From Spironucleus salmonicida (lineage: Eukaryota), in NCBI RefSeq assembly GCF_000497125.1, contig NC_090600.1, positions 620,001-684,000 on the forward strand: a stretch of 64,000 nt of DNA, given 5' to 3'. The position numbers were made by a program, and so were the translations under genes. The first letter of the stretch is position 1; each line of letters begins with the position of its first letter. The notes under the pieces are model-generated. The model was given only the letters and a program-made list of their open reading frames with translations, made no database searches and was not told the origin of the DNA. Below are positions 1-64,000 of this stretch, piece by piece.

Positions 1-457
1 ACTCAACGTTGTATCAGCTAACCCCACGAAAATCCGAATGCTTTGGAAGTCCATGAGGCCAAAGTCGAGTGTTACGCCCTCTAGCCGATACCAATAAAAA
101 GCTGCCAAACCGCCACTCAAGATGCGATAGCGCACGCTCTATCGCAGGGAAATTCCGTGTTGCAGTTTCGACGTTTTGCGGCCAGCGCAATTCCGGTACA
201 ATCAGATGGCCTTGGATTCCACGTTAACGGCTTTTCGTGTTTAATTCGTTCTAATTTGACCAGAATTTTGCATCCCACAAAATGCCCAAATCTTCATATT
301 TGTCTATTAATATATTGCCAGCATCTCGCGGCGAGTGATGTTTTGATAATTCCAGCTAGTGATTTTTGGTTATGCAGAAAACGGCGAAACATTTGTGGAT
401 TATGTGCTTTTGAGCGTATTTGATATAAACACAAATATCTTTTTCACCCTTCCACAA

Positions 458-3400
458 ATGCAATCATCGGATTTGCAGGACAACCTGATGATGACGGGGC
501 TGTCGAACAGCATCAACGACAACTCGCTCATCACATCGCAGAAATAGGCGCTAGATCAGCAGTACTGTCTCATCAAGGAGCTGCAGGCTGCGCTGATGAA
601 ATAAACATCGACCGGCCAGGATGACGACTATGAGATATTGCTGGGTAAGTACAAAGAGGTGCAGGGTTAACTTTTAGAGCAAAAGCGTATATCCTCTTAG
701 TTCAGTTACACGGCAGCTGAATCAGCTCATTCGGCAGCTAACTTTAAAACGTAGTTAGATCAACTGTAACCTGAACACCAAAAGTTAACAATGCAGTTCA
801 ATAATACGTCGCAAGCGTTATTTAAAACACAAGCAGATTTCAATACAATGAAATTAGAAAACTCATCATTGGTAAATGAAACTTTAATTTTAAGACAATC
901 CAATGACGAGTTTATTACTAATATTTCTGAATTAACAGACTCTCAAACATTAATAGGGCAGTAGAATTTCGACTTAAAGAATAAAATTTCGGTATAGAAA
1001 GAAAAATTAACTGCAGTTACGTAAGCTAATGAAAATGCTTAGGTAAAAATAGAATATATTGAGTAAAATAAATAACAGCTTTAAAAACTGAATGACCAAC
1101 TCAGTGAAAATCTTTCAACAACCTATGAAAACGTTAAGAATCTTCAAATTAAACTATCATAGGTAGATAATGAACTATTACATACGCGCACTGAAAATAC
1201 AACTTTAACTCAGGCATTGTAAAAATTATAGCAGTAATCTTCTAGGAATGAAGAAGTTAACGGAGAAAAACTGAGCATTTTATTGGCAGAGCATGAAGAT
1301 TTAAAGCATAGATTTTCAGCTCTCAAAACTACTAATGATCAAGTATAAGATGAAATGACCTTAAAAACCAATGAAAATTAAATTTTAACCTTAAAGCTAG
1401 AAGAATTATAAATTAAGTTTGCTGATCTAAGTTCGTCAAATGCAAACATGTATTAAAAGCATTAAACTTTAATTAAAGAAAATGAAAAGGGATAGATTTT
1501 ATTAAATCAGCAATCATTAAATATTACTAAACTTACTACTCAAAATGATGATAAAACAAATTAAATTCAGGCATTAAAAACTGAAAACGAGCTTGCCTTA
1601 AAGAGTTAAAAGGATATTAATATTCAGCTTTAAAAAGTGTAAAATGAGTTGAATAATGTTCAACTTTCATCATAAAAAGAAGTATCTAGTTTAGAAAACT
1701 CCATTTCAAAGTAACATACTATAGTAGCTTAAAAGACGTAAGAAATTAAAGCTTTAAAATAAAATCAAGATACCCTAAAGGCTAATATTCAAACATAAAA
1801 TAATGAATTTTCAGATCTTTAAAAAGCGATGCAAACTTAACAAAATTCTAATTTCCTAGAGATCAAAAAGCTGGAAGATGCCATCAATGAAAAATTATAG
1901 GAGATTTCCGCATTAAATTTAACTATTTCTCGTTTGTAGATTTAAACAGAAAATATGGCTTAAAATACTGATAATTTAAACTCTAACTACGCAAAACTTC
2001 AATAAGAATATGATGAACTTACAGAAGTTCATAAGAATCTCAATTTTTCTCTTCTTAGCTAAACTGAAGAAATGACAAATGAATTATAAAAATCAACCTC
2101 TGCCACCTAGAATAATGCCATGTAAATCAATAATTTGTAACTTTCTAACTAGACTCTTACTTCTGAAAATCAAGATATGAAAATTGTTATTATTCAATTG
2201 AAAAATGAGATTTAGCATCTAAAAGAAGTAGAAAATGAGTTAACAAAAACAACAGACAAACTAGTCATCCTCCAGTAACTAAATACGCAGATTAATACTT
2301 AAGTTCAATTATAGGTTTTAGAAATTCAAACTCTGAACTCAGAAAACGAGTCACTTTTCAATGATAAAGAAAATGCTCTTACTAAATTATAAATATTAGA
2401 AACTATGATACACTAACAATCTGGTGATTTAAATATATTGAAAACTTAGCTTGTTCTCTAATAATAGTAAATATCAAATGTATAATAAGAATCTAAGGAA
2501 ATTACAAATTAAAAAACACTAGTTTAGTAATAAAATGAACATAAAACATAAATTATTTCATAATTAGAGAGTAAATTATCTTCAATTCTTAATAAATCAT
2601 CCACTTCGGTATCATAACTCGAATTAGACGCTCTGGAAAAGAACAAAATTATAAATGAATACGAAAAATAGGAAATAGAGTTGAAATAGATGATAAAAGG
2701 TTAGAATGAAAAGCTGGAAAATCACATAATTCAGTAATCATTGTCTTCTAAGTAATTAGACTAGCTTAATGGTGAAGTTACTATGCTTAAATAGTCAATT
2801 ACTGGTAAAAATTCAAGTATAATAGATTTAGAAAAATAAATATAGAAATTAGAAAATACGATCATTTCTTTAAATTCTGATCTTAATAACCTAAAGTAAT
2901 AACTATCAGACAAATAAGAAAACAATGATATTCTCTTGAAGTCTAATGATAATATTAGTGAGAATTAAAAGCATTAACTGGACATTTAAGCTGCTTAAAT
3001 TCATGAAATTAATACCCATAAAGATGAGCTGAGTGCTAAACTGATAGATAAAGAAAGATATATTAGTTAAATTGGATGTGAAAAACTAGAAATTTAGAAT
3101 AAAAATTCACTTCTTTAATAAGAAATGAACCGTAAGAATATTCTTATTGCAGATTTAGAACTTGAAATTGAAGAAATGAAAAACTAGATCGATATTGCTA
3201 TTTCGAAATCGATAAAATATGATAATTCTAAGTCGATTTTGCTTGAATTTGCAGCAGAAATTGAGGAGAAAAATCTTGAGATCTAAGGCGAAAATTTAGA
3301 ATCAAGCATGGTTTTATAAAATGAAAATGATGAGCTAAAGAGCAAATTGAACTCAATGGAGCAAAGTTTACTATAGCAGCTGAAAGAAGTGGAAAATTCA

Positions 3401-3784
3401 AATGAAATTGAAATTTCGAATGCGTTAGAAATTGAAATTTCAGAACTAAGAGCTTAAATAGAGAATTTACAAAGATAAAATGAGATGTTGAGAACAGTGA
3501 AAAGTACTGAAAAAGCTGCCGGTGATGAGTTCCAACCAGAGCTCGAAAATCTTTAAAATAATCTCCTGTAAACCCTCGACGAGCTGAATTCCACCAAGCA
3601 GTTAACCGAAATTCTTTAGTCTGAAATTGCTGAAAATCGCGTTTCTAGCGCTGCCTTGCAAGACAAAATTACTGCTTTTGAGCGTGAGAATTCAGCACAA
3701 AAAGCGCGTGTGGAAGAACTCCAGCAGAGCGAGGCGAGGCTCAAAGGTGTTTTTCACGATATAAAGGCCTCGGTTAAGAGATGA
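458..3784 (+). CDS. Long coiled-coil protein (~1108 aa)
   Basis: ATG after C-rich tract; start and TGA 3782-3784 in the same frame with TAR=Gln; Q/E/K/L/N-rich heptad-like sequence. Confidence 0.85.
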
Positions 3785-3832
3785 ACTGAACTTTTTAATA
3801 CAATTCTATATAATACTACGTGTTCACTCCAA

Positions 3833-4657
3833 TCATTTAAGTTTAAAAATTGACTGATTCTAACTTATTTTGATAAATTTCTCCTCTTTTTAGATTATTT
3901 CCTTAATGATTTCATTCTTTTCCGCCTCTTTCTGCATAATTTAATTTACCTCATTCAGCAACAACGAAATTGAGCTATTTTGCTCAATTTTTTTCGCCAC
4001 TTGCAAGCCGTATTCCGTCAGTACGGGAAACGTGTTTTTGGCTATGTTGGGTAGCAAATACTCCCTGTTTTGATAGTTGTGCGTCAGGTACAGGCAGTAC
4101 TTTAGAAGCTTTGGTGAGAGAATTCCCATGTACGACTGCGTGTAAGGATCTGATATATCTTCGTCTGCTTAAATATAGTAAATGTTAATAATAATTTAGT
4201 TAACTTTACGCCGAATGTCCGTTAACATCGCTATCAGCTTAATGTTGTTCTTCGATTTCGTCAGAAACTCAGAAATCCTTTCTATTGTGTGCGTGATCAG
4301 AGTCTTCATGTCGCCTTTAATGTCAATGATTTTTTAGTCTGGAACTGACTTTCTAATATCCTACACTGATAATAGTGGGAAAAACTCGAGCCATATTGAA
4401 TAAATGTCCGGCTCTACTGAATTTAGCTCTTTTAACAGCTCTTCTGGCAACTTTTCATCTTCATCTTCGTTTATATATATTTAAAACGATTTATTAAGTT
4501 AAATTTATTACTCTTTCAAGGTATTAAATTAAAGCTGCAAGTCTTCCAAAGGCACATCTTAAATAAATACTTTCTGTATAAACTTAATATCATCAAAGCC
4601 TATAAAGTATAAGTAAAGCAAAAGCTTTTCTTTTTACTGCTGATTTGTCAATATCAT
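3833..4657 (-). CDS. Hypothetical protein (~274 aa)
   Basis: MILTNQQQKEKLLLYLYF...; includes track ORF 3941-4129 in frame; TTTCCACTCC just upstream. Confidence 0.7.
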
Positions 4658-5037
4658 TTTAAATTTTAGGAGTGGAAATTAATACCTAATATATATAATA
4701 CAATAAAAGAGGGAAAATTAATTTCTACGAGTATTCTATAATATTTCTTAAATATATAATAGTGTATAAAGTTTTTAATATATATTTATTATTATATAAT
4801 TATATTGAATATAATTTTGGTCTCAATATTCCAAACAATATATATATTTAAATTATATCTTTTTAATATTAAATCTTTAATGAACAAACATCACTAGAAA
4901 AATTTATAAAATATATAAAAATAATAAATTTACATATTTTTACAAATTGTCAATAGATAAAATATATGCTTATAAAAAATAATCGCTAGTTTAAGTTAGT
5001 AATAATAATTTTTATACATTATTAATATAATACATAA

Positions 5038-5271
5038 ATGGAAAATTCCAAACACCTTATTTCAGAGATAGAATTTTAATATCAATTTTTCGATGTCTAA
5101 ATCACGCATAATTACAATACAATGGATTAATTCATAAAATTGCCGTATCCTCCAGAAACGTTTCATATGCATAAAACATAACCAAAAATAAAAATTTCCC
5201 CAGCAAGATTAGAATTAAACTAAATCAAAAGAAAATATAAAAAATAAAAATCACTAATTAAAAGAGTATGA
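5038..5271 (+). CDS. Small hypothetical protein (77 aa)
   Basis: ATG-TGA frame between very AT-rich spacers; no homology recognised. Confidence 0.35.
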
Positions 5272-5436
5272 GTGTATGAAATAATTAGTAAATAACTGGT
5301 TTACTTTAGTAATTTTAATAAAATAAACATGATATATTTTTAAGTAAATATTGTTATTATATAAATATAGTATAAATAATTTTCATTTATTTATACTTTT
5401 TAATATATCATAATTAATAATATTATTTTATCCAAA

Positions 5437-6339
5437 ATGAAGTAAATTTCACCTAAGGAACTAATAAATGTATTTTCTTAAAAACCTAATTAATCGTCTA
5501 ACTTCTAGCTTTCACCTATTATAAATTCAGTAGATTATTCTGACTGTGATCGTGTTTTGGCATTTATTATGTAATATCCATAACATCCTCTATCATAACA
5601 AATATAAAATGCTATTACTATTATAAGACGTTAATTTCGTTAATATTCAAGACTTTCACTGTCTTTTAATGGAGGTAAAGATGCTACAGTTTTGTTACAT
5701 TTAGTTCGCACAGTTTGCGTTATTATGAGCAGATTTTTGTAAACTGAAGAACCGCATACAATATTCAGACGCCTTGTACGAGTTTTTGTCATTCACGTAG
5801 AAAAGTAGTTTCCTGAAATATCTGAATTTCTGATAGAGAGCGAAATTAAATATAATCTTGGAATTCATGTATATTAAGGTATCGATTTTAAACAGAATTT
5901 GCAAAATTTTATAGATGATTTTTCACCTGAAATATGCTTCGTTGGCGTACGGAAAGGAGATCCAACAAGTAAAGGTGTTATTTAATAGGCTAGTCCTGGT
6001 TGGCCTTAGGTTGTTAGATGTAGTGCATTATACGATTTTGAATTTTTAGATGTGTTTGATTTTCTGTTACGCTTTAATTATAAATATTGTGAACTTTACA
6101 ACAAAGGATTTACAAGTATCGGAGGGATCGAAAATAGTTATTAGAATGAAAAACTAACAGGACGGGATATTAAGGAACTTGTTAAATCTGGACAGAATGA
6201 TAGAGTGGTGGACCAACTTCTAGATCGTGGTATAAGTGTAGAGAAAATAGAGGAGCAGTACATTGATGATCTGAGCTAACCAGCCTTTTTCGTTAGTAGG
6301 TTGGAAATTAATGAAAGAGGACAACGAAATAACAAGTGA
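5437..6339 (+). CDS. FAD1: FAD synthetase (PAPS-reductase-like FMN adenylyltransferase)
   Basis: Motifs LSFNGGKDATVLL, VGVRKGDP, SPGWP, YCELYNKGFTSIGG; ends AAGTGA. Confidence 0.85.
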
Positions 6340-6689
6340 TACAGTATTTTATAGCCTATATTGAATTATCTATAAAAATCACTGTAACAGTATTATTTTC
6401 TAACAAATATTGAATTTTTGCTTATAAATTTGAATAACAAAGTTGTTAGCTATGTATAATTTGTTATTATATACATATTTTATATAAGTAATTTAATATT
6501 TATTCTAAAATTTATTTAATCATAATGGTAATTAAAGTATTCATAAACCAAAATAAACAGAGCAAGTATCAATGAATAAAAGAACTGAATTAGATAAAAT
6601 TGCCAATTAGTGCGGAAATACTAAATAATTAGAATGATTTATAATTTTAAATAGATGTATAAATTTGGTATATCCATCCAATTATTTGG

Positions 6690-7124
6690 TCATATAATAA
6701 CATTTTTAAGATTATATAAAATTTTAAAGCTCTAAGATACCATATCGTCAGAAATTTGTTCTACTTTTTAACAGAATTCTTATACTTTTAATAATTATTA
6801 TCTTATATTTTCAAATTATATACGTTAATAAGATATATTTTATGCTAGTTTTCCAAGTTTTATTTTATCAGAGATAATATCTGTATTGATTTCACTACTA
6901 AAATACATAACACTATAGATTATTTCGTCATTAATCAAATGATTTTCATATGATTCACTTTATAAATTTTAAACTGTAGCTAATCTATGCAATATTTTTG
7001 GTATCAAAGACTGCTTATATGCTATAGTATTCGTAAATTATGATTTTTATACTGCTGATAACACAGATGGAATAGTTATTTTTCTTAATTTATTGATTAT
7101 TTTCGTTCTTGAACTATTGCTCAT
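6690..7124 (-). CDS. Hypothetical protein (~144 aa)
   Basis: Open frame MSNSSRTKIINKLRK... with TAR=Gln; start uncertain. Confidence 0.35.
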
Positions 7125-7604
7125 TTACTAAACTAGATTGAGTCTGGAAAGCTTAAACTATACTTTTTATTTGATAAATAAGGTTAAAAGTATCTTAAAA
7201 GAAAAATATAGAAATTATAATAATCTTTATAGATAATAGATAACTATAGTTTAAAATATTCCAAAAAACTTTTATATTATATTTAAATAATAATAATAAA
7301 AAATATTTTTTAGTATAATTAATAATAATTATCTAACAATGATAATAAGAAAATTATTCTATTTTATTAAAAAAATTCTTTGTGGGATGTATAGAATTAA
7401 TTAATTAATTATACATGTGTATGGGATAAAATACCCCTAAAATGTATAATATCTATTGGTTTTATAAGTGCATACGTTATTATTTTTATGTTAACCTGGA
7501 TAATGTAATAATATAATCTAGTAAGACAGATTATAATAACTTTAATATAAAACCAAGGATGAATTATATCTTCATTAAGATTTTAGGTTATAATGTATAA
7601 ATAT

Positions 7605-10211
7605 TTAACTAATGTTTCTAATTTATTAAGTAATATAAAAATACCTTCATAATCAGTACTATTTACCAACTAATTCGCAGATAACTTAATCTAAATTTTT
7701 AAAATAATCTTAGTAGGTTAATAGGAACAGCTAACAAAATCAAATTTATAAACCGAATTTCTATACTGTTAATATGAAGCTCTTTAAGTGAGATATCTTA
7801 GTCTATTGAAATAATCACCGTCTACAGGAAACTTTATACCCAATCTTTTGCTAAAATAAAAAATTTACAAAAAATAAAAGACCAAGATGCTCCAAAATTT
7901 GCAATAAAATTACCTCCTCATACAACTATAGGCACAGGAAACATACCTTGACACAATTTAATAGTTACCAATATAAAATATAAATTACAGTAAGTTTCTT
8001 TCCTAATTCAAAAAAACTTAAAATGAATGTTACTGTATATGCTATAACTTCTATTGGTAGAAGTTTATTTTTACTAAACTAACTCAAAACATTATTATGC
8101 CTAGAGACTCAAGCTAAAACTGTCTAAATCCGTATTCAGGCTTTTCCCAAGAGCGACTGAAGTAAATATAATATATTTAGGTTATGAGAAATTTCCATAA
8201 GTGTTTAACTTTAGGTTGGACTAAATGTTACAGTGGCTATGCGTAGCAAATTTTATCAAGATAAATCTGGCGAATATTTGTATGTCTAAGCTAAAAGATT
8301 ATTAATCATTCTCTTCACGAAGCGGATACTTTTATTTAACCCCAGTGAATGATTTGGTCAAAATAAATATTGACCACACGGTGCTCTTAGAAGATCAATA
8401 AACAGCGAAGAGTAAGTCGAAATATTAGCTCTTATAAGGACTCGAGGTAACAGGCAAGATAAATTTTATGTATATTTGATTAACATATTTCAATTCAAAT
8501 AAACCATACACAACCATAAAATTACTGCCCTAGCATAGTGCTGCGTTTAACGACCGTAATAAACTAGGCGATATTCCCAGATACAGTCCGACCGCTAAAA
8601 TATATCATTTTTAAAGTGCTGCAAAGTTTATGCTGCAATTGATATATTATTTACTAATTAGTACCATTCACCAATACTGACTTTTGACTAAGCCCTGGAC
8701 CGACGGCGCCAAATATGAAATATTCATTACTTGCCAAAATGTAATCTATTTACATTTCATTCAACCCCCATTCCACACGGCCCTAAGATACATCCGCACA
8801 TTCACACTATTTTAGACAAACAGCCCACCGCTATTTTGGAGCACGCAGCACAGACCAAATTTTGCTCAAAAAGCGCCCATTTACTCCATATCACCTAATT
8901 CTACCAACTGTTATCGCACACTATTTCATCGCCCAGTTTCCGCCACTCCTTAATGCCACCAATTCGCCCCTGCTCTGATTTAGCCTTTAGAAGCGCTAAT
9001 TCCAGAAACGCAAAATGCGCATTCAGCGAAGCTCATCATAGCGTATGCTCAGCCGGATCCTGCTAGCGTCTTCCGTTATTCGCTGGCCCTCAGGAGCCCA
9101 ATTTTAGCATTAATAGATGCATTTTCCCTCAACAAACCTTCCAATTACGCAGTTTTTGAACTTTTACTGGGCGCCAGTCTAGCCGTATTCCGGTCCTAAA
9201 ACCGTATTTCTGGCCCGCCAAAACGGTCAGAATTAGCACAAAATGCGAGTCGCGGCGTAGCAAATATCGCGTTTCTGAGGCTTTGCTGCATCAACGGTCA
9301 GATTTGGCAGGTTCGCCTAGCTTTGCACAGGAAAGAGTCAATATTTCCGTTCCTTTCTTGTGGTTCATACTGTAAATCTGGGCGATTAGCATACTCGGTG
9401 CCAGACGAGTTGAATTTAGCACACCACTTTATTTCACTCCCAGAGACTAGTACTGCGCATTTACTGCCCTGCTATTATTCCCTCAAGATTACTTGCCTTC
9501 AGCAGAAAAAGTGCAATCTGGGCGATTTGAATTGGCAGTAAAAGTTGTTTTCTCTCATTTCTCGTCTTCTAACGTTTAGAAACTGGCAAAGTTTAAAATC
9601 TAAACTAATTCTGGAGTAGTCGCGAAATACAATTTCAGATGACAGCAATTTCGGGTTCTTATCCGAATTTGGCAGAAGCTGACGCATTTTCATGCAAAAT
9701 AGCCTCTCTGCCCTAAACTGTAAATGGGCCAACATCACTCATGCAAACTCCCTCATGAGCAGCATGAAAGTCTCGTAGTCCATCGCCTCCCCCGTCGCGC
9801 ACTCCTTGAAGGCCTAAGTCATGTCCGCGTCGGAAAACTCGCCTATTATCCTGTGCATGATCCAGACGAACTCCTGCGCGTCAATGCTACCAGAGAAGTC
9901 CGCATCGGCAAAGCAGAAGAGGCTCCTGGCGGTGTCGCGGGGCTTGAACGTGTTCTCTGCGATATAGCAGAACCTCATGAATTCGCTTTTCGAGAGCGTC
10001 TCTGAGTCGTCTAGGTCCAAGAGGGACAGCAGCTCCTTGACGAAATCGGGGGTCATGATCGACTTGAACTGCTTGAGTACCTAGGTGCTGCAAGAAAGCG
10101 GCACGGTGCCGTCTTCCGTTTTCAGGTCGCCGAACAGCTGCTCGTATATGGCGGTGCTTGCTTTGAACATTAAAGCGACAGATTATCATGGTATTGGTAT
10201 ATAATAATATA
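7605..10211. repeat. Inverted repeat R1, left arm (2607 bp; partner 29836-32442)
   Basis: Reverse-complement match, coordinates sum to 40047; only scattered substitutions seen. Confidence 0.95.
9739..10170 (-). CDS. EF-hand (calmodulin-like) protein, copy 1 (143 aa)
   Basis: EF loops DLDDSETLSKSEF and DADFSGSIDAQEF; reads through two TAG. Confidence 0.85.
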
Positions 10212-10993
10212 TTATTTGCGACAATAATATTATAATTTACTTTATGATACAATAATAAGTAGTTTTACAAATGGCTTTGTCGTTAAATCACTATAATATT
10301 TTTATGACAGCTTACATCATTCAAGTTTTTCAAGTATAAGTGGGGTTCTGAATGCTAATAAAAATTATCTGCATGAAATTAGCTTATTTTGATCCTCCAT
10401 AACACTGATTCATTCAATTTTATCATACGTTAACTTTGTTATGAACTAATGTTTTTAAATAGCTAGTTAGTCGAGTTGTTATTCATATATATGGTTTAAT
10501 GTTAAATATATTAACGTTTTATCAATTATTATTTATATTCTCTTACTTATATTGTGGTTTATTTTGAAATAATTTTTTCTATATGATTATAGATTTGTCA
10601 ATTATAAATAAAATTTTAACTCAATAAAACAAATGATTACCAATTTTAATATTATACTTTAAAAGTTTAATTTAATGCTGCATTACCATAAACTTGATAA
10701 TTTTTATTAAGTTAATTTGATAAAAATATCAAACTCCACAGCGCTACACCATATATAGAATAAATTAATATTCCTAAGTTATTTGGTTATACTGCAAACG
10801 AATTTGACGAAAAACTTAACATGCTTACCGTAAGTTTACAAAAATAAATTCATTTTTCAGTAATATATCAGTTTAACAAAAATTTAGAAATATTTGAATA
10901 GATATAACACTATTGCAAACAATATAATCCCAATATATTTATCCACACTATTTATGAGGCGAAATCAGATAATTCAGAGAAATAACATCAAAA

Positions 10994-11230
10994 TCACTCC
11001 CATGGCATTTTTCTTCCAATTGGAATTGGCCTTACCATCTTTTTATATTGCATTAACAACATCCGTGCTGGACTTGCACACTTGGCCGATGCCCCATGTT
11101 ATGTGTGCGCACGAAGCTTAATATTTTACGAATTTGGTTAGCTTGGCGGTCTAGAAATATAAAGGAAGCTGGAATCTTTAAGTTTTATGTTGTAGAACTC
11201 CAAATCAGGCAACTATACCTGTTAACTCAT
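10994..11230 (-). CDS. Small hypothetical protein (78 aa)
   Basis: MSQQVQLPDLEFYNIK...MPWE; ends GAGTGA. Confidence 0.4.
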
Positions 11231-11696
11231 TTTGACTACTGAATACTTAGAATACAATATTATAACTAGTAAAAAGTTAATTACTGAATATTATTTTTCT
11301 ACAATCACACTACAATTATTATATAATATTAACTAATATTATCAGTGAGTAAAAATATTCAATTGCTATTATAAGCTGCAGCCACGATAACATTTAACTT
11401 AAAATTGAAGAACGCTGTTTAAACATTATCTATTTCCCTACTTTACAGACACTAAAAACCCTAAAAACTATGAATCTGATTACATTATCAAAAGTGTTTC
11501 TTTCAGCATTTCTCGTTCATTTCAGCTATTAATATTATTTTAACTACTTATATTATAATATTGTTACTATTACATTTCATATAAACTAATTCCACACTAC
11601 ATTTTATATTTCCTAATACAATATAATAATATATATTATTTAATTCTCCATTCCATTTTTTCACATTAACAAAACTTATTATTATATAATATACTA

Positions 11697-13265
11697 TCAT
11701 TCCCCTTCCAAACCAGCTAAAAATCCTTAGCACTGCAAAGTTCCCAAATCACCCAAAATCGCGCACACCTCCCGCACACCGCCAAGAACTTTGCTCATCT
11801 TGTCGGACAGCATTTCGCCGAATTACGAATTCCCGGATTTTACTTCGACGATTCGCTCGGCGTCGCAGTAGCAAATCGGGCACGTCCCGCGAGCATGGAC
11901 TGCGCAAACGCTGCAGATTGAACATCCGCACGGAAAACAAATTGATCGATTATATTATATGTTATTATGTAAATTTTAATTTTCCACTCCTTTTTCTACA
12001 GTTTACATTATTCCTATATATTTTTCTATTTAATTTTCATTATTTTCCCTTCCTGTATTTTATCTAATTCCATTCTAATTTTTATTATTATTATATATAT
12101 TCTATTGATCATATGTGTCCACTCCAGTTATTCTACGGGTTTTATTATCATTATTATATATATTTCCTTCAATAATTTCTGAATAGTACGAATTAACGCA
12201 GAATCGAACTTTTGTGGCGTCGAGCCCCAGGAAGCGCATGCAACCCGCGCAGTCGCTGTAGCCGCGGACCTGCCAGAGGCCAGCGATGGCTGAGAGCTCC
12301 AGGAAGCGGGCCTGGAAGTCGCGACAGAAGTCGGCGCTCACGTCGACATTCTGGAGCGGTTTGGAGCCGCGCGCGAGCAGGGCCGCGAATGGGTCAGAAA
12401 CTACGCTCTTCGCGCGGCCCAGGACGCTCGAAAGTGTCTTTTATGCAGCCGAAATCGCGTCCAGGAGGCCGTTTTTGAGCCCCTTTAGCTACTTGCGAAG
12501 TGCTGCAATCTAGGTGTTTTTCTGCTGGTTCTTGAGCGCCAGGCGCGCCCGCAGGTCGCGTTTCACGGCTTCCAGACGCAGCTTCAGGGCCTTCTCGAGA
12601 ATTATTAGCTGGGGGCGCGATGGCGACAGATTCTGAGGCGAAAATTGCTCGGATTGCAATTTTTATTTGATTTGCGGCTTTTCAGTTTTTAATTTTTGGA
12701 GTGGAAAGTCGTTTTTGAATTGGATTTCTGGCACGTCAATTTTTGGTGGGTTTTCATAGATTTTCTGCTGCGAGACGCGCATTTTGCGGACATTGGAGGA
12801 CGGCCGGACCGCGAAGTGACTCTGGGAGACGAAGTGCGGAATCGGTGCCGCGTGGTCGAAGTTAGAGAGTAGTTCATCTCGCTGAGGTGGTTTCTGGTGA
12901 ATTTTAGGCTACAGCTTTGCGCTGGCTGGAGCCTTGTGTGCGCGCGAATTCTCGTCGTTTTGGAGCGAAAAAATCGGATTCTCAGGACGCTTTTCATACC
13001 TGCGCGGGTTTTAGCGATAAATCAACGATTTTTGCGACTGTGGCCTTGGTGGAAAGTAGGGCTACTCCACGATTCCGAGTGGATTCAGCGTGTTGAAGTC
13101 GTGCTGTATCTGGGCAAGTGTTTTCGTGAGTTTTTCGATAGAAAAATTTGGTGGAAGCGGAACTTTTTGGGTCAAACAATGTGGAGCATTTGGTGCTTTG
13201 TTTAGGGTTTAGTCTTTGAAAATCATTGCAGCTAGAGCGCGCCGGTCCATATGGTTGAGATTCAT
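11697..13265 (-). CDS. Coiled-coil protein with C-terminal RING-type zinc finger (~522 aa)
   Basis: Single frame; CAGC...FPCGCSICSVCAVHARGTCPIC. Confidence 0.75.
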
Positions 13266-14114
13266 TTTTTGAAGGATAAAGTTATGTTATTTGGTATATA
13301 ATAGGATTTATTTAAGTTGAAATTTCGTAGAGGTGAAATTCGTTTGGCTTGATGTTTGTTAGGTAGAAAATGAAATCGCTAAGAGTGATATCAACAATAT
13401 ATTGATGCGATATGGTAATATTTGGGTTCGTTATCGTGATATTGATAGAAAATTAGCAATTGATGTTTTTCGAATAATGATAATAATAATTAATGCTGTC
13501 TAATAAATTTGTGTAATCTTGTTGTGAAAAACCATAAATATTATTATATATTTAGATTTGCAGGTTAAGTCATCTGTTAAATAAACAACATTGACTTTAC
13601 ACTTATTATATATAGTACCGCATAGTTAAACAATAACTATTAATTCTAATTTTGTGTAGTGTGCAAATTTGTTTTAATATAATAGTTAATTCTAATAATA
13701 GTAATATAAAACAAAATATTTTTAAATAACCTGCTTGAATTTCAGCATAATATTAATATTGGCATGAATAAACATTGCAATGCATGTTGTCAAATTATAC
13801 ATCGCATTACATAGTCGCAAATTATAGTATATTGAAAGATCTAGTTGCAAAGACCATAAAATATTATATATACTAAAATATGATTTTGAACATATTTACA
13901 TTTAACTTAAAATTACTGATATATCCGAAAAATTTTACACTACAAAATATAATTTTAAGAGTTCCTTAAACTAACGATATAATTCTAAATCGCTACAGTG
14001 GATTATATAATAATACCTTGCAAATCTATTTTGAATACGGCACACTATTCCAAAAATAAAGCTTAGTAATTTTAAAGTGTATTAATTACAAAATCACTTA
14101 TTCATTCCTTCATT

Positions 14115-14495
14115 ATGACTAAAAGTTATTGGGGAATTTACGATCGTGACTAATTAATAGATGTCGTTACTGATCAAGTATATAGGATTGGACGCATAGA
14201 TTGGATTAATATTATGACATATTTTCCTGGTAAGACATTAACTCAGTGTAGAAATGCATATCGCAATTATTCAAAGGTTTGTGGTGATTTTTGTGAAATA
14301 GACAGTGTAAGCCTTTAGTTTATAAAAGAGTAATGTTCGAAGAGGCCTATATAATGGTCATATCTGAAAAAGTTAATGCCATCTATTCCAATGCATCGCA
14401 TAATAGATCAAGTTAAATAGTTACATAATGAAGAATATAAGTTAGTAGATGATGTACTTAATTTATTAGAAAGATTAGAACTCGATTGGTGGTGA
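14115..14495 (+). CDS. Myb/SANT-like protein (126 aa)
   Basis: YWGIYDRDQLI...IDWINIMTYFPGKTLTQCRNAY Myb repeat pattern. Confidence 0.7.
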
Positions 14496-15523
14496 GATTT
14501 TTAGTACAAAATTATGTTATTAAAAATGATTTTAACACTATTTAAGATTCACAATAGAAAATAAATCAGGATATACCAAAATGGTTTATCAATGTTGCGT
14601 ACATTTTTTCATTGAATGTATCCTTGATTATCAGCGACTGAACCGTATTCTTTGACAATTATAATATATACAACCTAAATTAAGTAATAATGAGTATATT
14701 TGAGATTTGCTAAGTATTAAATAAATTATTAAGATGTAAGAGAGTTTGTTGATAATAAGTTATGACAAAACTATAGTTAAACACAACATTAAATTAATAT
14801 TACAAAGTTAACTGACCTTTGTATAACTTAATAAGAAAGTACTAAACAGTTTTGATTATCAGAACTAATTCTATACTATTTATATTCACTTGAACCAGAG
14901 TAATGTAATAAAAAGATCTATTAATATTCATTGATAAACTTTATATTAATTTAGCATCACATTAAGAATTCACATTAATTTACATAATTTATCCTTAATA
15001 TAAAGTTGTGCATCAGTGTGCCCTTACTATAGAATACTACTCGTATTTTTATAATGCAATATATACGTAATACAAATATTATAATACACGTTTCCATTAA
15101 AGTCCAGGATTAGCTATGTTTCTATTAAAGATCTGAATTTTATCGAAAATATGATCTAGAAAACTCATAACCTTAATGAAATAGGGAATATAACATTTAT
15201 ATTCCATAACTAATTTTGATAGTGTCAAGATATAACAACTTATCTTAACTATAATATCTCTTTAAATATCACAAATTTTTTTATAAAAAGGAATTTTATT
15301 AATTTAAATATAGCTAATCAGTAAATTTATACTTTTAGAACAAATCCTAGCAGGATCATGTAAAACATATTCTCCTTTTCACGTACTCGTTCCTGTTAAT
15401 TTTTAATTTTTAAAATTATTATTATTATATACATATTAATATATAATAAGTTCAATAAATCAAAAAAATATATTAATATATAGTATATAATACTACATTT
15501 TCTCCACTAATCGCCTTTTTAAA

Positions 15524-18223
<2,700 letters not shown>

Positions 18224-18440
18224 TATGAATTCAAGTATCTTTTATTTTACATATTTTAATTTCTAAATAACTAATAAAAAATATACATTACTATGGGTAA
18301 TTGTATAGGTATAAAAATTCATATTAATAGTATTTATAATTGGTATATAAATAATTGCAGTTTCTGTTGAGGTATACATTTACGTATGTTACTAAATTAT
18401 TTAATAGTAATATACTTTTAGTATAAATAAGATTTGAAAA

Positions 18441-19262
18441 ATGTTTACAGAAGCAGAATTCATTCAATTTATGAATGCTCCTAATATTGATTTACTAGCG
18501 ATGATCGACTTATTTATAAATGAAGAAGCTTAGTATCAGATAACATTTAAGCTGAACAGAAGAAAGTTCGTTAGAACTGGAAAAGACGTTTATAATTTAT
18601 CAACTTAACCTAAGCTACCTAAAAAATATATCAATAAATATGTTCTTTAAGATATATTAGATAATTAAGAAAAAGAAGCATTTGTATTTTTCTTTAAAAT
18701 GGTGGTAAGATCTCATATTTTTAATAATCGAGGGTATTTGTTATTAAATTTCTTTTAAGAATGCGATTACTCACATGCATAAATTTAAAATTTCAAAGAT
18801 TTGTTCCAAATCATGAAAACAAAGATTTAAAACAACTTCGAAAAAAATTTAACTGGTGACAGAGCAGATATTAACCACGATATTTAAAAATATCTATAAT
18901 AGGTTTAAAAATAAATTACCAGTATTAGTAATGATATACAAAACCAAGAAGATGCTGTAAGCTCGATTCATAAAAATGTACTTAGGAAAAACTATATAAA
19001 GTTAATAAAAATTCCTTTCTTTAATGTAATGCGTGATATGTTCAGTGACGATGAGACCGAGTTCCAGAAGGTGCAGAACGAGGACTACTTCTCGAAGGCT
19101 GACGTTGGAAAGATCAAGCTGCACCTGGACCAGGTTCACGCGCAGTTCGAGAGGAACACGGAGTTCTACCACCTGATGCTGACCAAGCTGCAGGAGCTGG
19201 ACGAGGTCCAGGGCGGCGACATCGAGGAGGTCAGCTTCTGCAAGGACGAGGTCTACGAGTGA
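18441..19262 (+). CDS. Hypothetical protein (273 aa)
   Basis: MFTEAEFIQFM... in frame with track ORF 19029-19262; ends GAGTGA. Confidence 0.75.
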
Positions 19263-19319
19263 CTGCCTAGGTGCGTTTCACCTGATACGGACTACATTGG
19301 GGAGTGGCGCGGACAGCTC

Positions 19320-19350
19320 CGGCGTAGGGTGTAGACGCGGCCCTACGCCG
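19320..19350 (+). promoter_or_regulatory. 10-bp perfect hairpin upstream of CWP start
   Basis: CGGCGTAGGG-11nt-CCCTACGCCG ending 14 nt before the ATG; function inferred only. Confidence 0.4.
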
Positions 19351-19364
19351 CCTCCCGTCCCTCA

Positions 19365-20075
19365 ATGATTTCCATCCTGGCAGTGCTCACGCAGCGCCAA
19401 GCGCTCGAGGCCATCTACGCGGCCAACGGCGGCCTCCTCTGGGCAGGGGCCTCCGCCTGGAACACCTCCGCCCCGGAGTGCGCCTGGGCCGGCATCATCT
19501 GCAACCGCGACGGCTTCGTCATCGATATAAACCTCGACGGCTTCGGGCTGGTCGGCAAGCTCCCCGACGTCTTTGCCTCCTTCCCCATGCTCAAGTCCCT
19601 CTACCTCAACAACCAGAACCTGGTCTCCGCCATCCCCGCCAGCTTCTGCACGCTCGTCCACCTCCAGTACCTCCAGGCCAACAACGCCGGCCTCATCGGC
19701 GTCGTTCCCACATGTCTCTGCAACCTCGCCAACGTCATGTTCGTCTACATGGACGACAACCTCCTCACCGGCGCTATCCCCAAGTGCATCGGCAAGCTCA
19801 AGTTCCTCAAGGAGGCCCACTTCGCCTGCAACCTCCTCGAAGGCCCCATCCCCGCCGGCCTCGCCTCTCTGAAGTACCTCATTGAGTTCCACGCCGACTG
19901 CAACCTCGCCATTGACTGCACCTCCGACCTCGCCACGAGGCCCAACTTCATCTTCCATTGCGGCATCACCGACTGCGACTCCTGCGACATGAAGGGCCCT
20001 GTGGTCCCCGAAATCCCCGAAGAAGCCGTCTGCGCCCCCGTCGTCCACTTCCCTATTTGCCGTATTTTGGAGTGA
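19365..20075 (+). CDS. CWP: Cyst wall protein (LRR + Cys-rich), copy 1
   Basis: TQRQALEAIYAANGG, LQYLQANNAGL, FLKEAHFACN, CGITDCDSC resemble Giardia CWP1 (from recall). Confidence 0.88.
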   Translation: MISILAVLTQRQALEAIYAANGGLLWAGASAWNTSAPECAWAGIICNRDGFVIDINLDGFGLVGKLPDVFASFPMLKSLYLNNQNLVSAIPASFCTLVHLQYLQANNAGLIGVVPTCLCNLANVMFVYMDDNLLTGAIPKCIGKLKFLKEAHFACNLLEGPIPAGLASLKYLIEFHADCNLAIDCTSDLATRPNFIFHCGITDCDSCDMKGPVVPEIPEEAVCAPVVHFPICRILE

Positions 20076-20738
20076 TTGCTCTTGCGAATTTACGGATTGC
20101 ATCGTGCGGGGCGCCTTCGAAGATTATTGCCGTGCCGATGAAGAATTTCGGGATAGGTCACAGCCCAGCTTCGACTTCGGCGATCCCGCGCTGCCCTAAA
20201 CCGTGCATGCCGGACACATTTTCCGAGGTCGAAAATCGCATAAGACAAGGGCAAGCGGCGTAACAGCAAATTTGTTATTGCATTATCATTACTAACCGCC
20301 TAAACCGGCGCCATACCGCAAAGCTTTGCTCCTTCCTGAACTAAGACAGGCTGCCAGGCTGTCAGGCTGGTTCATGTTTTAAACCTAACACTTCTTCTTA
20401 AATTATTATACTCCAGCTATCAATTAGTTACATATGACATTATTTTACTTGTAAGATGTACTTGATAATAAATTTCTACATTTTAGATTAATCAAAATGC
20501 CTAATTCTCTTAATATTATTATTATATGCTAGATATCATATATTATTCATTACTGGATCACACTACCCCATCGACTGAATTCACTATTTCGTACTATCAA
20601 CTAACCCGTTCTCATAACCTGAAAACGATCCAATTTACCTCTAAATATCCATTCTTACCAAAAATGACTTCCCAGGCATAGCCAGCGCGCTCCAAAGTGA
20701 AGTAGATTTTGATTTTCCACTCCTTTCCAAAAACCGTC

Positions 20739-23462
20739 TCACTCCATTTCGTTCTCTCCGTTTTCCTTCTAAATTTCATTTTCAACTTAAATTTCATTTT
20801 CAATCTAATTCTAGATTCCATTTTAAATTTGATTTTCCACTCCATTTGCTTTTTCATCTTAGTTTTCGCTCCTTTCCGTTCCACTTCGCTCCACTCCACT
20901 CCACAGCTCCTAGCTCAGGTTCAAATCGCACTCTTCGTCGCCCCCGACGATGCTGCGCACGAGCCGCGCGACGCTCGGGTGCACGTTCTGGCGCGCGCCC
21001 TGCAGCTTCTCGGCCCGTTCCCGCAGATTTTGGTTTTCCATTTCCAGCTCCTGGACGCGCATTTCGGAGTCGCTCTGGTTCAGCAGCGCCAGGTTGTGCG
21101 CCTGCTGGACCACGTTCAGCTGGCCGTTGAGGTTCGCGATTTCGGCGCTCAAAATTGGCATATTCTGGAGTTGAACCTGCTTGCTCTGGATAGACTGCTG
21201 GAGCGTTTCGATCTCGTGTCGCAGCTAAGCCATTTGGGCGGCGTTGGTTTGTTTTTCAGAAGTCAGGAACTAAAGTTGCGTTTCAAGTTTGAGGAGCTCT
21301 TGGCTGGCCTGCGTTTTCTCGGCACAGACGGCCTTGTGGGCGCCGGAAAGCTCGATTTTGGCCTCTTCCGCCGACGCCAAATTCTGCTAAATTTGCAGCA
21401 ATTGGAGCGATTTTTGCGAGATTTCCGCCCGCTGGCCGGCGATCTGGTCCTCCAAAACCGAATTTTGAGATTTTTACTCGAAAATTTGACTTTCAAATTG
21501 ATTTTTCATTCCCTCAAATTTCGAATTCTGCGAATTGAGCTAAATTTTCAGCTCCTCATTTGCGTGTTTTAGGCCGTTCAGCTGCCCCTCGAGGGCGCCG
21601 ATTTGACCTGAAACGGACTCGTTGCTCCAGTCGACGCGGTCTTTGGAGGACTCAATCAGCTGCTTCAGCACTGCCAGCTGCGTCTGCAGGGCCTGAATTT
21701 GCTCGAAATAGTTCGCATTTTCGGTGTTTAGCGCGAAATTTTGGTCCTTGAGGCCCGAAATCGCATTCGTGAGTTCCGTGATTTTCCTGAGCTGATTCGA
21801 GGCCTAAACGGCGAGCTGGTCGTGGCCAGTTTGGAGCGAAATGAGCTGCTGGAGCTTCAATTTCGACTGCTAGTTCATGATTTCTAACATTTCGTTTTGC
21901 GACTTAAATTGCTAATTTTCTTGTTATATCAGTTGAATTTAGGCCGATTGTTACTGGTTCAGTTGCGAAAAACTCGCCAGCTGCTCGTTATCGCTTTGCT
22001 TGCTGAGGATTTCGAGCTCGGATGAGCCTTTGCAGGCCAGTTCCAGGAGCCTCGTTTCGTTCAGCTGCGCGTCAGCCTGCAGCTGGGATTATTTCAGCTG
22101 GTTGGTTAGGGTTAGCAGCTGCTTCTCGAATGAGAATTTGGTCTCTTGGGAGATGCGGAGGAGCGTTTCGTGGTCCTCTTGCTGGAGTTTCAGCTGATTT
22201 TGGAGGGTTTCTGACTGATTTTGGAGAGTTTCTGACTGATTTTTGAGCAATTGGTTGCTGTGCTGCAGTGATTGGAGGTTAAGGAGGTTTTCCTGGTGCT
22301 CTTTTTGCAGTTTGGACAGCGATTGCTGCAGGGTGTCAATGGTTTGCTGGCAGGATTCAGACTGCTTAATTGCCTGCGTTTGGAGATTGGTTGAAGCGAT
22401 TTCAGACTGTTTGGCTAGTGAATTTTGAGTTTTGACGATTGCTTGTTAGGTTTCCAACTCGTGTTACAAGTCGCTGATGGAAATGATATGGGTATTGATT
22501 TGCTCTTATTGAGTCGTTAATTTGCTGCATAATTCTTCGATTTTGATGTCCTTTTCGCTAAGAACCACTGTTTTTGCCTCTAATTAAGTGATATGGTTGT
22601 TTGATTTACTTAGGTCGTGATTTAGTGCTATAATTTGTGTCTTTTGGTCCAATATTTGTTGCTGAAGAACTGTCTGTTAATCTTGGCACTGGTTGTTAAG
22701 CTGTGATATTTGATCCTGAAGTTATTCAATTTAATTAGCTGATATATCTAATTTATTATTAAGTGTCGAAACAACAACATCTTGTGATAATACAGTTTGC
22801 TTAAGAGAGTTAACTTATTATCCTGCTAACTATAACTCTTAAATAAGTCTTTGATTTTCTTATTAAATGAGTGTAATCTGTTATGACGAAATTTATCCTT
22901 TCTATTAAAGCTATAAGTTTTAATTTTCAAGGTCAATTATCCTTAAATTATTTCCAGATACAGTGTTTTCTAAGTCAAAAACTTGAGACTTACAGTTGGT
23001 GCAAGTTTCTTAGACTTTTTCAAACTGAGTCTGATAATATTATAAATTATTGATATTGTTTTAGTTATCTACATAGAGAATTTACAATCTTTGAGACTTA
23101 TCAGATAATTATTATTATTATTACGTATTTTCATCTTTTAGCGTTTAATTACTACTAATTAATTTTTTAGATTAAATATTTTATTTTTGATATAATTAAT
23201 TAATTTATACAAATTAAGCCTCATAACTAGTAACTTTGTGCGATAATTATTAATTTTCTTATTAAAAAAGTGATCCTTACTACTTAGCATCAAGGTATTT
23301 CTTTTAAAGCTATTTATATTTTTCAAACATAAAATCATCACCAGAATTATCTTTTATCATCTATTTTAACTCAGATATGGTTGATAATTATTCTGAGAGC
23401 GCATTTTACTAAGTTTAAGATAGACTGGAAAACTATGTTGACTATAGATCAGATAGATTCAT
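20739..23462 (-). CDS. Long coiled-coil protein (~907 aa)
   Basis: MNLSDLQSTQF... in frame with track ORF 20910-21161 and terminal GAGTGA. Confidence 0.8.
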
Positions 23463-23687
23463 TTATTAAAGTGGAAAAGTAATAAACTCAATAATATATC
23501 ATTTATAATATATTTACTGATCTATGACTTATATAAATAGGAAGGAAACTTATTATTAAATATATAAATAATAATTACAAAGGTATTATTCTTTATTTAT
23601 TTAATATGAAAACAATTATATATTAAAGTTAATATAAATAATAATTTATATAATAATAATAATAATATTTACTTGCTTAGTTTAATA

Positions 23688-23939
23688 ATGAGACCAATTA
23701 AACGAAAAAATAAATCCTGTACACAATCAAGCCCAATGTTTATGAAGAAGACATTGGAGTTATCTTTTGTTACTGAAATATAAAATGAATCCTAGATACA
23801 CATTGATATGGACTTTATTCCTTTTTAATTTGGTTCAATTGAAAAGACCGTTATTAAAGAACTTCCACTAAAGTTTAAATTAGAAATAGATGACTTAATA
23901 GAAGAATCAACTAGTGATAATTCTGATAGTAAGTCGTGA
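23688..23939 (+). CDS. Small hypothetical protein (83 aa)
   Basis: MRPIKRKNKS...SDSKS, flanked by AT-rich spacers. Confidence 0.45.
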
Positions 23940-25232
23940 ATAGATTTAGATTTTATCGTATATTTACAATTGGATTCATATTAGTGTCCTTCTACTCTCG
24001 ACCTTAGGTATATAATTAATATATACAAAAAAAGAATATATATACATTAGTTAGATATCTGACAAAAACTGAATAAACTCATTTTTATTTATATAATTGT
24101 ACATATTTATATTATACGACAAAAGCAAAAATGTCTATGAATCCTTGTTTTACTATTCTTATTAAATATATGATTCAGATTTTGTAATTATGAGTAATAA
24201 AATGATATGAAATGAATATTATTCGATATAGCTTTCAAATTAATTTACTGTAAAAAATTAAAATATTGTACTCAAATTTTAATAACTATTGGAAGTTATA
24301 TTATTACTATTGTATTACTTGTATTCTATACAAAGTTAAGAAACGAAGGTCAGATGGTTTATTAAATCATATTACTTCTAGATTTATAGAAAACTGAATT
24401 TTCACTTATAACAGTACGAAACTAGTATATATTTTTGAAATTATCTTTTGTATTAATACTCTCTATCCCCATGATTTCGCCTTTTCAATTTTCAAAAATT
24501 AAGATCATTTACGATTCACATTGCGAGCATAAAACATTTTTCGTTTTTACAAAATCACAAATGCAAAGATCACAGAGAATCACACCCTCACTTACTACTA
24601 GTGCTCAATTTAAATTATTCTAGTACCTAAAATACCTCAATTTTTCCTCTTCCATCACCACTAGTTTCTAAATTTTGTCCATTCCGCTAGATATTCTGTT
24701 ACATCATTCTTTACTAGCCTACTTTCATTTCCATTAAGTCTCCTTCTAGCGGATTATTCAAAATTATCACATTTTACTTGTCCGAATAATATTTACCAGC
24801 AACTTTAACAATTGCATTCACCATCATTCTACCGTCGCCCCACCATTTTACAACCTTCTTTTCTACTCCAATCTCTCCAATTTCAACATGAAATATTAAA
24901 CTATATACACATATTATTATACATTATAATTCATATATTTACCCATAAAGTCAGAAACCTTAATTTTCACTGTCAACCTCCTCCTGCCTCCCCCTCATCT
25001 AGCACTATTTAGCCTCTAACCCCCAACACTTAACCCTTTCACTCACCTTAACCTCATTAAAATAAAAATAAAATAAAAACCAAAATTTCTATTCTCCCTT
25101 CCATTTTCACCAATTCCCAATCATTATTTTAATATAAAATATCAATTTTAGTTTTTCTTTCCTATGTGCCTATTATATCACTAATTTTCATCGTTATATC
25201 ACCACTCCACCACTTTATCTATTTATATACTC

Positions 25233-27995
25233 TCATATGCCCTCAAAAATATCATTCTCTCCCTCCCTTCCACTTCCAATTTCCGCTCCAATTTCAACTC
25301 GCGGAAAAAGTGTCCGGCCCTCCCATTCGACCGATTTTGCGCGCAAAAGCAGCAGATAGCACATGAGCTTAAAAACGTTGCTCCCGTCCACGCCGTCGTC
25401 TGAAACGAACTGCTTGAACCGCAAATTCCCGTCCCGTGAAATTTTGTGCGAAAATTGAACGTTTTTGAGCGCATTTCTCAATTTGATTTCGAAAACATAA
25501 TTCCACTCCTAATTTTCGTTATCGACGATGAGGATTTTTAGTTATCCGAACAAAACGCGTAAACTTGAAGCGAAATTGCGCGCGTTTTCGGGCGAAATTT
25601 GCGCCAAACTGGAGCGGAGGAAGCGGAAAATTGTGCTGTTCGGAGGCGCAATTTGGGGCCTCAAATCGGGTTTTTTAGTTAAGTGAGAAACTTAAATAGG
25701 AGTGGAAATTTGATTTGAATTTGAAATTGAAATTGGAAGAGTTTGAGTAAAAGAAGTTGTGAACTTTGTTACGGAGCGTAAAGTGGCGTTTTCGACACTG
25801 AAATTGTGCTAATACGCTGAAATGGACTGCATTTAATGTTCTTATGCTGAAAAATTAGGAATAAACTGATATTGTGTACTTTTACTTTGATTAGCATACT
25901 TACTTTAAGGCGATAACGAAAAATTAACTGCTTTTTACTCGCTTTTTTGACAAACTTGATGTGCAATTTCCCCTTCGTATTTCTACGGGTAAACTTGACC
26001 TGCGAAATTCGAATTTTGGATCATTTAAGAACCACAAACCGGTTTTTACTCACTAAAATTTTCGTTATCGCCCTAAATATAAATTTTTCCACTCCTAATT
26101 TGCAAATTTGAGTATTTTTCGCGCAGCCGCAAAAGCGAATTTGCGAGTATTTCGTTCTGAACCAACAGGTCTTTTACTTGCAAATTTTCAGAATCTACTG
26201 ATATAACGTTTAAATCCTGTGTCTAAAGTTCGTTTTCTTGGGCTCTTATGGTCTCGTAGGCCGCGTTTTTCTCGGTTTTCAGCTGCTAAATTTGCGCCTG
26301 AAGAGTTAGAATTTCGGAAGGGGAATCGGGGTTTCCGCGCGATTTCACCCGCTGCAGGAGGTCGATTATGGTCTGTTTCTCGGTCAATTGGTGGTTCAGT
26401 TCGGAAACTTGCTCGTCGAAAGCGTCGATTTGGTCGATTTTTTAGGCCAATTCGGTTTCTAAAATTTTGATTTTGTGCGTTAGAAACTTGATGGAAGGGG
26501 GAGAGGAGTGGAAATTTGAATTAGAATTGGAAAGTATTTACTGTTAATTTTATATAATAACGGGAGAATTGGTGGATTTGTCAAATTTAATTGCTGTAGA
26601 ATCTGTTTTTTCTGTCGGATTAATTTCTATTTAATGTATAATATTATGATTGGAAAATTTCGATTTCGCATCAAGTTTGCCGGGAGACGAAATTTCAACC
26701 GTTTTTTCTGTCGCAATTTAACTATTTTAATGTATAATATTAATATTATTCGATTTATTAAACTAAATTTGACTATTAGACTATATGTCGTTTTCGGCTA
26801 ATTCGTGCGTTTTAACGCCCTAATGTGCAATTTGCTACGCGGAAAGTCCTGACTAATTTGCAGAGGCAGTTTTTGAGCCATTCTAAGCATCTTTTTAACT
26901 TTTTACGTTATTTTCAATTTCAATTTAATTTTGACTTTCCGCTTCTTTCTCGATTTCAGGTTTTTAACCTTCCAAATTGTCAATTTTCAAATCTCCTGTC
27001 CGGGCAATTTCGTGTTTTTAATTTTCAAATGCAAATTCAAATTGATTTTCCACTCCTATTTTCCTTTCCTTTTCCCACTCCTTCAAACGCTCATTTTCGT
27101 TCCGCAGCTCCTGAACCTCGAAAACGAGCTGAATTTCGCTCCTTTTCCCCTCCGAATCGTCCAAAATCTTAGCTTTTGTGAAGTCCAAAAGCTCTTTTTC
27201 GCTCCTTTTTAGCCTGTCGCTGAGGGCCAAATTCTCGCTTTCGAGGAGCGAAATTTTCGTTTTTGGAGCGGAAATTTCGCTCCTTTTTCCCGGGGAATCG
27301 CAGAAATTTTGGCTGCTGAAATCGCTGTTTTCTGCGAGTTGCGCGAGAGAAAATTACCGCGCGGAATCGATTTTTGAGACCGGCAAATTTGTGATAATTT
27401 CAATATTTTACTGCTACAATTGAATTTGATTTTGATTTTCCACTTCTTTTTACTTGAGTAGATCAAGTTTGTGCTGTTACTGGAGTTTTTGGGCGTTTAG
27501 TTTCTGGAGAAGTTGGTTTTTCGTGGAAGGGGAAAAAGTTGATTTATCATATTATTATATCTCAATATTACTAATTTCAAGTTTGTCATTTTCGATTTCG
27601 CAAATTTTTGCTTCGGTGAGGACGTCCTGGTCGAGCTTCAGCTTGATGTCTGCGTAGTTCTTCATTTGCTGCGTCATTTTCTGCATCAGAAACTCGTTTT
27701 GGCGCGAGGCTGAAATTTTCGCGACGGGGCTAAAGTTTTTGCTCTTCAGGGCATTGATTTTGGCCGTAAATGGCGAAGTTTTCGGTTCAGGCTTGATTTC
27801 GAGCTTAAATGCGCCGTACGACTGCTTTTCCAGGTGATTTGACGTGTTCTGGAGTCCGATCAGTTGCGAAACTAGTTCTGGAGGCGAGACAGAGTCGTAG
27901 GTAGTTATTCTGAGCTGGATTGGGTCTATTGGGAGCTTTTTTAGCAGCAGATCCTTTAGGTGGGCTAAAATTGAAGGCGTTAGTATGGGTTTCAT
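25233..27995 (-). CDS. Hypothetical coiled-coil/low-complexity protein (~920 aa)
   Basis: Joins track ORFs 27555-27995, 27018-27230 and 25233-25481 in one frame; TCCACTCC upstream. Confidence 0.75.
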
Positions 27996-28206
27996 TTTTG
28001 TAAATTCGGAGTGGACAAAGATATATAAATATTATATAAATAAAATATAGAAATATATGCAACGATGTCTTATGAATCGGTAATACATAATAAATTAGAG
28101 ACGATTATTTGATATAGTAATTCAGATTTATCGACACATGTAAATATTAAGAAAATATTTATATACTATTATTATATATAATTATCAATGTAATATGAAA
28201 GATCAA

Positions 28207-28467
28207 ATGGGGGCTGGAATATAAGCAATCGAGAAATAGGCGATTGCGAGTTTAACAAAAGCCGATATTCGGCCATAATGCATACAAAATACAGCAATAA
28301 TTCCAGCCAACGATAATCTGTCATATTAACTTAACAATTATTCGTCGCATTCTTTGCTTAGTGCGAAAACATCGTTACTAAACTCCAAAAACAAGTTGGA
28401 CTCTATTATATACTCATTAATGACAGAAAATGAGGATATTTTAATTGATTTGCGTGTGGAATAGTGA
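28207..28467 (+). CDS. Small protein with MG N-terminus (alternative start 28195)
   Basis: MGAGIQAIEKQAI...; ends TAGTGA. Confidence 0.55.
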
Positions 28468-29048
28468 TTTTTATATGAGTATTTTTAGTCTCAAATGAAC
28501 TAAATATAAAGTATATCCGTTCATAGTATTTTAATCATTTAATTCTAAAGTTTAATTTTTACATTTTTATACAGAATTTAACCATAATATAAGAGAATAA
28601 TAAAACTATAAAATAAAAAGTTATGCTATATTTTGATGTTTGTTATATGTTTCAGCAAACTACATATGAGTTTCTAAAATCTAAAGTTAAATGAGTACAA
28701 TGTATTATTATTGGGTTATGAAGATTGTATATCCTTGATTATTATTAATCAATACTATAATAATGATTATGTAAAATTTTATTCACAATAGTAGAACTCT
28801 ATATACTTGTATTTTAAAAAAATTATTCAGTATTGAATATAAACCGTTAGACTTATGATATTTAAAATTTCGAGTTATAATCTAAATTGATTGAACTATT
28901 TATATATGACTAATGTTATATCAAACTTGAAAACATTGATTGATATGTAGATAAAAATAAATTAGTAAATTCAAAATCTGTATTTAATTTTAAATTCTTA
29001 TACCTATTATATTATATAATATATCAATTATCATACTACCATTTCTTA

Positions 29049-29663
29049 ATGTCTCAAGACGAAATAGAAGAATTAGAGGCTCTTGTGGAGGCACTGGAAG
29101 CATAGAACCATAAATTATAATAAAAATATGATTAAGATATTATAAAATAATAAAACCTGGTATAAGTATCTGTTACTAACGAATAAGAGTTACTGCAACT
29201 TAAAGAGTCTCGTGATTAGTATATGAATTATTGTCAAACATTAGAAGAAGAATTATAATTATAGAAAGAATAAAATAACCAACTTAATGGTTAACTTAAT
29301 TCATAAAAATTGTAATTATTAGAAGTACAATAGAATTGTGACAATAATAATATTTAAATATTAAAAATTGATACTTTAAATCAGAATTTATCTTCAAAAA
29401 TTATATAGTGTAAAAAATAAGAAGCGGATTAAGAGTTATAGATTTCAAATCTATAGAGTACAATTGTGTAACTTTAAATGGAACTCAAATAATAGAAAAA
29501 ACTTACAATATAAAATGATTCAAAATTTGTTGTTAGAAGAGATTTTGTTATTGGTTCATTAAAATCGATTGAACCTGCAATAGTTAAAAACACTTAAATG
29601 GGTTATATTGAAGACAATGTATAGTTATTACGGCGGCTAGCTTTATTAGTCGTCAAATAGTGA
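29049..29663 (+). CDS. Coiled-coil protein (204 aa)
   Basis: MSQDEIEELEALVEALEAQN...; ends TAGTGA. Confidence 0.75.
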
Positions 29664-29835
29664 GTATTACTAATATTTTAATTGTTAAGATAATACTCCT
29701 ATCTCATTCATAAAATTAGTTGCATTTTCAGTCAAAAGGTTTCTATAATGTAGTGAACTGGAATAAGTCAAAGTAACGAATTGGTATTTAACTGAAATAA
29801 GCCGCATGTATTAGTGGATAAATTAATTTTGAACG

Positions 29836-32442
29836 TATATTATTATATACCAATACCATGATAATCTGTCGCTTTAATGTTCAAAGCAAGCACCGCCATA
29901 TACGAGCAGCTGTTCGGCGACCTGAAAACGGAAGACGGCACCGTGCCGCTTTCTTGCAGCACCTAGGTACTCAAGCAGTTCAAGTCGATCATGACCCCCG
30001 ATTTCGTCAAGGAGCTGCTGTCCCTCTTGGACCTAGACGACTCAGAGACGCTCTCGAAAAGCGAATTCATGAGGTTCTGCTATATCGCAGAGAACACGTT
30101 CAAGCCCCGCGACACCGCCAGGAGCCTCTTCTGCTTTGCCGATACGGACTTCTCTGGTAGCATTGACGCGCAGGAGTTCGTCTGGATCATGCACAGGATA
30201 ATAGGCGAGTTTTCCGACGCGGACATGACTTAGGCCTTCAAGGAGTGCGCGACGGGGGAGGCGATGGACTACGAGACTTTCATGCTGCTCATGAGGGAGT
30301 TTGCATGAGTGATGTTGGCCCATTTACAGTTTAGGGCAGAGAGGCTATTTTGCATGAAAATGCGTCAGCTTCTGCCAAATTCGGATAAGAACCCGAAATT
30401 GCTGTCATCTGAAATTGTATTTCGCGACTACTCCAGAATTAGTTTAGATTTTAAACTTTGCCAGCTTCTAAACGTTAGAAGACGAGAAATGAGAGAAAAC
30501 AACTTTTACTGCCAATTCAAATCGCCCAGATTGCACTTTTTCTGCTGAAGGCAAGTAATCTTGAGGGAATAATAGCAGGGCAGTAAATGCGCAGTACTAG
30601 TCTCTGGGAGTGAAATAAAGTGGTGTGCTAAATTCAACTCGTCTGGCACCGAGTATGCTAATCGCCCAGATTTATAGTATGAACCACAAGAAAGCAACGG
30701 AAATATTGACTCTTTCCTGTGCAAAGCTAGGTGAACCTGCCAAATCTGACCGTTGATGCAGCAAAGCCTCAGAAACGCGATATTTGCTACGCCGCGACTC
30801 GCATTTTGTGCTAATTCTGACCGTTTTGGCGGGCCAGAAATACGGTTTTAGGACCGGAATACGGCTAGACTGGCGCCCAGTAAAAGTTCAAAAACTGCGT
30901 AATTGGAAGGTTTGTTGAGGGAAAATGCATCTATTAATGCTAAAATTGGGCTCCTGAGGGCCAGAGAATAACGGAAGACGCTAGCAGGATCCGGCTGAGC
31001 ATACGCTATGATGAGCTTCGCTGAATGCGCATTTTGCGTTTCTGGAATTAGCGCTTCTAAAGGCTAAATCAGAGCAGGGGCGAATTGGTGGCATTAAGGA
31101 GTGGCGGAAACTGGGCGATGAAATAGTGTGCGATAACAGTTGGTAGAATTAGGTGATATGGAGTAAATGGGCGCTTTTTGAGCAAAATTTGGTCTGTGCT
31201 GCGTGCTCCAAAATAGCGGTGGGCTGTTTGTCTAAAATAGTGTGAATATGCGGATGTATCTTAGGGCCGTGTGGAATGGGGGTTGAATGAAATGTAAATA
31301 GATTACATTTTGGCAAGTAATGAATATTTCATATTTGGCGCCGTCGGTCCAGGGCTTAGTCAAAAGTCAGTATTGGTGAATGGTACTAATTAGTAAATAA
31401 TATATCAATTGCAGCATAAACTTTGCAGCACTTTAAAAATGATATATTTTAGCGGTCGGACTGTATCTGGGAATATCGCCTAGTTTATTACGGTCGTTAA
31501 ACGCAGCACTATGCTAGGGCAGTAATTTTATGGTTGTGTATGGTTTATTTGAATTGAAATATGTTAATCAAATATACATAAAATTTATCTTGCCTGTTAC
31601 CTCGAGTCCTTATAAGAGCTAATATTTCGACTTACTCTTCGCTGTTTATTGATCTTCTAAGAGCACCGTGTGGTCAATATTTATTTTGACCAAATCATTC
31701 ACTGGGGTTAAATAAAAGTATCCGCTTCGTGAAGAGAATGATTAATAATCTTTTAGCTTAGACATACAAATATTCGCCAGATTTATCTTGATAAAATTTG
31801 CTACGCATAGCCACTGTAACATTTAGTCCAACCTAAAGTTAAACACTTATGGAAATTTCTCATAACCTAAATATATTATATTTACTTCAGTCGCTCTTGG
31901 GAAAAGCCTGAATACGGATTTAGACAGTTTTAGCTTGAGTCTCTAGGCATAATAATGTTTTGAGTTAGTTTAGTAAAAATAAACTTCTACCAATAGAAGT
32001 TATAGCATATACAGTAACATTCATTTTAAGTTTTTTTGAATTAGGAAAGAAACTTACTGTAATTTATATTTTATATTGGTAACTATTAAATTGTGTCAAG
32101 GTATGTTTCCTGTGCCTATAGTTGTATGAGGAGGTAATTTTATTGCAAATTTTGGAGCATCTTGGTCTTTTATTTTTTGTAAATTTTTTATTTTAGCAAA
32201 AGATTGGGTATAAAGTTTCCTGTAGACGGTGATTATTTCAATAGACTAAGATATCTCACTTAAAGAGCTTCATATTAACAGTATAGAAATTCGGTTTATA
32301 AATTTGATTTTGTTAGCTGTTCCTATTAACCTACTAAGATTATTTTAAAAATTTAGATTAAGTTATCTGCGAATTAGTTGGTAAATAGTACTGATTATGA
32401 AGGTATTTTTATATTACTTAATAAATTAGAAACATTAGTTAA
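29836..32442. repeat. Inverted repeat R1, right arm
   Basis: Reverse complement of 7605-10211. Confidence 0.95.
29877..30308 (+). CDS. EF-hand protein, copy 2
   Basis: Mirror of 9739-10170; DTDFSG instead of DADFSG. Confidence 0.85.
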
Positions 32443-32778
32443 CTACTAGTTTATGAGTGTCTGTGCGAAATAAAAAATAGATCAGGTATCCATAAAATTT
32501 TGTTCACTTATTTTAACGTTGCAATTTTTATACTTGAGGACTTCAACGAAATAAAAATATAAGCTAATACTAATAAAGTTTAATACACTGATAACTCTAA
32601 TAATTTATAATCTTTTTAAGTATTGAACGTATTTAACCTGATATTCTAAATTTCTACTAATTCCCAAATTGATTATAATGATCATATTCAAAGATACTTA
32701 CTATTAACTAAACGAAAAACTAAGTTTTCCTTGTATTGTTAATATATATTGATTATATTTTTAAAATAAGTAAGAATA

Positions 32779-33252
<474 letters not shown>

Positions 33253-33361
33253 TATTTCCTGTACTATCGATTTAGAAATTATTTTTCTAATCTATTCAAC
33301 TTTAATGATAAATTATTAAATACGCTTTTTATCCTTTTACAAATTACACACCATTCAATAA

Positions 33362-33886
33362 ATGAAAAATGTAGTCAAGCTAGGAAATTCTTAGAAGTTA
33401 AAGATTACTAATACCCCATCGATTTTGTAATTATTGAAGAACCCTTCGTGCATTAATAATTAATGTAAAAATTAGTTTAATATACTTAAACCATTAAATA
33501 GGTTAAATATTAATCAGAATTTATCTCATGAGTCCTATGAAGAGCATACGATTGATGAAGCCATAATTTATAAGACATTAAACTTTAGTAGTGAAATTAA
33601 TACAGCGAGAAGCTCTAATAAAGTAAAATCTGGTAGACTAGCACTATGTATATCAAGTTAACGCATATAATTTGAAAGTATAAGGTAATAACTATAAAAA
33701 GTTCAGAAGTATTTAACAAATTAGAGCAGAATACTGAAAATATGTTATATTAAAGTTCTAAACTTTTAAGAAATCTTAAAAGTCCGAATAATTGAATATA
33801 ATGATGGAAGTTCACAGCAAGCTGCATTCAATTTATGTTAAATGCTAATACACAATTTGATATCCAACTTAGTAGTTTTTAATTGA
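33362..33886 (+). CDS. Hypothetical protein (174 aa)
   Basis: Open ATG-TGA frame; no homology recognised. Confidence 0.35.
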
Positions 33887-34561
33887 AAAATTGTATTTTC
33901 TTCTATCCTGATATTGGATATAAGTATAATACAGCATTTACCCAGCATTGATACTAAAATATATCAATATAAGAAACGAACTTTAAAAATTAATTTAGGC
34001 GATACTCATTCATGATAGTCAGTAAGGATTTTAATTTCTATTATTCTGCATTTTTAATATTAGTAATCTAATAAAATTATATTTAATTTTTACTGAGTAA
34101 GATGGGTTTCACACTTATTGAATATTTTTATTAAAATTAACTTAGCGTAGTATAACTAGATATAAATTGTACCATCTGATGAACTGCATCTGATAACTAT
34201 AAATATTGTTATGTTAGCTTACCAATGAAGCGTTGTACTATTTTTAACTACCACTGTTAGCTCCAAAATATCAACCAACCCATCCCTTTATCTTAGTTCA
34301 GGAAGGAGCAAAGCGTTGCGGTATGGCGCCGGTTTAGGCGGGTAGTGAGGGTCCTGTAATAACAAATTTGCTGTTACGCCGCTTGCCCTTGTCTTATGCG
34401 ATTTTCGACCTCGGAAAATGTGTCCGGCAGGCACGGTTTAGGGCAGCGCGGGATCGCCGAAGTCGAAGCTGGGCTGTGACCTATCCCGAAATTCTTCATC
34501 GGCACGGCAATAATCTTCGAAGGCGCCCCGCACGATGCAATCCGTAAATTCGCAAGAGCAA

Positions 34562-35272
34562 TCACTCCAAAATACGGCAAATAGGGAAGTGGACGACGGG
34601 GGCGCAGACGGCTTCTTCGGGGATTTCGGGGACCACAGGGCCCTTCATGTCGCAGGAGTCGCAGTCGGTGATGCCGCAATGGAAGATGAAGTTGGGCCTC
34701 GTGGCGAGGTCGGAGGTGCAGTCAATGGCGAGGTTGCAGTCGGCGTGGAACTCAATGAGGTACTTCAGGGAGGCGAGGCCGGCGGGGATGGGGCCTTCGA
34801 GGAGGTTGCAGGCGAAGTGGGCCTCCTTGAGGAACTTGAGCTTGCCGATGCACTTGGGGATAGCGCCGGTGAGGAGGTTGTAGTCCATGTAGACGAACAT
34901 GACGTTGGCGAGGTTGCAGAGACATGTGGGAACGACGCCGATGAGGCCGGCGTTGTTGGCCTGGAGGTACTGGAGGTGGACGAGCGTGCAGAAGCTGGCG
35001 GGGATGGCGGAGACCAGGTTCTGGTTGTTGAGGTAGAGGGACTTGAGCATGGGGAAGGAGGCAAAGACGTCGGGGAGCTTGCCGACCAGCCCGAAGCCGT
35101 CGAGGTTTATATCGATGACGAAGCCGTCGCGGTTGCAGATGATGCCGGCCCAGGCGCACTCCGGGGCGGAGGTGTTCCAGGCGGAGGCCCCTGCCCAGAG
35201 GAGGCCGCCGTTGGCCGCGTAGATGGCCTCGAGCGCTTGGCGCTGCGTGAGGACTGCCAGGATGGAAATCAT
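34562..35272 (-). CDS. CWP: Cyst wall protein, copy 2
   Basis: As 19365-20075 except MDYNLL vs MDDNLL. Confidence 0.88.
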   Translation of the reverse strand: MISILAVLTQRQALEAIYAANGGLLWAGASAWNTSAPECAWAGIICNRDGFVIDINLDGFGLVGKLPDVFASFPMLKSLYLNNQNLVSAIPASFCTLVHLQYLQANNAGLIGVVPTCLCNLANVMFVYMDYNLLTGAIPKCIGKLKFLKEAHFACNLLEGPIPAGLASLKYLIEFHADCNLAIDCTSDLATRPNFIFHCGITDCDSCDMKGPVVPEIPEEAVCAPVVHFPICRILE

Positions 35273-35374
35273 TGAGGGACGGGAGGCGGCGTAGGGCCGC
35301 GTCTACACCCTACGCCGGAGCTGTCCGCGCCACTCCCCAATGTAGTCCGTATCAGGTGAAACGCACCTAGGCAG

Positions 35375-35629
35375 TCACTCGTAGACCTCGTCCTTGCAGA
35401 AGCTGACCTCCTCGATGTCGCCGCCCTGGGCCTCGTCCAGCTCCTGCAGCTTGGTCAGCATCAGGTGGTAGAACTCCGTGTTCCTCTCGAACTGCGCGTG
35501 AACCTGGTCCAGGTGCAGCTTGATCTTTCCAACGCCAGCCTTCGAGAAGTAGTCCTCGTTCTGCACCTTCTGGAACTCGGTCTCATCGTCACTGAACATA
35601 TCACGCATTACATTAAAGAAAGGAATTTT
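35375..35629 (-). pseudogene. 5'-truncated copy of the 3' third of gene 18441-19262
   Basis: Identity stops at 35629; upstream frame meets TGA at 35822-35824 with no ATG. Confidence 0.6.
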
Positions 35630-36239
35630 AATGTAATCTAAAAATACATTTCTCACTTTGTTATAATAATATTTTAGCCAGTTTGCTTTAAAGTATGAAA
35701 TGAGACTACAAAAAGTTAGTAATGTTAGAATATGTGTTTTCGACTAATTAAGAAATATTTTATACTTAGATTAAATTTGAATTTCGTTTAAGAATCTTAT
35801 AAATAATGATACTATTTTATCTCATATTTATTTTTAACTTTTCATTTAAGAAAATCAGAATAAGTGTAAATCTCTGTTAAATCACAAGAATAGTGAGTGT
35901 ATTTTAAAGAAAATATAAAATAAGCGATTATATACAAGAAATTTGTATAAAAAGCTGTATATGTAATTGACTTTTTGAAAAATTAACTTTAGCTGAGAAT
36001 TTTAGGACAGAATAAATTACGTGTATAAACATAAAATATTTATTACTAATAAAAATTATACTGACACACTTTTAGATATATAACTCATTTAAATACTATC
36101 TAAAACAAGCAATATATTAAATTTGTGTTTTTCCAGTTACAGTAATATACGATACATCTTTAAGACTATATGGGATTCAGCTCTAATAATAAACAAGTCC
36201 AATTATAAACTCTTATTAACTGATTTTTCAGTCTATGCA

Positions 36240-37511
36240 TCTGCAGAGCGCAAGCTGCGACGCGTTCTCCAGATAATATTGTGTTTTGGCATAGAATACT
36301 TAACTATAAAAACATTTAAAAATGAAATATGACGAATGGTGAAAATACATTATGCGTTATAATACAAATTAGGTTAGTTAATAATTTCACCAAAGTTTTG
36401 GCCTGGAATATGCCTATCTACCTATTATATTGATAATAATTCTTTCTACAATAATCGTAAAATACACTTATTTTTTATGTAGACTGTATATACAAGAAGA
36501 AAAAACTCCTAGTAACGGATTATTATATTACTTATTGAATGGAATTATCTTAACTAGTATATAGATATCATTAATATGACATATACATATATTAGACTAA
36601 GTAGAATAATTACTATCTACTTATTTATTTTACTAATACATATAGGCCACTACTAATAGTAATTCTAGTACGAGGTATTTTAGTAATGCCGATCCAAAAT
36701 TTTGTACAGAGGATAAACCAAGCGGACAGGAAACAGTACGTGTACGATCTATCGGCGCTCGATTCAGACCAGATTGAGTCGCTTCTGTCTTACTACGGCT
36801 ATCCCAGCGACATCCAAAACCCCCACTACACCATTTTCGCCTAGCTGCTCCACGAGCTAAGCTCGCTGTGCTGCGAGGTCCAAGCTCTCACACCCCCGCT
36901 TACGATATCTTACTCCGACGACGCGCGGAAAATTATCGTCGTAGACCAGGAGTACTGCAGCGGAAGCGCCGCCGTCATGACGCACAGCACCAAGAGGAAG
37001 GTCATGGGCATGAGCCTAGGGCCCGTGATGCTGGACTTTGACAGCTCCTCCATCCTCAACATAGACGGCCAGGTGGTGTTTACGAACTTTTACACCGTCT
37101 TGGAGGCCGTCCTCAGCGGGAAGGGAAGCCAGGAGGCGACGGAAGACAGCAGCGACGCGTGCGACATAGAAGATCGCACGGCCCGCCAGCATCAGGATCT
37201 GCACGTGAACCTGGACTTCAAGCTGGAGGTCTCGTGCAACTGAGTTATGGTCTGGCCAATTGAGCTACATAGTGAGACGAGTTATTAGCGTAGATTGTAT
37301 TGTATTAAACCGTTTACTCTACACTATGAGTGTGGTCGCAATGATAGAATATGTGCATATGCACACTGAGCTACTGTAGATATTTTGCTGTCCAGGTAGT
37401 GGATATTATGCGAACAGTAGCCCACCTTCCAGAATATAGTATATACCAATTGCTGCCAGATAATCAACTAGTCACACTACACAAATCGTCTTCAAAGGTT
37501 ACATGTAGATA
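36240..37511. repeat. Palindrome arm A (1272 bp; partner 55136-56407)
   Basis: Coordinates sum to 92647. Confidence 0.95.
36686..37243 (+). CDS. Hypothetical protein (185 aa), copy 1
   Basis: MPIQNFVQRINQADRKQY...; GC3-rich. Confidence 0.75.
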
Positions 37512-38364
37512 CTCTTAAATATGCGTTCGTTTCAAATATCACCTATTGGTCCGAAAAATTACTTATGACACAACGAATATGGTAATTCTGATATATTTTT
37601 ACTTATAATCCACATTTTTGCAAAGATAAATTATTTAGGCATAGAATTTGATTTAGTCCAATCTAATTGCTGCGGTTTGATACTAGAAGCAACATAAAGT
37701 TCACTCCAAATTCAACACAAACCTAACTTAATAATATTGTATTGATTTGAATGGAAAATTAGTTTTTAGGTCATTGTTTGTGTAAAATTAAATTTTATGT
37801 GTATAATTATATATGTACGTCAAGATGCAGAAACTATACAAAAATTTAAAGTTATACCAATTACTAGAAGAAATATGTGTGGATTTTAAACTATATTGTA
37901 CAATACGGATATATAACAGTAATTACAAATTATTATAAAATAACAGTTAATAGATGTTATATGTCAGAAGTTAACTCAATTTTATACCAGGCCCAGTAAT
38001 AATTAATGCAAGATTTAACTATATAAATCTGTACTAAACACTTCAAATCATCGTAATATTCTAAAACATGTTAATTAATATAGGAATTTCATAGTAGCAA
38101 ATGGCATCTTATTATTAAAATGTTGATAAAGAATTCTGGCTTTATATTGAGGCTGCAAATATTTTATTACCTTTTAGAATATACGTTAATGTAAAACTTA
38201 TATACTATACATATATGCATAGATATGTCTATAGTCATATACAATTTTTAGTTTAGCGATAATTGATGATTATATTCGTAATTATCTAAAGATCATTATT
38301 TTCTAAATAGTAAATCCCATATAAATAGATAATAATAGTTATTTCTTATTTCTAAATTTTTAAA

Positions 38365-38829
38365 ATGGATCTGTTTGTTCTGCCAAAATCTGGCGAGAGT
38401 TCATTAGATATATAGGAGTAAGTACCATCAAATTTACTAACAATAAAATCATCGACTAATATATTTACATGGATACTAAGAATAATCATAAAAATATTAC
38501 TTTTAATAAAAGAAATTTTAGTTTAGTAACATAATATATAAATTATAACATTTAAGTATAATATTGATATCTTAATGATTTCATAATTTTCCTTGTAATT
38601 AGCAGGAATTATCTTAGTATATTTTTACTTCTATAAGAATGCCATTTTAGGTAAAAAATTAGTATAAATTTGCTTCAGTCTGGAAATTTTAATTATTGAA
38701 GCATTAATTACTGTTTATAATTACTATAGCTGCGATATCTCATGGTTTTGTTAATTATACCGTTTTTTTGTCTGGTGGCAAACTATATTTATTATTATAT
38801 TAAAGTTTTCTCACTTAATTAATAATTGA
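38365..38829 (+). CDS. Small membrane protein, AT-rich paralogue (154 aa)
   Basis: Aligns with 53876-54337 (YFYFYKxxxLGKKL, CFSLEIL, LYRFxVWWQ). Confidence 0.8.
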
Positions 38830-39400
38830 TGTGTATAATATTTTTACTAAATAAGCTGTATTTATTATGTGCAATGTAATATTTATTATGATAGAATTAT
38901 GTAAAAGTATTATTTCTTCCTAAATACAATTTTAGAAAGTCGTATACTAAATAAAGTGACATACTGATCTCTTTACACATTCAATTTTGTATGATATTAG
39001 ATTTATTAGTGTATCAAATTATGTGTTACCATAAAATGATTTAATATTAGACGAATCTAGATGTGATAAATATAAATAAACTAGTCTAATCTAAAAAATG
39101 AATTGAAAATACATTTTAACAGCAGTTTGATAAGATTTAAATTTATTTACTCTCTATCTTCATTATAAACAAAATCCCATAAAGTATTTAGCAGATAATT
39201 GTAGTTTACCTCATGTTAATAAATATTTAATAAAGTTTTATTATACCAAATACTGAAAAATTCAATTTATTTTATTATTAACGTAAATAGTAGTTATATA
39301 TAACCAATTACGTGATATGATATATTAATCTTGGATTTTTTCTTTACTATATTTTATTAAAATTACAGCACTAGTTAATTCTTACTATTCAACGCTTAGA

Positions 39401-39778
39401 ATGCATACCAATATGGCCAGCCAGCTTATCCGGATAGCCGCCAAGATTCTGCTTCTGTGGAAGGAGCTCACGCAGCAGCAGAGCGCAGATACCTTCGCCT
39501 TCAAGTACGACCTCGACATACTGATGTGCTCGCAGATGACCTTGCAGGCCACCGGGGTATTTCTGCTGTACTTCTACTTCTACAAGGACTCAGTTCTGGG
39601 CAAGAAGCTGATTTAGGGGTGCTTCAGCCTGGAGATTCTCAACATCGAGACCATGGTGACCATCTACGAGCACCACTCCCACCCGATCTCGGTGTTCTGC
39701 TAGCTCTACCGCTTCTTGGTCTGGTGGCAGGCGCTCTTCATTTTTATCCTCAAGTTCGCAGACCTAATCAGCGCCTGA
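39401..39778 (+). CDS. Small membrane protein, 5'-truncated or chimeric copy (in-frame ATG also at 39317)
   Basis: Lacks the MDLF N-terminus present in the other two paralogues. Confidence 0.6.
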
Positions 39779-39959
39779 GGTCCGGCCAGCAAGGGCAGAG
39801 CAAGTGAGCATGCAGCGCTTCATCGGGGCTGGGTTGGTTTTCCTGGCGGCAGAATTAACCCGCCTCGTGCGTGAGCCTTCGCCGCCCATACCGAAATTGG
39901 GTCGGGTATATCGTCGCTCGAACAGCATCTGCCGCGAGGGACACGATAAAATGATAGAA

Positions 39960-41000
39960 TCACTTGAAGAGAGGGGCGTCGGGGTTCATGGTGGCGCCGG
40001 TGGCGAGGATGGCCTTCTTGAGCCAGCTGATGGTGTTGGCGGAGTTGAGCCCGGAGGCGCACTCGCCGGTCACGAGGATACCGTCGCAGCCGTCGTAGAT
40101 GGCGTTGGCGATGTCGGACATTTCGGCGATGGTGGGGGTCTCGAGCTCTATGAGGGACTCGAGGTGCTGCGTGGCGCAGACGATCTTGACGTTGTGCTGG
40201 CGGCAGACGTCGGTGATGTACTTCTGGAGGTAGTTCACACGGCAGAGCTTCGTCTCGACGGCGAGGTCGCCACGGGCGATGAGCATGATCTCGCACTCCT
40301 TGCAGATCTCGTGGAGGTCGAGGACGGCGGTGGGCTTCTCGATCTTGGGCATGACCTTGGCGCGGCCGTTGATGATCTTCTTGGCGGCGCGAACGTCGTC
40401 GGCGGTCTGGATGAAGGAAAGCATGATGCACTCAATGCCGATGGCGCAGGCGTTCTCGATGCACTCGACATCGCGGGGGGAGGTGGTGCTCAGGGGGAGC
40501 ACGCGGGCAGGAAGAGCGACACCCTTTCTATCGGAGATGGTGCCCTCGCGGACTACCTTGGTGACGATTTCTCTGATACCGGCAGCGTTGGTGTGGTTCT
40601 TGGTGCACTCGACGACGACGATACCGTCATTGATGAGGATGGCGTCGCCGACCTGGCAGACGTCAAAGAACTCGGGGTGGGGGAGGTACACGCGGGTGTT
40701 GTCACCGTCGAGTGGGGACTCATCGAGGATGAAGGACTGGCCCTTCACGACCTGCTGCGGGCCGCCTGCGAACTTGTTGATTCTGAGCTTGGGGCCCTGG
40801 ATGTCGCCGAAAATGTGGACCTTACGCCCGGCAATCTTCTCGGCCTCCTTGATGTTGTTGTAGTACTCGGTGTGGTCAGCGCAGGTGCCGTGGGAGAAGT
40901 TGATACGGATGGTGGTGATGCCCTGGTTGATGAGCTCGGCAATAACCTTGGGGTCCTTGCAGGAAGGACCGAGCGTGCAGAACATGTTGCATTCTTACAT
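39960..41000 (-). CDS. PYK: Pyruvate kinase, barrel + B domain only, copy 1 (346 aa)
   Basis: CTLGP, RINFSHG, DIQGPKLR, KIEK, ARGDL, ATQHLES; start MQECNMF with TAA=Q. Confidence 0.9.
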
Positions 41001-41895
41001 ATGAAGGAGTGGTAAATAAACCACAAATATTCAAATAATATATAATTTTATTATATCAAAACATACCTAGTATTGTTACTGACATAATCAATATCATTTA
41101 TATTAGATAATTATAAAATAATATTATTAATATAGGTTCTATTTGATAAGTTATAGTAATCATTAAAAGTGTCATATTCATAAAAAATATATTAATTAAT
41201 ATTGTTATTAGTTGGTTTATTCCTAATAATCTATATTGTTTTACATAATAGTATTAATCATGTTTGAGGATCTACCTCTTTTAAAATCAAATTTAATTAA
41301 CTCTTCTTAACAAAATTTTGTATTTTGCTATCAGAATCACATATAACTTATAAATTAAAGTATAATAAAAGTTTCTTTGGAGAGTCCTCCTTAGCAAAAA
41401 TCAATAAAATAAATTTTACCAGAAGTAAGACTTGAAATTCTATATCTATAAATTATTTATTCAATTTTTATAATACTATATTTTTATATTTAAGATGATG
41501 TAAATTCAAAATTATTCTTTAAATGATAATTTGAGCTATATTAGATTTAAAATATAATAATACTTTTTTAATAATAAAGTTATTTTACCGTCATGTGTTA
41601 ATGTAAATTGTATTATTAATATTTAATTATAAATCTTATACTATAATAATTAATATATGGATTTCAAACTTTAGCAAATTTAATAAATTACTAGGATGTA
41701 TAATTTTTACATACAGATCAAATTTGTTCTAAGAGTGATTTATATAATAACAACCCAGAAAAATAGGCCAAATAATCATATATATATATATATATATATA
41801 TATACTTTGTTTAAAATGGAATAGGCATATGTTTGTGATACTTATTTATCGATTTATTAATAATATTTAGTAATATATCAAATATAAAATATAAA

Positions 41896-42162
41896 ATGGG
41901 AGCCGCAGTTTCGCAACTGCACGACGACATCATAGGCGACATCAACGAGGCGAGGCGCGTCACGGTAGCCATCGCTCCCCCTGTGCTAGACAACACCATT
42001 TCCCAGCGCAGCCTGATAAGCCGCACCGTTGACCAACGGCAGATGCAAAGCGGCGCCCTCTCGCAGAGCGCGGACGAGAAGAGAATCTCCCACCGGCGCC
42101 TGGAGAGCGTGCTGGGCTCGATGCAGCATGCCAGCTCGGACAACATCCTGAGCTTCAAGTGA
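41896..42162 (+). CDS. Small protein with MGxxxS N-terminus, copy 1 (88 aa)
   Basis: MGAAVS..., ends AAGTGA. Confidence 0.65.
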   Translation: MGAAVSQLHDDIIGDINEARRVTVAIAPPVLDNTISQRSLISRTVDQRQMQSGALSQSADEKRISHRRLESVLGSMQHASSDNILSFK

Positions 42163-42177
42163 GTGTTCAAAAACCCG

Positions 42178-42426
42178 TCACACAAGGCGCCTGGCCAGTC
42201 GGCGGAGCAGGCCGCACGCCCGCTGGCACCGGCCCTGCGCCGCGGTCATGCCGTGCAGCCGGCGAATCCTGGGGACCGAGACCCCCGTGGCGTCCGAGAT
42301 GTAGACCAGCGAGTACCGGCGGACCACCTCCCGGAAGGCCGCGTCCAGCAGCTTCGCGTCGGCGTGCAGGAGGACGGGGAGCGTGCCCGTGCGCGCGGCG
42401 ATGAATTCCAGCAGCGGCCTGTGCAT
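42178..42426 (-). CDS. Small basic hypothetical protein, copy 1
   Basis: MHRPLLEFIAAR...RRLV; GC3 bias; alternative ATG 15 nt upstream. Confidence 0.5.
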   Translation of the reverse strand: MHRPLLEFIAARTGTLPVLLHADAKLLDAAFREVVRRYSLVYISDATGVSVPRIRRLHGMTAAQGRCQRACGLLRRLARRLV

Positions 42427-42818
42427 TTTTCCGGGCCACATAGGCTAGTTTCCTGGCAGAATACCCTTTTAGTATAGGCGAAAACCTATTTTCCTGCCGG
42501 ACGATTCTGGATTACCTGGTACATTACTCGCATTCGGAGCGGACCGGCAGCGCCGTGCTGGCGTCCGAGCCGGCGAGGGCAAAAGGTGCAGGGCTGGGCT
42601 GGGTCCAGACAGACTAGGGTGCAGCGGGAGGCCGCGAGTGAGGTTAAAAGATAACTCCGCAGGCGCACGGCAGCGGTATACATAATTGGGATCGTCAGAA
42701 TAAATTTATCAGCATTTAGTTAGCCAGGGATAAATCCTCATCACTGGGGGAGCGGAAGCCCAAATTCAATTTCGCGGCGGTCGCCTATATATATAAAAGC
42801 GGGCTGTTTAGCGCAAAA

Positions 42819-45347
42819 ATGCAGACGCTCGACGACCTGTTTCTGACGCTGTTCACGGACCCCGCGCTCGCGGACTACCGCGCCCATCTGTCGCAGGTGC
42901 ACGCAGCGTTCGCGGGCCAGCAGAAGCAGCTAGCGACCCTCCTGGGCACGCTCGAGGACAAGCAGCAGCTCCTCGCGGCCGCCCAGCAGCAGTCGTCCGT
43001 GCTCATCGGCCAGGCGAAGGACCGGGAGATCCGCATCTTCCAGCTCCAGAAGTCGCTCGAGAACGCGATCTCGCAGGAGGAGGCGATGGGCCTCAAGCGC
43101 AAAATCGTCGAGTTCTACGAGGCGAACCAGGCGTACAAGGAGCGCTTGTCCCGCCAGGCTGGTGGCCAGGAGGCGGTGCAGCGGCTGCTCTCCGAGAATG
43201 AGGCCCTCCGCGCCGACAACGCGCGGCTCATGGCCCAGGACCCCGCGGAGCTGCAGCGGCTCCGCGACATGCTGGGGGCCCAACAACTGGAGACCCGCCG
43301 CCTCCAGCATCAGCTGGCGCAGCCCATGCAGGACGACTTCGACGAGCCCCTTGCGGTTCCGGCCGCCCCCGAGCCATCGGCTGGCTTCGAGCAGGCCCCG
43401 GTGCGCGCCCTTAGGGAGTTCGGTCCCCTCTTCGTGCAGTGCCGCACGCTACAGCCGTTCCTTGCGGAGCCCAGCGTCCACCAGTTTGCCGCGGCGTACC
43501 GCCAGGGCGACGTCCAAGCGCTGGTATCCCTGGAGGAGGAAGCCACTCGCGCTGCAAGTCAGGCTGCTGAAAATCTGGACGGCAGGTTCACGGCGGCAGA
43601 GCGCACCCTGGCCGCCATAGGAGAGCTACCGGGAAGCGACGTTACCAGCCTCTGCTACCTGGCAGGCCTGGCCGTGGCCGACGGGCGCCGCGAGCTCCTG
43701 GAGGTGCTTCGGTTGGAGGCGCTGCTTTCCCGCATCCAGCGCAGCGCGCCAGGGTCACCCTCCACCCCGCGTAGCACCCTCTTCACGACGACAAGCTTCC
43801 TAGCAGACCTCGGCACCTTCGTGGCGCAGAACCTTGACAAGGCTGGGGCCTGCCGCGACGCGGGTTTCAAAGAAGCCTACGCCACCCTGCGCAGCGTGTT
43901 CGAGCAGTTTCCGTCGGACACCACCTCGAGCCTGGAAGCGGAGGCCCTGCAGGCGGAATATAGGGCGCTCCTGGACCGCGCATCCGCATTGGCCGCCGTG
44001 GTGGCGGTGCGCTAGCCGGTGGTGATCACGGACCAGCTGAAGGCAGGCATGGCCGAGTTTGTGCAAGAGAACCTCGCTCAGTACGCTAAGCTGCCGGCCG
44101 GGACCGGGGCTGCGGACGAGTTCTACCTCGTACAACTCGCGGTGGCGCAGGACTGCTACACCGAGCAGAGCCTGCGAACGTACCAGGCGCTGGTAGAGCA
44201 GTAGGCGCCCCCGCCGCCCGCAAGGCTGCAGCCGCTCTTCCGGAAGACCCAGCCGATGCCGCTCCCCAAACCGAAGCTCCAGTTCCCGCGCCTGCTGGAG
44301 GTGGACCTCGCGGAGCCGAACATGCGGCGCCTGTACAGTGACTTGTACGCCCAGGTCTGCTCCGCTGAACGCCAGGTCTAGCTACTCCGGGGCGTGGTGA
44401 AGACGGACGAGGAGCGTGGCTCCCTCCAGCGCTTCATCGACGTGTGGTACCAGTTCGGTGCCAGGATCGCCGAGCGCTACGACACCCCTCTGACAGATGA
44501 CGAGGTTGCCAGCGAGGTCAGCGCACTGCGGCCCTACGAGGCCCTCCTAATTCAGACGCACGACGTCTTGTACGACGCCGTGCGCAAGGACCCGGATAGC
44601 ATCAAATACGCTGCCAAGTTTGTGTCTGCATACCGTGAGATGGAGTGGCAGGCTGCCTCTGAAGTGCGCAAGCTTTAGGACCCGAAACCTCTCCCCCCGA
44701 AGAAGCCATTTACGCTTCAGCCGTTACCATCAAGCTCCCAGATCCCAGAGCCCTTTTTGCAAGTCGTGGAGAGCGACCAGGGAGATTCTGCGGCAAGAGA
44801 GCCGCGCAAGAAGAAATCTGCGCGCAAAAAAAGGTCACTACAGGCCGAGCTTAGCGACCTCATCGCCTCTAAGAAGGCCCTGGAGCCCATCGGCCTGCGC
44901 GACGATACCCCCGAAGCCTTCAACCTGCCAGAGCCCCACGTCGTCCCTGCTGAGGTTATGGATGCGCCACAGGCAGTAGCAACCATTGCACATTCCACCT
45001 TGGAGCAGGATTTCCAGGCGGATGACCTGCTGGTGCAGACGGCCATCATGACCATAGTGAATAACCCGGAGCCGGATGTGCTCCACTCTCCGGTGTCCGA
45101 GGTAATATCCCAGCTCCCGGCTTCCCAGTACGCGGAGATAGAGCCCGTCACGACCCCTCGCACTGCCATCCAGCACGAGCGCTCCCCGTCGCCAGAAGTA
45201 TTTGAGGTTGGAAATAGTATCGAGATGTAGCCCGTCACGCAGGAGCTTGACACCGGGTTCGGATTTCAGGATGCCCCGCAACCCGAACCTAATGATGATT
45301 TCTAGATAGGCGGAGGGGACTTGGACTTCGGGGATATAGACTTCTGA
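42819..45347 (+). CDS. Hypothetical coiled-coil protein with acidic tail (842 aa), copy 1
   Basis: Four track ORFs join in one frame through TAG; ends LDFGDIDF-TGA. Confidence 0.85.
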
Positions 45348-45364
45348 CTGAGAGACACTAAACT

Positions 45365-45799
45365 TCACTTCCGCGCGGCGATTACCGCCAGACTTCCATC
45401 ACGCTGCCGGTGCTGACTTTACATGATCCCGTGATTGCACTACCGCACCATGCTCCGTAGGATCGGAGCGCTGCGGTAGGGGGTGCGCTTGGTAGCTTCT
45501 CCAAAGCCGGCAATGCGAAACAGGTCATCAGTAAAGAACGGTTCCTCATCCTCCTCTTTATCTGGCTTCTGTACTCTAGTTTTGGGTGTCTCTGATGCTT
45601 GTCGTAGCTTCTCGTCCATGGTGTCCTGCTGCGCAGTGAGCAGGGTCTGGTACTTGTGTGTTTTCTTCCCATACCACTAATACTGAGGCAGTAGGGAACG
45701 CACCTCACCAGCTTCTACCTATATAAAGTTAATATTCATGCTCTGCTTCATATAATTCCGGTCCTGGTTGAAAGCGAATTCAAAGCGGCTCTGCGCCAT
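45365..45799 (-). CDS. Hypothetical protein (144 aa), copy 1
   Basis: MAQSRFEFAFNQDRNY...; C-rich upstream; ends AAGTGA. Confidence 0.7.
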
Positions 45800-46470
45800 T
45801 CTGGAGGGGAGGGATTCTTAATTGTTTTTAAATAATATAGTGGTCGAAAACGGCGCGTCAGCTCCGAATCCGGGCTGCCTGCTGTATGAGGTGGATGATA
45901 ATATCTATAGAGAAAGAAAAATTAATTAAAACTATTTTAAACTATTCACTTTACCTAAAGAATCATGAATTACCCATAACTTGACAATCTTTATACACTA
46001 AATCTGACGTTTATATTATTACAAGAATATTCTATCTACTCTTAATATATTAATATTATTATATTATTAATAACATTAAATAATTGAAAGATTGATATAC
46101 AAACTAGTGTTATTTGAGAATACAGTAGGATAGCTTCTTATCAAATAACTGAAATAAAGAAAGGAATAATTTAAATTTAATTAAATTGGCACAACGTAAC
46201 ATAGAAATATAGTTGAAGTATTAAAATTCCATTCATTTTTGTTTACCACCAATTTGAAAATCTAAACATATATATACATATATTAATTCTGTAATCTAAT
46301 ATTAGTATGTATATTATATAATATTATATATTCTTTATTGCATCTAATCATGTATTATTTATAATTTTACTAATAACAAAATATACAAAATATTGTATAA
46401 CCATACAATACTAAATATTACCATTATTATATATATAAACTGTATATATACTAATTCCACTTCCCATTGA

Positions 46471-46917
46471 ATGCTTACTATTCCTTAGCGTAATTAATAG
46501 TATTCTGATTTAGCTATGTAGCATGCACTCAAACCATAAAATGTAGGTACGATGGATGAATCATCAGCTCTTGTAGGTACAGGAATTGTTGGTAATGTAA
46601 ATTGCGGTGATGTGATGCAGCTCCAAATTAAAATTGAAAATAATAAAATCACTGATGCAAAGTTTAAGACTTTTGGGTGTGGTGCAGCTGTTGCCAGTTC
46701 CAGTTACGCAACCGAGTTGGTTCAAGGAAAAACTGTAGAAGATGCTAAGAAGCTGCTAAACACAGATATCAGCAAAAAGCTTAGTTTACCACCTGTTAAG
46801 CTCCACTGCTCTCTACTAGCAGAAGAAGCAATTAAGGAGGCAATTAAGGATTTTGAATCAAAAAATTAAAAGAAATAAGGTGAAAACTGTGCTAGCCATG
46901 AGTGTGGGTGCCATTGA
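46471..46917 (+). CDS. IscU: Fe-S cluster scaffold IscU (148 aa)
   Basis: CGDVMQLQI, FKTFGCG, LPPVKLHCS. Confidence 0.95.
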
Positions 46918-47022
46918 TTTAACATGATTTTTATGTATTATAATTATTTAAAGGATTCATAATTTAAAAAATTTTTTTTAGTAAAATCACGCAGAAATTG
47001 TACATTAGATTATACAAGTATG

Positions 47023-47349
47023 TCATACCAATCTTATATGGTTACTTTTTCTTTTTCGTAGTGAAATTTTAACTGTGACCAATATGGTTATTAACAATAT
47101 CACAATACCTAAGAGGCATCCTAAAATAACTCCTGATATTTCAAATTTATCATCAGCTAATTTAAGGCAACCTTTTCCAATCTAAGGTTCATAACCGAGA
47201 AGGCAAAGTCTACATCCAATACTATTACATACTGCACAGTTCTATACTGATAATCCACAGTTACATGGGAAAATAATATTTTTCATATCACATAGTAGTG
47301 CATTGTTATCAGAATCACAATATTATCCGTAAGAAGGGCTACATGTCAT
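47023..47349 (-). CDS. Small cysteine-rich membrane protein (108 aa)
   Basis: CxxC motifs, hydrophobic GVILGCLLGIVILLITILVTV, basic RKRK tail. Confidence 0.75.
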
Positions 47350-48100
47350 TTTTATTTTAATATTATTTAGTATTATTATATTTATAACATTTATTATAAA
47401 TAATGTAAACAACAATTAAAGAAACATAAAAATTAAAATGAATTATAGAATTACACATTTCCTTAATAATTGGTATTTGATATTAAGAAGTAATATATAA
47501 TTCTGCTTATAATTTAAATTAATATAATTTGTTTGAATAATTTTATAGGTTTATGATGGATTATTTTAAATAAGAATATGTTATTATAAAATTTTACTAA
47601 ATTAAGAACCAAATCCTAATTAAAAATAATAATATTTCATGATATTTTTCGTGAATTCCAAAATATACCTAAATTTCATATTTAACTAACAGAATGCATA
47701 ATTAAAACCTTTTAAGTATAAAGTATATGCAAAGGATATTCTAATTTTATTTGAAATTATAATTATCTTAAATATTTATTAGTTTTTTCTTCATATTAAT
47801 TATATAAAATATAATAAATATATAATAAAAACTGCTTATTATGTTTTATAAACTATAAGTTAGATTATAAGTTAACCTTATTACTTATATGACGATCTAC
47901 TCTCATTATAAATAATCAACTTGCTTTCTCTAATAAATCTGCGGCTAGATTAGAATCTCATCTTTTTTAAAACAATAATTCTTTGTAGATTATAGCCGTT
48001 CTCATCCACCTCATACAGCAGGCAGCCCGGATTCGGAGCTGACGCGCCGTTTTCGACCACTATATTATTTAAAAACAATTAAGAATCCCTCCCCTCCAGA

Positions 48101-48535
48101 ATGGCGCAGAGCCGCTTTGAATTCGCTTTCAACCAGGACCGGAATTATATGAAGCAGAGCATGAATATTAACTTTATATAGGTAGAAGCTGGTGAGGTGC
48201 GTTCCCTACTGCCTCAGTATTAGTGGTATGGGAAGAAAACACACAAGTACCAGACCCTGCTCACTGCGCAGCAGGACACCATGGACGAGAAGCTACGACA
48301 AGCATCAGAGACACCCAAAACTAGAGTACAGAAGCCAGATAAAGAGGAGGATGAGGAACCGTTCTTTACTGATGACCTGTTTCGCATTGCCGGCTTTGGA
48401 GAAGCTACCAAGCGCACCCCCTACCGCAGCGCTCCGATCCTACGGAGCATGGTGCGGTAGTGCAATCACGGGATCATGTAAAGTCAGCACCGGCAGCGTG
48501 ATGGAAGTCTGGCGGTAATCGCCGCGCGGAAGTGA
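48101..48535 (+). CDS. Hypothetical protein (144 aa), copy 2
   Basis: Mirror of 45365-45799. Confidence 0.7.
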
Positions 48536-48552
48536 AGTTTAGTGTCTCTCAG

Positions 48553-51081
48553 TCAGAAGTCTATATCCCCGAAGTCCAAGTCCCCTCCGCCTATCTAGAA
48601 ATCATCATTAGGTTCGGGTTGCGGGGCATCCTGAAATCCGAACCCGGTGTCAAGCTCCTGCGTGACGGGCTACATCTCGATACTATTTCCAACCTCAAAT
48701 ACTTCTGGCGACGGGGAGCGCTCGTGCTGGATGGCAGTGCGAGGGGTCGTGACGGGCTCTATCTCCGCGTACTGGGAAGCCGGGAGCTGGGATATTACCT
48801 CGGACACCGGAGAGTGGAGCACATCCGGCTCCGGGTTATTCACTATGGTCATGATGGCCGTCTGCACCAGCAGGTCATCCGCCTGGAAATCCTGCTCCAA
48901 GGTGGAATGTGCAATGGTTGCTACTGCCTGTGGCGCATCCATAACCTCAGCAGGGACGACGTGGGGCTCTGGCAGGTTGAAGGCTTCGGGGGTATCGTCG
49001 CGCAGGCCGATGGGCTCCAGGGCCTTCTTAGAGGCGATGAGGTCGCTAAGCTCGGCCTGTAGTGACCTTTTTTTGCGCGCAGATTTCTTCTTGCGCGGCT
49101 CTCTTGCCGCAGAATCTCCCTGGTCGCTCTCCACGACTTGCAAAAAGGGCTCTGGGATCTGGGAGCTTGATGGTAACGGCTGAAGCGTAAATGGCTTCTT
49201 CGGGGGGAGAGGTTTCGGGTCCTAAAGCTTGCGCACTTCAGAGGCAGCCTGCCACTCCATCTCACGGTATGCAGACACAAACTTGGCAGCGTATTTGATG
49301 CTATCCGGGTCCTTGCGCACGGCGTCGTACAAGACGTCGTGCGTCTGAATTAGGAGGGCCTCGTAGGGCCGCAGTGCGCTGACCTCGCTGGCAACCTCGT
49401 CATCTGTCAGAGGGGTGTCGTAGCGCTCGGCGATCCTGGCACCGAACTGGTACCACACGTCGATGAAGCGCTGGAGGGAGCCACGCTCCTCGTCCGTCTT
49501 CACCACGCCCCGGAGTAGCTAGACCTGGCGTTCAGCGGAGCAGACCTGGGCGTACAAGTCACTGTACAGGCGCCGCATGTTCGGCTCCGCGAGGTCCACC
49601 TCCAGCAGGCGCGGGAACTGGAGCTTCGGTTTGGGGAGCGGCATCGGCTGGGTCTTCCGGAAGAGCGGCTGCAGCCTTGCGGGCGGCGGGGGCGCCTACT
49701 GCTCTACCAGCGCCTGGTACGTTCGCAGGCTCTGCTCGGTGTAGCAGTCCTGCGCCACCGCGAGTTGTACGAGGTAGAACTCGTCCGCAGCCCCGGTCCC
49801 GGCCGGCAGCTTAGCGTACTGAGCGAGGTTCTCTTGCACAAACTCGGCCATGCCTGCCTTCAGCTGGTCCGTGATCACCACCGGCTAGCGCACCGCCACC
49901 ACGGCGGCCAATGCGGATGCGCGGTCCAGGAGCGCCCTATATTCCGCCTGCAGGGCCTCCGCTTCCAGGCTCGAGGTGGTGTCCGACGGAAACTGCTCGA
50001 ACACGCTGCGCAGGGTGGCGTAGGCTTCTTTGAAACCCGCGTCGCGGCAGGCCCCAGCCTTGTCAAGGTTCTGCGCCACGAAGGTGCCGAGGTCTGCTAG
50101 GAAGCTTGTCGTCGTGAAGAGGGTGCTACGCGGGGTGGAGGGTGACCCTGGCGCGCTGCGCTGGATGCGGGAAAGCAGCGCCTCCAACCGAAGCACCTCC
50201 AGGAGCTCGCGGCGCCCGTCGGCCACGGCCAGGCCTGCCAGGTAGCAGAGGCTGGTAACGTCGCTTCCCGGTAGCTCTCCCATGGCGGCCAGGGTGCGCT
50301 CTGCCGCCGTGAACCTGCCGTCCAGATTTTCAGCAGCCTGACTTGCAGCGCGAGTGGCTTCCTCCTCCAGGGATACCAGCGCTTGGACGTCGCCCTGGCG
50401 GTACGCCGCGGCAAACTGGTGGACGCTGGGCTCCGCAAGGAACGGCTGTAGCGTGCGGCACTGCACGAAGAGGGGACCGAACTCCCTAAGGGCGCGCACC
50501 GGGGCCTGCTCGAAGCCAGCCGATGGCTCGGGGGCGGCCGGAACCGCAAGGGGCTCGTCGAAGTCGTCCTGCATGGGCTGCGCCAGCTGATGCTGGAGGC
50601 GGCGGGTCTCCAGTTGTTGGGCCCCCAGCATGTCGCGGAGCCGCTGCAGCTCCGCGGGGTCCTGGGCCATGAGCCGCGCGTTGTCGGCGCGGAGGGCCTC
50701 ATTCTCGGAGAGCAGCCGCTGCACCGCCTCCTGGCCACCAGCCTGGCGGGACAAGCGCTCCTTGTACGCCTGGTTCGCCTCGTAGAACTCGACGATTTTG
50801 CGCTTGAGGCCCATCGCCTCCTCCTGCGAGATCGCGTTCTCGAGCGACTTCTGGAGCTGGAAGATGCGGATCTCCCGGTCCTTCGCCTGGCCGATGAGCA
50901 CGGACGACTGCTGCTGGGCGGCCGCGAGGAGCTGCTGCTTGTCCTCGAGCGTGCCCAGGAGGGTCGCTAGCTGCTTCTGCTGGCCCGCGAACGCTGCGTG
51001 CACCTGCGACAGATGGGCGCGGTAGTCCGCGAGCGCGGGGTCCGTGAACAGCGTCAGAAACAGGTCGTCGAGCGTCTGCAT
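48553..51081 (-). CDS. Hypothetical coiled-coil protein (842 aa), copy 2
   Basis: Mirror of 42819-45347 with one I/M change. Confidence 0.85.
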
Positions 51082-51473
51082 TTTTGCGCTAAACAGCCCG
51101 CTTTTATATATATAGGCGACCGCCGCGAAATTGAATTTGGGCTTCCGCTCCCCCAGTGATGAGGATTTATCCCTGGCTAACTAAATGCTGATAAATTTAT
51201 TCTGACGATCCCAATTATGTATACCGCTGCCGTGCGCCTGCGGAGTTATCTTTTAACCTCACTCGCGGCCTCCCGCTGCACCCTAGTCTGTCTGGACCCA
51301 GCCCAGCCCTGCACCTTTTGCCCTCGCCGGCTCGGACGCCAGCACGGCGCTGCCGGTCCGCTCCGAATGCGAGTAATGTACCAGGTAATCCAGAATCGTC
51401 CGGCAGGAAAATAGGTTTTCGCCTATACTAAAAGGGTATTCTGCCAGGAAACTAGCCTATGTGGCCCGGAAAA

Positions 51474-51722
51474 ATGCACAGGCCGCTGCTGGAATTCATC
51501 GCCGCGCGCACGGGCACGCTCCCCGTCCTCCTGCACGCCGACGCGAAGCTGCTGGACGCGGCCTTCCGGGAGGTGGTCCGCCGGTACTCGCTGGTCTACA
51601 TCTCGGACGCCACGGGGGTCTCGGTCCCCAGGATTCGCCGGCTGCACGGCATGACCGCGGCGCAGGGCCGGTGCCAGCGGGCGTGCGGCCTGCTCCGCCG
51701 ACTGGCCAGGCGCCTTGTGTGA
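51474..51722 (+). CDS. Small basic hypothetical protein, copy 2
   Basis: Mirror of 42178-42426. Confidence 0.5.
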   Translation: MHRPLLEFIAARTGTLPVLLHADAKLLDAAFREVVRRYSLVYISDATGVSVPRIRRLHGMTAAQGRCQRACGLLRRLARRLV

Positions 51723-51737
51723 CGGGTTTTTGAACAC

Positions 51738-52004
51738 TCACTTGAAGCTCAGGATGTTGTCCGAGCTGGCATGCTGCATCGAGCCCAGCACGCTCTCCAG
51801 GCGCCGGTGGGAGATTCTCTTCTCGTCCGCGCTCTGCGAGAGGGCGCCGCTTTGCATCTGCCGTTGGTCAACGGTGCGGCTTATCAGGCTGCGCTGGGAA
51901 ATGGTGTTGTCTAGCACAGGGGGAGCGATGGCTACCGTGACGCGCCTCGCCTCGTTGATGTCGCCTATGATGTCGTCGTGCAGTTGCGAAACTGCGGCTC
52001 CCAT
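51738..52004 (-). CDS. Small MGxxxS protein, copy 2
   Basis: Mirror of 41896-42162. Confidence 0.65.
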   Translation of the reverse strand: MGAAVSQLHDDIIGDINEARRVTVAIAPPVLDNTISQRSLISRTVDQRQMQSGALSQSADEKRISHRRLESVLGSMQHASSDNILSFK

Positions 52005-52634
52005 TTTCTTAAGCGTTATATAATGTATTTATTCCGTATTTTGTAAAGGAAAGTTGTCAAAATTCGGATTTATTTAATATTACAATATTTAAATATTGCG
52101 AAATATTAAAATTGCATTTTCTATTTAGTTTGGTATAAAATACTTTTAATATATAAAATAATATAAAATATTGTAAATTAGTATGAAAAAGCTCATAAAC
52201 TTATTATAATGGTTTATAATAATAGAAAAAGTGTATAGATTGTTATAACATATTTATGTATCATACTCTTTTATTACGCTTCTATCAACCTGATGAAACA
52301 TAGAAACTGAGAATATTGGAGGAATTAATGGGTAAATCATTATACTTATTATTTGGTTATAATTAAGCATAATGTTAATAACTTTCCACATCAAAACTAG
52401 CTATTAGGAAATAATATTCTCCTAATTGTTCATATTTTGTAATTAGCTATTAAATTATTATTTATTCAACGTATATAGGACATATTTACTTATTTTTTAA
52501 TTGCAAATATCTTATTTACAATATATAATTGTGATCAAATAAATATCTGAGAGTAATTATAATTATTAATGAAACAATTCCAAATAACTAATAAGATAAA
52601 TATAATATATTATAACTTATATAAAATAAAATTA

Positions 52635-54259
52635 TTATTTACCACTCCTTCATATGTAAGAATGCAACATGTTCTGCACGCTCGGTCCTTCCTGCAAGGA
52701 CCCCAAGGTTATTGCCGAGCTCATCAACCAGGGCATCACCACCATCCGTATCAACTTCTCCCACGGCACCTGCGCTGACCACACCGAGTACTACAACAAC
52801 ATCAAGGAGGCCGAGAAGATTGCCGGGCGTAAGGTCCACATTTTCGGCGACATCCAGGGCCCCAAGCTCAGAATCAACAAGTTCGCAGGCGGCCCGCAGC
52901 AGGTCGTGAAGGGCCAGTCCTTCATCCTCGATGAGTCCCCACTCGACGGTGACAACACCCGCGTGTACCTCCCCCACCCCGAGTTCTTTGACGTCTGCCA
53001 GGTCGGCGACGCCATCCTCATCAATGACGGTATCGTCGTCGTCGAGTGCACCAAGAACCACACCAACGCTGCCGGTATCAGAGAAATCGTCACCAAGGTA
53101 GTCCGCGAGGGCACCATCTCCGATAGAAAGGGTGTCGCTCTTCCTGCCCGCGTGCTCCCCCTGAGCACCACCTCCCCCCGCGATGTCGAGTGCATCGAGA
53201 ACGCCTGCGCCATCGGCATTGAGTGCATCATGCTTTCCTTCATCCAGACCGCCGACGACGTTCGCGCCGCCAAGAAGATCATCAACGGCCGCGCCAAGGT
53301 CATGCCCAAGATCGAGAAGCCCACCGCCGTCCTCGACCTCCACGAGATCTGCAAGGAGTGCGAGATCATGCTCATCGCCCGTGGCGACCTCGCCGTCGAG
53401 ACGAAGCTCTGCCGTGTGAACTACCTCCAGAAGTACATCACCGACGTCTGCCGCCAGCACAACGTCAAGATCGTCTGCGCCACGCAGCACCTCGAGTCCC
53501 TCATAGAGCTCGAGACCCCCACCATCGCCGAAATGTCCGACATCGCCAACGCCATCTACGACGGCTGCGACGGTATCCTCGTGACCGGCGAGTGCGCCTC
53601 CGGGCTCAACTCCGCCAACACCATCAGCTGGCTCAAGAAGGCCATCCTCGCCACCGGCGCCACCATGAACCCCGACGCCCCTCTCTTCAAGTGATTCTAT
53701 CATTTTATCGTGTCCCTCGCGGCAGATGCTGTTCGAGCGACGATATACCCGACCCAATTTCGGTATGGGCGGCGAAGGCTCACGCACGAGGCGGGTTAAT
53801 TCTGCCGCCAGGAAAACCAACCCAGCCCCGATGAAGCGCTGCATGCTCACTTGCTCTGCCCTTGCTGGCCGGACCTCAGGCGCTGATTAGGTCTGCGAAC
53901 TTGAGGATAAAAATGAAGAGCGCCTGCCACCAGACCAAGAAGCGGTAGAGCTAGCAGAACACCGAGATCGGGTGGGAGTGGTGCTCGTATATGGTCACCA
54001 TGGTATCGATGTTGAGAATCTCCAGGCTGAAGCACCCCTAAATCAGCTTCTTGCCCAGAACTGAGTCCTTGTAGAAGTAGAAGTACAGCAGAAATACCCC
54101 GGTGGCCTGCAAGGTCATCTGCGAGCACATCAGTATGTCGAGGTCGTACTTGAAGGCGAAGGTATCTGCGCTCTGCTGCTGCGTGAGCTCCTTCCACAGA
54201 ATCAGAATCTTGGCGGCTATCCGGATAAGCTGGCTGGCCATATTGGTATGCATTCTAAG
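52635..54259. repeat. Palindrome arm B'
   Basis: Reverse complement of 39395-41019. Confidence 0.95.
52654..53694 (+). CDS. PYK: Pyruvate kinase (truncated form), copy 2
   Basis: Same protein as 39960-41000. Confidence 0.9.
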
Positions 54260-54337
54260 TGTTTTATACTAAAATACACTTATTTATTTTGCGTCTGAAG
54301 AATTATTGTGAGATTCTGGTATGAGAAAAAGATCCAT
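53876..54337 (-). CDS. Small membrane protein, full-length copy (153 aa)
   Basis: MDLFLIPES...MHTNMASQLIR...; N-terminus matches 38365 paralogue. Confidence 0.8.
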
Positions 54338-55135
54338 TTTGAAAAATATAAACTCGATAATGATTGATTCTTAATTAATATAAAAGATTCAAATTTTGTA
54401 TTTTGTTTTCAGTTATTAGTAAATCAAATGAAAACCTATAATACTTTTTTATTATGATATATTTCTTTATAGTAATTAATATATTAAATAAACTATCAAA
54501 ATAAAGTAATACGTTAATATTTAATATAATATGGAATTATGTAATTTTAGTATTTTCAATAAATACGTCCTATATATATATATATATAACTAATTTTATT
54601 TTCATAGTTAATGTTTTGTTTACATAAATCTTCTACTATGAACATTTATTTTAATAATAAGCCTACACCTAATTAGAAATAAAAGTAATATATTCATCGT
54701 AATAAAATTAAAAAAATCACTATTATAATGATTCTCGGCATAAGTTCAGTTTTGGATATAAAAATATCTAAATAATTTAATTTGGTTTAATAAAAATTTA
54801 TTTACTTAAGTTACTTGTATTTATAATTAATCTATAGGATAATATTTATCTATAACACAATATTATACATTTATATAGAAAACTGCAACTTTCAATGGGA
54901 AGAAAAATGGTTTCATAGAAAAAATAGTTAAACTTATTTTTTCTAAACATATATTTTATTTCTTATTTAAATATAGATATTTCAGTGATTATTAAAAATT
55001 TAATTCATTTGCATTAAAATAAGATTTCCAGTGGAATTTGATAATACTATATAGTTGAAAATAAAATATCACATCAACTATTAATCATAAAGTTTAACTA
55101 TACATTTTTACTATATAAGAAATTATTTTTAGGAT

Positions 55136-56407
55136 TATCTACATGTAACCTTTGAAGACGATTTGTGTAGTGTGACTAGTTGACTATCTGGCAGCAATTG
55201 GTATATACTATCTTCTGGAAGGTGGGCTACTGTTTGCATAATATCCACTACCTGGACAGCAAAATATCTACAGTAGCTCAGTGTGCATATGCACATATTC
55301 TATCATTGCGACCACACTCATAGTGTAGAGTAAACGGTTTAATACAATACAATCTACGCTAATAACTCGTCTCACTATGTAGCTCAATTGGCCAGACCAT
55401 AACTCAGTTGCACGAGACCTCCAGCTTGAAGTCCAGGTTCATGTGCAGATCCTGATGCTGGCGGGCCGTGCGATCTTCTATGTCGCACGCGTCGCTGCTG
55501 TCTTCCGTCGCCTCCTGGCTTCCCTTCCCGCTGAGGACGGCCTCCAAGACGGTGTAAAAGTTCGTAAACACCACCTGGCCGTCTATGTTGAGGATGGAGG
55601 AGCTGTCAAAGTCCAGCATCACGGGCCCTAGGCTCATGCCCATGACCTTCCTCTTGGTGCTGTGCGTCATGACGGCGGCGCTTCCGCTGCAGTACTCCTG
55701 GTCTACGACGATAATTTTCCGCGCGTCGTCGGAGTAAGATATCGTAAGCGGGGGTGTGAGAGCTTGGACCTCGCAGCACAGCGAGCTTAGCTCGTGGAGC
55801 AGCTAGGCGAAAATGGTGTAGTGGGGGTTTTGGATGTCGCTGGGATAGCCGTAGTAAGACAGAAGCGACTCAATCTGGTCTGAATCGAGCGCCGATAGAT
55901 CGTACACGTACTGTTTCCTGTCCGCTTGGTTTATCCTCTGTACAAAATTTTGGATCGGCATTACTAAAATACCTCGTACTAGAATTACTATTAGTAGTGG
56001 CCTATATGTATTAGTAAAATAAATAAGTAGATAGTAATTATTCTACTTAGTCTAATATATGTATATGTCATATTAATGATATCTATATACTAGTTAAGAT
56101 AATTCCATTCAATAAGTAATATAATAATCCGTTACTAGGAGTTTTTTCTTCTTGTATATACAGTCTACATAAAAAATAAGTGTGTTTTACGATTATTGTA
56201 GAAAGAATTATTATCAATATAATAGGTAGATAGGCATATTCCAGGCCAAAACTTTGGTGAAATTATTAACTAACCTAATTTGTATTATAACGCATAATGT
56301 ATTTTCACTATTCGTCATATTTCATTTTTAAATGTTTTTATAGTTAAGTATTCTATGCCAAAACACAATATTATCTGGAGAACGCGTCGCAGCTTGCGCT
56401 CTGCAGA
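55136..56407. repeat. Palindrome arm A'
   Basis: Reverse complement of 36240-37511. Confidence 0.95.
55404..55961 (-). CDS. Hypothetical protein (185 aa), copy 2
   Basis: Mirror of 36686-37243 with a V/M change. Confidence 0.75.
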
Positions 56408-56788
56408 AGTTTAGGTTGTCGCCCCCACCATAGAGCCTTATACGTATCGCGCCAGCCACAAAATAAATGAAACACACCACTCCGAAAACGGTTTATGTAA
56501 TGTTTTGCGCCTAGAAAATTATCTAAAATTATATATATTATATTATAAATTTTAACGTAGAAACTGCTTTTAACGTGGCACGACGGTGATTCGATATCCA
56601 CGTGAGCCAAATTCCTCCATTTCGATGTGAGCAATGTCACCAATCGCCCGCAGCATTTTGCTCTAGCCCGCATGAGTGCCGAGCACTCATTTCAGCTTCG
56701 CCAGCTGTCACGGTTTTGCATCTCACAAAATAGTTAAGCAACTGCTTATATGCTATAATGGATTTCAATCCCAAAAGCCTAAAACCAA

Positions 56789-58303
56789 TCACTTGCCCTT
56801 GCTTTTCGACTTGCTGCTCTTAACCACTTTCTCCCTCTTCTTGTACACAAGCGCAAATTTGATCTCGATCAGCACAATGTATACAACGCTCACGAGCACG
56901 CTAGCGCCCTCCGTGTACATTATGACGTACAGGTAGTCCGCCTTGTCGCCGACCTCGCTCGAAATCGTTGCAATGCTCAGGCTCATGACGACGATCTTGA
57001 TAATTGCCTGGATGTACACTAGTAGGTACTCCTGGTCGGCTACGAGGTAGTTCGTGACGACCTGCGGGATGATATCAAGCGTGAACAAAACAAGCGCCAG
57101 CACCGCTGAAAACTGGTACAGCTTCTCCTCAGCGTCGAAGTACAACTCGAACTCCTTATTCTCCCAGGTGGGAATGAAAATGAGGCAAAACTCCCGCGCG
57201 AACGCGAAGAGGAGGGCCGCAGGAACGCCTGTGACGACCATCGCGTGTATGATCGTTTTGTACATCATCTGTTTGTTAAGAGCGAATTTGTTGTACTTCA
57301 AAGCTGCAGTTGCAAAGACAAAATGAGCGCGCGAAAATGCCATTGGAATTGCCTATACGATGCTGAAAATAAAGTAATAAACGTAGAGATCGCACGACGC
57401 TTGGAAAATGAGCTGACTGGATGAAAAACTTTTCTAAATTGACGTGTAAGATGCTAAAATAGCGATTGGGAGGGTAATGTCAATGAAAAATTTTGGCATA
57501 CTAATAAAGAGAATAGTCAGCTACTGTTTTATTTTGATTTTCGTTATTTAATACATTTCCTTGAACTCTAAGACTTGGACATTTCTGACCTTGAAGCCAT
57601 ATAGCGTATGGCCAAGAACTAGAGCAACTTGCCAAACAATGCACAAAATGTTACTTATTAAATAAGCTACGAAGCAGTTCATGTTTCCCTTTGTTTCACG
57701 CTATGAAAATGTGAAAACATATAATAATTGCTCGATTGCTAGACATAAGAGCGTATTCACTATAGATGAACAAAATGCTATTATAACTCTCTATTCCATA
57801 AGATATCTTTAAATCATGGAGATGTTAAGAGCTGTAAATAATGGGCCAAAAATACTATAAAGAATATAAGATAATTTATAATCCGCAATAATAGAAAACA
57901 TATCAGCTTAAACAGTACTCCAAGATCCGATTGATATAAGCAATAAGAGAACAAATCCTACTGTAGTAAAATAATATGCGGAAAGTAAGCTTCTGCGTTC
58001 GTCTAAATTATCATCTATTTATAAGATTAATGTTCTGGCTGAAAGATTATATTGAAAAGCTGAAGGGAGAGCTACACAAAAAATATAAAATGCAGTTTAA
58101 AAAGGAATATTGTTTAAAATAGCTTCAGCTGGGTAATAATAAATCTAAAAACTGATTGATATCATCATCTAAAGTTTTTATAGTATAAAACCTAGAGCAA
58201 GTGGTAATACATAAGAATATAGATTTGGGATAAATTTTTAAACTACTAAATCTTCAGGTTTCGCCAATTTAATAATAACTGGAGGACATTCGAGTGTTGC
58301 CAT
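56789..58303 (-). CDS. Polytopic membrane protein (~504 aa), possibly MATE-like transporter
   Basis: Many hydrophobic segments, Lys-rich tail, ends AAGTGA; family assignment from size and topology only. Confidence 0.7.
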
Positions 58304-58998
58304 TTTAACAGACTACTATAATATGTATAAATGCCCTTAATAATAATTTAACTGTAAATTATTAAATCACTTATTATCGATTAATAATTATATACTATAG
58401 CAGAATAAACACAATCATAAAAGTAACTCACAATATATTAATAATAACTAAAATAAGTACGTATATTATACACTATATAATATTTAAATTTATATAAATA
58501 AAAATGAATATTTGTGATGTTTGTCTAGGGCCTTAGTAAGTAATTAAATTACGATAATTAGAGAATAATACATAATGTGTTGTTTGTAAACTAATTTTTT
58601 CTGGATATGACTGGGATAACCGGATATTATGTCATACAAAAGTTAGAACTTATCTTTGCATACAGTGCGCATAAAACCTTTAATGTTGCTAGTGTTGCAT
58701 GCGGGATGATATAACTTAAGAATATAATCTTGTATTTAAGCTATGATTCATCATCAATATTATCATATTAATAAATCTAGGCATTATACTAAACTGCAGA
58801 AAAAGTCGTCATTAATTTATATAATTTAAGAATATTCAAAAATGTACTACTGTTACCTTGCATGTAAGTGAAACTATTTTTATTTCGAGTAACATTTATT
58901 TTAAAAAGGCACTTTCTCCTATTCGAACTAATTATTTTTACTCACTCTACGTTGTTATTTTATGTCAGTTAAGAAAATATACAATCAAATAAAATGGC

Positions 58999-59688
58999 TC
59001 ACTGTCTAACGTAGACGCCGCAGTCGGGGACGATGACGCTGGGCGGGCAGTTGGTGTCGGGGATGACGCAGTCATCGCAGTTCTCGAGGCCACACTTGAA
59101 GATGAAGTTGGGTCTGGTGGCGAGGCCGGACTCGCAGCTGAGGTCGGCGTTGCATTGAACGTGAACCTCGATGAGGAACTTGAGGGCGACGAAGCCGGTG
59201 GGGATGGTGCCGGTAAGCTGGTTGCAGGCTAAGTGGAGCTCCTTGAGGAAGAGCAGGTTGCCCATGCAAGTAGGGATAGTGCCGGTGATGTCGTTGTCGC
59301 TCATGTAGACGAACTGGACAAAGGCCAGGTTGCAGATGCACTGTGGGATAGCACCAGTGATGCCAGCATTGTTGGCCTGGAGGTACTGGAGGCTTCTGAG
59401 AGTACAGAATGAGGCAGGAATGGCAGTATTCATCTTTTGGTCGTTCATATACAGGGACTTCAGGACTGGGAACGAATCAAAAACATCGGCGAGCTGGCCC
59501 GTGAGCCCGAAGCCGCTAAGGTCGAGCCCCACGATGTAGCCCTGGGAATTGCAGGTTACGCCGGCCCAGGCGCACACAGAGGCGCTGGTGTTCCAGCCGA
59601 CGGAGCCTTTCCAGCTCGCACCGCCGTTGGCCGCGTAGATGGCGTCAAGCGCTTGGCGCTGTGTGAGGACTGCCAGGATGGAAATCAT
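58999..59688 (-). CDS. CWP: Cyst wall protein, diverged third paralogue (229 aa)
   Basis: Same N-terminus as other CWPs; C-terminal TNCP...DCGVYVRQ resembles the Giardia CWP1 end. Confidence 0.9.
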   Translation of the reverse strand: MISILAVLTQRQALDAIYAANGGASWKGSVGWNTSASVCAWAGVTCNSQGYIVGLDLSGFGLTGQLADVFDSFPVLKSLYMNDQKMNTAIPASFCTLRSLQYLQANNAGITGAIPQCICNLAFVQFVYMSDNDITGTIPTCMGNLLFLKELHLACNQLTGTIPTGFVALKFLIEVHVQCNADLSCESGLATRPNFIFKCGLENCDDCVIPDTNCPPSVIVPDCGVYVRQ

Positions 59689-60135
59689 TGAGGGAAGGGA
59701 AGCCTAGTAGGGGCGCGTAGGATAGAAGTATATAAGAAAATACATATTAGTACATTTAGATAAATTACTAATTGTTACTACTTAAAATACTACATGATAA
59801 TTTCAGGTACTATGGGTATTATCATAACCAGCTTAAAATAATTGTTTTCACTTAATAATAATTTTTTCAATATGAATAAATGAGGGAAATGCACCTAATT
59901 CTAAATTATATAATATCATATATGCATATTTTAATATGAAAATGTATCCATTGCACGGTTTCCCAGACATGCATGTGCTATTTTCCCGCGCCGGAACTGG
60001 CCCGATCTGAATTTTATCGGCGAGTCACTATGACCACGAGCAAAGAGAGCCGAATTGGTCGCCGCGCAGGCTTCAGAATCGTCCATCTTGCCGCGGTACT
60101 TCGCCTCCAATCGCAAATTCCGCACCGGCCAACTC

Positions 60136-60657
60136 TCACTGCAGGTTAAAGTACTGCGGGTAGAGCTTCCGGATGCGGTAGTGGATCTGCGTATCGCTGC
60201 GGCCGGCGAGCGCCTGCACCACTCGCTTGAAATCGCGCTTGCTAGGGTGCTTCTGCAGCAACTCGTACAGGCGCAGGTCCTCCTCTACGCTCCATTTCCC
60301 CTTGATCAGTCCCGGGCGGCAGACTCTGTGCCAGCGCTGGTGGCATTGCTTCGGGCTCAGCTGCTGCGCGGATGGGCACTGCCGGTTGATGAGGCTGGCG
60401 ACCTGTGCCCAGTTGGTGCAGTTGAAGTGCTCCACCAGAACCCGGAGCAGGTAGTTCTAGATCGGGCACCACGGGTAGATTATGTTCGCCTAGGTCCGGA
60501 AGGTGAACGTTTTCGCGTCGAAGAAAATCTTGTTCTCGCTGTACGGCTGCAAGAGCATGTCAGATTTGTCCATTGTTATGGTGGGCATCTGGATTTCTAT
60601 GACCGGGCTCTTTTCTACGAGGTCCCGATCGAACACAAAGCTCTCAAAGAAGGACAT
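60136..60657 (-). CDS. Two-repeat Myb DNA-binding protein (173 aa)
   Basis: NWAQVASLI...KQCHQRWHRVCRPGLIKGKWSVEEDLRL...GRSDTQIHYR. Confidence 0.85.
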
Positions 60658-63083
60658 TTAGAGAGCGGAAGATTTATATTATAATAATTATCATACTGTG
60701 GGTGCCCTAAAACAAAGTATACGTATACTTTGATATCTAATTACATATTAAGGGTGCTAAATTCGATACTCTGTCCTGTATCCGCATGAGCGTTTGGAGT
60801 TCGGATTGGTTGTTTCATGGTACCATCTAACATGCCTGGTCATCTCTATATGTACTGCTAGAGTAGAACTTCAACTTACTTACTCCTGAGAGATACTGTT
60901 TACGGCCTAGCAGCTTTTGCATCTGAATGTAATTTGAAAACGGCTACGCTTGAGCGCATTTATAACCAACCGTATCAGCACAGCATTGTTGCATAGCTAC
61001 GGCGTCGCCATACAAAGGTTACTGTATCTTCTGATAGAACCTGCACAGGTCAAGCAGACTCTTATAATAGCGAATGGTTGCCTATGTTACTCGACCAAAT
61101 AAAGAACTGTGATACCTGGGGGATTTTTTCAGTAGTTTGCCTCCGTATAGCGCCTGAATTATTGCCGTATCTGGCACTCTTGCTTCGGGACATGGATGTC
61201 TCATACTTTGAGCGTACCAAGTAGGATTTAGGCAGCAATACGATCAGTATTCTCCTAAGTTCAAAAAGACATTGTTGACGCTAGTATAAGTGGAAATATT
61301 TTTAAAATATGGCAAGATAATGGGAATATAACTTAATAATTTACTCTAGATTGAGTCCGGATACCCTAGGGCGCCATCTAGTAGTGCACTACACACACTT
61401 TCTTTTCAGAGCGCCAAGAATTACTTTTATCATCGAATATTTCCCACTACATAATTTTTCCATTATGACCTCAATATAAAACTTCAGGTTAATGGTACAG
61501 ATGAAATATTTAATGTTATAAATACAAGCTACCAAAATATAACTCAGAAAAGATAGCCTATATTATAAATATACTCATAGCTGCTACTAGCAGGGTGCTG
61601 AATTGTTCTTGCGGGTCTGGATAGATATTTGTATGGGGGTTGGAACCAAATAATTTTTGTGATCCTGAGTATCAGATGGCGAAATGTGGAAATATGGCAA
61701 CCATGTTAGGGTTATTAGGCCTGCTATTATAATTGGCCCCTATAATTGGTAGTAAATCGATATGGATAAATAGCTGGCTGTATATAAAGGCAGTGAGTTC
61801 TAAATCTATCGTGTAGCTCCTAAACATTACAACAGTAATTCAGTATATTGTTAATCTGCAATTTTCTAGTGAAGCTGACTATGATCTACTCTTTCATGCA
61901 TACATATCGTGTTACGCCTTGATCGTCGAAGATAATATTTACACTATTAGAATAAGAGAAAACAGCGTAAATTCAGATAATACATGTATTGGTTAGTTGT
62001 CTTTCGCGGAGTGCAGCATAGCTAGAGTTCGGCATTGCCGGTATATTGCTCGTAAGTGTACTAGAGTTGACTAGGGTTACTAAAGATCAGGATTTTGTCA
62101 GCGATACTGTCAGTATATAAGCAGTAAGGCTACATATACGCGGAACAGTGTATACAGCCATAGGCCTAACCAGTTATAGACCTATTTCAGCTGTTACATC
62201 CATCTTTAAAACATGTATCGCTTAATTCAAGATCAAGGTGAGTGGATGGTTACTATTAAATTGAAAGAATTCTATTAATTTATCAGGGGCTTAGGATAAA
62301 CAACACAGGAATGCATATTTATGATTCAACAATTTTAGGAAACGGAGGAATACACCCATAAACCCTCATTACTTTGAAATAAATTAAAATTTCACCCCTT
62401 CCTATTGTAAATGCATCCTGCTAGCTAAAATTTTACATTAAGCGTAAACATCAAAATATTTTAAACTTACTAAAAAGTCAACACTAATATGTGTTTTAGA
62501 AGAAACTGCATTATTGGATAACTTAGCACCTAGTATAAATAGATAGGATATATCGAGACATATCACAAACAATATTGCAGAATCACTTATTAAAATGTAC
62601 TTTAAGCCTACATTGGAAGTGAATATTATGCATATATGCAACTCATGTTTTTATAGGTTATGATTGCCCAGGTTATTTAGCATTAGAGTTTAACTTCTTG
62701 AGTTCTTCTCCCTAATACAACAGTAATATTTGCTCTATATTCTTGCACGTACTAATAACATATGATATTAACTGTTTATAAAAATTAGTATAAATACAAT
62801 AGATCTAGTTTAAAAAAATGGTAATTATTCTCATAAAATTAAGGATATCGTTGGGAAAATAGGTATAGCTCTTACAGTTAAGTTACTATATCAAGAACAC
62901 AATAAATATGAAGTATAAGACGGTATAAACATTAATTCAAGCATAGTTTACTTGACAAGTTATTATGAAAATATTATAGGTTTTATTTTAATGAGTTTAA
63001 TCAAAAATATAAATTATTATTTTGTTTTTACTATTAATCATTATTTTATTAATTATTTCCTAAAACTTTTATATATTTATAAA

Positions 63084-63506
63084 ATGAGCTGCGACTAGGA
63101 TGATGATATTATCATTAACCCAATATTTTAGTAACTCGACGAAAAGGGGATGACACGACTAGGTGCTGATAAGGTTTAAGGGATTATATAATTTAATTAT
63201 AAACTTCTTAGTACTGTAGACTAAAAAGAATTATAATAGATCCACCTCACTGAGTTTAACAAGGAATAAGGCAAGTAAATAAAAACCAGGACAATGTTAC
63301 TAAAACTTTAAGAGAGCAGTCGAGCGTATCCTCCTAAACGCTCAGGCTTTACTCATGTCGAAACAACTATACCAACTGAGGCTAGTAGTCCACGAAAAAT
63401 GATTTCGAATCGTGCATCATCCAACATTCTTAGGAAAAATCCAATAATTAGGAATACATTGAAACCTTAGGCTTTTAGCTTTATCAAATATATTTCATTA
63501 GAATGA
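63084..63506 (+). CDS. Hypothetical protein (140 aa)
   Basis: MSCDQDDDIIINPIFQQLDEKG... open to TGA. Confidence 0.6.
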
Positions 63507-63603
63507 TTAATATATTTAAGAGATCCTAAGCTTTATTTGTTGGTATAAATAGTGAACATGTATATATCTAATACTTATATATTTTTAGACAAGATTAATC
63601 ACC

Positions 63604-63999
63604 TCAAATCAATCCACTAACGAATTTATTTATCTTTGCACCAACATGACCTGCTTTAATAGCACCACCTTCGTCGTATTTTTATTCATTGAGTTCGAAC
63701 TTTCTGAATAAAGTGTTAACTATGTCAAATTTCGATCCACCGTTAAATAACTCTGACGCGCAATCTTAAACACAATAAAATCCTTCCTACCCTAACAGCT
63801 CTTCAATCAACATATTATCTACATTTACTTTCTATTCACCTTCTATTGTCACTTTTCCTCTTTGGAAAATTATTTTTTCTACTATTTCATATGTGGGTTC
63901 ACCATAGCAGATAAAACCTTCACAGCTAACTAACATTTTATGAATAATCTCAGTATTTTTCAAGAAAATACAATTATTATCCTTTAAACCTAGAAGTGT
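63604..63999 (-). CDS. uL30 family (RPL7/Rlp7-like) protein, 3' part; runs off the window
   Basis: YGEPTYEIVEKIIFQRG, DNMLIEELLG, KINKFVSGLI; divergence and AT-rich codons favour an Rlp7-like paralogue. Confidence 0.75.
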
Positions 64000-64000
64000 T

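Follow-up and report, generated by a model that had tools for sequence, protein, structure and literature searches.

Concerted evolution of duplicated genes can be confined to the coding block, with the flanking and regulatory DNA free to diverge. Mammalian sex-chromosome palindromes (human Y P1-P8 and those of the primate X) carry genes in inverted arms that are more than 99% identical and surround a unique spacer. The arms of primate X palindromes were reported to have a higher GC content than the flanks, with GC-biased gene conversion given as the cause (PMC8981503); the spacers of mammalian sex-chromosome palindromes are described as structurally unstable (PMC8327919), and inversions between their arms as rare (PMC3723533). 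In the diplomonad Giardia lamblia, 14 pairs of identical vsp ORFs were reported, arranged head-to-head or tail-to-tail at distances of 2190-3847 bp, and with flanks that are identical until they diverge abruptly 139-729 bp from the coding region. That report notes no identical genes beyond such inverted pairs, and its description of the pairs invokes neither gene conversion nor composition (PMC2996952). For Spironucleus salmonicida, 19.2% of the assembly was reported to lie in duplicates of at least 2 kb and at least 95% identity, which are mostly one gene long and have 44.7% GC compared with 30.7% elsewhere (PMC9509377). The account given there of these duplicates includes no orientation, nesting, edges or conversion argument for genes other than those of surface proteins, and mentions gene conversion only for cysteine-rich surface families (PMC9509377). 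In 2007 a class of high-GC3 genes with weak expression was reported from GC-rich regions; according to that report, neither mutation bias nor codon selection accounts for it (PMC1805757).

We describe here a 20-kb segmental palindrome in a window of 64,000 nucleotides from a nuclear chromosome of the fish parasite S. salmonicida (the whole stretch analysed; positions are counted from its first letter). The locus is of a kind already known from the primate X and Y palindromes, the Giardia inverted vsp pairs and the published GC-rich duplicates of S. salmonicida, and it is an instance of that last class as reported (PMC9509377). An earlier sequence-only reading had likened it to the mammalian Y palindromes; the likeness held for inverted near-identical arms around a unique centre, but not for continuity, as the arms are split into three blocks with edges hugging start codons. 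Unlike the mammalian palindromes, the locus is much smaller (blocks of 1.3-4 kb, 20 kb in total), lies in a diplomonad and is described here from one sequence; its identity is limited to three gene blocks between unalignable, putatively promoter-bearing spacers, and its GC contrast is far stronger (~60% against 20%). The arm GC excess described for primate X palindromes was likewise found, except in the AT-rich first 446 bp of the outermost block, A. With the Giardia vsp pairs, as described, the locus shares a diplomonad host, inverted identical or near-identical ORFs and abrupt flank divergence near the coding regions. The innermost arms (C/C', 2.1 kb apart) are spaced much like the Giardia pairs, with about 2-4 kb of intervening DNA, whereas B/B' (11.6 kb) and A/A' (17.6 kb) are much farther apart. 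In contrast to Giardia, the arm genes are not surface-antigen genes (a pyruvate kinase and six genes without a family), and the sole Cys-rich membrane gene is single-copy in the core; moreover, up to four genes share a block, and the blocks are nested in three tiers around a centre that codes for a protein (IscU). Compared with concerted evolution confined to coding sequence, the locus adds a mirrored multi-block layout.

Layout and gene content of the palindrome

An inverted-repeat search of the window identified three pairs, 41893-45924/47976-52007 (4032 nt), 39382-41019/52635-54272 (1638 nt) and 36233-37522/55125-56414 (1290 nt), whose blocks were measured by self-BLAST and gapped alignment. 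Block A (36240-37522, 41.8% GC, gene A1) aligned with A' (55125-56407, gene A1') over 1283 bp with 9 differences (99.3% identity). Block B (39378-41019, 57.8% GC), which holds B1 and a pyruvate kinase gene as a convergent pair, aligned with B' (52635-54275, the kinase copy and B1') over 1642 bp with 7 mismatches and one gap (99.5% identity). Block C (41893-45901, 61.4% GC), with genes C1, C2, C3 and C4, aligned with C' (47999-52007), with C4', C3', C2' and C1', over 4009 bp with 2 differences (99.95% identity). Summed over the three blocks, the arms differ at 19 sites, and mirror order and orientation are strict. These searches bore out the sequence-only reading of three concentric inverted pairs around a 2.1-kb single-copy core, and its sizes of 1272, 1625 and 4006 bp were near the re-measured ones. 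The core (45902-47998, 2097 bp, 24% GC) showed no mirror similarity when its halves were compared with each other.

The arms are discontinuous, each being broken by members of two pairs of unalignable spacers of 627-1855 bp. The outer pair comprises S1L on the left (37523-39377, 1855 bp, 22% GC) and S1R on the right (54276-55124, 849 bp, 18% GC). The inner pair comprises S2L (41020-41892, 873 bp, 17% GC), which is the divergent promoter region of the kinase and C1 and holds an (AT)13 run at 41778-41804, and S2R (52008-52634, 627 bp, 19% GC). The best local alignments of the spacer pairs scored 39-44, within the range of 30 shuffles (means 38-41, maxima 46-68), in agreement with the earlier description of the spacers as AT-rich, unequal and without obvious match. 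Self-BLAST found no other copies of spacer DNA within the window. We identified in S1L an AT-rich paralogue of B1 that had been missed before (~38371-38826 on the plus strand; tblastn match 38521-38823), with 59% amino-acid identity to B1 over 101 residues (E 5e-39). This paralogue lies 575 bp from B1, outside the block, and has a GC3 of 0.22 compared with 0.85 for B1, a gap of 0.63. A search of S1R for a remnant of it (tblastn, E up to 50) gave noise only, and the Pfam scan of the same spacer gave no match.

The window reads in genetic code table 6, a point absent from the sequence-only reading; the IscU frame, for example, contains TAA and TAG, read as Q. The gene map, obtained from frame-specific GC3 and tblastn, agreed with the seven duplicated genes recognized before. 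A1 (36686-37243, plus strand, 185 aa) has a GC3 of 0.7-0.88 in the plus frame and no Pfam family, and A1' (55404-55961, minus) differs from it in coding sequence solely by V174M. B1 (39401-39778, plus, 125 aa) is hydrophobic and without a family, and B1' (53876-54253, minus) differs from it by L18I, E83D and one synonymous change. The short pyruvate kinase (39960-41000, minus, 346 aa; PF00224, E 2e-73) consists of the barrel domain only, no C-terminal domain being found when looked for, and its copy (52654-53694, plus) is identical. In block C, where genes were called on frame-specific GC3, we found C1 (41896-42162, plus, 88 aa), C2 (42178-42441, minus, 87 aa), C3 (42819-45347, plus, 842 aa), which matches the S. 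salmonicida protein V6M3X1, and C4 (45365-45799, minus, 144 aa). Their counterparts are C4' (48101-48535, plus), C3' (48553-51081, minus), C2' (51459-51722, plus) and C1' (51738-52004, minus); I267M in C3' is the sole coding difference between C and C'. Altogether, the two copies are identical for four of the seven genes and differ by 1-3 codons for the other three, which amounts to five coding differences in 1,817 codons (one synonymous, four non-synonymous). Because synonymous sites are nearly identical, the identity is not explicable by protein-level selection. The core carries IscU (46471-46917, plus, 148 aa; NifU_N, E 9e-45) and a gene for a Cys-rich membrane protein of 108 aa with one transmembrane segment (47023-47349, minus), as had been recognized earlier.

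The Pfam scan covered code 6 ORFs of at least 130 aa in the left arm, the core and the right spacers, with the mirror-image right-arm copies set aside. It returned PK, NifU_N and LRR families only. Among the seven arm genes, pyruvate kinase alone has a family. None of the scanned ORFs belonged to a transposase, integrase or reverse transcriptase family, which fits the earlier remark that no transposase or recombinase is visible. The 50 nt beyond 36240 and beyond 56407 have no direct repeat in common that would suggest a target-site duplication, and comparison of the block ends revealed neither a shared terminal repeat nor a target-site duplication.

Self-BLAST further identified two near-identical inverted pairs elsewhere in the window, P1 (0.31% divergence at 19.6 kb) and P2 (1.19% at 13.9 kb), which the sequence-only reading had missed. 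All five near-identical pairs of the window are thus inverted; P1 and P2 interleave and are not nested. One P2 copy has its edge inside a gene, of which only the last ~95 codons are kept (residues 179-273), indicating that sharp edges in this genome can be original duplication breakpoints.

Block edges, arm differences and base composition

At the block edges, identity gives way to random similarity within a few bases, and three of the six edges sit 3-19 nt upstream of start codons. In block B identity is solid from 6 nt before the B1 ATG to 19 nt upstream of the kinase ATG, and in block C it begins 3 nt ahead of the C1 ATG. The distance from edge to coding sequence is 3-446 nt over all blocks and 3-102 nt for the tier formed by C, the core and C'. 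Pooling five blocks (A, B, C, P1 and P2), we found 26 differences in 1200 bp (2.2%) within the outer 120 bp of the blocks and 17 in 9689 bp (0.18%) in the interiors, a ~12-fold enrichment (Fisher p 6e-15) that is partly built in by the BLAST-defined block ends. The enrichment was individually significant in A, B and P2. Six of the nine differences in block A lie within its last 111 bp, all eight in block B lie at or left of 39664, and those in block C are at 43619 and 45899. Such edge enrichment could alternatively stem from a replicative rearrangement with error-prone synthesis close to its breakpoints. Overall divergence differs among A, B and C (chi-square p 9e-5); with the edges removed, the interiors (2/1043 in A, 2/1402 in B and 1/3769 in C) are not clearly different. 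Inside the palindrome, divergence grows with arm separation, from 0.05% (2.1 kb) through 0.49% (11.6 kb) to 0.70% (17.6 kb), a gradient of three points that consists mostly of edge sites and breaks down across all five window pairs.

Blocks B and C have 58-61% GC including their non-coding parts, and the arm blocks overall 42-61%, compared with 17-24% for spacers and core. Non-coding DNA has a GC content of 0.47-0.59 within B and C but of 0.17-0.22 in the spacers and in the core outside its genes, and the GC step in B and C (from about 0.2 to at least 0.55) matches the identity edges to within 100 bp. GC3 of the core genes is 0.29 for IscU and 0.20 for the Cys-rich gene. Over the window, duplicated DNA has 52.9% GC and the rest 30.7%. 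Two exceptions were found: the first 446 bp of block A (26% GC) and 1.4 kb of pair P1 (32% GC) are AT-rich, yet at least 99.5% identical. GC-rich genes that are single-copy in the window also exist, such as a Myb gene with a GC3 of 0.84. High GC may predate duplication.

Origin and maintenance of the arms

A single duplication with plain divergence cannot yield both unalignable spacers and blocks that are 99.3-99.95% identical. From the observed structure, edges, composition and pattern of differences, we infer that an inverted duplication is old, that its gene blocks evolved in concert through GC-biased arm-to-arm conversion, and that promoter-bearing spacers escaped, an explanation that we favour with slightly better than even confidence. 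It would have started with the inverted duplication of a ~9-10 kb stretch with seven genes, beside the core of IscU and the Cys-rich protein. Recombinational repair between the arms (intrachromosomal gene conversion) would have held the three blocks almost identical, and a GC bias of this conversion would have let the converting blocks drift to 58-61% GC (GC3 0.6-0.9) on a genome background of ~31%. The spacers, presumably long AT-rich intergenic stretches with the promoters of outward-facing genes, would have ceased to be included in conversion tracts, the probable trigger being an insertion or deletion, for which the left-only B1 paralogue is a candidate, and would then have diverged or turned over until unalignable. 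Erosion of the block edges would proceed inward across neutral sequence and halt at sequence under selection, which would leave three edges close upstream of start codons. The outcome would be two near-identical coding copies per gene, with unrelated upstream regions for each copy of at least B1, the kinase and C1. The sequence-only reading had proposed arm-to-arm conversion, nested inversions or both. Its conversion half gains support from the mirrored near-identical blocks with unalignable spacers, the edge-dense differences, the near-identical synonymous sites and the GC step in B and C, all of which are consistent with conversion at the level of sequence. As for the other half, arm-to-arm crossovers would hypothetically flip the enclosed segments with the mirror order unaltered.

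Ranked as the main rival, and in our judgement unlikely, is one recent complex rearrangement, e.g. replication template switching, that copied three blocks inverted, omitted the left spacers and inserted different DNA between the copies, with no ongoing conversion and with genes that were GC-rich beforehand. The razor-sharp block edges are in keeping with such an event, the P2 edge within a gene indicates that copy-and-paste with arbitrary breakpoints occurs, the high identity of A and P1 extends to their AT-rich parts, as it should in young copies, and the block interiors do not clearly differ in divergence. Extra mutations near the breakpoints of replicative rearrangements could also mimic edge decay. 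However, one event would have to replace both spacer pairs with 627-1855 bp of unrelated AT-rich DNA that is uncopied elsewhere in the window, and arbitrary breakpoints would rarely place three of six edges 3-19 nt upstream of start codons. A recent rearrangement also leaves unexplained the 0.63 GC3 gap between B1 and its neighbouring paralogue and the genome-wide GC-richness of duplicates, as reported (PMC9509377).

We consider it very improbable that three separate duplications of GC-rich gene cassettes were each mirrored and inverted by chance. The published S. salmonicida duplicates are described as mostly one gene long (PMC9509377), the blocks differ in overall divergence, and the inversion of 5/5 window pairs might hint at a mechanism favouring nearby inverted insertion; against this, the prior for three independent pairs being fully nested and all inverted is 1/120, and P1 and P2 interleave instead of nesting. 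For such insertions, the scanned ORFs provided no family of transposases, integrases or reverse transcriptases, and the block ends had neither a common terminal repeat nor a target-site duplication; an RNA intermediate is excluded for block C, since its four genes lie on both strands. The least credible source of the locus is an assembly artefact, such as a long-read fold-back chimera or an incorrect join, although palindromes are described as a trouble spot for assemblers (PMC8327919). A fold-back predicts a perfect uninterrupted palindrome, whereas the arms of this one differ at 19 sites, are interrupted by four unique spacers and enclose a unique core of 2.1 kb with two genes. Moreover, each repeated block is at most 4 kb long with unique DNA on its flanks, the published assembly is described as built from reads of 14.6 kb N50 and optical maps and polished with Illumina data (PMC9509377), and V6M3X1, the protein matching C3, comes from a 1.73-Mb contig.

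Implications for Spironucleus and other diplomonads

On the preferred explanation of GC-biased conversion, we tentatively propose, at somewhat less than even confidence, that the GC-rich gene islands of S. salmonicida may have arisen through GC-biased conversion acting over a long time between inverted gene copies, with small palindromes copy-correcting coding sequence in a rarely sexual tetraploid and each copy keeping its own promoter. If this is true, the locus would be its cleanest natural experiment, with B1 set against an AT-rich neighbouring paralogue, and GC-rich non-coding block DNA against 17-22% GC outside. It would also link two unconnected reports, that of the high-GC3 gene class and that of a fifth of the assembly being near-identical GC-rich gene-sized duplicates; both could be due to a single mechanism, one already on record for the sex-chromosome palindromes of primates. 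For knock-outs, expression measurements and read mapping in S. salmonicida, it would matter that copies with identical coding sequence have unrelated promoters. Finally, the locus carries the Giardia-style arrangement of identical inverted pairs over to a second lineage of diplomonads, and there to housekeeping and orphan genes. This suggests that inverted pairs are generally a feature of diplomonad chromosomes, beyond the genes of antigenic variation.

Genetic code and gene content

In the window, gene-sized stretches of 50-68% GC alternate with stretches of 17-25% GC. When the DNA was read with translation table 11, TAA and TAG codons interrupted the GC-rich stretches; with table 6, in which both encode Gln, a frame of 842 codons was open at 42819-45347. 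The 842-aa protein C3 was identical to UniRef V6M3X1 from Spironucleus salmonicida over residues 1-626 except for one substitution, and the remainder of V6M3X1, an older model, looks frame-shifted beyond residue 626. Under code 6 the IscU frame covers the full NifU_N domain (E 9e-45), with TAA and TAG codons in frame within it. Judged from the sequence, the window can be taken for nuclear DNA from S. salmonicida or a very close relative, using code 6. A search of the whole window returned no tRNA or Rfam family. Since TGA is the only stop under code 6, long open frames in the AT-rich DNA of this genome are no evidence of genes. Upstream of the ATG that both copies of the small gene C1 share, the frame has no stop for about 130-140 codons (41495-41895 and 52005-52433), and these two extensions bear no relation to one another.

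Genes were mapped by frame-specific GC3 together with tblastn under code 6, and the start codons of the small genes were placed by frame-specific GC3 and the point where identity begins. This map recovered the seven duplicated genes that the sequence-only reading had proposed: A1 (185 aa) in block A; B1 (125 aa, hydrophobic) and a pyruvate kinase (346 aa) in block B; and C1 (88 aa), C2 (87 aa), C3 and C4 (144 aa) in block C. Only the pyruvate kinase (1/7), at 39960-41000 (-) and 52654-53694 (+), belongs to a Pfam family (PF00224, E 2e-73). It consists of the barrel domain alone, and its match to solved pyruvate kinases of at least 470 aa is limited to about their first 340 residues. Similarly short forms are on record: that of Trepomonas has 327 aa, and that of Hexamita inflata 341 aa with 43% identity. 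The Giardia form has 555 aa with the C-terminal domain present; the next-best matches are alphaproteobacterial. Pfam searches at E up to 1 gave no credible match for A1, B1, C1, C2, C4, the Cys-rich core gene or a diverged B1 paralogue, and the spacer ORFs yielded nothing in Pfam. An alignment-free structure prediction for A1 produced no usable fold (mean pLDDT 39).

The single-copy core indeed holds IscU and, as had been read, a Cys-rich protein, here of 108 aa with one transmembrane segment. The reported lack of a transposase also held: searches for transposase, integrase and reverse transcriptase families found none among all ORFs of at least 130 aa in the left arm, the core and the right spacers, nor among the 34 of 77 such ORFs searched in the rest of the window.

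Elsewhere, two Peptidase_C1 domains (papain-family cysteine proteases, E 2e-100) lie in a code-6 frame of 1015 codons at 15176-18220 (+), which is either a tandem diverged gene pair without a TGA between its members or a two-domain protein.

Layout of the inverted pairs and pattern of their differences

Pair boundaries were located by repeat search and self-BLAST and then refined by gapped alignment, which gave three concentric, near-identical inverted pairs. The outer pair A lies at 36240-37522 / 55125-56407 (1283 bp, 9 differences), pair B at 39378-41019 / 52635-54275 (1642 bp, 7 mismatches and 1 gap) and the inner pair C at 41893-45901 / 47999-52007 (4009 bp, 2 differences), with 2097 bp of core between C and C'. 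The outer spacers, between A and B, measure 1855 bp on the left (S1L) and 849 bp on the right (S1R), and the inner spacers, between B and C, 873 bp (S2L) and 627 bp (S2R). All are AT-rich (17-22% GC), unequal and unmatched, as first described: the best local alignments of S1L with S1R and of S2L with S2R, in both orientations, scored within the range of 30 shuffles. Tandem repeats do not make up the spacers, in which only short AT-rich arrays were found (score at most 54). At the block ends, neither common terminal motifs nor target-site duplications were seen.

Two further inverted pairs lie outside the palindrome, P1 at 7602-10211 / 29836-32445 (2610 bp, 8 differences) and P2 at 19002-20346 / 34291-35636 (1345/1346 bp, 16 differences). 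These two are interleaved rather than nested, and inverted orientation is common to all five near-identical pairs of the window. Between the right copies of P1 and P2, a low-complexity array of about 500 bp (32740-33252) consists of short AT-rich repeats, whose translation gives long tracts of Y, I and L. Together, the near-identical inverted pairs occupy 21.8 kb of the 64-kb window.

At every block edge, identity drops to the random level over a few bases. Block C starts 3 nt upstream of the C1 ATG and ends 102 nt 5' of the C4 ATG; solid identity in block B begins 6 nt ahead of the B1 ATG, and the block ends 19 nt 5' of the kinase ATG. Because the outermost genes of B and C read inward, the unalignable spacers are 5' intergenic regions, and thus B1, the kinase and C1 each have upstream DNA that is unrelated between the two copies. 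Short tail-to-tail intergenic stretches, and one head-to-head stretch of 377 bp within C, are identical in both arms.

Across the five pairs, the outer 120 bp held 26 differences in 1200 bp (2.2%) and the interiors 17 in 9689 bp (0.18%), a contrast (Fisher p 6e-15) that is in part inherent in the ends of BLAST alignments. The enrichment was significant singly in A, B and P2, and the graded edges are real both in the final 111 bp of A (6 mismatches) and near the right end of P2 (8 in 43 bp). The left edge of P2 falls inside a gene of 273 codons (18441-19259 (+)), of which the second copy (35375-35656 (-)) keeps about the last 90-95 codons (residues 179-273), with TGA stops in frame upstream. 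This truncated copy is the product of a duplication breakpoint, indicating that arbitrary duplication breakpoints occur in this genome.

Between the arms, the seven genes differ at 5 sites in 1,817 codons, and four of the five differences are non-synonymous. Synonymous sites are as identical as the remainder, so the likeness of the arms cannot be put down to selection on the proteins. The block interiors (2/1043 in A, 2/1402 in B and 1/3769 in C) show no clear contrast with one another. Divergence grows with arm distance in the three nested pairs, but the trend is lost when all five are taken together.

GC islands and a diverged B1 paralogue

In B and C, GC jumps from about 0.2 to at least 0.55 at the edges of identity, within one 100-bp window. 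The contrast extends to non-coding DNA, with 0.47-0.59 inside blocks B and C and 0.17-0.22 in the spacers and the non-coding core. GC3 is 0.62-0.93 in the duplicated genes, 0.29 in IscU and 0.20 in the Cys-rich core gene. Over the whole window, duplicated DNA has 52.9% GC and the remainder 30.7%. Some AT-rich DNA is near-identical all the same, as in the 446 bp at the start of A and a 1.4-kb portion of P1. A leucine-rich repeat (LRR) gene and an adjoining Myb-domain gene (58999-59745 (-) and 60139-60657 (-); GC3 0.80 and 0.84) are GC-rich, yet the window contains no near-identical copy of either; the LRR gene shares 75% DNA identity with the duplicated LRR gene of P2. Either these two genes speak against a link between GC and duplication, or they have copies elsewhere in the genome.

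A third, diverged copy of B1 was identified by tblastn in S1L only, at about 38371-38826 (+) (59% amino-acid identity, E 5e-39). Its GC3 is 0.22, compared with 0.85 for B1, which starts 575 bp downstream of it. In S1R, both inner spacers and the initial part of S1L, a tblastn search for remnants of this paralogue gave only noise at E up to 50. Its absence from S1R accounts for about half of the difference in length between the outer spacers.

Origin of the palindrome and published parallels

We lean towards an old inverted duplication of the seven genes around the IscU core, whose blocks would have been homogenised by GC-biased conversion while the spacers escaped and the edges eroded. On this account, which draws on sequence comparison within this one genome, an ancient inverted duplication would have left the seven-gene segment on both sides of the core, and GC-biased intrachromosomal gene conversion would have kept the gene blocks alike. 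The promoter-bearing spacers, lying outside the conversion tracts, may then have diverged or turned over, and the block edges may have eroded inward until constrained sequence was reached. Such a history would explain at once why the blocks are mirrored in order, why the spacers do not align, why the edges are graded and lie close to start codons, and why the GC islands take in non-coding DNA. A recent complex rearrangement, in which three blocks were copied and other DNA was placed between them, is a less likely but serious competitor: it fits the sharp edges and the near-identical AT-rich stretches, but leaves unexplained the position of edges at start codons, the replacement of both spacer pairs and the GC contrast. 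Hence the proposal in the sequence-only reading that the arms are kept alike by arm-to-arm conversion is the one we somewhat favour for the gene blocks, with the rearrangement still standing as a minority alternative. As for the inversions it also envisaged, a crossover between any arm pair would leave the mirror order unchanged.

Three independent cassette duplications appear improbable, given that full nesting with all three pairs inverted has a prior of only 1/120 if the pairs are independent, and that no mobile-element signature was found in the ORFs scanned or at the block ends. An assembly artefact is unlikely too, as the core and spacers are unique, the arms carry 19 differences and all repeats are at most 4 kb. 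An RNA-mediated (cDNA) origin was rejected for block C because its four genes lie on both strands.

The locus is of a known kind. Earlier publications describe palindromes homogenised by GC-biased conversion, identical gene pairs in inverted orientation in a sister diplomonad and, in S. salmonicida itself, duplicates that are GC-rich and gene-sized. In primate X palindromes, the arms are GC-richer than their flanks owing to GC-biased arm-to-arm conversion (PMC8981503), and the spacers are reported as structurally unstable (PMC8327919); in a human Y palindrome, conversion is GC-biased and inversions are rare (PMC3723533). In Giardia lamblia, 14 identical vsp gene pairs are inverted, lie 2.2-3.8 kb apart and diverge abruptly at 139-729 bp from the coding sequence; identical genes are described as confined to such pairs (PMC2996952). 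Duplicates at least 2 kb long and at least 95% identical account for 19.2% of the S. salmonicida assembly; they are 'most commonly' one gene long and have a mean GC of 44.7% against 30.7% for the remainder (PMC9509377). The portions of that source considered here raise gene conversion solely for cysteine-rich surface families and do not address orientation or nesting; beyond this remark, the Spironucleus literature searched yielded no relevant paper on inversion, as judged by title, or on palindromes or gene conversion. The Hexamita inflata genome paper mentions none of the terms inverted, palindrome and gene conversion. A 2007 survey described weakly expressed high-GC3 genes in GC-rich regions, for which neither mutational nor selective scenarios offered an easy explanation (PMC1805757). 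No description of the three-tier mosaic layout or of the B1 contrast was found in the Spironucleus literature searched. What this locus adds is that layout, with its edges at start codons, and the contrast between B1 and its paralogue on a sub-kilobase scale.
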